From: Podarcis melisellensis
Taxonomy: Eukaryota
Strand: one strand, 5' to 3'
Assembly (NCBI GenBank): GCA_964234715.1
Contig: OZ174277.1
Length of the DNA: 64,000 bases
Shown: one piece after another, positions 1-64,000 of the stretch
Position numbering within the stretch: the first letter of the stretch is position 1
Layout of the letters: every line of letters starts with the position of its first letter
Translations under genes and position numbers: made by a program
Notes under the pieces: model-generated
Databases searched by the model: none
Seen by the model: only the letters and a program-made list of their open reading frames with translations
Told to the model about the DNA's origin: nothing

Positions 1-3000
1 CTTACTTCACAAGGCACCACCTACGTGACTGCTGCTGGTCCTCAGGGCATGGGGGGGAAGGTTCTCAAAAGTCTTATATACCATTTCAGCTCTTTCATTT
101 TGAGGGACCCCAAGATAATTTGAAATTAAACTGGATACCTTTGTATATCAATTGTTAAAGAGCTATTTACAGTGCAATGTTCTACACAGGTTTAATGGGA
201 TCTACTTCCATGTAAGTGCGCCTAGAATTGCAACCTTAATGTGCTGAAAAGTTCTCAGGTTGCTGAGTTGCTTTATTTATTCATTCACATAGTGTCCACA
301 AGTAAGCAACTTACAGTTTAGAGTAGCTGAAAATATTTGTAGACGTCTGCCTCTAAAACCTTTTTAAAGCATAAAAGAATACTGCAGTTGGAAATTAAGG
401 GCTGAAAATAATCCAGATGTTCCAAGCTCTTCTCTAAAACGGAGTGTTAAAGGGCTTTTTTTCCCTACAAAAAGAGGTGGTGGAACTTGCTGAGCACCCA
501 CCCAAATTTAAAAATAAAAATAAAAATTAGGGGAAGCAACCACAGTTATTGAGCTTTCTTCTTAGGGGGAGCAGCCAAAGTTGCTGAGCAACTACCATCT
601 CCTGGTAATAAACATTTTGTTCTGGGCCAGAGACTTTTACGTGAAAGGATGTGCCAATGCCATATATATAGAGAGAGAGAGAGTTGTATGTACATCACTG
701 TGTGCTGTTGTTATTGTTCTTTTATTATTATTGGTTCTTAGCCACACTTTTTGTCCTAGGGCAGCTTCTAAATATTGTAAATGAACAAGATGCTTTTGAG
801 CATATCAAACCATGGAGCATTGAAGACGTGATGTATTAAGACACTGACCCCTTCTCATACACATTAAGACATGCAATTAAAGGAGTTTGCCTGTAAATGT
901 AATGAGAGAGGGGCTATGAAAGAGCAGCCTTATTGGCTGAGTCACATTAAGGGAGAGCATAGGTGAGGTGGAGGAAGGAGCTGTGAGGGACCAAGAAAGC
1001 AAAAGGGAGGAGGTGGGTGTTTGCTGTTGCAGAAAATGGGAAAGCACTGAAGCTGGAAAGCAAAGAAAGTGGGTGACGTAGTCAGGGTAATGAGCCAAGG
1101 CAATGCTTAGAAGTCGTGTTTTGTTTAGTTGTAAGCTGAATGAGAAGAGATTCAGCAAGGCCTGGTGCCACCTGGATTAACTATGTTGAGTCTTTCAATT
1201 TTACCTCCATTTTATTAGTGCTAAAAAGACAAATGAAGTCGCGGCACCTTAGAGACTGACTCATTAACTACTTGGGCCACAGCACTTTTGTCTTTTTGTT
1301 GCTGTAGACTAAACCAGCTGCTCTTCTGGAATCGATAACAGATAAGAAACTCTGCAAGAAAACACACACACTGTCTAAAAAGACATGATCCAGTCCACAC
1401 TTGGATTTTTTAAAAAGCCAATAAGTCTATAGATAGATGATGATGGGGGTAAAATAGCTATTGCCCATTTACCCCCAAATGGTTGGCATGTTAGATAGTA
1501 GAACCATCATTGGATCAGACAACTGCATAATAATCACTGTCAACCCATGAAAAACATGATCATGTCAATCTACATAGTGTCTGGCAGTGAGCATAGGAAG
1601 TACGTAATTTATTTATATATTTGTTCTCCAACCATATGTTCTCCAACCTCAGAGCAGTTTCACAGCATAAGAAATAGATATGAATAAAACAGTTATTAAA
1701 AACACTTCCATTAATAATCTAGAAAAACAACATAGATGCCAGGCAAGCCATGCCTAAAACTAGCTTGTGTGCAAAGAACATTGTGCAGGCTTTCAACAGT
1801 GCCCCATTCACTCCTTCCACCTGCTAAATCAGTAGATGGCCAGCCGAGAAGGGAGTTTTGAGGACTGAGATGGAGAAGTTGCAGGAGCCTAAGCCACAGG
1901 GATGGTGAAGGTAGGGCTAGGCATGAGGAGAGCCATTGTTGTCCAGTGAAGGTGTTTCATGAAATCCAGCAAACCAAAGAGACCAAGTTTGAAAGAGCTT
2001 CCCTTGATTCAGGTTCAGAACATGTCCTCAAAGCACACTGGATGGAGGACCATGGGACAAATTCTTACCAAAGGCACTGTTGGGTGGATGCAGCTGGTAG
2101 CTCTAAAGACAAACAATAAAATGGGAATTAAGTTGTCTTGGGCTCCTGCTAACCTTTCATTCTCATCATCCTGACCATGCTGGCTAGGGCTGATGGAAGC
2201 TGTAGTTCAAAACATCTGCAGGGCACTATGTAGGCTACCCTAGTTTTCGGGAGAAACTTACTGCTCATCAGAACCCTGCTTGAATGATGGCTTGTTTCAA
2301 CATGACTTCCCAGCATGCTCTTTTTAGAGCTCTAAAACCCATAAGACGTCAACCCTTCTCCTTAACTAGCTGGGGGGAGTGTTTTGTTTCTTCTCTTCAT
2401 CCTGTCTGTTGAGGTTAAAGAGCTTTCAGTTTTTCCAGGAAATGTACTAGCTGTATCCCAGTTCTCAAGACAGCAAAAACTGACACAGTAGAGTGCATTC
2501 TTTTGGTGCTTTGGTCCTCAATCCTTCAGTCTTCCCATGCAAAGAGTGCTTTAGAGTGGAGTCAGCCTGTTGTTCTGTTTCATTTTGCATAAGCTTCATT
2601 TCTGCAGTGCTGCAATGAATTGTGATTTCCTATGGTACTTAAAGTGACAACAGAAGCGTGACAGAGTGCAAAATGGAACTGCAAAGATGAGACATGAGGC
2701 AGATAAACATTTTAGTGTCAAGTGCTGCCGATATGTCTATTCATTATTTGTGAGAGCCAGCTCTGTATCGAGAAATCAAGAGTAGTTTATCAGCTTGGCT
2801 TGTCAGTGTAGCTAACAGTTGAGAAATCCTTCACTTCTCTGAAGGTGGGTCAAGATTATGTAACTCCAGAATAGGATGAAAAATACCATTTTACATTATT
2901 GACTTTTCCTCTTGCCAACAAGGACAGTGAAATTAATTGGGAAATGATAGTTCAAAGATCAGTGGCACATGTCAAGGCAAGCTTTCTTCGTTACATGATA

Positions 3001-3847
3001 CATAGGAATAATTTTTAGACAGTAATGAAAGGAGGCAGTGATGGCCACTTACTTGGATGGCTTTGAAAGAGAATTAGACAAATTCATGGAAGTAAAGGCT
3101 ATCAGTGGCTCATAGCCATGATGACTATGGTCTGCCTATGGTATGCTTCTGAATACTCATTGCTGGAAACCACAGAAGAGCAGAAACTAGAGCACAGTTC
3201 TGCCTTGCCAGTTTCCTCAAAAAGATCCTAAAGCAAGGATGCTGAAGCTTTTTCAGCTCAAGGGGCCACGTTATGTCTGGGCAACTTTCCAGAGACCACA
3301 TGCCAGAGGCAAAAGTGAGCAGAACAATTAATATGAATTTTACCTTTCTACAATACAGTAGGCAGGTTTCTTAACATTCACACACCCCTTTGTATTCTCC
3401 ATCCTGAATTTTCAGAGTTCAAGGTTACAACCCAGCCCAACAAAAACATCCAAGGAAATTGTAAAGCAGGGCTGGTAAGTGGCTCAGGAGGGTCTGCCAA
3501 CTGGGGAGTCCTGAGGGCCACATAGAGAGGCTTCGGGGGCTACATTTAGCCCCCGGTACTGAGTTTCCAAATCACTGTCCTAAAATAAATTTATTTCATT
3601 GTGGTCGCTAGTCTGTAAAGGATATCTACAATTTCTGAAGTTATCTTATTTCCTAGCAGAAAATTATACAAATAAATGGGATTGTGTTAATGAGCAGGCT
3701 GTGTAATAAGATGCATGATTAGAAGAGCTGATGAGAATTTAATGGGATGAGAAAGACGATAGATCAGCTGGTGTACAACCCTTTACGATGGTGCTATCAT
3801 GGCTCTATCTCTGATTTTTGCTCATGTCTTCTGGCTTCTTTTTCCAG

Positions 3848-3934
3848 TTTGTGTTCTGCCGTGAATGTAAGGAAGAATACCATGAAGGAGAATGCAACAA
3901 ACTCTTCGAAACTCAAGGAGCCACAGCCCAAGAG
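3848..3934 (+). CDS. PRKN: Parkin coding exon (equivalent to human exon 10; end of IBR and linker)
   Basis: Translates [29 protein letters not shown] (human FAFCRECKEAYHEGEC...). Pyrimidine tract plus CAG acceptor at 3845-3847; GT donor at 3935. 87 nt, phase 0/0. Confidence 0.95.
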
Positions 3935-6380
3935 GTACATAGCACATTTCACAGAAAATTAGCTCCAGCCCAAGCAGGGACACCAGGTCATGAATTACCA
4001 GAGAGGGGTCAGGTTGTGGTGTAGACACAGCGAAACACGTTTTTTCAGTGGCCAAGAGTTGCAACCACCAAAATTGCTTTGCTTATCATGAGAGACACAG
4101 AAATGCAGGGGAACATTATGGTAACTGCCCCTCTCTCCATGTGTCTCCTTCCCTGGCTGGGAAAGTCTGAGAAGCCCTGCTCTTCTCCACCTTTTATTGC
4201 CAGTGCTGAGTAAGTGCCCCATTCCACAGACATCTATATATAGAGGAGTGAGCAGTGCAGATGAGATGATGTCCAAGGATTCTGTACATTCACATGCCAA
4301 AGGGATGGCTGCCAATGACATGCTCAGCATCATCATGCAGTATTCTTAGACAGGGTTGCAGCACCACAGCAGAGTTTACTACAGACACCTGCCCAGCTCT
4401 CTGCTTTTTAAGAGTGACTAGGCCTGGGAACCGCCATTTTAATTTCTGTTAATGCCCTTGTACTATGTCAAGGAAGTTAAAATGGCAGTCTATAGACCCA
4501 GGTGCTTGTTGCCTACTGGAATGCTGTTTCTTCCTGCTGCCTGTTGTCATTACCACTGCCACCAGGGGAGCCAGAGGTGGTGGGGCACAGGAGTCTTCCC
4601 ACCAGAAAGTACAGTGCCAAGGGCCTCTGCATGTTTGGGGTGTGTGAGAGTCCAGCCCTGTCTGGACTTCAAACCTAGAATCTCCTCAGATGAGGAGGTC
4701 ATCTCCCCCAGAACCACATGAGCAGAGATACATGGTCAACCAGGCAGGAACTTCAAAACTGTCATTGAAGTTCCTGGCTAGTGTCATGAGAGAATAGTTT
4801 TGTGGGGGAGCTCATAGAAGCACCTGCTTGGGTCAGGGCCTGGCTGAGAGCTAGAAAGGAGTGAAGCCTCTGGTTTATGTATAAGCTCTCAGTCAGAGCT
4901 ACTTCGTTGCTGAAACAAACTTCTCTCTCAGGCATCAGCCTTCCTGACCTGGAGATACAGACATGGAGCCAGCCCTGCCCAGTGGGGTTGAAGAGATAGT
5001 TTAGAAGATCTGAGTTCTAGAAGTTTGGGAAATAACTTTTAGATTAGATTTCTTACCTGCCCTTCATCATGAGGTCCCGGGACAGGTCTCAACAATTTAA
5101 AATTATGATATTAAAAACAATTAAAATAGATTATCATCAAGAGAATGGTATGGGTCCTAAAATATGTATCTTGGGTGTCAAAGGCCAGAGTAAAGAGGTG
5201 TTGTTTCAGCATACAAAGAAGACTCCATAAAGAAGATGCCAGATGCACCTCTATGGGAAAGGAATTCCACAACTTAGGGGCTACCCTTTCTCCTGGGCCA
5301 TCACCTCTTCAAACATCAGAGTGCACTGGAAGAACCAAGGGGGTTTTCTCTTAACATCTAAGACTGTCTGCAGGAAGAGAGGAGGTCTTTCAGATATTTG
5401 GGACCTAAAAAGGTGTTATGGATTATGTCTATGTTTCTGCACTCAACATAGTTGCTGAATTGGCCATACTATTGATTTTATTGCTTTTTTTAAAAAATGC
5501 CTTGCTTTCTTCCTCTAGAAACTTACAGAACAGTGTCATTTGTTAGCACAGATGTGGCCTCTTTGAAAGGCCTTTTGGGATTGTATTTAGTTAACACACA
5601 TCTCTGAAAAGTTTGTCAGCTTTTTCTTGCCAACAAACTTGCATTTAATTCGCTACTAAGGACACTTTTGTGGTTGGAACTAAAAAGGGGGACTTAATTT
5701 AACAGCATAAATTGTTTCTCCAAGTACTGTGAGAATTTTCAAACAGGATGGCTTCTTTGGGCTGAATATCATAAGCTGATCATTATCTTTAAAATTCATA
5801 GTAGTTCTGAGGCCTGTTGTTCACCCTATGAGGCTAAATGCCAAACTGTGGGTAAGATTATTTCAATACAATTATGCTGAGATAATGTCAAGACCCATTA
5901 AAAAGCCATAAACATGGAGATACAGCATGATGGGGTAAAGCAGCGAGCCAATTTATATATTAATCCTAATGAAATGGAAGTTCTTTAAAGTTCAACTTTT
6001 TGGCAGTAGAATACTGAGAAATTCACTTTTATTTGTTGCTGCAACAGTAATGTGATCTTGAAGCTGAACACACTTAAATAGTTCAGCAATATGGGCCCAA
6101 CAGTTTCACCCACATCTCAGCAATCTGTGGTTGTGCTTATAGTTGTGGGAGTAGGGGATTTCCCTCTGTTCTTGTGTAAATTCGTCCTTGTGAAATCAGA
6201 GGATCAAAAGTAGGCATTATATGCCAAAATATATGTTAATAAGTCCATCTCAGATATCAATACTTCCCTATCTGTACTGAAAAGGTAACATGAGGTTTTT
6301 TCCCCCAAGCAGTATGTACAGTATATACAGACCCTCTGTTTCCAAAAATGGCATTTACTTTTTGGCCAACTACCATAAAG

Positions 6381-6560
6381 TGGGGCCGTAGCTCAGTGGC
6401 AGAGCTTGTGCTTTACTTACAAAACGTGTCAAGCTGAATCCCTGGCATTTCCATAGCAAAAACAAAAACTTTGTCTGAAACATTGAGGAGCTACTGCCAT
6501 TCAGTAAATGACAAGGTGCTAGTGGGCCCAGGGTCTAACCCAGTACAAGGCAGGTTGCTA
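6381..6560 (+). mobile_element. Degenerate tRNA-derived SINE (relative on - at ~27445-27598)
   Basis: GGGGCCGTAGCTCAGTGGCAGAGC A-box head and decayed B-box AATCCCTGGCATTTCC. Confidence 0.6.
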
Positions 6561-7591
6561 CGTGTGTTGTGAGTGATCAATGTTTGTTGTGTTGGATGTA
6601 CAGAACGTCAGTGAACTACTTGCGTAGGGACCTAGAGAAGGTTGCTATAAGAAAACAATAACACATTATGTGTGCTGATTCCTCCAAAAAGCCACAGCTA
6701 GGAGGCAAATAAATATATGATTTGTTTAAAGTTGGGCAATGCCAGTTGCCACCTGATGTAGCATGATGACAAAGATAGCTTTGATTTCTGCAAGTTTTCC
6801 TTGACTGTCTTGTTAGTATAGGGCTGGCCCAGGACATTTTAGTGGTAGAGGCAAAACAGATAATAATGTGCAGCAGATGCACAGGATGAGGATACCAACA
6901 AGCATAGGGCACACTGCAAGGAGACTAGATGTGCTGCCCCTCCCAGATTTCCAGCTCCTGCTGCCCTGAGGCAACTGCCTCACCTCACCTCATGGGCAGG
7001 CTGATGAGGTCTGGGAGAGAGGAAGAGATGTTGGGCAGAAAGAGGGGGAGAGAGATGTGTGGGAGGGAGGGAGGGGCATGTGTTTCTGTGAACTATATAT
7101 TTGCAGTGAGCCTGTGCATGAGAGTGAGTGTGTGACTACCTTGTATATTTTTCCTGTTACTGGAGAATGCTCCCTGTTGTTATTACACAGCAGCAGCATC
7201 ACTGTGTGAGTAAGATAGAACAATATTGTGTGAGCTCCACAATCAAGGCCAGGAGGACATAGCAGACTTCCCATGGTAAACCTAATGTCGTCTGGGTTGG
7301 GGAAGCAATGACTGTACCCTCTCTCTCATTTTCAGTTATGGCTGCTCCCATAGCAGCCATGTTGTATTATGCTCCCCGGGTAGCAATTTTGTGACTGGAT
7401 CCCACAGCACGTTCTTGATATTCAAATGTGCCTACTGGTCCAAAAATGTTGGTGACCCGTAGTATTACTTTTTACTATTGCTGCTGAAGACTAATGTGGC
7501 TACCCCTCTAGAAATGTAATGTTTATTGTAATCGTGTACATACTTCTCATGACACAGCAAAAGAGAGTTTCCATCATGTATACACTGAAAG

Positions 7592-8090
7592 CATCATCTT
7601 AAAAGCAGAGACATCACCTTGCCAACAAAGGTCTGTATAGTTAAAGCTATGGTTTTCCCAGTAGTGATGTATGGAAGTGAGAGCTGGACCATAAAGAAGG
7701 CTGATCGCCGAAGAATTGATGCTTTTGAATTATGGTGCTGGAGGAGACTCTTGAGAGTCCCATGGACTGCAAGAAGATCAAAGACATCCATTCTTAAGGA
7801 AATCAGCCCTGAGTGCTCACTGGAAGGACAGATCATGAAGCTGAGGCTCCAATAATTTGGCCACCTCATGAGAAGAGAAGACTCCCAGGAAAAGACCCTG
7901 ATGTTTGGAAAGATGGAGGGCACAAGGAGAAGGGGACGACAGAGGACGAGATGGTTGGACAGTGTTCTCGAAGGTACCAGCATGAGTTTGACCAAACTGC
8001 AGGAGGCAGTAGAAGACAGGAGTGCCTGGCGTGCTCTGGTCCATGGGGTCACGAAGAGTGGAACACAACTAAATGACTAAACAACAACAA
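7592..8090 (+). mobile_element. RTE-BovB LINE 3' fragment
   Basis: TKVCIVKAMVFPVVMYGSESWTIKKADRRRIDAFELWCWRRLLRVPWTARRS is the BovB RT C-terminus. (CAA)n tail; TSD ATACACTGAAAG. Confidence 0.93.
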
Positions 8091-8093
8091 ATA

Positions 8094-8323
8094 CAGTGGT
8101 ACCTCGGGTTAAGTACTTAATTTGTTCCGGAGGTCCGTTCTTAACCTGAAACTGTTCTTCACCTGAAGCACTACTTTACTAATGGGGCCTCCTGCCACCA
8201 GAGCACGATTTCTGTTCTCATCCTGAAGCAAAGTTCTTAACCCAAGGTACTATTTCTGGGTTAGCGGAGTCAGTAACCTGAAGTGCATGTAACCTGAAGT
8301 GTATGTAACCCAAGGTACCACTG
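8094..8323 (+). mobile_element. Tc1/mariner(Tigger)-type MITE
   Basis: TIR CAGTGGTACCT...AGGTACCACTG with TA duplication; same family at 21439 and 37168. Confidence 0.88.
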
Positions 8324-10442
8324 TACACTGAAAGAGAGAGAGATTTAATCCTTCAGTGACTTCTCTCTCAGTTGAAGGCTTTTTCGCTTTACTTTGGTGC
8401 ATTCGTAGTATTTTACCACTTGGTGGCACTATGTTACTAAAGAGAATACATGTGAGCTAAAGAAAAAAAAATTGAAGCCTCTCATACTCCTTAGAGGAAT
8501 TGAAGTGATCCAAGGATTTATTAAATGCAACCAAACTGTTTTCGTGCCTTCTGTCTTAAAATTTTACAATGTTATTTTTTGACAGTTTGAATCTTATCTG
8601 CCATTTTGATTCCACTTAGAAAGTATTTTGTGTTAGGTGATATATGCCCAGTGCCTGCTAGAAGCTAACTACCCTCGGATTGCCAAGTATTTTTCTATTC
8701 TATGCTTACCTGCACGTATATGTCAAGCTTCTTCAAGAGATGGCATCATAATTTGGCACTAGTTGCAAAGGTGTGTAAAATGGACTGTTTGCAGTATTTG
8801 CTCTCCTATCCTATTGTGAAAACAGTTGTTTTGTGAACTTCTACAAATGTATGTGGGGTAATCCAGTAGAAGAAGAAAACACCTCCACTTCCTGACTCAT
8901 ACAGTCATTCTTTGGGTTCCACTCACTTGTGTGAAGAAATACAAGAGGGGCAGGACCAATCCTGTGTACACTCAGACCAAGGACCAGCTGACAGAGGTCT
9001 GTTTCATCAGTTAAATCAAATCAGCAATCATAGTTGGAAAAGAAAGTCTTCCCATGAACATCTGCCTCACCACTGTCTAACAGGACACTAGACTAGATGG
9101 AGCTTTGGCTTAATGTAGCTGGGCCAATGTACACGGGATTTGACCTGCCTTTCTCGTTTTTCCTCACATGAGTGGAAGCCAAAGAGGGACAACACAAGTG
9201 AGGAAGTGGGGGTGCTCCTTATTCCACTAGATTACCCCACATACATTTGAAGAAGTTCAAAAAGTGATGTTTTTAATGTAGCCACATTCTTAGGTCAAGA
9301 TCAGATGTTCCTAACACGATGATATATAGGATGTGACACAAAGTGGGCTTAGGGTTTCTGCTATTTATACTCTTAAACCTTCCAGACCCTTGATTTGGGG
9401 GGGGAGGTGGAATTCAGTCACATACTGGCAAATTCAGGTTCCACAAGTAAAGCTGCTTTGGTGTTTGTTTCTTGTGAAACAAACCAGCTCTCCCCCCACC
9501 CACCCATTGTACTTTTTGCAATAAAGGAAAGTGATGAGGAAATTCACTGCAAAGTTTGAGGTAACATTTGCTTCATATAACCTACCCACAAACTTTATGC
9601 AAGCAAGTCAGGATGAATGCTCTATAAACAGGTTCTCTGGAAGCATCCTTAGTTGTTCTAGTAACTTTCTGGCACAGACGCTAAACATTTCCCTTTCAAA
9701 TCTCGTAACATTTATTTTACTGTAGTGTGAATCATTTCTCCTTCGTGTAAAAGCAGGCTAGGGAAAGGCAGAAGGTACTGTTAATCATTCCAAAGCATGT
9801 CCTGATGGCAAAACGAAAAGATCTGCAAAACAGGTTGATGAAGAGAGCATGATCATCAAGAATTGCTTTCAGCCTGCAGTTCTTGCCATCACCAGAAGAT
9901 GGCAAGAAGTTCATAACTATTATAGTCATTGCTGACCAAGCGATGCTTCATGCTTGCTGAACAGCAGCTGTCTAATGTGTTTTTGCTGCAGGTGTGCATG
10001 ATTGAGAAGGCCGGTCTTTTACACACAGGTGATGGTTTCCTAATCATATAGCAATGCATAACTGGTAGTCACAATTTCATAATTTGGCTTCAGTGTGGGA
10101 TTTTGCGATGAGCTTTCCCCAAACAAGTTAATTGTGGTGATTCCTGGAAGATGGTGAATATATATGCTGGGCAGATTTGTTTTGCTAAGATAATAATACC
10201 CAGTCATGCAATACCATTTATCAAGTTACAAAATACATAAATGTCAAGCGCTTTGGTATGCAGAAGTGATGCAAATGATTTCTGTGTGCTTGCAGCTTGG
10301 TTGATGTTATTATAGGGGGAATAACATGGCATAATGAAATGTCACTGGGAGAAACAGCATAAAAGAATAAATCTGTCATACTGGAGAAGAGGAGGAAGAT
10401 GTCAAGGAAAGAGGGAAACTTAGTACAAGGTTATGTCAAAGT

Positions 10443-10586
10443 CAGTTAGCTCAGTTGTAACCATGGTGCTGATAACACCAATGTAAAGCATTTTGATCCC
10501 CTTTTGGGCCACCTGCATTTTCCTGCATTGCAGGGGTTGGGCTAAACGACCCTTGGGTCCCTTCCAACTCCACAATTCTATCTTTC
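10443..10586 (+). mobile_element. tRNA-derived SINE with CR1-like tail (Squam3-like)
   Basis: TAGCTCAGTTG head, CCTGCATTGCAGGGG body, CCCTTCCAACTC tail; relatives at 48985 and 61277. Confidence 0.7.
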
Positions 10587-11249
10587 TAACACTGGTTAAT
10601 TTTCATGTAATATTTCCCCCCTCCCATCTATCTATTTATCTATCTATCTATCTAATGAAGGAGAGGTAGAAGGAAACTGATTAACTGTGTGATTTGGTTC
10701 ACTTGGCTGCTTCAGAAATGGGCTAGTGATGGACTCTGTGGGGTGCAGGCCCCTGTCCCTTCCATCATGGACACAGCATCACTTTGGAGCTGAAAACACC
10801 CAGTTTACCTGATGCTTCTCTTCTTGATTAGGCAAATGACTTGAAGCCAGTCACCAGCCCAGATACATATGAACAAGACATAGTCAACAGATGGAAAGGA
10901 GGACCCTACTGATAGATTTATCTTGATGGTCTTTTCATCTTTAGTCTTCATTTGTGTAAAATGGGTACAAAACCAAGCCCTCCTCAACAGTGGTGATGAT
11001 ATTCTGGCTTACAGCAGAGCTTTCTTCACATCTTCCTTACAGAGAGAATTCAGTGTGCTACAAGACTCTATGTTGGCTTTGTGGCAAGAGATTAACAGGG
11101 CTGCTTCTTTGGAAACTTCTCCTCTGGTCAGGTGGAAGTAATATCTGCCCTCCTCATTATCTGCATAGAAGGATCAAACTGAAAGAAACAGCCACATGTC
11201 CTATTTTCTGCTTGAGCAGCATTCTGTTCATCTCCCCCCCCCCTTACAG

Positions 11250-11367
11250 GGATATGGAGTTGATGAGCACGCAGCCCTACAGGCTCGATGGGAAGAGGCA
11301 TCCAAAGAAACAATCAAAAGAACAACAAAGCCATGCCCTAAGTGTCATGTTCCAGTGGAAAAGGATG
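11250..11367 (+). CDS. PRKN: Parkin coding exon (human exon 11; REP element and start of RING2)
   Basis: [42 protein letters not shown] acceptor and G|GTAAGT donor. 118 nt, the same as human exon 11. Confidence 0.97.
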
Positions 11368-11624
11368 GTAAGTTTATTGATCAGTATTCAATACTGATCA
11401 ATACAGCTCGGGGGAGGAACGTCAGGCCCAGGGGTGAAATGTTGCACAAAAGCCTTTCTATTAGGCCCTTGGTCTCTCCCTGGACCCTCTGTCCCAAGCC
11501 ACACCCTCAAGCATAGTAAATTCTAAATGTTATATGCCCATTATTTTTATTTTTTGTCATCCATCCACTTTTGCCTATGAACTCATTTGCAATTTCTTAC
11601 TTTTGGTTTTGGTTTTTCTTCTAG

Positions 11625-11734
11625 GTGGATGCATGCATATGAAGTGTCCTCGGCCTCAGTGCAGATTTGAGTGGTGTTGGAACTGTAGCCTAGAGTGGAA
11701 CAGGACTTGCATGGGCGATCATTGGTTTGACTGA
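11625..11734 (+). CDS. PRKN: Parkin last coding exon (human exon 12; RING2 with catalytic Cys/His/Glu)
   Basis: [39 protein letters not shown] acceptor after a long T-tract; phase matches the previous exon; TGA at 11732-11734. Confidence 0.97.
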
Positions 11735-11889
11735 TCACCAAACAACACTGCAAAAAACAGCACATATGACAATATGCTGGTACTTGAGAATGTAGACCCA
11801 CAAGCACAGCTCCTTCTACCAGGGTCAAATCCTGAACTCCTTGCTCAGGGAGTGAATTCCTCATTAGCCCCAGATTAAGGAATTCACTT

Positions 11890-11895
11890 AATAAA
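11890..11895 (+). terminator. Candidate PRKN polyadenylation signal AATAAA (alternative ATTAAA at 12298-12303)
   Basis: First canonical hexamer after the stop codon; usage cannot be shown from sequence. Confidence 0.4.
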
Positions 11896-14800
11896 ACCAC
11901 CTATTTATTAGCTCAGATATGCAGGTAAATGAACAATTGTTTGTTCAGATGGCCCTTATGCTTCCTAAATTCATGATAAAATTTAGAGGGCTCATGCTTT
12001 CATTTGTTCTGGTACATTACCCCTTGTTCCACCAACACCCCCTAGTGATGTTCCTCCTTTGGGGAAATGGGTAGTGTTACCAGTGTCAGTTTATCTCTTT
12101 AATGGGTTTGTTCTTTGATCTAAGACTGGATCACATTAAGTATTTTATTGGCCACATTTGATAAAGACTTATGCCTTATGGGGAACTGTTTAGCATGATT
12201 TCCTATAACATCTGCATTTTCAGCATATGCTATGATAAGTCACCTATTACTGTATATTAATTCCACTTTCATACACTATGTTTCCATGTCAACATCTATT
12301 AAAGACATGTGGCATTGATAATTTCCACCTCAGGTGTTCTGCTTGGCAAACAGTAGTTAGACATACAGTGTTACATGAGCAATATTTGGAATTGTAATTC
12401 ATTTTCTGACAGGCCTCCATGGAAGTTAAGCACATGTTTTAAAACATTGTGTTTTAAACATGTTGCATGTGCAGTCAAAATCCACTGTTGCTATCTTGCT
12501 CATCGAATGCTCTTTTTTTTTTATCTGACAGAGGCATCTGCTGATAAAGGAGGTGGGCAAATGATTTCCTACAAATTCCCTTCTCTGCTGCAGCCCCCTG
12601 TGTCCCAGGGGATTGTGGGACCTTCCGGAATAGTATGGAAGGTGACATGAGGTCTGCAGCGGGAAAGGGCCCCCCTCTTAGGTTAGCAGACACCTCTGCT
12701 GGATCACAAGCCATCCTATGGGCAGCACAGCACCTCTCAAATGGATCTGGGCAGATACTCCATAAATATGTGCTACAACTGCCAAGAACAACTTAGTGGT
12801 TGCTTTAATCAAATATCAGTGCTTTTAAGTTACCAAAGTCTGAGTTTGTTTAGGCACAGTTTGGCTGATCCAAGAAGGAATTTGATGCCTGCTGGATACT
12901 ATGTGTTGGTGATGAATGATGCCTAACAATTCAAGAGTGGAACAAGACAGGATGGCAACAGACCCATGTCTTCATATATAGACTGCCACCGACTAGCTGC
13001 CAAGCAGGATGGGGGTGATTAAGAAAAGTGACAGGCAGAAGGGGAGTTCCTAGCCATTCCTCTACCTGTTGTTTTTCAGACCATGACTCCTTCCCAAACC
13101 CCCGTTTCCTCCCTAGTTGAACTTATTTCAAGTCTTGGACCCCAGTTAGGGGAGGGAAGTTTGGGAAAGGCAGGTTCAAAAAGATTAAATGTGGAAATTA
13201 GCGAGCGCTTCTCCATCAGGTTAATGTGTTAACATGAATAGCTTCACACTGGCAAAGTCTGACAAATGGAAGCCACTCTTTCAAGAAATTGACTTATTAG
13301 GTGTCTAAAATTATGACTGCCAAAAAAACAAAGAAAAGAATGGGAAAGGATTAGGGAATAAGCTTCTGTACATGTCATTATCAGAGCCCAACACTACCTC
13401 TTCCTCATATCAGCGAATCTACTTTTCACAGAAATAAGATGCACAATCAAAGAAGTTTGCTCTCATGCTGAATCAAATCAATTCTCTTTGTGATGTCTGG
13501 CTGAATAAATTCAGGATAAGCATCAAAGGAAAATAATAAAGTTCATATGTTTACTTTTCCAGGTGTTCTCTGAACATGTTATTACATCACTTTTTCAATC
13601 TCTACAGGCTGGATTCTGTTTAAATACTCCGTATTCTTAAGGCCGTTCAACAGATGCAAGGAGAATACACAGAGTGAATACTGTAAAATGTAGTAAGTGT
13701 TTGAACTGCTTCCTTTGGGATGCGATGCTCCATTGAACTAAGAACAGAAAATGTGTAAAGTCTATAGCAAACATAGCAAGAGATATGTCCAAGTACATAT
13801 GCATAGGACTACGCTCTAAGAGCTTCTTGTTGGACTACTAGAAAAGGTGCCCAACATTAAAGTGCTTCTTGATTACTTAGATTCTAAAACTTTTGTATTT
13901 ATGCAGATGATGCGAGTAATCTTTAAAATGTTAGTCTTGTTTAGATCATTGATCTTGAACAAATGATGATGATCATATGAATACCTGCATCCTTTTCAGA
14001 TCTGTAATCAGCTGCTCTGTAGTTCCACAATTCAGATGTGGACACAGTACAATTTGGTCTAAATAATTATTGGTCTGCTCTCTACAACATCTAATACATT
14101 TGTTTCATTTAACCAAGCCTACCTTCATTACATTTATTGCAAGCCATTTATTGCAGAATTCCACTTGGACTACAGAAATAGGGGTGTTACCAAGGAACAA
14201 ATGGATTCTCCATTGAAAAAAATTGCAAGGCCTAGATTTTTCATTCATATATCATATAGAGGTCAACATCCATCCAACCTACTCTGAAATCCAGATGGTC
14301 CACTGTCTTCCCCAGTTCTTTAGTCCATGCACAAAGCCGCTTGCAATGGCATCTGTTCTATAATGCCAAAAAGTACTACAGTGAGGTAGAGAATTCTACA
14401 TACATAGAGCATGCATGATCTATGATAGTGGCAGAGACTATATTTGCTGATGTGCTGCATGGCGTATGCAGCTCAGTCTTCCAACCCTGGAGAGGAATTT
14501 GCCAGATCCTAGTAAATCTGTTTTCTATTCCGATTCAGCCCTGCTGTGTGTGAAAATGGGCGGCATCCATCATTTATCATTCAGTGATTTGCATCAGAAC
14601 AAATGATGTGTCTCTGTTGTTTGAAGTGAGGCGAGGGATAGGGAAACATTGTCTGAGTGCTGGATTTGTTTTAGCTATTTCCCACATGCAAGTTTTCCAT
14701 TTTTTATTTTTACCCTACTCTTTGGCTGCAAGAGGCTCGCAGAACAGCTACAATTTGCAACTCAAAAGGCATTGGGGAGAGAGAAGGGAAAGAAATATGC

Positions 14801-17800
14801 TCAGGCACTAATTCTTAGTTACAAAGTTCTTATAATCACCTGAAATGGAAACAGTAGAAGATGAGAAGGAAACAAACGTTGCTGATTTTCCAAGTAGAGA
14901 TGGAGTAGCCCTGCTTCCTTTTTCTCCCTCTGCTGTAGCATGATGGAAGGACAACCACCAGTTAATTGAAGGAGGAGCATGATGAAACTGGCTTCTCAGC
15001 AGGATGGATGAATCTTTTTCTGAGTTTCTCATTCTTCCAGTCTTCAGTTTGCCATATGACTGCAATTTTTTTTTCCAAGAACAAATATCCTCATAGTGTG
15101 CATTTCTCCTAATATGTGTATTTTAATACCATTTTGCTACCCATACACATTTTTGCAAGCCATACAATGCACCTTTGAATGTAACCTACTTTTTGTACAC
15201 TTTTTGTTTGGCAAACAGCACCACAAAATTCATGTTTAAGTTTGTGTACTGTTTCAAAAAGTGCAAGTTAGGTAAGTTTGCAGAAATATGTGAACGAAAC
15301 CAAATTTCTCCCCCATCCCTACTTCTCAGTAGATTTATGGTAGGTGGCCCTGCTTCTCTTTTCTTCCTGCTGCGGCCTGCTGAACATGTATCTGCCATTG
15401 AGCCCAATGTAGACTAATGTAGAAAAATCCTTATCCTAATTTCCAATATTTTGACATTGGCTTTGGAGTTTTAAGCATTAAAATGACAGGAGTGATGCCC
15501 TAAAATAGGGTGGCATTTCTCCACATATAGCAACGGTGTTGCTGCTCTCTTTGATAATTTTGTTGTGTAATCTTTGCACTTCCTCAAACTTTTTTCTCTG
15601 CAGAAAGTTAACTCTGAGAAAGTTAACACACTTTGAAAATTGCTAGAAGTTCTAACTCCCGCACTTCCAATAATTCCAAATGCTTGTGTTGTAAGAGTCC
15701 AAATTTAGGAGCACATATTTCATGCAAAAACTACATTTGCAGTCCAGTGCCAAGACATTTTTGAGTGAAGAGATGTTAACAGCTGAGTGAATGTGGCAAT
15801 CACACACATTTTATTTTTAGATTCAGCCTGCTAGGAACTGAATCATTAAAGAGGGAAGTGAAACATTTTGTAATATCCATTTTTCTTTTAGATTAATTCC
15901 TACTAATGGTGGGACCAGACACATAAATACAGGACATTGCTTGTGTTGTAATGTCACAATAGGAAGAAGGTTGCATCTTTTCACTTGGCTTGCCTATATA
16001 CGTGTTTACCATCCTGGCCCTTCATCCTGAGACTAGTGGGCTTCAGTCACAAAGCTATGCATTATGAGTAAACAGGTTGAACACTAGGTTCGAGTTGTTT
16101 TTGCTAAAAACAACTTCAGGAGAAGGGAAATTGGAGCAGGGAAGCAGCAGAGAGAAGGTGCTTAATCCTTTCACCACACACAGATTATCTGCTCCAAATC
16201 ACCCTCAGATGGTTGCACACACAAACATGTCACACAAACACATATTTTGAATTCTGCATACATAAAACAGTTTGGGAGGAAATCTGTTTAGAGCTTATAA
16301 ATGACAGGCAGGGGAAGAGTTAAGTACCTTCTCTTCTCCTTCAGTCCCCACACTGCTCTGCTTCAGATTCTCTCTCCCTAAAGCTGCTTTTCAAAAAAGA
16401 AAAAAAGAAAAAAGGCCAGCACTGGGGACTCTCACATTCATATTTGCATATATGGCAATGTGTAGTCAGTGTCTCTGTTATCAGTGCTCCAAAAACCTGC
16501 AAAACTTATTTAACCAAATAGGTCAGTGGGGTGGGGGAAAGGATATTACACCAATATTACACTAACATAAATTAAGAGAAAAAATTCTTAATATTGTGAT
16601 CTCTGATTGGTTTTCTAATTGCAGCTTACTTTAAAGTTTTATAACAGTTAGTGAATTCCAGTGATTAATTTCTTCATGCTAACACAGATTATGGTGAGTA
16701 TATTGAACCCTGAAGAAACCTACACAGCCAACTCTCAATAATCATTGATGTTTTTAAATTGAATTAGTCCTTGGTGTAATGCGAACCCTACAACAACAAG
16801 GGAATTATACAATGCAGTATTTAATTCTTGTAAATTTGGGCACAAGGCCGATTAAGGTGTAGCTGGGTGAAATAAGAGGCCTACTCAAAACCTCCAGTTC
16901 TTCAAGGCTTGTGCTTCCACACCCCAGTGGCACTTACTCTGGCCTGAGTGGAACAAATAGAGAATGAAGGTGCCATTTCCTGCAGCACATTACAGAGGGG
17001 GATAGCTGTCCTTCTAATGTCAAGGTATCTACCTCTGACATTCTTTCAGGTCTTAGCTCCCTCCATCTTCTCTTCAGGGGAAAGAGTATGCTGTGACAAG
17101 TATTGATTGAATTCTTCTACAATTGTATCCTGCTCTTCCTTCAAGATGGTTATAATTGAGCAAGATCAGGTAGATCAGAGAGGATGGGGTAGAGGTATAT
17201 GTCTCTCATTATGAAACAGACTTCAACTTTTACATTTTAGTTAGCAATACTCTACTAACCGTTTTGGACAGTATTTAATGTTCCATTTAAATGCTACAGT
17301 AAGGCTAAATCAATGGGATATGTTCCCAACTCTTAACACTTCAACCTCTCATTGTTTCCTATAGCAACAGCATATATTCATCTCTGGTATTGATGCTTAG
17401 AGTAAATGCAGCCTAGGAAAAATATATTGGGCCCAATAGTCTGGAATATTTTTATGTGCTGAATTTTGGGTATAAGGCAGAATGAGAATGATGCATGCAT
17501 ATATGATGTGTGTTAAAGGGGAAAGTAAAGTCAACATTTGCAGCTTAGTCCTAGTCCTAGTCCGAAGTGTGGAAAGTGGGTCAAAGAACAGACAATTACA
17601 TACACTAACCATAGTTATAATTTAATGCATTACAATACAAAAATGAATCAATTCAACACCTACAGGTCATTTAAAACACACCAGAAGTTTCAGGGAATAT
17701 AAAATAATGCTCATAGTTCAATGAACAATACCCAGTACCAATAATATATATATTATACCCACAATAAGAGAATCACATGAAGTTTTACCTCTTCTTTTAT

Positions 17801-18268
17801 TTAAAAAATATTTATTACAAATCCCAGGCAATTTGCTTACTTGCTTGCTTCCTTGCTTGCTTGTCTGGGTGCAAAAACAGGAAATGAGGACAAAATAAAT
17901 ATATTCTAGAAGCTCATCTGCTATAAACACTTTTTATTTCTACAAGTGCATCGCCATGACAATAGCACCATGACAATTAAAGGCTGGGAAAGGGAGCACA
18001 AAACTAGACAGGCATGAAAACCTCCTAATTAAATTATAACTTGTGATTAATATAGTAGGACTTAAAACAATTACTAATGATTGATATAGGAGACTTAAAA
18101 GAGCATAACAAGCACGTTCCGTAGATGTGATCAACTATGCATTTAAGAACAGGTCAAAGTACAATGTTTTCCTGAACTCAATGTGAGCTGAACATTCTAA
18201 GGTGATGAGTGAATGTCTTAGTATTAGAATGGTTTGTGCAGTATCATGTACAGAAGCAAAGCTTAGAA

Positions 18269-18329
18269 GCAAGACTTCCCATCAGGCCACAGTCATGTGC
18301 AAGACTTCCCATCAAGCCACAGTCATGTG
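18269..18329. repeat. 2 x 30-bp tandem repeat in U3 (enhancer-like)
   Basis: GCAAGACTTCCCATCARGCCACAGTCATGT, two copies with one mismatch. Confidence 0.9.
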
Positions 18330-18350
18330 TAGAATCACAGCATCCCATCA

Positions 18351-18371
18351 TCTCCCCTTTCTTTTTTATTT
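18351..18371 (-). promoter_or_regulatory. Polypurine tract preceding the 3' LTR
   Basis: AAATAAAAAAGAAAGGGGAGA immediately followed by TG (start of U3 at 18350). Confidence 0.85.
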
Positions 18372-18374
18372 AAT

Positions 18375-18533
18375 GGTGAGTGGGACAAAAATACATCGGG
18401 ATACGTGGTTTGCCAGCGCATACCTGAAATAATTCAGCCCACCGATGTTGTTGTGTGAGTTCAGGGTGAATGGGACAAAAAATACCTCGGGATACGTGGT
18501 TTGCCAGCGCATGCCCGAAATAATTCTGCCCAC
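18375..18533 (-). repeat. Two ~68-bp direct repeats (18375-18442, 18465-18533) between env stop and PPT; each is self-complementary
   Basis: Read directly: GTGGGCWGAATTATTTCRGGYATGCGCTGGCAAACCACGTATCCCGAKGTATTTTT(T)GTCCCAYTCACC, two copies. Confidence 0.92.
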
Positions 18534-18547
18534 ATCTCCCCTAACGT

Positions 18548-20025
18548 TTACTGTTGGTGCTGCCATTTCGCAAAGTAGGCAGCAATGATTTTATTGGGTG
18601 GCTGAGGAGGAGAAAAACACTGAGACCAAAGGCGTATGAGACCAGGGATGCATTGGATGAAGCAACATAGCAAAATTAATATACATACTATGACAATAGT
18701 ATATTGAAAAAGATTGCGAAGCCAATTCAAATTTGGCAACCAACCAGTGAGCCACTGGGTAAACGAATCCCAGAGGCCAGGAAGTCCAAAGTCCTGTTGA
18801 TGTGATATGTGAGATTTTGCAAATGAGAAATTTGTTTTTGAATAGCTTTAGAATTGTCAGTAATATTAAAACAGCACATGTCATCCACTTGTTCACAGCC
18901 ATAATGATGAAGCATCAGCAAATAATCAATTGCAGCGCGATTCTGTAAGAGTCCATGTTGGAGTTCACTCTGCTCTTTATTCAAAAGGTGAAGGGCTTGT
19001 GAGGTAAAGTTCAGAGCTTTTGCTGCGGAGCAAGCTAAAGCATTAATATTCCTGCTATTCCGTACAGCCAATCCAGGGACTCCTAAGAGAGAGACAGCTA
19101 GAGAAATATATTCAGATCTACTAGGGAGAGAAACAGAATCATCACAATCATTAGTCAATTCTACAGAGCGTCGATATTGAGAGCGGAATAAATGATGCTT
19201 CTTGGGTAAAATGATGGACAAACAGCTTAAGCAACAAGGTGTGCAATGGCTGATGTTTGCCGGAATATAATTGAATGTATAGCCTGGGCACGACCAGAAC
19301 CAGCCTTCAGGCAGCTCTGTATATTTATATATATATGAAATATATACATAATTAGAGCAATTAAAATTGTTATCCTTGCCCATTTTCACACAGTTGGTTT
19401 TTGTCCATTTGACCATACGGGCACAAGTGGCATTAGAGGAGGCCACGTATGGGGTTAACAAATCAATTGCCAGAGATGGGCGTCGGCGCAGTTGGTTACC
19501 CCAGTTATGGTAACCGGAATAACCAAGAGTGCGAAGAGAATCATTTTGGGGTAGGGATGAATAAAACTAGGTATCATTTTGCATATCAAAAGGGTCATGG
19601 CAAACAGGGATAAGGCAAGAACCAAGGATTTGACCTATAGATACCTGTTGAGTTAGGCAAAAAGAAGAAACATTGAGGGTTTTTGCAAAAGATTCCCACA
19701 CATTTATTGGTGTGGAATCACCGATGTTAGGAGCGGAAGCAGAGAGGGGCAAAAACAAAGCACTGAAAATGAGCACTATCATGGAATTTATGTTGAGGCA
19801 AGAAATGAGGCACAGAAGCAAATTATCAGGGGTTGCTTCCAGGTGCTGTTCCTTTCTAAACTGTTCAGCTTGAAGTGAGAGTGATTTTATTTGGCCCCAC
19901 GTCACTGGTTCATTACGATTTCCCCGCTTGCGAGTCCTGGGGGGGCCGGGCGTCGCATCCTGGGCGATCTGCAGTTGACCGTCGAACTGTGGTATCGGAT
20001 TCTGCAGGGCCTGTTGCCATGCCAT
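18548..20025 (-). pseudogene. env: Retroviral env (~492 codons reconstructed): Rec/Rem-like signal peptide plus alpharetrovirus-type SU/TM; premature TAG at 19567-19569 and 1-nt frameshift at ~18797
   Basis: ORFs 19567-20088 and 18727-19461 are in frame across one TAG; ORF 18548-18739 supplies the TM anchor and tail. Motifs: NVWESFAKTLNVSSFCL, LPEGWFWSC, QYRR|SV, Cys-flanked internal fusion peptide, LQNRAAIDYLL (18916-18948), CEQVDDMCC (18871-18897), CCFIQCIP. Confidence 0.93.
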
Positions 20026-20110
20026 GATAGAGGCGGATGCAGCGTGCGGGAACCCAGCGAGCACCCTGTGGAGTAGAAACTGCAGCATAACCCTTCCCCC
20101 AGGTAATCAC
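19913..20110 (-). pseudogene. pol: Retroviral integrase C-terminal remnant (beta/alpha class II type)
   Basis: VITWGKGYAAVSTPQGARWVPARCIR matches the class II IN motif (W)GRGYACV...WVPxRxIR. It contains the env splice acceptor TTTCTACTCCACAG (AG at 20067-20066). Confidence 0.85.
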
Positions 20111-20123
20111 GTTGGGGTCACCA
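20106..20123 (-). promoter_or_regulatory. Primer-binding site complementary to tRNA-Trp
   Basis: TGGTGACCCCAACGTGAT, 17/18 identical to the ASLV tRNA-Trp PBS TGGTGACCCCGACGTGAT, 4 nt after a ...CCTTTCA LTR end. Confidence 0.88.
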
Positions 20124-20679
20124 GATTTGAAAGGATAACCTTGCCTCCACCCACTTCCTTCCTTGCTTAAGATGTGTACCCTTATAAAACTAACACTACT
20201 ACTTAGATTAACTATTTACGATAATCTAAATCTGAGTACATAGATAATTCTAGCCTAGCTTAATTAACCTGATTGTGCTCAGAAAGGTAGGGGAAGGAAA
20301 AATACTAAAGGACAGCTGGAGTGAGGAAGGAAGAGGCAGGTCTGTATGGAGAAGTGTTGTAAAAGAAATAAAATGTAAACATTTCAATTTTTTATTTTAT
20401 TTGAAAAACACATCCACCTTGAAAGATAAAAGATACACTGGATGTTTGCTTCACATCACTCCTGAGAGTCCACCATTAGCACTCTGGTCATTTGCCCTTT
20501 CAGATGGCTCAACTGATAAAGTGTATAGGTTCTGAAATTAATGTAAACTATTATCTTGTAATCATTACTGGTTTGGTTTTACAGTTTTAAAGTAACACAT
20601 TACCATGCAATACCAAAAGAGACATATGTTTTAATATAATTTTATACAATTATTTATTAATTCCATCCTAACCCCTTTC

Positions 20680-21400
20680 TTTTTTTTGTAACCTTTTATT
20701 CATTTTCTATAACCAAACCACAAAAAAAGAAAAACAAAAACAAACAACACACACCAAAGAAAAAAAGACAACATCAACCAAAACAAAACACATGAACAAA
20801 CCAGAATACAAACATTAATTAACAACAAATAACGGTTGACTTCCCTCCATCTCGGTTTTGGGTTATGTAAATATTAAATCCATTCTGCAGTTTTTCATTT
20901 TATACCGTCTACACATTGCAAGGGTTATATTAAACCTACTGTTGGTACATCACCCCTGTGAAATTGCAAAAAATGTATAAGACTGGTGATAAAAGGTGTT
21001 GGAAGTGTAAATCTAAAGAGGGAAGTTTCTACCACATGTGGTGGAAATGTTAAGAAGTTAAAAAAAAATTGGGAATCCATATACAATGAACTGAAAAAAA
21101 TACTTAAATACACTTTTGTTAAAAAGCCTGAAGCCTTCCTTCTGGGAATGATCGGAGATGAGATTAAGAAAGAAGATCATATAATGTTTCAATACGCAAC
21201 TGTAGCTGCCAGGATTCTGTTAGCACAAAATTGGAAAACCCCAAATATCCCGACCATTAAAGATTGGCAAATTAAATTATTTGAATATATGGATTTGGCA
21301 AAAATGACGCAAAACATCAGACAGCAAAAAGGTACAAAGTTTATTGACGATTGGACCAAATTCATAACATATATGGAAACAAATTCTAGAGATATAAAAA
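20680..21400 (-). mobile_element. 5'-truncated, 5'-inverted L1 LINE (3'UTR and poly(A) on -, 20680-20944; ORF2 C-terminus on +, 20941-21400)
   Basis: ORF2 CCHC region RWYITP...CWKC...FYHMWWKC and KKPEAFLLG...AARILLAQNWK. AATAAA plus poly(A) on the - strand. TSD CCATCCTAACC(T)CCTTTC at 20663-20679 and 21401-21418. Confidence 0.9.
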
Positions 21401-21438
21401 CCATCCTAACCTCCTTTCAATGAGTTTAGGATAGAGTA

Positions 21439-21680
21439 CAGTGGAACCTCGCGTTACGTACCATCCTCCTTACAAACGCTTCGGGTAACAGAGCTCCGCT
21501 AACCTGGAAGTAGGTCTCCTGGTAGTGAACTTTGCCCTGGGATGCGAGCGGAAGTCATGCGCCGGTGGCACGGCGGCAGCAGGAAGCCCCATTAGCGAAA
21601 GCAGGCCTGAGGTTAAGAATGGTTTTGGGTTAAGAACGGACCTCCAGAACGAATTAAGTTCGTAACCGGAGGTACCACTG
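21439..21680 (-). mobile_element. Tc1/mariner-type MITE
   Basis: TA-CAGTGGAACCTC...GAGGTACCACTG-TA; inverted relative to the copy at 8094. Confidence 0.88.
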
Positions 21681-22803
21681 TATATCATTCTATTCTGCCC
21701 ATACTTTCACAACACCTCTGAGAAGTAGGCTAGACTGAGTGATGCAGTAACTGGCTCAAGGTTCCTTCCTACCTGAGGAATTTAATCTGGAAATCAGATG
21801 GTCGGTGGGTAGGTATATATAATGTGGCAGCAAATCAAGTGTGTTGGACATGAGTCTAGTCTTCATATTATCTGGTTGCTTAGTACTGGCTTTGACACTG
21901 GGTTAATTTTACTTAAATTAGGGGGAAAGGCCATATGAGCCATAGCAAGAATATAGATTTCTATCTTCTGATAGTGGCCAGGCGTATTATTACTCAGGGA
22001 GGTTCACAAACAGGATATTATGATGATGGTGATATTGATCCCATTAATCCCCAGCATCTGCTAGGCAGAAGGATCTTTGAAAACTCTGGCTATTCTTTCA
22101 GCTGCTATAGCTAGTAGTCATGGTATATTTATCTGGCAGGCATTCATCTTTTTAATGTCTTTTTTTGCTAGAGGCCATTACAATATCCTGTGGTGATGGA
22201 GTGCTGCCCAATTATCCAGTTTATAAAGAAGTCCTTCCTTTTGCTTGTTTTCAATCTGCTGCTTGTCAATTTCATTATATGTTCCTGGGCTTTTGCATTT
22301 TGAGAATAAATAAATTGGGTTGGATCCGTGTGAAGAGCTTCCTGTTCTCCCAGGCTTTTTAATTACAATCTATGGAGTGCTTCTGTTTTGGCATCAAGTT
22401 CACCCTTGCTGTGTTTTATCCTGGTTTTAGTTGTTCTGGTTTTTGTTTTTTTTTACGGGGCTTTTTCCTTTATGAGGTTTTTAAAGGGTTTTTTATTGTG
22501 AATTGTATTGTGTATTTTACTGTCTATGTAAACTGGCCAGATTTTTTTGTGGGGGGAGGATATAAACAATGGCAAGAAGAAGAATCTAGTTTTCCCCATT
22601 ATGCATCAAGTATGCTCATTGCAATAAATAGGACAAATGGCTATTATTCCATGAAGCTACCTTTATTTCTGAGCCCCACCTGTTTGATAATAGTTCACTC
22701 AAAGCCTGTACAACTTCTGTCCACCAAGCCTAACTCATCTTTATGGCCACATCTGGCCAGGTTTCCAGCACCCCACTGTCTGAGTGGTCTCAAGGGGCAT
22801 TGG

Positions 22804-22956
22804 CATGGGCATAGCCAATGGTGGGCTTGGGGGGCAAGGGGCAGCTAGTTCCACAAATATTATTGAAAAACATTGAAAGTTCTCAATTATCTGAGCTTCT
22901 GCCCCCTCAGCAATGTCCTATTCACCCCAATAACAAAAATCCTGGCTATGCCCATG
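22804..22956. mobile_element. hAT-type MITE
   Basis: Perfect 14-bp TIR CATGGGCATAGCCA. 8-bp flanks GGCATTGG/GGTGTTGG are both derivable from GGCGTTGG by CpG decay. Confidence 0.75.
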
Positions 22957-23970
22957 GGTGTTGGTAATGTCACTGAAGCCTATGATGTCAACAAACCATT
23001 TACTAACCAGCTTTGAAGCTGTACCCATCTCTTAAAAGTGGGTTCCTTGCATTTTGATCAGTAATATGCCTAATAAGAAAGGTGAAATACACCTAAATAT
23101 AATACAAATTCATGTACAATCAAAATAAAGCTTAAACGGTTAAACCTAAACAATTAGTTGCTAACTAGACAGTCTTAAGATTTATTATTATATAAAAAGC
23201 AGATATAAATGTTAATGGATGAGGTTTACCAGATCTGTTATTTTGAAATTGCTATGTATTGTATCGGAGAAAGACTCTAAAACAGAAAATTTACATTATG
23301 ACATCGATCCTATAATTCCCAATTCCTTGCCCAGTATTGATTATTTTACAAAATATTTTTGCTGTTTTCAGCATACTGAAACTCCTAATGACTGCTTCCA
23401 ACGGCTCCATGTAGGTATTACATAGAATTTGGGATAAGATATTTCCAAGTAAACGTACATTGGATTGGGCTGCATCTGGAGTCCAGAGCCAAAAGCTTCC
23501 ACGCGCACCTTTAGCTCTCTAAAAGTAATCAGATACCTTTGTCATTCTGAGTAATGGTAACACACTAAATCTCTTTTCCTTTTTATTTCGAACATTTGTA
23601 CTGCACTTTTTGGCCAAAAGGGCTCCCAGAGTGCTTTGCATACAAACGAAATAAGAAAGTCCCTACCCACAGGCTTATAATCTTGAAAGAAAAATTACAT
23701 GACACACAAGGGAAGAGTGATGCAGAGGGATGGGGAAATATATCACAGATTTCTAAACAGTGTACCAGGTAGCAGAGTTCCAGGGGCATGGCGTGTCTGA
23801 TGGAGCTGGGCGTCTAGCAAAGCTGATATAATGAGCCCCGTCGCTCCCTTTGTCTCTCCCTCTGAGGCAGCCTAATGGAGTGGCTGCTCCCAGGTGAGGG
23901 GAGAGGAGGCCTGATGGAGCTGACCTCTCACAGCTGTTGATGATCTTTCCAGGTGATGAATAAGGATTTA

Positions 23971-24880
23971 ATTTGGAGGCCACGCTCCTCTGGGCAGGAC
24001 ACGAGGCTCTTTCTGCAAGAGACGTGCGTGCGTCTTAGCAGAGAGGAAGGAAAAGATGCTCCACCAAGGAGACTGGCTTCTGCAACAGCTGAAAGCCAAG
24101 TGTGCATTTGGGGGGGGGGTGCTTGTGTCTGTTTGGCGGGGCAGCCCCCTTTTTTCCTCTCTCCCTCGTTCTGCCGCTTTGCAAGGAAGTGACTGAGAGG
24201 AGCGTTTTCCTTTTGCGAAGGGACCCACCCCGAGGGCGGAGCCTGCCTTCCTCTTTGCTCTCGCCCAGCGCCGATGCCGAGGGCTGCCTTGCGCCAGGTA
24301 CGTGTCCCGGCAACTCTTCTTCGCAGCTTCCTTCTGGGGAAGGGAGAGGGGAGGGCAGCCCTGGTCCTGTCTGAGCGCAGAAGCGTCTCCAGTGGATGCA
24401 AGCTTAGGTCTCAGCAGGGAGAGAGTTTTGGGTGCTTTGGAGCCAGCCGTGTCAGTGGAAAGAGCTCGCTCGCATTAGTGGGATTTTCCTTCTGCTCTCT
24501 CGAGTCCGTATCTCCATTCATTGTGTGGGGCGGGGGGAGGCCGGGCGGCTGGAGGCAACGAGCATCTTCCTGCTACATGTTGGCTCCCTTGTGCTCCGTG
24601 CAGCATGCTCTGCTCCAGCTTCCCTTCTTCCCCGTTTCCATGGAAACACCAGGCCAGACCATCGTCACCATATAGACTTGTGTGTTTCGAATGGGTGCGT
24701 TTGTGTCAGGGTCGGACACGCGTTGGTTGCCTTCTCACGTTCGGCGAGGAGAAGGTCGGGGAGGGAACGAGGTTGCTCAGGAAACGGCCGCTTTGCTGAA
24801 GTTGCTTTGCCATCCACCAACGGGAGGTGGTGGTTGTCTAAAATAATCCGCTTTGGCTGATGAAATGCAACAGGGTGCTC
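23971..24880 (+). promoter_or_regulatory. AGPAT4: CpG-island promoter, distal copy, with putative non-coding exon 1 ending at 24297
   Basis: CpG-rich in a CpG-poor background. ETS AGGAAGTG at 24184, GC box GGGCGG at 24234-24239, donor CAG|GTACGT at 24297/24298, palindromic X-box at 24634-24647. Upstream of the first coding exon. Confidence 0.65.
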
Positions 24881-27800
24881 AAGGAGACGCAGCCTTTCTC
24901 TCCCCAGATGTCTCTCCCTAGATCTGTAATTGTGGATTCAGCATTTTAGAGCCAAGGGTGGGAATTGCTGCTTGCCTGTGTCAAGTTGTCCCAGAATGGA
25001 GGAGTTTTTCCTGCCACTGTCAAGAATGTTTGCTAGTGCTGCTTCTAGGGCAGCAAAAAAAAAAAAACCAACAAAAACCTGACAGTGATCTACCCATTGT
25101 CATTGGATGGAGAAGGAGGGTGCATGGGGTGGGTGGATTGCCCAGATTTGTTGAGCTTTGCTTTTTTTTTCTTCTTTTTTTTTTTGCAGAGGATTGCCCA
25201 GAGTTCTTCAGCTTCTATTTGTTAACATTTGGTAAACTTTATTTAATCCCACGATCAATAAAGGTCCCGCGATCTACCAGGATCAGCCAACCTGTAGATC
25301 ACAATCTGTTGCTTGGACATTTCTGTTCTAGGGTATTTTTGTTGCAAAACTTTGTGGTTTTGTGTGAACTGTTATTGATTACTGGTATTGGTGGCAAGAT
25401 AACATAATGCATCATGTGATAATAAGGATTGTCTAAACTTAAGAATGAGTAAAATTCCTGTTCCTTTTGTTTAGGACCTTAACATTCTTGGGTTCTTTCT
25501 GTGAAATTATTCCCAAGGTTTAAAGGAGCAGAACAGAGCAGCTTCCATAGGGTTATTCAAGCTGCCCTTTGTGGCTCCTTTTGAACTTCAGAGGTTTTTG
25601 AACTCCAGGGATGCAATGCATCTTAATTTAAATCAGTGTAGTTAATGGAACATGCATAGCATCCTATGCAGAAGCCCCTCATAGTTATTAGCCCATTAAC
25701 TTCAGTGGGCAGCTGTGACCAACTGCAAAGAGCCAGGCTGTACTCTAGCTGAAGTTTGGCTATGCTGCCTTAACTGACTAGAGAAATTTACTTAAAGGCA
25801 ACTTTCAGGTCACAGCTGCACAGGTGTTTACTTTTAGGGAGGGCAACTGCATACCTCAAATAATCTCTGCATTTCTCAAAGTACTGCACCTTCAGAATAT
25901 GCTGGTTGTGGGCTGGTTGAACTGTAGGCAGAATAGCTGCTGAGTTGGTAATGCAATCTGCTCTGTATTTGTTTGTTAAAAGCAATACTTCCTGTAGCTT
26001 TTGTTCAACACTGCTTTGATGTTAAACCAGGAAGTGCAGAAAGCAACCATGGAAACAATCTTAGTGTTCTGGGATAGATCTTTGTCCTATTTGACTTATA
26101 CAGGAGAGCTTAGTGGATATTACATTTCCACCCTCCCCACCACTCGATGTCTGCAGCTCAGGGAGAAGCCACAATGCCCTCAAGGCTTGTGTCTGCACCT
26201 GGGGTAGTGAAATGGAATTGGTGCTAGTCCAAAAACATTTTGCTTCCTGGAGTCCAAATGGTACTGCAGCCCCCCACCCACCCACAGAGGTATTGCTGCA
26301 CCATTCAGACACCAACCAAGCCTTGCCTTTATCTTCTACCCCTGCCCCAGTGCCACCTGAAGCAAGTCTATTCAGTGTGATGCATGCCAGCACTGGCCTT
26401 GGTTGGGATACATTTTGACCTTGTTTGCATGTAGCACTAAACCATAGCTCAGCATATGAGAATGAGTTGCAATAAGCTGGGTAGTGCACTCCCTTTCTGT
26501 CTTTGGCATGGTTACAAGGAGCTTGGAAGCTTTTTCTGTTTTAGATTAACCACTGTTTGTGATTTTTACTGAAACCAAGACAAGCTGTTTTGGTTAGTTT
26601 ATGAATCTGATTTGTTTTTGTTAACCACAGTTTAGGGTTTTGAATGCAATGTTAAACTGTATTTGAAGCCCTGCAACTTATGCAGGGCAGTGGTGGAGGG
26701 GAGGAGTCCTAAGATGAGGGTGAATATAAACACTGGTGGAGCAACAAAACATGAGGCATAAAGCAGCAGCTGTTAACACGAGAGAGGAGAGTCCCAGGCA
26801 GGAAATGAAGGGGAGACTACACAGACGATCATATGACCAAGACACATGAAAGAGACATGGAGTGAGCAAGTGGGTGAGTTTGGGAGAGTAATAGAAAAAC
26901 GTCATGGAAGAATGTGAGCAAAGATGTGTGTATGCATGAGTGGAGGAAAGGATATGAATGTGCAGGTGATACAGCAAACTGAGTGAAAGGGGCTTGTGCA
27001 GTGGAGACAGCGTTGCTGTGTAAGTGGGAGGAAGAAAATGGAATGGAGAGGCAATGAGCAGAGTGAAGCTGTAACCTGCAAAGGAGCTGCTGGCGTGGCA
27101 GATTGCCAGGCTCTTCATACAAGGTACAGCAAGGGAAGCCATAGGGAATTAAGGCAGTAAGGACTAGGGGCTGGCTTCCCCAGAGGCGGGCAAGAGGAGC
27201 ACTCTAGAGACATTTGGGGCTCTCAGGATGAGAAAAAAGGGAGTAAAAGAAAACTCTCACACTAAGATTCATCTAGAATGGAGGCGCAGCATGCAAGCCA
27301 GAAGTTTGCTAGCTCATTTCTGTAATGCTAAACCATAGCTAAACATGGCCAGAAGAACATGTGGTTCTCCAGATGTTGTTGGACTCCACTCCAACCCCTC
27401 TCATCCTTGACCACTGTTTATAATGGCTGGGGCTGATGGGAGTCGGAGGACTCCTGGTAGAGGGAGGCTGGTCCACACTGATGGACAATGGGTCGCCAGG
27501 GTTAAAGGCAGAGGTCTTTCACAATTCTCCCTGGAGATGCAGGAGATTCAGTGGGGGACCTTCTGCACCTAAAGCTGGTGCTCTACTGAGCTATGGCTCT
27601 GACCTTGGTGAGTATCAAACACAGGAACCTGGCTAAAGGTTTTCTGAAGGGATGGAATAGAAGGAGGCCCTTCACTCAGTCCTCCCACCCTCACAGGCAC
27701 ACTTGGATGCAGGAGAGAGCCTTGTTGGTGGCTACTCCCAAACTTTGGTACTCCTTCCCTAGAGAAACTAGACTGGCTCCCTCCTTGTCCTTCTGCCAGC

Positions 27801-28493
27801 AGGTGAAGACCTTCTTGTTTTAGGAATGGACTGCTTTTAATGAAAGGGCTGGTTGTAATTACTGGTATGGGTTTAATAGATTTTGTGTATATATTTGATA
27901 CATTGATACATTTATCAATGTTTAATTCTTTTTTAATGATTCTTTTTTCTTTGTTTTTAGCAGTTCTTATTTTTTATTTCTAAGTCACTTTGAGTCCCAT
28001 CAGGGAAAAAGCTGGGGTATGCATAAAGATATAATCAATGTAATCCAGACTCTAGCCACAATGTCAATGTGATGAATCTGTGTTGCAAGCGAGGCATAAT
28101 TATTGTTTTGCATGCAGGTACTTTTCATGGATACTTATGTAAGAGACTATTACATTTCATCTAGCAAGCTGATCTGTGACCCTCATACTTCCAGAATTGA
28201 TTCAGAGCTCTTACATTCCCTACTTCCTTGCAAAATGGAATTAAGATTATGGGATTTTAAAATACAGTATTATGGGTTTCAATGAATTTATTTTGGTTCC
28301 TGAAGTTGTGTACATACTGGGGTTGCATTGGAAATCTTTGCTCATAGTAAATTGAGGGCTAGGAATTAAACTATTTCAGAAAACTGTAGTGCAAAATGTG
28401 ATCAGGTGGAGTTCTGCCATGACCTTCAGAAAGTACAAAGCTTCATTCATTCTTCCTTGTTTGTACTTAAGGGCACCCTGCTGCACTTATATA

Positions 28494-28737
28494 CAGTGGT
28501 ACCTCTGGATGCGAATGGGATCCATTCCGGAGCCCCGTTCGCATCCTGGAGCGAACGCTACCCGTTTCTGCATGGGTCGTGACTCGCCGCTTCCGCGCAT
28601 GTGTGTGACGTCATTTTGAGCATCTGTGCATGCGCGAGCAGCGAAACCCGGAAGTAACGCACTCCATTACTTCCGGGTCGCCACAGAGCGTAACCTGAAA
28701 ATGCTCAACCTGAAGCACATTTAACCCGAGGTATAAC
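28494..28737 (+). mobile_element. Tc1/mariner-type MITE, related subfamily, right TIR damaged
   Basis: TA-CAGTGGTACCTC start and AACCTGAA/AACCCGAGGTA end motifs. Confidence 0.7.
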
Positions 28738-29214
28738 ATGGAGACTTGAGTAGTGGATTTGACTAGTGCTACAAACTGCAGGAAGGAGAATGCTCGGATC
28801 CTGCTTGTGTGCTTACCTTGGACATCTGGTTGGCCTCTGTAAGAACAGGCTGCTGAACTAGAAGGGTTCCTGGCCTGATCGAGGAGGGCTGCTCTTAAGT
28901 TTTTATGCTTCCATATTAGGATCTTTAATGTTGTTGAGAATTTGCTTTTCTACTATGCTGGCCTCTTCTGGGAAGCAGGGTGGTGCGGCGGGGCAGAGAG
29001 CAATTGCCAAAGGAAGATGTAAAGCCCACACACAGCTTGTGAAGTGCTCCCCAGCTGCTGCTTCCATGAGGAGCCCCTCAAAACTGGCAACCTCTAATTG
29101 AAATGTAATAGAGGAATTAACATTGCAGTGTGGTACTGCAAACAGGAAATGGTAGGGCTTCATTAACCATGTCATCATTAGACCACTCCTCCTGTCAGTT
29201 GTCCCAATTCTTAA

Positions 29215-29530
29215 GAAGAATATGAGAAGAGCCTTGCTTGATCAGGCCAAAGACCAATGAACTCCAGAATCCTGTTCTCACAGCAGCCAACCAGATGCCC
29301 ATGGGAAGCCTTCAAGCAGCACTTGAATGTGATAGCATGCTTCCTACTTGCGCTCCCAACAACTTGTATTCAGAACCCTTCTGCCTCTGATACTGGAGGC
29401 AGTGCATAGCCCTCATGGCTAGAAGCCATTAATAGCCTTATCCTCCTCGAATTTGTCTAATTCATTTAAAAAACCATCCATGTTTGTGACCATCACTGCA
29501 TCTTGTGTCAAATTCCAGAGATAAGCTCTG
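29215..29530 (-). mobile_element. Old CR1-like LINE 3' fragment (related pieces at ~3020-3200 and ~28740-28900 on +)
   Basis: Reverse strand reads QDAVMVTNMDGFLNELDKFEEDKAINGF, typical of the CR1 ORF2 end. Confidence 0.7.
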
Positions 29531-32500
29531 CGTTGTGTAATCAACAACTTCATTTTGTGCATCCTGGATCTTCCAATTTTCCGCTTTACTGAATGATGCT
29601 GGGTAATATTGTGAGAGGAGGAGATTGCATTTCCATTCAAAAGGTGGGTGATGGGCAGAAATGGTAAACCCTAAAGCTTTTGAGGTCTGAGAAAAAGGGG
29701 AAGAACTACAGGGAAAGCATAAGGGGGGGAGCAATGTTTCCACGATGATATGCTCTGTAAAACGTGAGTAAACACACAGTGGTAACACAGTAAATGTATA
29801 GTGTGGAAGTACCATGACTGTCTTGCAGGAAATAATTGTTACCTAGAGTTAGTGGTCAACTGTGGAAGCCATAGGAAGAATGGGGTGAGTATAGCCTGTG
29901 TGGTTTTCAACCTGGAGTGCTGTTATCATTGCATATCTGGGTTTTTGGGGAGAGCCTTTGGCAAACATTAGCAGCAGAAAGACACAAATTGAGTTCTTTC
30001 CCAAACTGCAACTGGCTGAAACCAAAAGGTGGTGTCAGGATTGTTTCACAGTGGTGTGCTCAAAGATCTCTCCATCAAAAGTTAAAAGATTGTCATGTTA
30101 AGTGGGTTGATAGAGTTCTGTTGAAAAGTGAAGTGGTGCTGATTTTTTCTTTTAGAAGAAGAGCTTTGAATTTATTATTGTGACGCTGAAAGCTAAGTCT
30201 TTCTTCATATTTATCTTGTGTATTTCTGGCTTCTTCCATATAGCTTGATTAGTATGTTGAACTGCTAGACTACTTGTTGTAAAAATCAATTTTGGTACGT
30301 ATGTTGTGTTAACAGTGTGTATGTGTGAAGAAAAGTATAATATAGAAAGAGGGCTATTGGTGTGTCCCTTCCATCTTTGCAGTTTGATTGAGATACATGT
30401 ACTGCTGAACTGAACCCAGGCTCAACCATCGGTCTTGCCCATTTTATTTCTTCCTCTCTCTTGACAGCGGTGTAGCTAGCCGCTTGGGTGCAGTGCGTGT
30501 CCTGCAGCCGGGGGCAGGGCACACTGCGTGGAGCCTCTTTGCTGCCTCCCCCTCAGCTGTAGGGTGGCTGAGGGAGAGCTGGTGGGCAGACACAAGTCCC
30601 ACGCTGTTGTTGCAGGCAGCATGAAGCCTGGAGGCACCCAAGCCACCACAACACTCCCAGGAGAAACGTGTGGCTCAGGCACGCTGCAGGCCCCATGGTA
30701 AGTGCTGGCCCGCGCGGTGTGGCACCCAGTGCCAGCCACATTTCATTATGTTTGTTGACAGAACTAAAAAGTTTTGTGAGCCCAGTTTTTTAAAAAACTC
30801 ATATTTTTGTCATTTTGTCATCCCCTCAGTGATGACACCCAGGGTGGACTGTACCCCCCATTCCTCTGCCACTGTCTCTCAACTACATCCTAAGTTTGCT
30901 GTCCCATTATTGCTGTTTTTCATTAGTTTATTCTGTGTGCTTTGTTTCATTTGAAAGCTTAAAATGAGTTTTATCACCCAATGGGTACTTCATATGACAC
31001 AATATTCCAGATAGTTGTCTCTCCCATTGTAGGGGAAAGTGTGTACAATGTGTCATTAAATGACATTTCAGTGTGTGTGCCAGTTTTTGCAGCATATACC
31101 ACAGATGTGAACCTATAGCCAGGCACACCTTCCTGTTGTGTGAGTGCATGGTGAAATGGGTACATGCATGCTTCCTATATGATACGGAAGCAATACTCGG
31201 GTCATCATCATACACTGCCTCTTTTCCTCTTGACTACTCTTGAGAAGGCTCAGATTATTATGGTACTTTCCACCCTTTTTAAAACTTGGTGAGGTTTTCT
31301 GTGCTTTCTGTTACTACAAGACCAAGGGTCAAGCTTGAATTATTGGGTGTGGGAGAAATGGGGGCACCGCCTCCAAGTTTAACTCAAACATTCCCTTCTA
31401 AAAGGATTAGAAAGAGAGGCTTTGTACATGAAAGCTCATACCAAGAACAAACTTAGTTGGTCTCTAAGCTGCTACTGGACATTTTTTAAAAATATATTTG
31501 CAAAATGTAATAGGGTTGGCCCCTGCCAACAACCCCCCCCCCCCCGTAATTTGAGCAGTAAACTGGAACATTCAGCTCCAGCAATAGAACTGTGTGTCAT
31601 TACTTTGGATTATTCCCTGGCACCATGGGATATGTGGTGGAGAGGGAATTGTCTGAGTAGTCAAGCTCATAGGCCCCATGGGAGATAAAGCTACTTACAT
31701 AGTTTTAAATTAGAGTATCCTTTATTAGAATCTGTGACAGCTCTCAGCCGTACCATGGGTCCTGTGCCATGTGGGGAAGGGAGATCTGGTGTAACAGAGT
31801 GTACCCAGGGATACAAACAGGATTTCCTGGACCCAGGACACTGTATGTGGATTGGGCCCCCTGCATTGCCCCCCCACACACACTGCAGACAATCTGTTGA
31901 CAAGAACTGCTGCATATGCTAGTCCATGTTTCATAGCCCTGAGAGTGACAGCAAAATACCCACACAAGACAAACAAAACATTTGCCAACCATGACAAATA
32001 AAACAAGCAAATGTATTACTCTATAGTTAGGTGCAGTTTCACAACTGTCTCCTGCAGTGCCAGTGCATGCTTCTTGGAGGCAGGATCTGTCACCTCTTCT
32101 ACAGCTTCCCCCAAGGCTGCCTCTTGGTGAATAGGAGGCAATGCTGGTCTCCTCCCACCTTTGTTCCTAAGATAGATCTTTACTCTCCCCCATTATTCCT
32201 GATGGAGCTCTTCATTCACCACTTCTTCACTGGCCAGGGAAGAGGGCATTTTGTGGTTCACCTCAGGTGCCAAAATGTCTTGGGTCAGTCCTGTACTCGC
32301 CTGCAGTCCCTCCATCTTGCCAGGATTCAAGCTCAGCTTGCTTTTCCGCATCCATTTCACCACCAGGCCCAGGCAATGGTCCAGCGATGGCAATGCACAG
32401 CCCCTCCTGATTCAGATGTTTTGTTTTGTCTTAAATAATTTTTAATATCCTGATTCAGATGTTACAGATAAATAGAGCTGTCATCAGCAGACTGATGCCA

Positions 32501-32921
32501 CCTTGCTCTGAAACTCCTAATGACCATTCCCAGCAGCTTTATGTAGATATTACAGTAATTGGTTCTGGAGTCTCATACGGCACCTTATAGTATAGCCACC
32601 AGGGGCCCTTGAAGATTTTACCTTTAATGTGGCCATCTTTCGCACACATTTATGGGTGTGAGCTCTACTGAACACAGCAGGACTTACTTCCAAGTGACCA
32701 TACAATGGCTTGGGGCCTTGGACTGTATCTGGTGTCCAGAGCCAAAACCTTCCACACACCAGGTGGTGTGTAGTCAGAGATTTGTCATTCTGGGAAATGG
32801 TCGCACTCTAAATGTTTCCTTTTGTTAATGAACTTTCCAGGTGATGAGTAGTGGGGGGGGGGCGCATTTCCCCGTTTGTAATACTCACGGGCCATGTTTC
32901 ATTTAAATGAATAATGATCTG

Positions 32922-33937
32922 ATTTGGAGGCCACGCTCCTCTGGGCAGGACACGAGGCTCTTTCTGCAAGAGACGTGCGTGCGTCTTAGCAGAGGGGAAG
33001 GAAAAGATGCTCCACCAAGGAGACTGGCTTCTGCCACAGCTGAAAGCCAAGTGTGTATTTAGGGGGGGGTCTGCCTGTGTCTGTTTGGCGGGGCTTTGAG
33101 AAGGACAGAGGGAAGCAGCCCCCTTTTTTGTTTCTCTCCCTCCGGCGCTTTGCAAGGAAGTGACTGAGAGGAGCGTCAGCAAAGGAGCCTGTTTTCCTTT
33201 TGCGAAGGGACCCACCCCGAGGGCGGAGCCTGCCTTCCCTCCCCTCGCCGCTCGTGTCCCGCTTTTGCTCTCGCCACGCGCCGCTGCCGAGGGCTGCCTT
33301 GCGCCAGGTACGTGTCCCGGCAACTCTTCTTCGCAGCTTCCTTCTGGGGAAGGGAGAGGGGAGGGCAGCCCTGGTCCTCTCTGAGCGCAGAAGCGTCTCC
33401 AGTGGATGCAAGCTTAGGTTTCAGCAGGGAGAGGGTTTTGGGTGCTTTGGAGCCGGCCGTGTCCGTGGAAGAGCTCGCTCGCATTAGTGGGATTTTCCTC
33501 CTGCTCTCTCGCGTCCGTATCTCCATTCATTGTGTGTGGGGGGCGGGGGGAGGCCGGGCAGCTGGAGGCAACGAGCATCTTCCTGCTACATGTTGGCTCC
33601 CTTGTGCTCCGTGCAGCATGCTCTGCTCCAGCTTCCCTTCTTCCCCGTTTCCATGGAAACACCAGACCATCGTCACCATATAGACTTCAGAATGACACCC
33701 GGCAATGTCCCTTGTGTGTTTCGGATGGGTGCGTTTGTGTCAGGGTCGGACACGCGTTGGTTGCCTTCTCACGTTCGGCGAGGAGAAGGTGGGGGAGGGA
33801 ACGGGGTTGCCCAGGAAAGCAGACATTTGTGACATTCTATGGACGGCCGCTTTGCTGAAGTTGCTTTGCCATCCACCAACGGGAGGTGGTGGTTGTCTAA
33901 ATAATGAGCTTTGGCTGATGAAATGCAACAGGGTGCT
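32922..33937 (+). promoter_or_regulatory. AGPAT4: CpG-island promoter, proximal copy, with putative non-coding exon 1 ending at 33307
   Basis: Near-identical to 23971-24880. ETS at 33155, GC box at 33221-33226, donor CAG|GTACGT at 33307/33308, X-box at 33647-33660. Confidence 0.7.
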
Positions 33938-34345
33938 CTAGCCTGCCTCTCCCCAGATCGTTGCTTCCACATTTTACAGCCAAGGGAGGAAATGGCCGGT
34001 GGGAATTGCTGCTCGACTGTGTGTCAAGTTGTGCCTGAATGAAGGGGCTTTCCTTGCCTCTGTCAAGAATGTTTGCTAGTGCTGCTTAAGACCAGGGCTG
34101 AGGAACCTGCGGCTGGCCAAATTTTGTTGCACTCCCGACTCGACTCAGCCCCTGACCCCCGGCCCCTGATCAGGCATGATGGGAGTTGCAGTCTGTTGAC
34201 AACTGCTGGACCACTAACCCTCTCCCTGAGTGGGTGATGACACAGCTGTTGGAGCAGATGTTTAGGTCCATTGGGCACTGCAGTTCTACAGAATAACATT
34301 TGCGTCCGACATGTACAAACAAGGAGAGAAGGATACTCTTGTAAG

Positions 34346-34492
34346 CAGTGGCGTAGCGTGGGGGGTGCAGGGGGGGCCGGCCGCACCGGGCGCAACATCT
34401 GGGGGTTAGGGTTAGGGGGCACAAATCCACAGGTTAGGGGGTGCAAATTACTTGCCTTGCCCCGGGTGCTGACAACCCACACTATGCCACTG
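34346..34492 (+). mobile_element. hAT-type MITE (family A)
   Basis: TIR CAGTGGCRTAG, perfect 8-bp TSD CTTGTAAG; inverted relative at 42964-43080. Confidence 0.88.
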
Positions 34493-36205
34493 CTTGTAAG
34501 TAGCCTTATTTCTAAGAGTGTGAGTTACTTCTAGTAGTGCTGCTGCTATTTGTTGCTTGAATCTACTTATACCTCCATAAGAGCTAGTTTGTCGCTGAAA
34601 GGTTTTGATCTTAAAAACGCTTGGAAGCCCCCCTGTCATCCTTCCCCCTTTTTTATTGACCCATCGGTGCAAATGTGTGAAAGATTCCAACTGTGGCAAG
34701 GATAAGGGTATGTTTTGTGGATATTTATAAACTGGTCTTTCGGTGTGTGTGTTTTTTTTTTTAAAAAAAATTATCGTAAGACATTTTTATACTTTTATTC
34801 AGCATTTTTTGTAAAATGTAACAAAAGTGGCAAAACTACTTATTTATTGTTGTGTGAGCATTCGTGGAAGAGAAACATCACCTATCACATAAAGTGGATA
34901 GTGCAGGGGTTGGCTGTTCTTTGGGTCAGAGTTGTGTGTGATGGACATTAAATCTGACATCAAAATACCTGAAAGTGGTCATGTCAGACCTCCATCACTT
35001 AAGAACTATTAAAAATCGGCAGTTAGACATCCACAGGCTTTTCCTGTGAGGTTTGCCAAAACTTCATCTTCTCAGTGGGATGTAAGGTGTTATTATGGAT
35101 AGATAAATGCAATCTTTAGTAGTCTGCTATTAAAACTAGTCTGCTTAAGTAGTTTGCTATTTATTAAAAAGTGTCTATTTTTACTTTTTTTCTGTATAAG
35201 CTGAACATTTTTTTTTAATCTATTGACTTATGACAGGTGTTAGCTTTTGTCCCAAACATTGTCGTCATTATTTAAATGGAGATTGCATATGAAAATGGAG
35301 AAGTTTATTGAGTGGGCTTGTGATAGTTTATGTGTGCTGTATGCTATACAGGAGTTCCAACTGTATGCCAAAGTTGCAAAGTATACATTTGTTTATGGAA
35401 CTATTGTGGCAGCTCCGTTCTTAGTTTCTATTCTAGACAGAATCTATTTGAAACATTCAGCTTGAGCAAGAGCTGAAGTTAGTTAATTTCCCAGGAAATT
35501 TGTTGGCCTAAGCGACTTCAAGCCTTCTGATATATAAACCTGACAGGTATTTTGTTCTTTATTGCTTCTGATGATTTTGGATCAGCCAGACTTCAGTGTT
35601 TGTAGAGATGCAGCACACTTTGTCAATGACGTTTTCTGAACCTTTTCCATTAAAAAACCCCAGGGAGCATGTCCTCTAGGTGGAATAGCAGATGTGGCCT
35701 TGCAAAATGCACCTTATTTATTTTTAAAAGTTGTATTTTTCTCACTTCTTATCAGATGAAGACTAACCATATATAATACTAAAACGTAATACTGTGTGTG
35801 TATATTCACACAAACACACCAAGCTATATACAGCCAACAACAGCCCTCACCCCCTCACCCCCAATATAGCATTGAACAAATCACCGTTCATCAGAGCATG
35901 CATGACAGCTGGTTTTAAATTGCTTCCTATTTTAGCTGTCCTTATACAGAAAGCTCTTTGTCCAATATATATGGCAAGCTTAATGCATACAATCTTCTTC
36001 TTGCCAAGGTTCCATAAATCCACTTGCCAGCAGCAAGCACCCCTGATTCTGCCCCACATGTCCAACACAATGATTGTTTTTCTGAGGGGCTACTGCATGA
36101 TGCGAGGCAGCAGCAAGGCATTGCTGGCAGTGTTCAAAATTAGCCAGGTGCCAGGCACATTTTGCGCCTGGCTATAGGCCGCTTGTGACCAAGTGAAGAT
36201 GCCTG

Positions 36206-36702
36206 GACCCCACCTGGAGTCCTGCGTCCAGTTCTGGGTGCCACAATTTAAGAAGGATATTGAGAAGCTGGAACATGTGCACAGGAGGGCAACTAGGATG
36301 AACCAGGGTCTAGAAGCCAAGCCTTATGAGGAATGATTGAGGTTTATTTAGCCTGGAAAAGAGGAGATAGGATACCCATCTTCAAATATCTCAAGGGCTG
36401 TCACATGGAAGATGGAGCAATCTTGTTTTCTCCTTCTCTGGGTGGTAGGAACCAAGCCAGTGGATTCAAGTTACAAGAAAGGAGACTCTAACTAAACATC
36501 AGGAAGAGCTTTCTGATGGTAAGAGCTGTTTGACAGTGGAACAGACTCCCTCAGAAGGTGGTGGACTCTCCTTCCTTGGAGGTTTTTAAGCAGAGGTTGG
36601 AGGGCCATCTGCAATGGATGCTTTAGTTGAGGTTCCTGCTATGCAGGGGGTTGATGACCCTCAGGATCCCTTCCAACTTTACAATTATATGATTCTGTGA
36701 TT
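36206..36702 (+). mobile_element. CR1 LINE 3' fragment
   Basis: [32 protein letters not shown] tail and CR1 3' end CCCTTCCAAC...ATTCTRTG. Confidence 0.9.
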
Positions 36703-36977
36703 AAGATATTATGGTGAAATAGAACTGAGTGTCATCAGCATACTGATAGCAATACGCTATCATTACGAAACTCCCTAATGAACATTCCGTTCCCAACAAT
36801 TTCATGTAGATATTAAATAGCACTGGAGATAAGAGAGTCCCCTACAGCCCCCCACTGTGTAGCTACCAGGAGGCTCAAAGGCAATGCTATTCTCTGGACT
36901 TGGTCCTAAAGGCAGGATTGGAACCGGTGTAATACAGTCAGTGCTGGTCCCAAGGCTAACTACTTGCATGTGTGCCA

Positions 36978-37012
<35 letters not shown>

Positions 37013-37167
37013 TGTCTTATAGAAAAAATGAAAAGCACAAAACTTGAAACTAAATTTATTTTAATTTGCAAGTAATACAACAAGCTTTGCCTGTGGATGG
37101 TGTATATTAACAAAGGCCACAAAGTTTTTCTTTGACAAACTTTGCTAAAAGGATAAAATAGGTGGTA

Positions 37168-37409
37168 CAGTGGTACCTCGGGCTAAGTGCTTAATTCGTT
37201 CCGGAGGTCCGTTCTTAACCTGAAACTGTTCTTAACCTGAAGCACCACTTTACCTAATGGGGCCTCCTGCTGCTGCCGTGCCGCAGGAGCACGATTTCTG
37301 TTCTCATCCTGAAGCAAAGATCTTAACCTGAAGCACTATTTCTGGGTTAGCGGAGTCTGTAACCTGAAGCGTATGTAACCTGAAGCGTGTGTAACCCGAG
37401 GTACCACTG
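37168..37409 (+). mobile_element. Tc1/mariner-type MITE
   Basis: TA-CAGTGGTACCTCGGG...CCCGAGGTACCACTG-TA; highly similar to 8094-8323. Confidence 0.9.
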
Positions 37410-38475
37410 TACTGAGAAAACAGGGTTTTACCCTCATAAGTAAGTTTTAATAAATCTTATTGTAACATTCTGGGTTTGTCTCTCTAGAAATATCTTTTAA
37501 GAGCTATAACCTTCTGCTGGTGATATCTGCCAAGAAGCATCATGTCTTTCTGTCGGGCACGGCAGTAGAGGGGAAGGAAAGGAAGCAGTACATGGTGTTC
37601 ACAGTATTGACCTTGAAAGTGAAAGGAAGAGCTAGCATTGGAAATAAAGCAATAGGTAGTGTTGTGGAGCTCTTATAGAAAGTAAACATGAGCCCCTTAA
37701 CTTGTGGGTGTTCAGATGGGGGGGACGGGACCACAAACTCCTTTAACACTTACTGTTTGGAAATGGCAACGTTTCTATGTTCAAGTTTCTGAAGTGGAGT
37801 TTTAATGGGAAAAGGATAGAAATAGATCATATTTTAAACTATTTCATATATTTCCTATCCAAGGTTTTAGAGTCTGCAGAGGTAACCAATTTAAAGTGCT
37901 TTTTCAAGTTGTTCCTTTTTTGTCTTGTCAGCGCTGTATCACTGGCAGGTAAGAGCAAAGTTCTGAAAATGTTTGTCTGTTTTATCAAAACGCATGCAGT
38001 GACCTCTTAACGGGGTCTGCATCCATTAAGGGTGTTAGTAACATGTATCTTTGTGTGTGTGTGTCTGAAAAATGTCACATTTTCTTCTTTTCTTAATGCC
38101 ATTTCTACCTTTTTAGAACAAAGTTATAAATGTAGCTTTATATAGCTGCTTTCTATACTTCCCATATTTCCCTCCATCTGTAAAAAAACCCCTGCTATAA
38201 TCTGGAACGTGTGTTGAAGGGTATGACCCAGTGACCATAGACAACGCCATAACTAGTGCTACATTTCAGAGATGGTTCCAATATTGCTATGTATCATCTA
38301 ATGTTAATTTTGTGAGATTTGCCATGGATGTGGAAAGTGGAACGCATCTGTAATAGCTTTTTGTGAGGGTGACATTTAAATACGTTGCTGCTCTCAGGTA
38401 GAAAAGAGTTGGATTCATCACAGTAACATGAGTTTAACCTTTTTAAAAACAAAAAAATTCTCATCTTTTTTGCAG

Positions 38476-38533
38476 TTAACTTTCCGAATTGTTTGGATTG
38501 CTTTCTGGAGGCTTTGCATTTTCGCCTTAAATC
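38476..38533 (+). other. AGPAT4: AGPAT4 5'UTR part of the first coding exon
   Basis: TCTTTTTTGCAG acceptor ending at 38475, 58 nt upstream of the ATG. Confidence 0.75.
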
Positions 38534-38711
38534 ATGGACATCGCTGGGTTTCTGAAGTCTCAATTCATTTGCCACCTCCTTATCAGTTATGTATTTATAG
38601 TGTCGGGACTGATAATCAACTTCATTCAACTCTTCACATTAGTCCTCTGGCCGTTCAACAAACAACTTTTCAGGAAGGTCAATTGCAAGCTGGCTTATTG
38701 CATTTCAAGCC
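38534..38711 (+). CDS. AGPAT4: AGPAT4 (LPAAT-delta) first coding exon
   Basis: MDIAGFLKSQFICHLLISYVFIVSGLIINFIQLFTLVLWPFNKQLFRKVNCKLAYCISS (human MDLAGLLKSQFLCHL...). 178 nt; donor C|GTAAGA. Confidence 0.96.
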
Positions 38712-39547
38712 GTAAGACATTTTTATAACTTTTATTTCTGTTGTGTTGTGGGAGAGTGAATTTTAAATGCGTAAAGCATTCCATGTTGCTTTTGCCAGAT
38801 GTGTGTTGGGGCATATGTTTCATCCTACTTTGGCGGGGGGGGGGGCGAGGAAGAATCTCCTAGTTGTTCCTAAATAAATAAGATGATTGTGGCACACACA
38901 AAAGCCATGTAGAAGTGTCTTCCAGGTTTAGCAATACTGCCAAGTTTTACTGTGATTATGAAGATAGTGATGAATAACTTCTACAAATCACAGGATGGAT
39001 TTCTTTGGATACCACAAAGACTAATGCAGTTGCATTTGTTATAGCCATATAAAATATCACAAAGTACTGAGCAATTACATTATTGTGGCTTTTGGGTTTC
39101 CCTCGGACAAACATACCTTGTGGTTTTTTTTGTCTCTAGTGGTTAGGCTGCAGATAGTTGAGCTTCTTTTCTTCCCACACTCTCCTCTCCTCAATTTCCT
39201 AAGTATATATTATTGAGCAGCCTCCCCTTTCTACTCATGGAAACCTTTGATATTGGCAGAGGGTTCCAACTGGATACATCTCTACAAATTTGCACAATGA
39301 GGGCTTTTCAGTCTATGTTTCAAACACAATTGGATTAGGAAAATGAAACTGTTCTGCGTTATTGTTGTTGAATTCCAGTTCTAAGGATTTTCTGCCATTC
39401 TGTTTTTGGCTTCTAAATGTCCCAGAACGACTCTAAGCAACAAAGCGTCCATGCAGTGTCTGTGAGTGGCATGTACTATGCACATGAGTTACAATCACAT
39501 ACCACTGTGCAGTTCAAAAATTTCCTTTTTGTAAAACAACAACAAAC

Positions 39548-39603
39548 TCTAACAAACTCTATCTTCTATGATATCTTTCTAACAAACTCTATCTTCTATG
39601 ATA
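39548..39603. repeat. 30-bp tandem duplication
   Basis: TCTAACAAACTCTATCTTCTATGATA repeated with period 30. Confidence 0.85.
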
Positions 39604-40032
39604 GCTTTAATGAAGCAAAGTAAGAGATTGTCACAAGGTATGTCCAGCCCATGGAAACAACAAAAGTGGTTTGAAATCATTTTAACGCAAGGAGGAGCTG
39701 GTGGGAACCAGGGGAAACACACAACTGCCTCACAGTCTCTTAACCCTGGTTAAATGGCAGCCTACATTCTAGTTGCATGAGGCTTTCAAAAATGCCCCGT
39801 TCCACCCATCCCCCACCCCCCCGCTCCCAAAGAAACCTTGAACTCAAGGGAATCTTCCTCTATCTGAAACAGTCTCTCTCTAGAGAGACAGACAAGAGCC
39901 GAAGTCTGTGAATAATCTCAATAGCGGGTAACGGGCTCCCTGGTGGCCACTTTCAGAGGAGTGATTTTTCTCCCCCACAGCCTGCTTTGATGACAGGTGT
40001 GCTTGCCTTTCTAAGAGAACCAAAGGGATAGA

Positions 40033-40036
<4 letters not shown>

Positions 40037-40078
<42 letters not shown>
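40037..40078. repeat. (GT)n microsatellite
   Basis: About 21 perfect GT units. Confidence 0.95.
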
Positions 40079-40079
<1 letters not shown>

Positions 40080-42963
40080 ACGGGTGTTAGTTGTCTTGGT
40101 TCCTAATTTTCTTTCTGAATAAATAAAGACGATGCCAATAGCTATTCTTGTGTGCTTCAAAGGGATGTTATTAAATCTCTGGATCAAATTACACTGTACA
40201 AATTATGACATTTGGATAGATGCGATGAAATCATTCTCTGGTGAATGGCAAAGCTCCTTGGTCTTAACCAGGGGCTGAGTGGAGAGTTTAGAATACCAGT
40301 ACTTGCCCTTGGAGGAGGAAAAAATAGAAAAGGGAGTGGCAGTGAAAAGAATAATTTTTGCAACAGGTTTTTTGAAACTCCAGTAGAATAGTTAAACAAA
40401 TAGTTAAATTGACCAATAAAAAAGGAATGGTCTTTAGCAGATGTGAAGTATCAAAATCATCTCTCACAATAATGTAGCATATGGCTGTTTAAATACTGAT
40501 GGCAGAGTATTCCCAGGGTTAGAATATGCTGAATGAAGTTTTTGTATACGAAGCTTGAAATGGAGACTCAGTTATGTGTGGTGAGTCAGGGACTGGTGCT
40601 ATTTAACCTATTCATAGGTAATTTATAGTCTGTGGGTAAGCAATGAGGAAGCAAAGTCTGTAGTTGAAACCATGTTATGTGGAAAGTAAAATCCAAAGCA
40701 AATACTGAAGGAACCCAAGAAAGTTCTCTCCTCAAGCTTAGATCCAGAAAACGGCAAGGGAAATGTAAAGTGGTGCAAGGACTATTTTTTCTATGCTGTT
40801 TCTATGTTTTCTAGACCGTCTAGAAAATATTTTTCCAGTGTGTGCTTGCTGAGAGACACACAGTGACCCCACTTCATGTGTTTGGCATTTGAGAAGCAGA
40901 ATCGTTAGAGGCTTGGGCCAGTCTTAATATATCTCTCTTTTTAACAAAGTACATAAAAGAGGTGAGGGCTGTGAGGGCTGGAGAAGCTGAGTGTACTTTC
41001 AACATCTTTTTGTGAGAGTGAGTTAGTGTGTGAGCCTACTTGGGGCATAGTGCAAATTGTCAGAGTTTTTCAAGTATGTACAGCCTTTGGAACAACTTAA
41101 TGAAAGGGTACAGCACCTACTTTTCTTGTGACTAGGTATTTTTGTCATTTTTGTTATCCCCCAAATTCTCTTGTGTCTTGAACACGTTCCTAAAATAACA
41201 AAGGTGTTTTTGCCACCTTAAACAGTGGCATAAGGTTTAGTGGACTGTTGTCCATGAGAACATGAGTAAACCTGTTCATCTTTAAGGCGTCATAAGTCCA
41301 GGGCATAAAAGAAAACAGCTACCCCTCTGGGAAATGAGATTCCTGCCACTGTCCTAGTCCTTCAGTGTCCTCGAATGATTTTTCTTGTGAAGTAAGTGTA
41401 CAGTGCATAGGAAGGAAGGAAACTAGCCAGTAGAACAATGGGAAGACATTCTTTCTGAATTCCTAATGTGTGGGGGAAAGCAAGTCAGGAGGAATCCTAT
41501 GCTTGCTACTCAAGCTACCCAACCAGGGATAGAGAAGAGAACTGCTGCTGCAAGAATATGAATCTTTAAAAAAAGAAAAAAGCAAGTGGTAGCAGGCAGG
41601 AAGGAAAATAGGTTTGTAAGAGTAGAGTGAGAGGGAGTCCCTGTGTTTGCCCCCCCGACCTGATATTTATTTATTTATTAAATTTATATACCGCCCTTCA
41701 TCTGAGAACCACAGGGTGGTTTTCAGTATATCCCTAGATATGATTTAGCCTATTGAATTTTCATGTTCTTTGGGGATCTCTCACTGGCTACCCAGTGTAC
41801 TCACTGGAGCTGTTCAAGAACTGAAATTGTAGAATGATTTTCTGAAGGAGGGATGAGAATATGGCTGAATGCTAATTCTTACAAAAACTTCTCTGTGTCT
41901 GTCTGTCTTAATCCAGATGATTGCACTGGATATCTGCTTGAAAAGGAATGTGAGATCATTCTTCTGAGCCTGCACAAACTCACTGGTCAGATTTCCACAC
42001 CCCACGCTAGAATGGGGCGGTGTCTGCCATGATGTAGTGTGGCACCAACAACCAGAATTGGCAGCAAGCAGCATAGATTTGCACTTGTTACAGGCTTTGC
42101 TGCATTTGCACACTGGCTATTCTGAAACATCTGGTTTTCTGTTTCAGTGGCTAATTTTCCTTCCCACCCCATCCATCCACTCCTCTTGTAGGGACTCAAC
42201 TGGAAAATTTTATATCACATTTTTAGAACATAATTCTTCCGTTTTGATTTAGAAATTGAAGAAATAAGATGATAATCATAATGAGTACCAAAAATGGAAC
42301 TCCAGTGCATTGTTGATGGTGTTTAATTGCTGCCCCCCTGGCACTCAGTTTGTGAGTGCATATCAGATTTCCTTATTGTCCATTGTAACAGTGCCTGTAA
42401 TGTTAATAGAGAGGAAAAAGACATTGTTGCATAAATGAGAGGATTGTCTTTCGCTTGCCAAGTATTTTTTTAGAGTTATTTTCCCGTTTGACCTCTTCTA
42501 CACACACCTTAGTTGAAAAATGTTATAGTCTTTTCAAATTATCTATGTTTTATTTTTGGCATTAGGTAGACTACTTTTTCATTTGAGCTTATATTTGTAT
42601 ATTGGCATAGTTAAAACTAAATGTTAGATTTGGAAGCCTTTAGGTAATGAGAGGACTTGATCTCTGACTAAAGTTCACTAGGTGTGGGCATTTAAAACAC
42701 TGTGATATTCTGCTTGCCTTCCTTCTGCCTCCTTTTCAGTAGCCTTTGGATATATATTTAGTGCTAAATAAAAAGGTAAGTGTTTAAAATGGTGTTTCAC
42801 CTACTGCATAAGGAGTCAGGAGGATCTAATAAGCCCCTAGTTTAAATAGGATTGGGAAATAAAGAAACATAAAGGGGGAAAAAACCAATTCTTAATTAGC
42901 TCAGCAAGGCTCCTGCTTGCCTTCTGGTGGCTTATCTTGATTACATGGCTGCATGGGGGTTAC

Positions 42964-43080
42964 CAGTGGCATGGGGGGGTTGTCAGCACCTGGGGCAAGG
43001 CAAGTAATTTGCGCCCCCTAACCCCCAGATGTTGCGCCCGGTGCGGCCGGCCCCCCTGCACCCCCCACGCTACGCCACTG
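42964..43080 (-). mobile_element. hAT-type MITE (family A, internally shorter)
   Basis: CAGTGGC...GCCACTG termini, 8-bp TSD GGGGTTAC. Confidence 0.88.
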
Positions 43081-43095
43081 GGGGTTACCCTAAAC

Positions 43096-43416
43096 CAGGG
43101 GTAGGCAACCTAAGGCCCAGGGGCCAGATGCAGCCCAATCGCCTTCTCAATCTGGCCCTCGAATGGTCTGGGAATCAGTGTGTTTTTACATGAGTAGAAT
43201 GTGTCCGTTTATTTAAAATGCATCTCTGGGTTATTTGTGGGGCCTGCCTGGTGTTTTTACATGAGTAGAATGTGTGCTTTTATTTAAAATGTATCTCTGG
43301 GTTATTTGTGGGGCATAGGAATTCGTTCATATTTTTTTTCAAATTATAGTCCGGCCCACTACATGGTCTGAGGGACGGTGGACCGGCCCATGGCCGAAAA
43401 AGGTTGCTGATCCCTG
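43096..43416. mobile_element. hAT/Charlie-type MITE (family B) with internal ~63-bp duplication
   Basis: CAGGGGTAGGCAACCT...AGGTTGCTGATCCCTG termini, 8-bp TSD CCCTAAAC. Confidence 0.85.
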
Positions 43417-43429
43417 CCCTAAACTATCA

Positions 43430-43831
43430 GGGATGCGGGTGTAGCCTAAACCACTGAACCTCTGAGGGATGCGGGTGTAGCCTAAACCACTGAACCTCTG
43501 AGGCTGATCAGGAGGTCATGGTTCGAATCCCCATGACTGGGTGAGCTCCTGTTGCTCTGTCCCAGCTCCTGCCAACCTAGCAGATAGAAAGCATGTCAGT
43601 GTAAGTAGAGAAATAGGTACCGCTGCGGTGGGAAGATAAATGGTGTTTCCATGCGCTCTGGTTTCCATCGCGGTGTTCCGTTGCACCAGAAGCGGTTTAG
43701 TCCTGCTGGCCACATAATCCGGACAGCTGTCTGTGGACAAACGCAGGCTCCCTCAGCCTGAAAGTGAGATGAGCACCGCAACCCCAGAGTTGCCTTTACT
43801 GGACTTAACCGTCCAGGGTTCCTTCACCTTA
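43430..43831 (+). mobile_element. Sauria SINE with tandemly duplicated 36-bp head
   Basis: B-box GGTTCGAATCC, body shared with the other Sauria SINE copies, ACCTT tail, TSD CCCTAAACTATCA. Confidence 0.88.
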
Positions 43832-46800
43832 CCCTAAACTATCAAACTGGGGGGAATTGCTGTGATGAGTGACAATGCATCCAAACATGGTATCAGCCTC
43901 AATCTTATGCTGATGGAATGGAAGGAGGTGGATTGGGGTTAAAGGGAAAAATGTGTACTGTATAAGCACCTGTGTTATAAGCAACTAAGAGCATTGGTGT
44001 GTGTAGGGGGAGGAATTGTGTGTGTGTGTTTTAATGACTCTGGGCTTATGAATCAGAGGATCATTTAGTTCAACCCCCTGCAATGCAGGAATATGCAGTG
44101 GCCCCTTAAGGGGCCTTGGTGTCATCAGCACCACACACACTGTAACCAACTTTGTGAGATTGGCTGTTTGATGTGTTCCTTTATTTTTCAGGGAAGTTTT
44201 TGAACTTTTCTGTCCCTCTCTCATTTTGTACCTTTCCTTCTGTTTGACTTTGAAATCTCTCTCTCTCAAACTCTGTAGCATCAGGAATGAGATTTCCTAA
44301 ACGGTATTTTATCCCAGTTATAGTTTTCTGTTGTTTGTTTGTTTGTTTGTTTGTTTGTGTGTGTGTATTTTGAAAGGATACTGAAAATCTGTAGCATATA
44401 TTCCCCACAATACCATCTGGTTGACTTCTCTGGAAATAGCTATTTTCAGATCAATTGCTGGGAAGTTGCTATGAAAAGGTTTTCCATCTCAGTGTAGCGG
44501 TGATCTCAGGTGATGTCTGCAGCCAGCCAGATGAAGCTTTTAATGAAAATGGTAGTTTTTCTGGGGAATGGGAAGGGTGTGCCCAGCATACGATTTGGCT
44601 TACATAAAATGTCTCTCTCCGTATCATAACAGGGTAATAAAATATGGAGCTCCAAAGCTTTTAGAATATTGGAAGTTATGTGCAAATGGGAATCTCCTTT
44701 TTGTGCTCTAAAATACATTCTAGTACCTGTCATACTACATGACATAAACGGAACAATCAAAATGGAAAATTCTTCAGGGTAAATTTCTTCATGTAGATGT
44801 AGAGCCATTCATGCTGAAGAAACAAGTTAGGCTAGGCATGACAGCAGTACATGTTTTGTCTAGAGGTGTTACTTGTGACATTTGAAGTGGCAAAGCTGGA
44901 GAGTAGTAAAACTCAGCCAGTCCTCCCTTAAGGTAGTAAGGAAAGGTTAGCAGAATGCTTAAAATATTTGTCATTGGAGCAAACATATGTCCCACTTTGT
45001 GCAATCTTCTGAAAAGGTTTATTTGGCTGTTTTTTAGGAATTGAAAAAAAAATAGCCTGGCAACTTCCAAGATCTATTTTCTAGTTATGCCACATTAATT
45101 CTGGCTTAAGGGATGGGGAAAGGAGGCCAACTCTTCAAATGTATCTAAATTGTTCAACATAGCTGAGATAATTTATGTCGGCTAATTAGGCTGCTGTCCT
45201 AGTTTAACTCTGTGAAGTTCTCTCTCTCTTTCTTTCTCTACTTTTCCCTGTGAGTTCTTATAAGACAGTGTTCCTCATGAACTTGGAGGTAAAACTGCTA
45301 TTACAGAATCATTTATTCATCTCAATATAGTGAGTCTTGCTTAAGTTTCCCACTCTTCTGCTGCCATGCCCTCTGGAACCCTTTTGCCATATTTTTTTCC
45401 CCTGCACTCTGGAGTTTTTGCACCAGGGCTTGCATGAATCAGAATTAGTGTCCAGCTGGTGAAAGGGTCAGGCAGTTACTTTCTGGAGTACAAAAGTTAT
45501 TTGGGAGCCCTTTCTTCCTCCATTGACCTTGGGCAGTCCATACATGTGAGCTGGTCTATAGAACTGAAATAAATACCCCATGTCTTTTATGTGCACATGC
45601 ATGTGTGAGAGAAGTATTACTTAAATATATGAGTGTTGTGCTTGAAGCTAAAGTGTGTATCCACAATAATCTGACAGGAAATTGGGCAATCTGTTATCTT
45701 TCTTTAAAACCTTTACTTGAAGTCAGTGCTAGTAAGCTCCTGGATTGTGTTGGTTTTGAAGATGCTCATCTCCCCCACTCTTCCCCATGTGTACAGTGAA
45801 GGTTTGACTATAAATAATAAGATTTAATTAATGCTTCTTGAATTTTTATCCCTTAAAAAAAAACTGACTGCAAATGAGTGTGTGCTGTTGCATTTTTCTT
45901 GTACTCTTTTCTCATTCATGGGCTCATAGATAAACTGAATAAACAACAATTACTTGGCAAATAATTACTCATCCCTGAAGGCGCTGATTGAATACAGCAG
46001 GGGAGCAAAAGTTGCAGTGGTAAAAACATTATTTGGCTGGTAGTGTGGATGTAGAAAATAGGAGAAGGAAGTTGAACACTTTTCTGTGTTTTGGCACATT
46101 CTGGTTTTGGACACAACAGGGAACAGCAATGCATCTGGGCCAAATACCGCAGGATTTCATGTGGCATATAGTCGTCCGAGTGTACCTTCCACATCACATT
46201 TAAATACATGCATTTTGTTTTTTAATTGCTCTACATTACATCCCTTGTTTGAAACACTAGCCATGCCCAGGAACTACATGTGATGAGGATTACTTGGGAG
46301 GAATACAGGGAATAAATACAACCTCCATCCTATTTTCTGCCCTTCATGAGAATGAGGCTGAAGGTCTGAAGCAGTGAGCCTCAATTAACAGTTAAAGACT
46401 TTGAGGCAGACAAATCCACGGAGAGTTGTTATATTTATTTATTTAATTAACCTACATACCACTCTTCAACAGAAAATATCAAGGTAGTTTTATAATAAAA
46501 TATTTATTCTCTTTAAAAAACAACAACATTCAAAGCAGTGGCAGCTTTTCTTTTCTTTTTTGTGGATGGTATACAAAATAGACTTTTTTTGGCTATGACA
46601 GCATCTTCCCTTGTCCTCTCCCCATTTTTTGTAAGTTTTCTTTCACTGTGTTCAAAATATTCACCTCAATACCTGGAGTGTGGGGGTGATGGTAGCTTGT
46701 ACGACACACATGATAATAAACCAGTAGAATGCAAGTTTAAAATTCAACATGAGGAGCAAAGCCATCAGGTAAGCAAACGGATAAATCTGAATCCCTTAAT

Positions 46801-47553
46801 TCTGAGACCTGAATCATTCATGGTACTAAATTTGTGTCTGTTCAAATAAAAAGCTTCGGCCTAATGGAATATGTGGGCTTCCTGTTTATGGCACCCACTT
46901 TCTTTTGCTCCCCGCTTCTGAAGAAACTTGAGTACAAAGAGTGCTGCTTACAGAAGGATAATTATGCAGTCATTTTACTATTCTGCAGAGTAACACCTGA
47001 TTTAAATGTCATTTTTTCAAGTGCACTTGAGAGAACTATTTTGCGCTTCAATCGGGGCTGATATTCTACGTGGCTTTAATCCTTAGTAGGGGAAATGCTT
47101 TTTGTTTTGCTTTTTTGCATTCACAGTTGTTTCAGGCACTAAAATCAAATGTTGTTTGAAGTTTCTGTATCCAAATTCTGAAGAAGGTGATTTGTGCTTA
47201 CTCTTGACAGTGTATATTTTCATGTCTGAACACTCTTTTGATACATTTTTAAAGTACGTACCAAAATATTAAATATCTGTAGTAGGCTGGTGGCAAATGT
47301 CCCTTTCTTGGGAAATAAGCTTGAGGGAAGTGGTGGGCAACCAGATCCAGGCACTCTTAGATGCAGCTAATTTTTCTAGATCTGCTTCTTTTGGTCTGGT
47401 TTTGGCAGTAAGGGGGAAAAAAACCATTTGTTGCCTTTCTATCAGGAGAAAGATGTGGGGAAGGTAACCCTTCTGATTTCTCCTTGATCTTTTAGTGGTT
47501 TCTGATACTATTGATCTTCATATCCATCAGGAACAGTTGTCTGAGATGGCAGT

Positions 47554-47917
47554 AAAAAGGTAAGGGTAAAGGACCCCTGACAGTTAAGTCCAGTCGCGGA
47601 CGACTCTGGGGTTGTGGCCCTCATCTCGCTTTACTGGCCGAGGGAGCTGACGTTTGTGTGCAGACAGTTTTTCCGGGTCATGTGGCCAGCACGACTAAGC
47701 CGCTTCTGGCAAACCAGAGCAGCACACGGAAACGGCGTTTACCTTCCCGCTGGAGCAGTACCTATTTATCTACTTGCACTTTGATGTGCTTTCCAACTGC
47801 TAGGTTGGCAGGAGCAGGGACCGAGCAACGGGAGCTCACCCCGTCGCGGGGATTCAAACCACCGACCTTCTGATCGGCAAGCCCTAGGCTCAGTGGTTTA
47901 GACCACGGCGCCACCCG
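47554..47917 (-). mobile_element. Sauria SINE
   Basis: Near-identical to 50406-50757; AAAGGT-type tail on +. Confidence 0.88.
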
Positions 47918-48984
47918 TACTGCATTGCAATGGTTCCATTTATTCCTGGATGGCTCTCTCCAAAAAACCGTGCTGGGGGATTTCTGCTTGACCCCATGGT
48001 GTTTGCATTTTGGGTTCCATCTTTATCCTCCATGCTTTTTAGCATTAAATAAGTAAGTTAGATCAGCTAGGGACTTGGAGTCTGTTGTCATCAGTATGCA
48101 ATTGGCACACTGCTCTTCCTGCTTCATATCTCTTAGAGTGTAGTGTGAAATGTAAAGGAGAAGGTTTTAGGTGGTGGTGGTGGGGTTAAATTTTTTTTTT
48201 CTTGCTCTGCCAAGTTCTGAAGTTCAACTGAGATTCTAATAAGTTGCTATTCCTGCTTCATATATCCATTCCCCCCTCCCTTTCTTCTTTCTGGTATGTA
48301 TGTATGTATGTATGTATGTGTGTATTTTATATACTGCCCTATACCCAGAGGTCTCAGGGCGGTTCACACAACAAAATCAGAATATAAAATCACAAAATAT
48401 ATAATCAAAATTAAGAACAACCCAATAACACCCCCCCAAACCCCACATTTTAAAAGGGCCATTTTGTTAACCATTTCAAATTAAGTGCATCTTGGAGAAC
48501 CATAACTGTGGGGTGGAGGACAAAAGCAACAGGCAGGGGAATAAGCCCCCCCCCCCCCACTTTTAAATTGTCCCACCTCTACAAAAAACACATTTAAATT
48601 ATGTGGCACAACTGTTGTTTGGGATACAGGTCATGTCACTACTATAATATCTATTTACCCCTTAAATTTTATACTTCACTTAGGATAAGAAATACTTTTG
48701 TTCTAGGAAAAAAATCAAAGAGTTAGGCTATTTTTAAAATAAATAAATAAATTGAGTGGCACTGACAGTAGTACGATAGCAGCCTTAGCTCAAAAGCTTT
48801 TAAGCTGTTCTTGCCTGAATGCATGTTTCCCCCCTATGGGAATGTATTGCAAAAGATCAGTTCCTAGTTTCCTTGCTTGTCAGCTGTCTCCCTTCCTGAG
48901 ATCTGTCTTCTGTTCCACACTATTCAGAATAATATAAAAGGGTAGGTAAAAAATAAAAACCCCACAGAAAACTAAATCCAGGAC

Positions 48985-49112
48985 CTCAGTTGGTTAGAGT
49001 GTGCTGCTGAAAATGCCAAGGTCCCGGGGATTTGATCCCTGTATATTCCTGCATTGCAGTGGGTTGAACTGCATGAACCTCTGACTCCCTTCCAGCTCTA
49101 CAGTTCTATGAC
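48985..49112 (+). mobile_element. tRNA-derived SINE with CR1-like tail (Squam3-like)
   Basis: CTCAGTTGGTTAGAG head, CCTGCATTGCAG, CCCTTCCAGCTCTACAGTTCTATG tail. Confidence 0.7.
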
Positions 49113-49287
49113 CTAAGTCCTTCATCCAGTGCTTTTAAAGGGATATAATGATCTCTATGTTTCCTACAACCAGGCCCTGCTTTGTGTATAATTGTATTTG
49201 GTTTGTTGGTGCTTCAGGATTCTGCTTAGACAATTATTATCCATTTTCACCATGGGCTGCCTTGGTAGGAAGGGTAGGATATAAATA

Positions 49288-49288
49288 T

Positions 49289-49322
<34 letters not shown>

Positions 49323-49327
49323 TATAT
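49288..49327. repeat. (TA)n microsatellite ~90 nt upstream of an AGPAT4 exon
   Basis: Directly visible, one interruption. Confidence 0.9.
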
Positions 49328-49413
49328 GTTCTGAGGAATCAAGAATGGATGCTCTAACAAAACCTCTGGTTATGTTATAAATGTGTATTCATTGATTTGT
49401 TTGTTCGTTCCAG

Positions 49414-49583
49414 AATTGGTGATGTTGCTGGAATGGTGGTCGGGCACAACTTGTACACTATACACGGATCCCCAGAATTATGAAAAGTATGGGACAGAGA
49501 ATGCCATAGTAATCCTTAATCACAACTTTGAAATTGACTTTCTCTGTAGCTGGAACTTTTGCGAAAGATTTGGAGTCTTAGGG
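49414..49583 (+). CDS. AGPAT4: AGPAT4 coding exon with catalytic HX4D motif (NHNFEID)
   Basis: (Q)LVMLLEWWSGTTCTLYTDPQNYEKYGTENAIVILNHNFEIDFLCSWNFCERFGVLG. 170 nt; CAG/GTGAGT boundaries. Confidence 0.97.
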
Positions 49584-50220
49584 GTGAGTCTTGACTAGTA
49601 TTTCAATCAATTGCCCTTTACAGGAACTCTATGAAGCAAATTGGAGGTCACTTAGATTTCCGGTTGTTCCTTTGTGCATCTTCTTTTTTTAAATTGGCAC
49701 TTTTATAACTTTCCTTTTTATTGGCTTGGAAGAGTAGAACTAGCTGAAGAAGAGGATGAGCTCAATGTTGCATGGTGGTATATCAGTTTATGTGGGCCTG
49801 ATATATGTGTGTGTGTGTGTGTGTGTTTGTATCTCAAACCTACCAATCAGTTGTATACCATGGCCAGCTAAATGCTTGACAATCCCGTTTGAGTAATCTC
49901 AAGCAAGAAACAAAACCAAGATATTTATCCCCTTCTTCATAAGATGCCGTACTTGGTTGGTGGACTGTGAACAAGTTGCATATCCCTGCTTTGTAATAGT
50001 AATGATTAATTCAAAGCACAGCAACCAGGGTGTTGTCTGGCTGAGGGCATTTGGAGCACATTGCTGCAATGTTATTCCAGTGATGCTCTCTCCAAAGGGA
50101 TGCATGAATGTATATAAAAAAGTGTACAGGTGTCTCTTTAATTATCCCTCCTCATGTTATAGATATATTGCCTTTTATTTAAATAAACTATTCTCTTCTG
50201 CCTTTTCTTCTGTTTCTCAG

Positions 50221-50382
50221 AGTTCCAAAGTACTTGCAAAGAAAGAGCTTGCTTCTATGCCAATCATTGGCTGGATGTGGTACTTCCTTGAGATAGTTTT
50301 CTGCACGCGAAAGTGGGAGGAAGATCGGAAAAATGTCGTGCAAGCCCTACTCAATCTCCGGGATTATCCTGAAAACTTTTGG
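50221..50382 (+). CDS. AGPAT4: AGPAT4 coding exon
   Basis: SSKVLAKKELASMPIIGWMWYFLEIVFCTRKWEEDRKNVVQALLNLRDYPENFW. 162 nt; CAG/GTAAAC boundaries. Confidence 0.96.
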
Positions 50383-50405
50383 GTAAACCATTTGGCAGTA
50401 GAGTA

Positions 50406-50757
50406 AAGTAAAAGTAAAGGGACCCCTGACCATTAGGTCCAGTTGTGACCGACTCTGGGGTTGTGGCGCTCTTCTTGCTTTATTGGCCGAGGGAGCCGGC
50501 GTACAGCTTCCGGGTCATGTGGCCAGAATGACTAAGCCGCTTCTGGCGAACCAGAGCAGTGCACGGAAACGCCGTTTACCTTCCCGCCAGAGTGGTACCT
50601 ATTTATCCATTTGCACTTTGACGTGCTTTCAAACTGCTAGGTTGGCAGGAGCAGGGACCGAGCAACGGGAGCTCACCCCGTCACGGGGATTCGAACCGCC
50701 GACCTTCTGATCGGCAAGTCCTACGGTTTGTGGTTTTACCCACATCATCACCCGCGT
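50406..50757 (-). mobile_element. Sauria SINE
   Basis: Full body with B-box; TSD CAGTAGAGTA (50396-50405 and 50758-50767). Confidence 0.9.
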
Positions 50758-51357
50758 CAGTAGAGTAGAGAAAACATATTTTCAGGAGGCACAAAAACCA
50801 TTAATATGTAATAACTCTGAATTTGGAACATAAATACTCATTTACCCTTTTTCAAGGAACCCCTTCCACGTCAGCTGATTTGCCAAAGAACTCCAGCATC
50901 TTAGAGGCTTGTGTGGTTGTTCTAGGACAAGGGTGGCCAACAGGAGACCTGTGGGCTGTTATCTGGCCTGTACTTTAGCTTTCTCCAGTCCCCTCCACCA
51001 TTTTGGGCTGGCAAGCTGCCACTAAGCACTTGACAGGCACCACTCCAAGCAGAAAAAAGGTGAACTCTCATTTGCAGCTTAGAATGGTGCTTGTCAGGTG
51101 AGCAGCAGTCCTGATTTTTTTAGTTTGTTTTGCTTTGCTTTTTGGCTGTGCAGTGCAGCTGCCCAAGAGATTTTGCATAGGAAATGATCCTGGATGGATC
51201 AAAAGGAGCACGAGAGCATCCTATCAGAAGGAACATTTCCCATAAGGAAATGGAAGCCTGCTTTAGAGACCTCTTCAGTGACACCTTTGTGAAGGAGTGG
51301 AGCATGGTTCTCCTGTGCTCTTTTTCGTTTTTGGCTTGAAGTTAGACCCTTATGTTA

Positions 51358-51687
51358 GGGACGCGGGTGGCGTTGTGTGTTAAACCACAGAGCCTAGGGC
51401 TTGCCGATCAGAAGGTCAGCGGTTCAAATCCCCGCGACGGGGTGAGCTCCTGCCAACCTAGCAGTTTGAAAGCATGTCAAAGTACAAGTAGATAAATACC
51501 TTCTGGTGGGAAGGTAAATGGTGTTTCCATGCACTGCTCTGGTTCGCCAGAAGCGGCTTAGTCATGCTGGCGACATGATCCGGAAGCTGTACGCCGGCTC
51601 CCTTGGCCAATAAAGCGGGATGAGCACCGCAACCCCAGAGTCGGTCACGACTGGACCTAATGGTCAGGGGTCCCTTTACCTTTACCT
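51358..51687 (+). mobile_element. Sauria SINE
   Basis: GGGACGCGGGTGGCG head, (ACCTTT)n tail, TSD TTAGACCCTTRTGTTA. Confidence 0.9.
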
Positions 51688-52329
51688 TTAGACCCTTGTG
51701 TTATCCCTGGGGAGGTGGGCCATGTTGCCTGGGGAAGATCTGTTCCTCCAAAGTCACCCCTCTTTTACACAGTCCACATGAAGCATCTTCCAGTTCTCTT
51801 TGGCCTCACTTGAAGGGAGGGCTGAGCTCTAGAGATGAATGGGTGGGACTGGTACTTAATGGCATGTTCTGCTGTGATCTTGGGGGAGCTCCTTCCTACG
51901 AAGCTAGTATTTGCCTCTGGAAGCAGATACCCCCAGTGATACCGAGCTATTCTGTGGCCAGCTATTTAAGACAGATACCAGATTTGGCAGATAGTTGGAA
52001 AGAGCATTGTGGTATGCATAAGAGCCATGTGAGTCATCCATGCTTCCACACTCGTGCTGCGTAACGCACTTTGCAGCCTGATGCACCTTTCTTAGTGGCT
52101 AGGCTTTCTCCTAATGCCTTTGGAGACAGCTGCACTTTTGTGATTTATCTGAAATGCTGCATTAACATACTGCATCAGCAGTAGTCATCTGTTTTCATCT
52201 GTGTAAACTGTCCACTGGTATACAACAAAATGGAATGAATTCGTTGCAGGGTTTTGTTGTTGTTATTTCTTTAGTCGGTTTATCTTCCTTATCAAGCTCT
52301 TTGGTGGTATGTATATATTTCTCTTTCAG

Positions 52330-52483
52330 TTCCTGATTCACTGTGAAGGCACCAGGTTCACAGAGCAAAAACACAAAATCAGCATGCAGGTAGCTGAAGC
52401 CAAAGGCCTACCCAAGCTCAAATATCACCTGCTGCCACGGACAAAGGGATTTGCTGTCACCGTCCAGTGTTTGAGAAATGTAG
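52330..52483 (+). CDS. AGPAT4: AGPAT4 coding exon (EGTR and LLPRTKG acyltransferase blocks)
   Basis: FLIHCEGTRFTEQKHKISMQVAEAKGLPKLKYHLLPRTKGFAVTVQCLRNV. 154 nt; CAG/GTAAGG boundaries. Confidence 0.97.
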
Positions 52484-52716
52484 GTAAGGAATTGCACAAG
52501 GAAAAGTTTCCAATATATTATTTTGAAATCTTTTTTCAGAGTTATCTGCATACTGCAACTAAATAAGCGTCTAAACTAAAACAGAAGCAGCAGTTGCCAC
52601 TGGATCACATCAGCCACTAAATTAGACCAACAGTTTTTCTGCAAAAGCTTAATGGCAGTTCTGCTTACTCATGATAATTTACTCGTGATAATTTCAAAAT
52701 AACGCTACTTCCCTTC

Positions 52717-53169
52717 TGTTATGCCTATCAGTGTGGTTGCTCGAGAGTGGTCAGGCAAGGTCCCTCACGGGTCTTTTCAAAGGCTTTATTGTTGATGCAA
52801 AACATTTACAATGCAGAATGCCTCTGTTCCATGTCTTGCTCACTCACTAGCATAATCTGCGAGTGGGTGGTCCTTAAACTTTCCCCAGCAGAGTAGTTTT
52901 TTGACCCCCCAGCCAACGCCTCCCCTCTGTGCGAAAACCTACTGCGCAGGGAAGGCTTGGGTAAAGGGGGACCTCCCTCCTCCCCGCTTTGCTCAGGCAC
53001 TGTGTCCTGGCTCTTTCTTGCATCCTCAGAGCCCTGCAGCTCTTCCCCACTGGAGGCGGGACCTCCTTCCTCCGCTGAGGAAGTGCTGCTTCCCACGATC
53101 TTTGGGGGCTCTCTGTAATCCAGCTGCCTTTCCACCTCTCGCCACTGAGCTGATAGCAGTTCCCTGACA
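52717..53169 (-). mobile_element. Solo LTR (453 bp), probably Gypsy-like
   Basis: TGTTA...TGACA termini, perfect 5-bp TSD CCTTC (52712-52716 and 53170-53174), AATAAA on the - strand near 52786. Confidence 0.82.
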
Positions 53170-56154
53170 CCTTCCATCAGATCCCTTCTCCAAATGACTG
53201 CATTCTGACCATTGTATTTTGGCTTAATAACTGGAGATATGAACAAGACATGACTGCATATGAAGCTCCTTCATCCTTTCCTTTGCAGCTGGAGCAAACA
53301 AGCCTGGAAGTCTTCCATCAATCAGTTTCCCAAGTCAGGATATTAAATCATAGTTTGAGGTTGGCTCAATATTCTGGCTTGTTCTGAAGCTTGTTAACCA
53401 TGGCCTCCCAGGTCAAATGAACCAGGAATTGTAGTTAACAGAAGGCTTCCTGGTTTAATTACTAGGAGAGAGGAAAGAAAGAGTATGTTTGTTCATTGTG
53501 TGGTTTTTAAAGCTGAGACATGATCATCCAAATGAACCCATGGTCCCCATGACTTTTTTCTCTAGACAAGAGAAAATACTATGTATTAACAGTGAGAAAG
53601 TTATAGGTTACCTTTTTGGCTCAAAACAGTGTCAACTGTCAAGGGGATTTTAAAAATCTAAACTATTTGGGGGATGTTATTTTAAATTTTGATAATTTTG
53701 CAAAATTGATATGTTTTAACTTACTCTTGGGTTTTCTTTTTGTGATTTGCTTTGTAATGCAGAAAGGTGAACTACAGCTCCCATCCGCCCCAACAATCAT
53801 GGTCAATGGCCATGGATGATAGGATTTGTTTTTCAGCAACACCTGCCAGACCTCATAGCCAACTGAAAAGAAGCTCCATAATCCTTTGCCCCTTCCTTCC
53901 CTTTTGTCCTAATTTCAGTTTGGTTGTCCCAAATCTTTTTTTGCTTGCTGGCACAAAGGTACTGCATGAACTCTCCAGTTTACATTTCCTTGCTTTATGT
54001 GTTGTCCTTTAGCACAATATATGTGAGAAGCATTTTCCCAGCTAAATAGACTGCTATTAGATGCCCTGAGGTAATAGCATATAGCGTTATAGAGAAGCTT
54101 ATTGGTCCATCATTTCCTGACCTGTACTTTTCTTTTTTCTTTTTCTTTTTGGGATGTATATCTATATAGATTTCAATTTCTTTCAGAGCTCTCTGATTTG
54201 TTTTCTTTTTTAAAAAAAATCAAAGAGAAGAGGTGCTTAGGACTCTCTCCTGCCCTCATATTTATGCCATAGAACATCAAATGATTCAGTAGTTTTTGTT
54301 GGACAAGCAAAAATAAGCCCATTTTGGGTTGTAACATCAGTGTAGGGAGGGATATGTGTGGTTTTGCATTATTCGATTTCATACATATATACATACATTT
54401 TTTTGTACTGACCTATTTACAGTTGGTCTGAGCAAGATTGCTGTGAAAGGTAAATTACTCAAATTTTTTAGGAGTTTGGCTGCTCCTGGTGAGAAAATAT
54501 CAGCAATTTCCATCCTGAATGAAATGTTCAGTAAAAATCCAGATAGTCAAGAGTTAAAAGATCAATGACAAATAGGGCTGTGGAGTGTGGTGCCAGAATG
54601 ATATGAGCTGACAAGCTTAATTGTGGATCATTAGCTCTACTTACTTTCAGCCAAACAAGCACTACAGTTCTTTCCTTTCAGAGGACCATTTTAATTGGTG
54701 TATAAAGCTCTCTGCACTTTCCTTAGATCTCTAATTCAATTTGTCAGTTCATCTTGTATCGCGGACTTGCACACTACAGTTGTAGCAGTTACTGGCTTAC
54801 CCATCACTTCCAGAAAGTGAAAGCACAACCTCTAGAGGCCATTTTTCATCTTCATTTTACTCGCAGCAGTTTAGGTCTGCCGGAATTCTGGAGTGCAGTC
54901 CTTCCCCTACATTCACATGATCAGCCTTTGGAATGAGAGTGAGATTGTTAACTGAGTATGTGCTCTAAACAAGATGCCACCTTCTTTTCTTCCTATCTTC
55001 TGCCATTCTCCCAGGCAGGTGTATATGCCTGCAAAAGGGATGCAAGAAATAGCATGCTTCTTATTGCTAAAACAGTCTTTGAATTTGTTTGAAATGAACT
55101 GGAATATTGCCTGTCTTCTGACTCTGTAAGATTTTTGGACAACCAAATAGTTTAACTGAAAACCGGCTATTTATTATTTCAGGTTTTTATGCACCGTTTA
55201 ATCAGTAGCTTTTATAATAGCACAAAACAATAAAAACATATTAAAACCAAACAGGAACCTGTACATCACCGCAGGCTTTTAGCCTGCTGGAATTAGAGAG
55301 TCTGAATGTAGCCAGGAGTGGGCCTGTCTGATCTCAGTTTGGCAGAAGTTCCACCATTTTGAATACTAAGTATATTGCAGAAGAAGTGATAGGAAATCCC
55401 ATGTTTTCCCAGGATGCTCTCATGGAATGCTCTTGCCTCGCTCTGCGGGACAAGAACCTGGAAAACATATGTGTGTTTGTGCATGTGTATCTGGTGCACC
55501 TTAAGAGCTTGTGTGTGTGTGCGCGCGCATTTGTCAATAAATAACTATCCACCTTTTGCCTCCCTTGGCTTGGTGTGTGCAGGACATGGTGTGGCTGCTG
55601 TATCCATTGCACCTAGTTGCTGAGGTGCCCCCTCCACCCTCAGGAGGTTTGCAGGTGGTTGCATATGTTGTGTTAGGCACCAAGCCTTTCTCCTGTCTTC
55701 AGCCATCTGCTACTGCAGACGTCACACCACCCACTGGGTTGCCACTTCTTTAAAATGTCTCATGTGGCAGATCCAACATCCTGGAGAGCCGGATGTTGGT
55801 TTGCTCCAGCCATACTTACCATGTGCCTTCCTACAGCTCTCACACTCATTTGCTATGTGTAATTTGTGGTTCCGGATCTGTCCTTTTGATTGATTCGAGC
55901 TCTAATTTGTTTTTTGATAGGCAGCTCACTTTCTATCCTACCTCTGAGTGTCCTTCCCTATCAGTTGTTGTAGTATGTATTTTTAAAAGTAAATACATAA
56001 TAAACCACCGTCTCTGCCTATAGCAAGTGATTATTTTCCACTGTTGGATGGAGGCAGGGGACTTGTAAGTGATGCTCCCTGAGATAGCTCAGTAGTGCTA
56101 AAAATCATTCTGTGACAGCAATCATAGCGTGTGGTGTCTTCTCTTCCTCTGTAG

Positions 56155-56257
56155 TTTCAGCCGTGTATGATTCTACACTGAACTTTAGAAATAATGAGAA
56201 TCCAACTTTGCTGGGAGTTTTAAATGGGAAAAAATACCAAGCAGATTTATATGTAAG
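56155..56257 (+). CDS. AGPAT4: AGPAT4 coding exon (not in the ORF track)
   Basis: Manual translation (V)SAVYDSTLNFRNNENPTLLGVLNGKKYQADLYV(R). 103 nt; TAG/GTAAGT boundaries. Confidence 0.95.
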
Positions 56258-56486
56258 GTAAGTATATTCCCTTTGCTATTTCCTTCCTCAATATACTTAA
56301 CCCAAACAGTTGATTGTAAAAGTTTACCAGCTAATACATTTTGATGCACTCTTGACTCGATTGCATATGGCTTTAGATTGGAATTTGTACACATTTGCCC
56401 ACTTCTAATTTAATAATGGTTGGTTTTAATTATATAGCAAATGGTAGCAAGCGGTTTTCTCTTTCTCTCCTCTTTATCCTTTGTAG

Positions 56487-56562
56487 GCGGATTCCATTAG
56501 AGGAAATCCCAGAAGATGAGCAGGAATGTTCTAAATGGCTTCACAAACTCTATCAAGAGAAG
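56487..56562 (+). CDS. AGPAT4: AGPAT4 coding exon
   Basis: (R)RIPLEEIPEDEQECSKWLHKLYQEK. 76 nt; TAG/GTTGGT boundaries. Confidence 0.95.
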
Positions 56563-58685
56563 GTTGGTTTATTATTCAGCAGCTCTTCGGATGATAAAAG
56601 GCTCTACATGGATTTTCAGCCTCTTTGCAGACAGTCTCCTGCAGTAGTTGTGTTTCCTAATGCATTTTAAACAGCAGAAACTCTCTGCATCTGTGTTGGT
56701 GTAGCCAGTTGCAAAAGGAAGACAGGGCTCCTGCACCTTTAATGATGCAGAAGAAAGGATATCAGCAGCAAGCTACACCTGCTGAAATCCCCTCTTCTAC
56801 ACCACTATTAAAAGTTGGAGAAGCCCTGTTCTCTTTTGAATCTGGTCACCCTAATTTGTGTTTAGAAATCGAGGAGGCAAGGCAGGGGAGACACACCCAC
56901 CCACCCTTTGCAACAGAGCATAGGTCTGCTGCTTTCTTCCTGCTACTAGGACTTTAATTATTCTGCTCTGCCATGAACCATGCACAAGATAATGGAATGT
57001 AGTACCTTTAAAAAAAACACAACCCCAAAAAACCCCTTTCCCCATTTCAAATATACCATCCATTAGTTTGAATTAATCTGTATATTTGAACAATTGGCTG
57101 ATAGTTCTTCAAGCTGATTAGATATTGTTAAGCTATTGTTCTACGAAGAGAGGAATTGTAACTCTGAATCCACTCAAGCCCCTTTGAGTCCAGCTTCTTT
57201 GTTTTCAAAAGAAGCCAGCCTAATGCCTCTAGATGCTCACAAGTCTAGAATGATGTTGATGTTCTTCCCATGTAGTTTGTTCCCAATACCTGGAGGATGA
57301 GACATTATACTTGATTCTCAAATGTTTAACTTTCCCTGAACGTACAAATGAAGTCATATCTTCAAAATCCTCCATAATTTGCATATTCCTTCCGTGCCTT
57401 TTTGGAAGGAAAAAGACATACTTCTGGATTTTATTGATTTATATGCTTTATTAAGTGTTTTCGAACACTTCCAACAACACAAAATGATGATAACCAGGAA
57501 GGAAGGGGTGGGTAGGTTCTTGCTCACATAATAAAGGGGGGAAGCTGGCATGAGGTGGCCCAGTAGAAGGTTTTAAAACATGGAATATGTTCAAATTGTG
57601 ATCACTGTAATGGATAGAAATAAACATGCAATGTATTTCACCAGTGGTACATTAAAAAAAAGGAAGAGTCACTTTCTGGCAGAAACCCCCCCCCACACAC
57701 ACTAAATAAATGGAAAAGACAAATTTCCTTGTGAAGCTGAATCTAAGAAGAATGTATTATAGAGGTGCTGACAGACTTGATTAAATCTCTGGGTTATATC
57801 TCATTTCCTTGCTTCATCAAAACCAATTTGGAAACGAGGAATTTCTCATGGTTGGCAGCTAGAAATAACCCTCAGGCCTCTTATGTGTCTTTCCCCAAAA
57901 TACATATTATCTGATCTGAATAAACTAAAGTAACTTAAGAAGCAGAACTTCCCCAAATGGGTTGTTTTGTTCCCCAGAAATTTAAGCACATAAATCAATT
58001 CCCAAATTATTAAAATTAGAAAGTGGCACAAGGCTGCAGTAGGTGAAGGATTTGTTTATGTGTACTATTCCCCCCCCCAATATGTTTATTGCTTGGTTTG
58101 TAGAGCAACTAGAAACTAACTATGTTGATGTTGCAAAACGTTACACCAAGATCAGTTAATATTCTTCTCTTTTGATTATAAATCTCTTGGAGATAAGGGC
58201 TCATTAAAACTGCATTGTTGGTGACTGACAAACTAACAGCGGGAAACAGGCAAGCTTGTTTCCTCTGTGATATCCCTCCACAATGTCCACCAAGAGATCA
58301 GAGGCGATCAAACCTTCTGCAGGAGTCAATTGAAATCCAAAGGATGGTTATGTGCATGTCTATGTATCTGTTCCTTAGACTTCTGCTGCTCACCAAAGCA
58401 GTTTCTATAGCAGCAGCGTTTAAAACTGCACAGTATCTTGTTTATTAGTGGGATCCATTTCAGAGGAAAGGGAATTCAAAGCTTAGGTCACATGTGTGGT
58501 TCTCTCCCTGTGCACATATCATATCTTGGGTTCCTGTGCTAAGGTAGAAGTGAGTGACAGTGTGGCAAAAATAGTTACTAAGGTGAACAAGGAGATTTGC
58601 TATGCCTGATTGGAGACTTGGGGGGGATGGGCATGCTCTGGGCCCCTTGACATCTTCTCACTCTCTCCTCCTTTGCCCTAACCAG

Positions 58686-58884
58686 GATTCTTTTCAAGAG
58701 GAATACTACAGAACAGGAGCCTATCCTGGCACTCCCATAGTGCCACCCCGGCGGCCGTGGACTCTATTGAATTGGCTCTTCTGGGCCATATTGTTGCTAT
58801 ATCCTTTGTTCAAGCTGTTCATCAACATGATCAGCAGCGGCTCCTCGCTGACTCTGGCGATGTTTGCCTTTGTTTTCATTGCAG
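58686..58884 (+). CDS. AGPAT4: AGPAT4 penultimate coding exon; final exon not found in window
   Basis: DSFQEEYYRTGAYPGTPIVPPRRPWTLLNWLFWAILLLYPLFKLFINMISSGSSLTLAMFAFVFIA. 199 nt; CAG/GTGAGC boundaries. Confidence 0.96.
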
Positions 58885-61276
58885 GTGAGCTGTGGTTTGC
58901 AACCTTAAGGCTGCCTCTAGAAATAATATTTTGAGGAAATGGGTCCTTTTTCCATTCTGCCTTTAACTAATTTTCTTGAGCATTTGTTCATCAATTAGAT
59001 GTTTGCACGCGCACTGAGGTCTGATGGGGTGGGGGAGGAATTTTGTGTACCGGTTGCCCCCAGTAGACCACTCTAGAGGCAGTGCTGGAATTCAGCTGAG
59101 TGACATTTTGCTGTGCTATCACTGAAACTTAATCTTATTTCTCTCTCTCTCTCTGAATTAATATTGCTTTTTAAAGTCTGCAGAACTCAACTGAAAAGTA
59201 CCCGTGAGTAAAGACACTGAAGAACTTCTCATTTCTCTTCCAGTCAGGGAGCAAAATGGAAAGAAATGAACTGAAGCTAGCAAGTTTTCAAATGCACTTA
59301 CTTTTCCAACGATGAACTGGGCTAATCTTGTCTTTTTCTTTCCTTTCTGTGATGGTAAATAACCAATATATCAAACGTTTGGGCACATGGCTTCAGCTCA
59401 GGGTCTCCACTTGACGTTTCAATCCTGTCTGATAGTTAAGCTTCATATTTGCAAAAGAAAAGTAAGCTTTTAGAAAGGGTGATATGGGGAAAACGAATGT
59501 CAGGATTGTGCCTATTCTTTCGGAATTGAAGAGTCTCCGAATGGCTGAGTCGGTCCGAAGACTGTTAGCAGATGCTCATTATCAGATTCTGAATTCTTGC
59601 AATTTTGTATTGAGCTATATTAGCCAGTACCCTCCAAGTCTGCAGCATATAGTGAACAGGCTTCCTCATTCTGCACCACACCAGAATATTTGCTCATGAA
59701 ACTTGCTTCAGTTTTGTCAAACCAGAGGTTTCAGGACTGAAGAGCACCATGTCTTTCTATGCTAATGTGTTCAGGTAAGCCACCCAGCATAATTCAAAAG
59801 CATCCTGTGTGAAATCAGAGAATGTTTTCTCTTGCCTGTAATGAATTCTCTTTTTCAAGCTACCGTTCCCCCCTCTTACATTCTCTTGGTGTCCTGATCT
59901 AATCAGCTTATACAATATAAGAAAATAGTTGGTATTCTGTATTAAATCATAGTAGTAGTACTGCAACGTCTCGGGTATGACTGAGATGACCCTGAAGTTG
60001 TTGTTGTTGTTGCTGTTGTTGTTATATATTTCTTTATACCCCACCTTTTCCCCTAAAGGGACTTCTTGTTGGCAAGTGCTTGCTAGCCAGTCAGTGTATG
60101 AAGACCATGCTCTGTTTTGTGCTTGTGTTCAGATATGACTCATATGGCTCATCGATTAAACCCAGAGTTCATCTAGATTCAAGAGCTCTTGTTAACCGTA
60201 CCAGTCAGATTGCGTAGCTCGATTGGATTAACAGATTCAAAAACCAAGTGTAATGTAATATTTTTGGACTAGGAGAATACAGTGAGGAAGGGTTCGCCCT
60301 GTCTTTAACCATATAGTCTGGGTTCTAGAAGGCAGCAATGTAAATTATATATTTCATATAGTTTACACACAACTGAAACAAATGGCATCAGAGCAGCCCA
60401 AATTTTGTGCCAACTGCATACATTAAGCAAGACTATTTGGTTGGTTTGCAGTCCTCACTTTGCTCATAAAGTGTGTGGTTAGAGAACTCTGCAGCAAACA
60501 GGAACATTGGCTACTGGAAATCCATTCTCAAGCCTATCTTGCAATTGTAGCACATAGAAGCTTCCTTTTTTTTTAAGGGGGGGGAGAAACACCTGATACC
60601 AGTTGTTGGGTCTTACACAGAATATACACAGCCTTACTTTTAATTGCAGGTGCATGGATTGCGTGCTTTCTTCCTTACAAAAGCCTTCAAAATTGGCCCC
60701 AGTATTAACAGTTAGGACATAGAAAAATCAGAGGGGCAGGTAGATGTCGCTGCCTAAGACTGTGCAGAGGAACAGGGCGGAGAGACTTGCTGCCAGTCAG
60801 ATATGTGGCTGGGCACTATTTCTCCCCTGCCAGGATTGCACTGGTAGTGGTCATGGCAAATCATCTGCTGCAAGCAGAAAATGCAGCTTTGCACATTGTC
60901 TGCTCAGCCCACGATTGAATAACTAGGCAGTGTGGTGTCCTGACACATGTGCTTACGCAAAGCAATTTGGAGGATCCATTCAGTTAGCACGGGTGCGGTC
61001 TTATCTGGACTAAAAGGGGAAAGAACATTCAGGCAGACCAGTGAATCAACCCCATGTAGTATAAGGGGACTCCTTTTATATGGAGTGCTGTTTTGGTGGC
61101 ACGATTGTCATAATGACTGCAATAATTATAACCAAAGGTTTCACCTTTTTTCCCCCTTTTGAGATGGAAGCATCTCTTGTTATTTGTTGATTTTTAATCT
61201 TTTTATGTTTTTATTCAAGAATGCATCCACAGTGGTGTTTTCTTTTATTTTTTCAGGCTCCCAACAGTATTATGGT

Positions 61277-61413
61277 GCAGGATAGCTCAGCTGGTAGAGC
61301 ATGAGACTCTTAATCTCAGGCTGAAGGGTTCGAGCCCTATGCTGGGCAAAAATATTTCTGCATTTGCAGAGAGACCCTCATGGTCCCTTCCAACTTTACA
61401 AGTCTGTGATTCT
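61277..61413 (+). mobile_element. tRNA-derived SINE with CR1-like tail (Squam3-like)
   Basis: GATAGCTCAGCTGGTAGAGCATGAGACTCTTAATCTCAGG...GGTTCGAGCCC head; GGTCCCTTCCAACT tail. Confidence 0.75.
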
Positions 61414-64000
61414 TTGACAGCTTAGCTCCCAGATGCTCAGTGCCAGAAAGGGGCTATGTTGGGTTTTGAAGGTGGGTTCAATCTGATGCTTTTGAATATT
61501 TAATGCTAAGAACATTTGAGAAGTTGTGGAATGTTTCCAGCCCATAAATTTTACAGGGAAGAGAATTAGCCGATAATAAAGATAGACTTGGGAAACGATG
61601 AGGTCCAATGTTGCACGACCACAGTTATTATATAGCATAGTGTGATGATGGTGGAGGACACATTGATTGATTTTTGTAGTGGAAAAGGATATTCGGAATG
61701 TTCTTCAGGTTGTAATCATAATTCTGTGCGGATTGTAAGATTAAGGTTTTAAATGGAGAATGCTCTAAGATTTCAAAGACTTCGATCTGCAGTAGATTAC
61801 ACCTAAACTATGCAAGAAATTGCTAGCTGGGCAATTACAAAAAGGAAATGTTTGTAGTTACTCATGTTGCATGTACTGCTGCATGTTTAGTGCATGTGGA
61901 TTATCTGAAACTGACTTGAAAGTGTTGCCTGTTTAACTATCAAGCTACTGTAAATTTTCATCACTGGCTCTTAAATAACAATCTAGACAGAAATCCACAT
62001 GGCTATATTAAATGTTAACCTGAAACTGCATGCATAATGTGAGAGGTCATCACACATGTTTCAAATACTCTGTAGTGAGAATTACATGTGAGAATTTCAG
62101 GACAGAGCAGCTTATGTTTTAAGTACTACTTGTTACTAGTGAGCGGAGATTGCATAGATGAGATGTGAAAGTACACAGTTACTTTTTGATTCTGGAAACG
62201 TAACCAGGTTATGTATACAACAGTAGATACCCCAACTTAGTCCTAAAGCCTTCCCCAAATCACCACAGTGCATACACTCAAGCTCATTGATTAGAAAACT
62301 TTGCTGGGTTGTGGATTTTAATGAAAGCAGCTCCCTCAAGAGGGATTCTCATGTCACATTACTCTGGATTGATTTTAATTTGAATTAAAAATAATTTTAT
62401 TTTCTCTAACCACAATTTTTCTCTTCTTTTGTTCGTGGTTCCTGGAATTAGCAATTTTGCTTCTGTTCTTTATATTAGTACGTGGGAAACACTGGGCAAG
62501 TCACGATAACGATCCAAGATTATTTATTTAATTTTACATTCAACACATACAGTGTTTTTTAAAAAAAATAAGAAAGGGGGAAAGGTCTAGTATATCATTA
62601 TAACGATTATTAACAGTTAATTACATTTTTTTACCGTACTGTATTTTGTATAAACGAGTTCCAAATTTCATTATACTTGGCCATGCAACGTCTTAATGAT
62701 CCCATGTTAAAAACCAACCTTCTCCTTCTTCCCAAAGTGAAGGGCATTCCTGCTCAAATCTTAAGGAGTGATACCGAGCTGAATAGGAAATGTCTAAGGG
62801 TACGTAGCAGCAGAATAGTGTAACACATGCCTGGGCTTTACATTAGTCCTGCTTCTGTTTTGTGCCAGTCTTGTGTCCCTGTTTTATCTGGCTATGTAGT
62901 AGAATGGTGGCAGCTCCCTGGAGTGAGGGACCGGTTTTGGAAGCTGGTTAGCTGGTCCCGTCTTTCTGAGAAGCCACCCCAATATAGTTCTGTGAATGGC
63001 AAATATGTTGCTGCTACCATGACAAACCACCTGAGCTCCACTAGATGGTATGACAGAGGGAAGCAGGGGGTTTAGGTTGCAATGTAAAGTAGGGCTGAAG
63101 AGCCTGCCCAATATTGGATTCCAGGTCCCATCAGTCACAGCCAGAACGGCTAATGTTCAAGGATGCGAGTCCAACATTTGCAGGGCCACATCTTCCTCAT
63201 TCCTGATAAAAGAGGTGGATCAATTAAATGCATTTTATTTCCATAAGGCTTTGACGGGATCTCCTGCTTAATAGTAAACATATTGCAGAGAAAGTTGCGG
63301 AAGCCATCTGGTGGCCAGCACAGGAATAGCCTCTTTCTAGGAAAACAGCTGCACAACTCAGTTTGAGTACATATGTGAATGGCAAGGGTAGATAGCTGCT
63401 ATCAGGAAGAAAAAAAAGTATATGTTCTGTCTAGTATATCAACCTGATTTTTATTTTCTGCATACCTGCCTATGAATTGGGTCATGTGTGCTTCTAGTTT
63501 CCAGAAATACCTTTTCTTTGAAGTGAAGACTTCCTCTAATATCATGCACTCTGCCAATCAGTGACTGGGTATTTCTAGCCATTCAGTGTCCACAGTGGAG
63601 TGCTGAATGTCAACAGCATAATATTGGGTTTTAGATCAGGCATTATAGACTACGGGGGCCTTTAGTTCTGTGCCAATCCCTGAATTTGCTGGTGGACCCT
63701 TTTGTGGAGGGGATAGGGTTTTCTCCCCCCTTCTCCTTCTGCTCCTCCTTTCTGCTATGGGAATAGCCATGTGTGTTTACAGTTCACATTGAGTCTTGAT
63801 CCAGCTAAAGTTTGTAATTACCAAATGCCCCTGAAACTGGTGGAACAAGTTACAATGAAATAAAACCTGTTTGGAAAACAATGTGGGTTAGTTCCCACCA
63901 AGTTTGGCTCAGAGCAGGCCAACTGAACTTGATTACCCAAGTTAGTAATGGCTATTAATTTCAATGGGTCAGCTCTGTCTTACAATGGGAACTGCCTTGT

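Follow-up and report, generated by a model that had tools for sequence, protein, structure and literature searches.

A lizard endogenous retrovirus family with a betaretrovirus-like core and, probably, recombinant alpharetrovirus-like SU and TM behind a Rec-related Env leader

The minus strand of the window (the whole 64,000-nucleotide stretch of Podarcis melisellensis DNA analysed here, GCA_964234715.1 OZ174277.1) contains a defective, internally deleted remnant of an endogenous retrovirus (ERV) family. Very probably, this is a young, multi-copy lizard class II ERV that combines a betaretrovirus-like core with alpharetrovirus-like SU and TM, the window element being one of its defective copies. 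Recombination immediately downstream of the long Env leader that the virus already had is the likely source of SU and TM. The window copy matters only as a pointer to its family; its features are as follows.

20106..20123, minus strand: primer binding site (PBS), tRNA-Trp(CCA), one mismatch, at a CpG
20105..20109, minus strand: deletion junction, PBS end fused to the C-terminal domain of integrase (4-5 nt microhomology; sister homology starts at 20109)
19913..20109, minus strand: integrase C-terminal tail to the pol stop (Pfam IN_DBD_C); last 37 codons overlap env in another frame
20065..20080, minus strand: predicted env splice acceptor with pyrimidine tract, AG at 20067-20066, read from sequence
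19732..20025, minus strand: 98-residue Env leader/signal peptide, HERV-K Rec-related; cleavage site predicted by eye
Parts of the leader, minus strand: N-terminal Trp motif; basic patch, 19938-19915; TWG helix from 19902; hydrophobic segment
19168..19731, minus strand: SU, alpha-like; in-frame stop at 19569-19567; furin motif degraded in the window copy
18548..19167, minus strand: TM, alpha-type; frameshift at about 18799/18798, before the membrane anchor
19146-19030, minus strand: Cys-flanked internal fusion peptide in TM
18948-18916, minus strand: ISD in TM
18897-18871, minus strand: CX6CC in TM
18466..18536, minus strand: predicted 3' UTR hairpin, repeat 1, with TGGCAAACCA apex (-32.9 kcal/mol, z -5.9; covariation)
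18376..18446, minus strand: predicted 3' UTR hairpin, repeat 2, direct repeat D2 (-23.8 kcal/mol, z -3.1)
18351..18368, minus strand: polypurine tract; sister copies have it at this position too, ahead of the 3' LTR
17976..18350, minus strand: 3' LTR, U3 part only, cut before R/U5; 70-97% identity to sister LTRs, always ending at 17976

A genome search with the window element identifies 43 matches (a lower bound, with some of the matches being pieces of one locus), 28 of which are located on a 38.8-Mb contig (C19), at a guess the W chromosome. In the sample studied, 32 longer stretches from the genome, the longer copies have the order LTR, Trp PBS, gag, dUTPase-protease, pol, env, LTR over about 7.6 kb, with LTRs of 470-640 bp. 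The paired LTRs are 96.7-99.4% identical in all eight copies compared and 99.5-99.8% identical in three more; with identities spanning 96.7-99.8%, the family is therefore young. Target duplications of 6 bp, the length typical of ASLV, are readable in at least three of the eight copies compared. Pairwise dN/dS among copies is 0.12-0.34 in SU and 0.06-0.08 in TM (five pairs; one frameshifted pair gives 0.42), and these low values suggest that the family spread with a working Env.

A Pfam search of the longer copies identifies Gag_p10, Gag_p24, two zinc knuckles, dUTPase followed by protease in a frame of its own, and RT-RH-IN. The gag, dUTPase-pro and pol genes occupy separate overlapping frames, with the dUTPase domain (34.5 bits against a cutoff of 22) N-terminal of the protease and a G GGA AAC heptamer within the gag/pro overlap; Gag begins with Met-Gly, and a splice donor is predicted just upstream. 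Among PDB sequences, the best hits by score, which place the family without a tree, are betaretroviral throughout: HERV-K (122 bits) and MPMV (83) against RSV (34) for Gag, MPMV (50) against RSV (34) for the protease, MMTV (230) against RSV (156) for IN, and HERV-K (269) for RT, with no ASLV RT among the matches listed. By these domains and scores, the core is betaretrovirus-like, with the layout gag / dUTPase-pro / pol. Separate frames, dUTPase before protease and two nucleocapsid zinc knuckles are what betaretrovirus-like class II elements have; Alpharetrovirus is defined by RT, IN and Gag closest to ASLV, which the best-hit scores contradict, and by gag and pro in one frame with no dUTPase, which the layout contradicts. 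The family also departs from canonical mammalian Betaretrovirus, having a Trp PBS in place of a tRNA-Lys PBS and an ISD-bearing TM in place of a beta-type, non-covalent Env.

The window PBS, TGGTGACCCCAACGTGAT (20123-20106, minus strand), shows a single mismatch to the 3' end of the host tRNA-Trp(CCA). The tRNA-Trp PBS proposed on this strand by the initial annotation is thereby borne out, as is its class II integrase tail, with an IN_DBD_C match of 21.2 bits against the Pfam cutoff of 21. The genome contains the family PBS pattern at 13 sites, and three of the seven scanned are tRNA-Trp(CCA) genes; since host tRNA-Trp genes match the family PBS, priming by tRNA-Trp is demonstrated with the tRNA of the host itself. 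In 11 of the 20 sister loci first examined, the 5' LTR is followed by this PBS start. Priming with tRNA-Trp, as in ASLV, is an Alpharetrovirus feature that the lizard family possesses.

The env motifs listed in the initial annotation are all present in the window env, and the family has the characters of an alpha-type Env, namely a Cys-flanked internal fusion peptide, ISD, CX6CC and an SU lacking CXXC (no CXXC is found in two sister SUs). The best PDB match of the window TM is ASLV gp37 with 55.7 bits, followed by reptarenavirus and filovirus GP2 with at most 38 bits, and an MLV-related chain reaches 12.9 bits; a second TM comparison gives ASLV gp37 74.9 bits against at most 46 for the next match. 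On these scores, which are not a tree, the proposed likeness of TM to ASLV rather than to mammalian gamma-type Env holds. The Avian_gp85 domain also expected there is recovered in part only: Pfam detects no match in the window env or in four sister envs, and weak matches in three of 15 homologues. A fold search started from an AlphaFold model of SU/Env puts EAV-HP Env on top, a mere lead given the poor quality of the model (pLDDT 56.7, pTM 0.36). Across the full Env, the nearest named protein is that of Podarcis lilfordi (87%); next after Podarcis in SU/TM comes P0003 (68%), which has a different N-terminus. A single CxxC is located near the end of the window SU; none of the 16 rows of alignment A1 shows it.

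The leader is where this Env departs from its alpharetroviral likeness. The env ATG (20025, minus strand) lies 37 codons before the pol stop (19913), giving a leader of about 98 residues whose start overlaps pol, and a Podarcis-like gene model (P0036) enters the env exon at the same residues as the predicted acceptor. According to the part of PMC9967133 available, long signal peptides, which exceed 90 residues in betaretroviruses, go with beta-type Env and short ones with gamma-type Env, ALV included; the lizard leader is longer than the approximately 21-64 residues given there for MLV, ALV and HTLV. A word-indexed search with the leader alone finds only a Podarcis protein. An exhaustive search of 1.84 billion proteins detects 30 relatives of the leader at E<=1e-3, and among the 20 looked up those with names come from tortoises, sea turtles, lizards, snakes and one caecilian. 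In proteins of Podarcis, Mauremys, Sceloporus, Anolis and Caretta, alpha-type SU/TM lies behind this leader; in Rhinatrema (P0027) what follows it is a gamma-like SU with a CXXC, and in Hemicordylus (P0052) a TM whose nearest match is filovirus GP2. The leader is not peculiar to the lizard family, as reptile and caecilian proteins have it in front of three or more envelope types; given these envelope types, and the beta-type gag or dUTPase-pro encoded upstream of it in several gene models, the leader likely belongs to the class II backbone. Because it overlaps the integrase tail, we infer that it travels with pol while the SU/TM cassettes swap. The lizard family and its relatives place the recombination point behind the leader; together with the turtle, iguanian and caecilian relatives, the family breaks the pairing of long leaders with beta-type Env and short leaders with gamma/alpha-type Env, as that pairing is described in the part of PMC9967133 consulted.

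Among 11 copies, the pol/env overlap has 20 variants; 11 are silent in the env frame and four in the pol frame (P=0.003 against 0.24), and by these variant counts the leader is shown to be under purifying selection in the env frame. For residues 1-37, omega is 0.05-0.14 in five of six pairs and 0.45 in the remaining one; for the TWG helix, it is 0.27-0.41, such region tests resting on few changes. Conservation within the leader is highest in the N-terminal Trp motif and in the TWG...TPEN helices. As for the arginine-rich RNA-binding/nucleolar motif and leucine-rich NES of a Rec/Rem/Rej-type regulator, the window leader has a W-x2-I-x2-L-x-L pattern as a candidate for the latter, with a last hydrophobic position that is not conserved, and a basic patch for the former. 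The basic patch is not among the best-conserved parts and is labile: four K/R in seven residues, as in the window leader, or more are present in 11 of the 35 leaders, at least three in 24, and none in one, and sea-turtle leaders have long Arg runs. In several deleted subfamilies, the leader is missing wholly or for the most part, as would be expected if help came in trans but also if the leader were dispensable.

Between the env stop and the polypurine tract are two repeats of about 70 nt, each predicted to form a long hairpin. Of the 29 stretches examined, 24 have one hairpin or more; none is present in three divergent families, in an interrupted copy and in a stretch that ends inside env. 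In 30 repeat copies, 96.8% of cells pair, compared with 34-56% in slid controls, and six of 20 hairpin pairs show compensatory, two-sided changes. Shuffles reach the count of two-sided pairs in 5 of 500 trials and that of pair types in 127 of 500. The copies are closely related and the structure was drawn from their own alignment, which makes the comparison lenient, and the covariation is supportive of the hairpins, not decisive. An Rfam search of 17800-20500 yields no matches at E<=1. By their position and form, the hairpins could be a response element like that of JSRV Rej or, alternatively, act constitutively in the manner of the MPMV CTE or the RSV direct repeats.

Of these two options, the second implies a simple virus with a cis-acting export element, in which the tandem hairpins alone recruit host factors, as the MPMV CTE and RSV direct repeats do, and the leader, inherited as a signal peptide, serves only structure or trafficking; we give this reading nearly an even chance of being correct. 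There is protein-free precedent, the RSV direct repeats and the MPMV 3' stem-loop acting without a viral protein in the account given by the available part of PMC3185594. The concentration of leader conservation in the Trp motif and the helices, rather than in the basic patch, points the same way, as does the retention of at least one hairpin in seven of the eight examined copies that are joined to env beyond the TWG helix. Against it are the strong env-frame constraint on residues 1-37, which ER targeting does not need, and the Arg runs of the sea-turtle leaders. Moreover, JSRV has CTE and Rej together (PMC3185594, as far as the part available goes), so the cis-element and leader ideas are not exclusive.

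The first option gives the leader a regulatory part. It may plausibly be an RNA regulator, and leader and tandem hairpins together suggest a Rej-like export or translation system, judging by their sequences. In the parent virus, the leader would target Env to the ER and then be cleaved, and the cleaved leader would act on unspliced RNA, like JSRV Rej or MMTV SP, via the 3' UTR hairpins; this is the leading working model for that virus, although we rate the step, taken by itself, somewhat less likely than not. More tentative still, and on balance somewhat unlikely, is the broader proposal that Rev-like control by the Env signal peptide is an ancient class II trait present in reptiles and caecilians, with alpha-, gamma- and filovirus-like envelopes swapped behind a pol-welded leader and the duplicated 70-nt hairpin as its response element in the lizard family. 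With HERV-K(HML-2) Rec, MMTV Rem/SP and JSRV Rej, the lizard family shares a long, pol-overlapping Env leader, a basic patch followed by a Rec-profile helix, and a structured 3' element; it differs from these viruses in the alpha-type SU/TM and the short, labile basic patch, the likeness to a regulator being one of sequence only, and in the Trp PBS, as opposed to the Lys PBS that the part of PMC3621094 available gives for this group. What merits testing is the Rec-related leader conserved in class II ERVs outside mammals, together with the paired 3' hairpins: with a compact, duplicated, covarying hairpin beside a Rec-related leader, the origin of retroviral RNA-export regulators is testable with small reporters. 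A literature search that covered few subscription papers, so that an earlier account is possible, found no account of a Rec-like leader on an alpha-type Env, of the lizard family or of these tandem hairpins.

A chimera of a beta-like core and an alpha-like env is, as such, of an already known kind, represented in caecilians. The ERV-AB-Mun element (PMC12690878; bioRxiv 10.1101/2024.07.05.601823) carries an alpha-like env with a class II pol and separate pro. Compared by description in the available part of PMC12690878, ERV-AB-Mun and the Microcaecilia dermatophaga betaretrovirus resemble the lizard family in the class II pol, the separate gag/pro/pol/env frames, the alpha-like env, a length of about 7.3 kb and recent insertions, whereas the host of ERV-AB-Mun is a caecilian and its LTRs are 325 bp. 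In the portion of PMC13568524 available, alpha-like envelopes are said to be ubiquitous in reptiles and are there tied to gamma pol. Mab-Env3/4 and CHIRalphaEnv share with the lizard Env the Cys-flanked fusion peptide, the ISD and the absence of SU CXXC; the bat lineage and its saurian relatives have a gammaretroviral pol, and the bat alpha-like Envs have signal peptides of 16-32 aa, in contrast to class II pol and 98 aa in the lizard family (PMC13568524, same portion). The probable capture of Env resembles in kind that of MPMV (type D) and avian avibeta2, in which a beta core gained a gamma-type Env by recombination, the differences being that the Env captured here is of the alpha subtype and that a beta-type leader was retained.

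The same combination would arise without recombination if the family were a true evolutionary intermediate, a class II branch leading to avian alpharetroviruses, with Trp PBS and alpha-type Env ancestral; ASLV would later have lost dUTPase and the separate pro frame, together with the greater part of the leader. The co-occurrence of Trp PBS and alpha-type TM favors this reading, as do the continuum from beta through alphabeta to alpha proposed for birds (PMC3482500, in the part available) and the clustering of caecilian ERV-AB pol and env closest to alpharetroviruses (PMC12690878, likewise). Nevertheless, we consider it unlikely, given that beta references clearly outscore alpha references for Gag, protease and IN. 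The available text of PMC3482500 defines avian alphabeta by the absence of dUTPase, although another survey reports it in 21 of 67 (PMC1224870, in part); PBS type may be common to unrelated ERVs (PMC8922424, in part); and alpha-like env is also found on gamma, epsilon and ERV-L pol (PMC13568524; bioRxiv 10.1101/2024.07.05.601823; PMC12690878; in the parts available). ASLV/RSV and EAV-HP are like the lizard family in TM, theirs being the closest solved structure, and in 3' UTR direct repeats, and unlike it in that the lizard family has its own pro frame with dUTPase and a Met-Gly Gag after a predicted donor. Recombination behind the leader stays the preferred reading. The alpha/beta mosaic proposed in the initial annotation stands insofar as one element unites the alpha-type TM with the Trp PBS and the Rec-related leader; the data do not favor an alpha-beta intermediate core, with Gag, protease, RT and IN all matching betaretroviruses best, and for a core with gag / dUTPase-pro / pol frames and betaretroviral best scores, the suggested "complex alpha-like virus" is unsupported.

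Recognition of the leader as Rec-related is based on the Pfam profile HERV-K_REC, which the window leader matches with 20-21 bits (E 4e-4 to 6e-4), below the cutoff of 27.5, so that the predicted match exists, but as a weak one. It covers the helix (profile positions 26-70) and not the profile start, leaving outside it the best-conserved leader element, the N-terminal Trp motif. A chance similarity, of the kind that an amphipathic helix followed by a hydrophobic run might produce, would account for scores below the cutoff, for the sister leader L035, in which Pfam finds no HERV-K_REC match, and for the 13 of 27 leader relatives scanned that lack a match at E<=0.05. It is nonetheless very unlikely: 14 of the 27, divergent as they are, match the Rec profile at identical positions, with a single match exceeding the cutoff, and the window leader finds P0051, which itself scores 38.5 bits and exceeds the Rec cutoff, at E 1e-3 among 1.84 billion proteins; the length of the leader and its overlap with pol also fit betaretroviral leaders. 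Weak HERV-K_REC matches are present in six of 15 aligned Env homologues. In the ESM Atlas, all matches of a turtle leader are below 0.9, with a sub-threshold structural lead to an ERVK-6 Env-like cluster.

The window copy itself reads, on the minus strand, PBS, integrase tail, env, 3' UTR, polypurine tract and a 375 bp LTR that ends at 17976. With an in-frame stop in SU and a frameshift in TM, it would not be expected to give a functional Env product; these lesions, the degraded furin motif and the missing 5' LTR make a co-opted, syncytin-like env gene extremely improbable, notwithstanding an env-only remnant on a large contig and the env co-option known in reptiles (PMC13568524, in part). The extent first assigned to the element, 17930..20370, fails at both ends. 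A 5' LTR at 20127-20370 is rejected, as this stretch has no second copy in the genome and its alignment with the family LTR scores 61, compared with 55 +/- 8 (maximum 80) for shuffles; neither the genome search nor this alignment finds a 5' LTR left at the window copy. On the other side, LTR homology stops at 17976, inside U3, and an AATAAA near 17936 is rejected as the poly(A) signal of the element, the flank aligning no better than shuffles (73 of 300 as good).

The PBS adjoins the integrase tail because about 4.7 kb, comprising leader, gag, pro and most of pol, has been deleted. For the eight internal joins listed from sister copies, an origin as splice products is rejected, since none of the eight is GT-AG and several have short microhomology. 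Aberrant strand transfer is a mechanism of deletion in reverse transcription, and we infer it behind the window deletion: gag-pol would likely have been lost when reverse transcription switched template at the PBS end and resumed in a short matching piece of integrase. PBS-adjacent deletions are likewise present in three sister copies (L023, L033 and L034).

The leader that precedes Env in this ERV family, a ~98-residue signal peptide, has a counterpart in an older, divergent class II family from the same genome:

L072:2850-3270, - strand, leader and SU of the older family
L073:2900-3270, - strand, leader and SU of the older family

These sequences combine a leader of the same type with an alpha-like SU. 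The same leader also precedes a distinct TM in the Env proteins of lizard class II ERVs from Hemicordylus (P0052) and Phrynocephalus (P0037); filovirus GP2, and not the TM of ASLV, is the nearest relative of this TM.

The family has also given rise to deleted copies, including a non-autonomous derivative of 3.4 kb:

L094:424-3842, derivative with an LTR pair and target duplication

The LTRs of this derivative are 99.8% identical to each other, the target duplication is 6 bp long, and the greater part of gag, pol and the leader of env has been lost. Its boundary is common to nine entries in the genome match list (L094 and eight similar ones), sequence being retrieved for three of the nine. In other deleted copies (L025, L030, L036, L037, L038, L075 and L076), an RT fragment is fused to the env leader at its hydrophobic segment, with an identical RT breakpoint position in two diverged subfamilies.

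The dUTPase domain was read in a sister copy:

L035:4826-5626, - strand, dUTPase domain in the pro frame

The domain looks degenerate in this family, lacking the GGFGST-type C-terminal motif (as described in PMC1224870), which is retained in the sea-turtle relatives P0039 and P0040.

The genome search places 28 of the 43 family matches (a lower bound that includes some pieces of one locus) on a single 38.8-Mb contig, C19, which accounts for about 2.5% of the assembly and is possibly a W chromosome. The locus itself (window 17967-20141) may, tentatively, differ between related species. One contig from run X2 links the 3' flank to the integrase tail via ~790 other bases and another spans the PBS junction; in a contig from run X6, similarity to the window breaks off at 20141 and a different sequence follows.

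Several further features were identified in the window:

20700-21423, + strand, high-copy repeat that lies just upstream of the remnant ERV copy
23928-24860 and 32808-33858, pair of GC-rich blocks that resemble each other, ~9 kb apart
49897-50406, + strand, exon

The repeat contains what we take to be a LINE-like ORF2 C-terminal fragment, for which a Pfam search produced no match. The GC-rich blocks are apparently a local duplication, and the exon is presumably similar to an AGPAT-family acyltransferase.

Follow-up and report, generated by a model that had tools for sequence, protein, structure and literature searches.

A tandem pair of viral-sense hairpins between env and the main polypurine tract of a Podarcis class II endogenous retrovirus: a candidate RNA export or expression element

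Structured RNA elements that occupy matching positions near the 3' end of the genome are described for several retroviruses, namely the CTE of MPMV, the DR of ASLV and the JREE of JSRV (accessible parts of PMC12789967, PMC3856414, PMC7551171 and PMC3185594). The CTE of MPMV/SRV is portrayed as a single stem-loop of 150-175 nt with two internal loops, and the motif AAGACA is named for the gamma-CTE of MLV (both from the accessible part of PMC7551171). In SERV-K/MER11, an LTR-derived insert behind an upstream polypurine tract (PPT) is reported to serve as a CTE that works without Rec, and the accessible text of the same paper calls it unclear whether that upstream PPT is active (Williams et al. 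2024, PMC11379458).

A locus of similar layout is described here from a 64,000-nt stretch of Podarcis melisellensis DNA (GenBank assembly GCA_964234715.1, contig OZ174277.1; the window), in which a preliminary description had placed tandem long hairpins between env and the PPT, at a CTE/DR-type position. The hairpins do sit there, on the minus strand, which is the viral sense. The succession of env end, upstream PPT, LTR-like non-coding insert, main PPT and LTR, in a virus encoding a Rec-like signal peptide, resembles that of SERV-K/MER11; however, the insert of the latter measures about 750 nt, derives from HML-8 LTRs and is a proven CTE, whereas the present one measures about 185 nt, consists of two simple hairpins of candidate function and has no donor among the loci searched. 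Two insertions begin at the upstream PPT here, in contrast to the unclear activity of its counterpart. With the ASLV DR the block shares the 3' UTR position, the retention of at least one copy, and an ASLV-like TM and tRNA-Trp primer-binding site (PBS) in the host virus, but the DR, as described, is 115 nt long and flanks src, whereas the present units are 65 nt, adjacent to each other and linked to a beta-like pol. The MPMV/SRV CTE is likewise a structured RNA with twofold repetition between env and the PPT; here, however, two separate hairpins carry only single-base bulges and no large internal loops were seen in them, while AAGACA, which is common to the loops of the MPMV CTE, was not found on either strand within 18350-18550. 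Membership in the MPMV CTE family was rejected on these absences. The RcRE of HERV-K, the RmRE of MMTV and the JREE/RejRE of JSRV are similar in lying at the env end or U3 start of viruses with a basic and leucine-rich env signal peptide, yet the RcRE (433 nt) and RmRE are long, multi-stem structures, and the peptide found here scores below the Pfam cut-off. Hairpins at the retroviral 3' end or in U3 are also known as the ALV-J E (XSR) element, mentioned in the accessible part of PMC2931761, and as the foamy-virus U3 miRNA hairpins, from which the present units differ in that neither seeds nor a terminator-like T-run are conserved. Judged by these comparisons, the block is set apart from the MPMV CTE and is a putative variant among the known 3' export-type elements.

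The host element belongs to a class II family that combines a beta-like pol, a Rec/Rem-like signal peptide, an ASLV-like TM and a tRNA-Trp PBS. On the minus strand, the window copy runs from the PBS (20106..20123), which forms its 5' end and is fused to a C-terminal integrase remnant (19913..20105), through env (18548..20025; a long beta-type signal peptide followed by ASLV-like SU/TM) and the hairpins to the main PPT (PPT2, 18351..18367) and the adjoining 3' LTR (17976..18350), which starts with TG at 18350, contains a 30-bp tandem repeat (18269-18329) and is cut at 17976, where other copies continue. A stop at 19567-19569 and, near 18800, a frame break interrupt the env of the window copy. 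The copy is devoid of a 5' LTR and of a visible target-site duplication (TSD), and at 20106-20125 it begins with the 2-nt spacer and PBS, joined to the integrase end by a short microhomology, a configuration that fits a non-integrase capture of a reverse transcript before the second strand transfer. ASLV TM structures are the nearest match of the TM (E 5e-14), the PBS in family copies shows complementarity to the host tRNA-Trp, and the pol of one family copy is closest to PDB chains 7sr6 and 7usf/3jca, which we take to be the HERV-K reverse transcriptase and the MMTV integrase, respectively. An assignment to the genus Alpharetrovirus by pol was rejected, the integrase matching 7usf/3jca at E 1e-64 versus 3e-42 for RSV-type chains. 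The Rec-like peptide postulated in the preliminary description stands in so far as a signal peptide with a basic motif and a W-x-x-I-x-x-L stretch (19873..19938, minus strand), which we read as Rec/Rem/Rej-like and as a possible trans partner of the hairpins, is present, and both motifs are kept in near-complete copies; its match to Pfam HERV-K_REC (E 6e-4, 20.2 bits), however, falls below the cut-off of 27.5, and that of a full-length relative reaches 12.6 bits. Database searches with the peptide brought up a single relative, a Podarcis lilfordi env of 491 aa (88% identity); the ESM Atlas returned nothing at 0.9 or more for the signal peptide, and a viral-contig search gave no relative. Elsewhere in the window, an IBR-domain exon, presumably resembling parkin, lies at about 11310-11370 on the plus strand (Pfam IBR_2, E 1e-4), and the ERV, antisense to and downstream of it, probably sits in an intron; ARAGORN called a tRNA-Lys(CTT) gene at 61275-61348 (plus strand). 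Alpha-like envelopes are described as widespread among reptiles in the accessible part of PMC13568524.

The hairpins correspond to a direct repeat (18375-18442 and 18465-18533; 91% identity, 91-nt spacing) with units of 65-68 nt. Unit 1, upstream in the viral sense (18467..18533, minus strand), starts at the TG after the upstream PPT and forms a bulged stem of about 27 bp with a CAAA loop; the structure drawn beforehand for this unit is both its MFE and its centroid fold. Unit 2 (18376..18442, minus strand) is weakened by stem mismatches, and the A/C-rich, unstructured spacer between the two (18443..18466) is missing from subfamilies B, C and D. Folding of both strands against shuffled sequences, a comparison set in advance, gave -31.3 kcal/mol (z -5.97) for unit 1 and -22.8 kcal/mol (z -3.20) for unit 2 on the minus strand, with 0 of 200 shuffles equal in either case, versus -17.0 (z -1.35) and -16.7 (z -1.18) on the plus strand, and the whole 386-nt region behaved likewise (z -3.79 on minus, +0.41 on plus). 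As the unit boundaries had been chosen, 361 sliding 67-nt windows over the element served as a control; unit 1 had the lowest energy among them and the second-best z (-5.2), next to a hairpin internal to env (-5.5). That hairpin, of 16 bp in the SU region (19492-19526, minus strand; z about -5.5), is also sense-biased, and most near-complete copies retain its base, but no compensatory changes were seen in it, and it is missing from the short deleted subfamily. With DNA parameters, folding of the repeat was weak and almost strand-neutral. In other copies the env frame reaches a stop at 18550-18548 and hairpin 1 starts 14 nt later, so that the hairpin block occupies nearly the whole 3' UTR of about 200 nt. 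An Rfam scan left the hairpins unmatched, its two matches in the region (E 6.8 and 8.1) lying elsewhere.

Conservation of the block was surveyed in 171 units from 89 clusters among the loci fetched (76 pairs, 10 singles and 3 triples; a few singles are insertion-split pairs and one cluster is a 5' LTR). Almost half of the clusters (45 of 89) lie on a single 39-Mb contig (G000:C19), a load that would be expected of a W-like, repeat-accumulating chromosome. Among 61 loci picked by env similarity, five had no env tail and two a truncated one; at least one unit was kept in all 54 with an intact env end (two units in 51, one in 3), which is modest evidence because most of these loci stem from one young burst. 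The block is also kept in young, internally deleted 3-kb copies, and the two PPTs form a short direct repeat between which a deletion would be possible, yet the units persist. For covariation, 64 of 66 distinct units were aligned, two with truncated 3' arms being dropped. Of the 1088 cells that make up the 17-bp upper stem, 94.1% are paired, compared with 31-49% in slid registers, and RNAalifold recovers the same stem; the paired fraction and the covariation score were reached by 0 of 500 shuffles, a shuffle that ignores relatedness, while 12 of 500 reached the observed number of stem pairs with two-sided change (6 of 17). G-U cells outnumber A-C cells 130 to 17 over all rows. In eight representatives of four subfamilies, 130 of 136 cells are paired (15 G-U, 0 A-C), with one mismatch in each of six units, and four distinct compensatory pairs occur (G-C/A-U, G-U/U-A, G-C/C-G and C-G/U-A), while the loop and the loop-proximal stem are nearly invariant across units. 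Of five units from other subfamilies, four fold better in the viral sense; the exception is unit 1 of locus L117, which slightly favours the antisense fold (-24.0 vs -21.5). Contigs of four other organisms also cover the block and were excluded from covariation because their changes are unphased, and a loop-motif count (247 vs 4) was discarded as its reversed control, which contains CpG, is unfair. Three more distant env groups of the same genome showed no such hairpin; these alpha-type groups (L093-L101; TM 34-53% identical) have short env-to-PPT spacers. Strand asymmetry and covariation thus bear out the RNA-level structure proposed in the preliminary description, and the pattern, with about four independent compensatory events, lends moderate support to selection on the stem as an RNA structure.

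The purine-rich motif that had been remarked on in passing near the repeats was located at 18535-18543 (PPT1, minus strand; TG at 18534-18533) and proved to be more than a side feature, as the 5' limit of the block lies there and LTRs have started from it. It is eroded in the window copy and a full A-rich tract in loci L102 and L103, and it adjoins the env stop like the single PPT of the env groups that have no hairpin; hairpin 1 starts exactly at its cleavage site. The usual LTR start is 18350, after PPT2, as in ten LTR pairs found among 19 ten-kb loci, eight of them with clear 6-bp TSDs; with solo and 5' LTRs also starting at PPT2, a routine location of the hairpins inside the LTR was rejected. 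Insertions that start at the upstream PPT are an added feature that is directly visible. A solo LTR of about 780 nt (L117:1505-2288, on G000:C14) begins at the PPT1 TG, contains both hairpins and PPT2, and is flanked on both sides by CAGAGT, a perfect 6-bp TSD. A 3.6-kb deleted provirus (L180, G000:C16:10278914-10282515) has two LTRs of about 750 nt, 99.7% identical and both starting at PPT1; it shows no 6-bp TSD, its junctions sharing four letters only. Because these two insertions begin at its cleavage site, PPT1 likely primed plus strands. Such priming would have been infrequent, at some 1 in 100 within the young subfamily, since 88 exact PPT1-hairpin junctions and 185 LTR-start matches stand against one long 5' LTR, the only one of three matches not due to chance for a pattern blind to flanks in which G stands two bases ahead of the start. 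Among young copies, about 99% have the block outside the 5' LTR. Long LTRs need caution as evidence for PPT1, because template switching can also make them: in L247 (L247:2169-2981) and L249 the 5' LTR opens with 35 nt of U3, jumps from there to the env end and then runs on through the hairpins and a full LTR, while the 3' end is normal; this 5' LTR likely arose by a plus-strand template switch. Another copy (L246:8349-9097) has the env end, PPT1, one hairpin and the LTR, without hairpin 2 and PPT2. A young non-autonomous subfamily of about 3 kb (L051, L053, L062 and relatives; LTR pairs 99.5-99.8% identical, 6-bp TSDs) has LTRs that open with TA, not TG. A search for a donor LTR family found none among all 34 non-proviral matches, out of 51, to an exact 17-mer pattern, the only pattern to span the whole genome, or among 16 other loci.

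Taken together, the fold, its viral-sense bias, the compensatory changes, the retention of at least one unit and the LTRs starting at PPT1 make it on balance probable that the hairpins act as an export or expression element. That they do so constitutively, by binding a host factor that aids cytoplasmic accumulation or translation of unspliced RNA in the manner of the CTE or the ASLV DR, is a reasonable but tentative proposal. The likely ancestor of the hairpins is the beginning of an earlier terminal repeat: the block would represent the 5' end of a U3 that was either older or came from a donor. It may have been stranded upstream when the main LTR boundary shifted to a second PPT and U3 start, and template switching could then have given rise to between one and three units. 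A putative protein-binding site would be formed by the invariant loop-proximal stem, the CA(A/C)A loop and the two single-base bulges. Against this reading stand the lack of an Rfam match, of AAGACA and of large internal loops, the limit of about four independent compensatory events alongside several lineage-level mismatches, the antisense preference of L117 unit 1, the three distant env groups without the hairpin and the failure of the donor search; moreover, PPT-adjacent sequence is kept by linkage, and the 54 loci, mostly of one young burst, are not independent.

It is also conceivable, if rather unlikely, that the Rec/Rem/Rej-like signal peptide of the virus itself has its response element in the hairpins and acts through them by CRM1-type export or translation enhancement. 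The long signal peptide with its conserved basic and W-x-x-I-x-x-L motifs and its HERV-K_REC match at E 6e-4 would agree with this, as would a pol closest to 7sr6 and 7usf/3jca and the location of known response elements at the env end or U3, the block resembling an old U3 start; the scores of 20.2 bits (cut-off 27.5) and, for the full-length relative, 12.6 bits argue against it, as does the position of the block on the env side of the junction while the peptide is beta-type like pol. The comparable SERV-K/MER11 insert, moreover, is reported to work without Rec, though a rec-like transcript persists (accessible part of PMC11379458). A role in packaging, in keeping the RNA stable or in reverse transcription, where pausing might for instance shape the use of the two PPTs, appears unlikely: the ASLV DR reportedly affects packaging, stability and assembly (accessible part of PMC3856414), non-autonomous copies retain the block and hairpin 1 exactly abuts PPT1, but the loop is not self-complementary, and spliced env RNA, which carries the hairpins too, would make them a poor site for a genome-specific signal.

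Decidedly unlikely is a DNA-level origin of the pattern, either as a U3 enhancer repeat or as a functionless relic of the old U3 whose pairing is the by-product of a quasi-palindrome. The block does start at a PPT/att boundary, lies inside U3 in L117 and L180, and has a copy number of one to three that is typical of enhancer repeats; its invariant core also resembles, we assume, an NF1 half-site and enhancer-core motifs, and for a relic, copying from arm to arm could mimic compensation. However, G-U pairs persist at the lineage level where A-C is zero, DNA folding is weak and near strand-neutral, one two-sided change is accompanied by a neighbouring mismatch, which speaks against arm copying, and the block's place outside the 5' LTR in most young copies is at odds with an enhancer. 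Most improbable is a viral pri-miRNA comparable to the ALV-J E/XSR hairpin or the foamy-virus U3 miRNA cluster. The units are of pre-miRNA size with a T-run in the 3' arm, yet the would-be seeds of both arms are substituted while the loop end is invariant, and the T-run is broken in the L071-type, L117 unit 1 and L102 unit 2 rows; neither a conserved mature arm or seed nor a terminator at the base was found in the unit alignment. Canonical Drosha substrates have longer stems than the present one of about 27 bp with its 4-nt loop. The E/XSR hairpin is reported to yield a miRNA (PMC3911700), and the foamy miRNAs to map to U3 and to have Pol III terminators (PMC3993851), in the accessible parts of these sources.

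If the hairpins are an export or expression element, they might even constitute a new structural class, a short repeated hairpin unlike the CTE, DR and RcRE that a newly gained second PPT displaced from U3, in a reptile virus joining a Rec/Rem-like signal peptide to an alpha-type envelope; this is doubtful, although worth stating. Both PPTs would then be usable, and the element therefore fossilised inside as well as outside the LTR, so that a switch of export control between U3 and the UTR would be naturally recorded. No account of the element was found in the literature covered, which left out most subscription papers. The export elements known so far come from a small number of mammalian and avian retroviruses. 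The compact 65-nt candidate described here, which covaries in nature and belongs to a reptile lineage, is easily testable and would show whether such elements repeatedly arise from stranded pieces of U3. The insertions starting at PPT1 provide fossil evidence on the question, left unanswered for SERV-K/MER11, of priming by a second PPT.

Follow-up and report, generated by a model that had tools for sequence, protein, structure and literature searches.

An unbroken Rec-related Env leader in a deleted retroviral relic of Podarcis melisellensis is likely an ordinary signal peptide spared by chance

Rev-like proteins have been described in only three betaretroviruses (PMC5568270). The 98-aa signal peptide (SP) of MMTV is cut from either Env or Rem, undergoes a p97 extraction that requires W57-Q58, and exports RNA via the RmRE (PMC8725593), while JSRV Rej acts mostly on translation and the virus also has a CTE (PMC3185594). 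The HML-2 SP, with 87 residues common to Rec, is nucleolar and neither shuttles nor exports (PMC2649029). As for the envelopes themselves, a review holds that gamma-type Env leaders are short and that leader length separates gamma-type from beta-type (PMC9967133).

Here, we consider a long leader of this sort from the lizard P. melisellensis, which lies on the minus strand of a 64,000-nucleotide stretch of DNA (the whole of this analysed stretch being referred to as the window). A preliminary description had proposed that the locus could still yield a functional RNA-export peptide. Our analysis favors, with a probability of about 0.85, a different reading, in which a class II endogenous retrovirus (ERV) present in many copies has left its ordinary Env signal peptide here, unbroken likely by chance within a deleted copy that is likely silent. 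The features of the locus are collected in Table 1.

Table 1. Coordinates within the window of the relic and its neighboring genes
Feature	Position	Strand	Description
PBS	20106..20123	-	same motif after 5' LTR in other family copies
Deletion junction	20106..20109	-	TGAT, 4-nt microhomology; PBS end joined to integrase tail
Integrase tail, last 64 codons	19913..20107	-	Pfam IN_DBD_C E 1.8e-4
Predicted env splice acceptor	20065..20080	-	pyrimidine tract and CAG/G, 40 nt before ATG
Env leader (signal peptide), 96-98 aa	19732..20025	-	basic cluster 30-37, TWG-helix core 42-75, hydrophobic end 69-92
SU/TM, dead, alpharetrovirus-like (avian gamma) type	18548..19731	-	TAG at codon 153 and a frameshift at about codon 409
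ISD and CX6CC of TM	18948-18871	-	sequence
3' UTR direct repeat	18375..18533	-	2 x 69 nt, 91% alike, long hairpin per unit
Polypurine tract	18351..18367	-	directly before LTR start
3' LTR fragment	17976..18350	-	first 375 of ~550 nt, 96.8% to complete family LTR
Parkin last coding exons	11169-11731	+	host gene on the opposite strand
AGPAT-type acyltransferase exons	49897-58931	+	host gene on the opposite strand

The relic starts at 20126, 3 nt upstream of an 18-nt primer-binding site (PBS) of the tRNA-Trp type, as in ASLV. The 5' LTR is absent, with family LTRs matching the window upstream only at 20126-20102, and both the stretch upstream of the element (20126-20674) and the flank downstream of the LTR fragment are unique within the host genome. 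Missing from this copy are gag, pro, and most of pol, deleted at the PBS; all of the full-leader copies (13/13) align from 20109 onward, with pol sequence upstream in each. The integrase tail is identical in length in 11/13 other copies and is overlapped, in a different frame, by env codons 1-38, and the predicted env acceptor is conserved in 4/4 copies compared. Two other readings of the upstream end were rejected. The PBS-integrase join is not a splice, as there is no donor and the nearest AG is missed by 6 nt, nor does the flank upstream represent another LTR, being unique in the genome and present in organism C, described below, without the junction. At the opposite end, the 3' LTR fragment is without CCAAT boxes, AATAAA, R, and U5, and there is no family-LTR match past 375 nt; complete family LTRs measure ~535-645 nt and carry the CCAAT boxes and AATAAA in the portion missing here. 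No target-site duplication was seen around the relic.

Such an arrangement would fit a faulty plus-strand transfer in which the microhomology brought the PBS and the integrase tail together, deletions of this origin being described for HIV (PMC12657518). Both LTR ends would have been lost at or after insertion, with env decaying after these losses. In the ancestral virus, the leader was presumably translated from spliced env RNA and would have guided Env into the ER before being cut near residue 96-98; it may then have been extracted from the membrane and have reached the nucleolus, like the MMTV, HERV-K, and JSRV leaders. Elsewhere in the family, the letters right after the PBS differ in L032, L033, L035, L040, L044, and L050, and several copies are shortened inside, which suggests that strand-transfer errors are frequent at that point.

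The relic lies antisense between the last exons of parkin and the AGPAT-type acyltransferase gene, which by synteny is presumably AGPAT4. Upstream of the AGPAT-type gene, a CpG-rich 1.1-kb island is duplicated 9 kb apart (23956-25044 and 32907-34087), its duplicates being 82% alike overall and 96% in blocks, and this is possibly a duplicated promoter. An LTR pair was rejected for the same 24-25 kb and 33-34 kb repeat, as no retroviral domain occurs in the frames scanned between. Moreover, the window contains two families of short dispersed repeats, one at 8092-8333, 21433-21683, and 37166-37419, and another at 43482-43833, 47547-47917, 50393-50758, and 51360-51689, presumably MITE-like and SINE-like, respectively.

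The 98-codon frame reported in the preliminary description holds up. It opens at ATG 20025 (minus strand) in the context ATCATGG, with MAWQQ...PPRTRKRGNRNEPVTWGQIKSLSLQAEQ...TPDNLLLCLISCL...IVLIFSALFLPLSASA, and continues for 152 codons before the TAG. Both lesions do lie downstream of the leader, namely this TAG at codon 153 (19569-19567) and the frameshift at about codon 409 (~18800). Hydrophobic stretches are located at residues 69-79 and 81-91 (Kyte-Doolittle 2.6). As for the cleavage placed near residues 96-98, an ASA motif is present, but position 98 is less likely to be the site, with Pro99 at +1. Proline at +1 usually blocks signal peptidase, and because Pro99 follows the ASA motif, the leader is likelier to be cut at 96 or 97 than at 98.

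Comparison with the Rec profile, which the preliminary description had put forward, supports homology between this Env signal peptide and the Rec/Env leader of HERV-K. The Pfam family HERV-K_REC (PF15695) matches the window leader at residues 37-84 with E 4e-4 and 20.8 bits, a score below the curated cut-off of 27.5 bits, and the basic cluster (residues 30-37) is outside the matched stretch. Rec-type leaders of 89-100 aa were aligned from reptile relatives, and 7/7 match HERV-K_REC (best E 3e-6); these seven, from lacertid, iguanian, and turtle genomes, share 17 invariant columns, including R34, T42-W43-G44, and K47. In the reciprocal search, a profile of the seven leaders found 145 representatives among 1.84 billion, and 76/135 of those newly found match HERV-K_REC at E <= 0.001, including primate ERVK3-1 and a bat retroviral Env of the beta type. 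When PF15695 was run over the lizard's own genome, 0/5 candidates matched, the match being too weak for such a search. Since the relatives and the reciprocal profile search both match HERV-K_REC, the leader core is, judged by its sequence, a common class II Env-leader motif. That the likeness to Rec is one of chance, belonging to any generic long signal peptide, would agree with the Pfam score lying under its cut-off and with a profile search in which no PDB match to the leader is better than E 0.47. Against this, the seven matching relatives and the representatives recovered in the reciprocal search appear largely to have refuted such a reading already, and we regard it as scarcely credible.

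Behind the leader, the family has a beta-like pol and an Env of another kind. The pol of a paralogue matches HERV-K RT at E 2.6e-128, and the paralogue integrase gives E 2e-66 with MMTV-length entries versus E 1e-43 with RSV-length entries, which by their PDB codes presumably come from those two viruses. The SU/TM had been treated as of the HERV-K kind, though the best match is instead to the alpharetrovirus type, the TM of an open paralogue having ASLV TM as its best PDB match (E 3e-14). In the TM of the family, an ISD is followed by CX6CC (LQNRAAIDYLL...CEQVDDMCC), and an internal fusion peptide with two flanking cysteines comes after the cleavage site (NDC...YISLAVSLLGVPGLAV...LAC). A cysteine-flanked internal fusion peptide, together with ISD and CX6CC, constitutes the marks of avian gamma-type Env (PMC3758190). 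The short canonical signal peptide given for alpha-like Envs (PMC9967133) is not what these leaders show, with all seven in the long range stated above.

The closest named protein is from Podarcis lilfordi (90%), and full-length relatives are found in turtles, iguanian, anguid, and cordylid lizards, rattlesnake, alligator, and caecilian. Proteins from turtle, Sceloporus, Anolis, and Podarcis have the long leader, which is absent from the models of several other relatives. This SU/TM also occurs downstream of a short leader of unrelated sequence (P0002, 72%), and unrelated envelopes can carry the Rec-type leader (P0051 and P0131). Because the leader overlaps the integrase end, it likely travels with the beta-like pol backbone, and the SU/TM was likely swapped in from alpharetrovirus-like stock. 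As read from these protein and genome sequences, the viruses of the lizard/turtle clade combine a beta-like pol with a long Rec-type leader placed ahead of an alpharetrovirus-type SU/TM. We found no description of this chimera in the open-access literature searched, nor in passages of PMC13568524, 10.1101/2021.11.05.467493, and 10.1101/2024.03.17.585361.

Several gene models also touch the env leader region. The Podarcis model P0022, for an Ig-like gene, enters a paralogue at the predicted env acceptor point, and host exons are joined to the leader region in P0022, P0070, and P0088, the latter two being a periphilin-1 isoform and a protein resembling sugar transporters, respectively. Host transcripts may thus be captured at the env acceptor.

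We then turn to whether survival of the leader is special. Preservation beyond that of SU/TM was not borne out, decay of the leader being what its length would predict, for lesions and private changes alike. If two lesions fall at random in 491 codons, both miss the first 98 with a probability of 0.64, and an intact leader here is likely what chance would give. Among 13 copies (the window copy and 12 others, with L039 omitted as it matches only to ~codon 210), 3/17 lesions fall in the leader versus 3.4 expected (binomial p = 1.0). Private changes of the window copy number three in the 294-nt leader and 14 in the 1176 nt of SU/TM (Fisher p = 1.0). Residue-altering ones make up 1/3 in the leader versus 11/14 in SU/TM (Fisher p = 0.19), this being a weak trend toward the idea of the preliminary description. 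Between copies, pN/pS is 0.16-0.34 for the leader and 0.15-0.42 for SU, and this reflects selection during viral replication, not at the window site; the SU/TM border used for this lies at codon 310, ~24 codons beyond the actual one, without consequence for the leader-versus-rest comparison.

Within the host genome, there are 56 matches to the family. Unbroken leaders are found in 10/13 of the other full-leader copies and an unbroken 491-codon env in 4/13, and several other copies retain LTR pairs that are 96.7-98.9% alike; any family product would therefore be independent of the window locus. Leader codons 1-66 are missing in 13/30 loci, 12 of which share one junction or a near variant of it. 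Here, an amplified deletion variant (L018-L030) has RT sequence joined to leader codon 67 and keeps the hydrophobic end and SU/TM, most members with an in-frame Met at codon 82. As a separate observation, ~32/56 family matches are on a single contig (G000 C19, 38.8 Mb), a clustering that would be compatible with a W chromosome serving as a refuge for ERVs.

The insertion site was also compared in two related organisms. Organism B, represented by the contigs of one sample in two runs (X4 and X5), differs by 1.4% in the flank. One of its contigs covers 20066-20714, including the PBS-integrase junction, and another links the unique left flank at 17967 to 20057 across ~759 other letters, the two overlapping by 30 letters in run X5. 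On the simplest reading, organism B appears to share the insertion but to have lost env together with the entire leader, the joint resting on 30-39 letters of a repeated stretch in one sample, with its middle flagged as not known. Organism C, which differs by 3.9%, has a flank that ends at 20141 and continues into other sequence, and is probably without the insertion. A further sample, X1, shows no difference in the flanks and may itself be the one from which the window derives. Co-option would have kept the orthologous site under selection, and what is found instead is apparent loss in B and apparent absence in C. Together with the lack of excess preservation, the locus therefore does not conform to a domesticated ERV.

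Could the locus nonetheless make an export peptide? For this, a host antisense promoter would have to transcribe it, the env acceptor be spliced, and a released nucleolar Rem/Rej-like peptide act on the RNAs of other copies. None of the acceptor, ATG context, basic cluster, W43 core, or hydrophobic end is disrupted, and therefore a transcript that enters by splicing from farther upstream would give the peptide. Moreover, antisense transcription could start from the CpG-rich island at 24.0-25.0 kb, 4 kb upstream on the same strand. AATAAA hexamers are present downstream (18981, 18595, and 17938), and the 54 additional SU codons before the stop would permit cleavage. The MMTV SP, whether from Env or Rem, is active in trans (PMC8725593), and the private leader changes are slightly less residue-altering, as noted. 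However, the locus has lost both the viral promoter and the polyA signal, and with no 5' LTR, an LTR-driven spliced RNA is not expected from it. A stop at codon 153 would lie within the long transcript, the leader shows no excess preservation, and organism B appears to have lost it at this very site. Nor is this copy needed, given the other unbroken leaders and the several copies with both LTRs. A classical leucine-rich NES pattern is found at residues 11-20 only, not in the Rec-aligned helix (43-72). Homology to Rec does not imply export, because the HML-2 SP has none (PMC2649029). We thus consider expression of an acting peptide from this locus very improbable, and an ordinary, likely silent signal-peptide frame remains the preferred reading.

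At the level of the family, the leader might have been a Rev-like regulator of the reptile virus, either as the SP or through a Rec-like spliced RNA, binding hairpins in the 3' UTR. The invariant columns in the seven leaders speak for this, as does the predicted helix 43-60 (pLDDT 84-86), although the overall AlphaFold model of the leader is weak (mean pLDDT 67, pTM 0.39). In MMTV, W57-Q58 is needed for p97 extraction (PMC8725593), and W43 may be its equivalent, by inference and not by alignment. In addition, 11 gene models from Caretta run straight from the leader's hydrophobic end into the SU/TM cleavage site and so omit the SP cut site, like Rec, but these joins may be genomic deletions. 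The Caretta caretta models P0029-P0037, P0040, P0042, P0044, and P0046 end soon after the join and would be Rec-like if it is a splice. Less favorably, the basic cluster RTRKRGNR is weak, with 5/8 basic (R/K) residues and a net charge of +1 over residues 1-67; it is weaker than the turtle RKRRRR form, although its R34 is invariant in 7/7 leaders. Some relatives have only 3 in 8, and at least five R/K are found in only 17/77 related leaders. The helix lacks the classical NES pattern, and a strong donor was not seen at the end of the lizard leader.

The conserved hairpins lie in the env/LTR region, which is where response elements are located (PMC5568270). That of the 3' UTR has a folding z of -4.5, with 96.7% of cells paired and three pairs with two-sided change, the pair-count control being not significant (122/500), and there was no Rfam match within 17800-20800. 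We regard the twin hairpins as a candidate cis-acting export or response element, though a duplicated hairpin fits a protein-free element equally well, for instance a CTE (PMC3185594) or the direct repeats of RSV. On balance, a regulatory role for the leader in the replicating virus is possible but doubtful. Equally tentative is the wider proposal that lizards and turtles host a complex-retrovirus clade with a working Rec/Rem-like leader regulator acting on these hairpins. If true, Rev-like regulation would long predate, and extend well beyond, the three mammalian betaretroviruses in which it is known and, because the leader overlaps pol, would survive env swaps.

The window locus itself is an ordinary relic, and the interest lies with the family. 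Its leader-bearing clade departs from the rule of short gamma-type leaders (PMC9967133), and the leader core in 145 protein clusters offers tests of whether the ancestral job was RNA export, translation control, or a role like that of the HML-2 SP.

Among known systems, HERV-K(HML-2) Env SP/Rec resembles the lizard leader in length (96 versus 96-98 aa), in the order of basic cluster, TW-x-Q-x-K helix, and hydrophobic end, in a beta-like pol, and in the overlap of the leader with the integrase end. In contrast, the lizard leader falls under the Pfam cut-off, with a shorter basic cluster outside the matched stretch, its Env is of the alpharetrovirus type and not the beta type, and no Rec-like donor was seen in the lizard copies. 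Compared without direct alignment, MMTV SP/Rem and JSRV SP/Rej likewise have an Env leader of ~98 aa, the ARM-helix-h order, and structured env/LTR RNA, with JSRV differing in the mostly translational action of Rej and the CTE beside it (PMC3185594). With the Envs of ASLV and the alpha-like group (lizards, amphibians, and bats), our family has in common ISD and CX6CC, a cysteine-flanked internal fusion peptide, no CXXC seen in SU, a Trp-type PBS, and direct repeats in the 3' UTR. However, leaders in the alpha-like Envs are ~21-64 aa (PMC9967133) and in bat CHIRalphaEnv 16-32 aa (PMC13568524), and the pol here is nearer to beta than to RSV. Recombinant class II ERVs (MPMV, python ERV, and the avian TgERV type) similarly carry an env of the gamma type that was swapped in alongside a class II pol (PMC3758190), whereas the env here is the avian-gamma variant and the long Rec-type leader has been kept.
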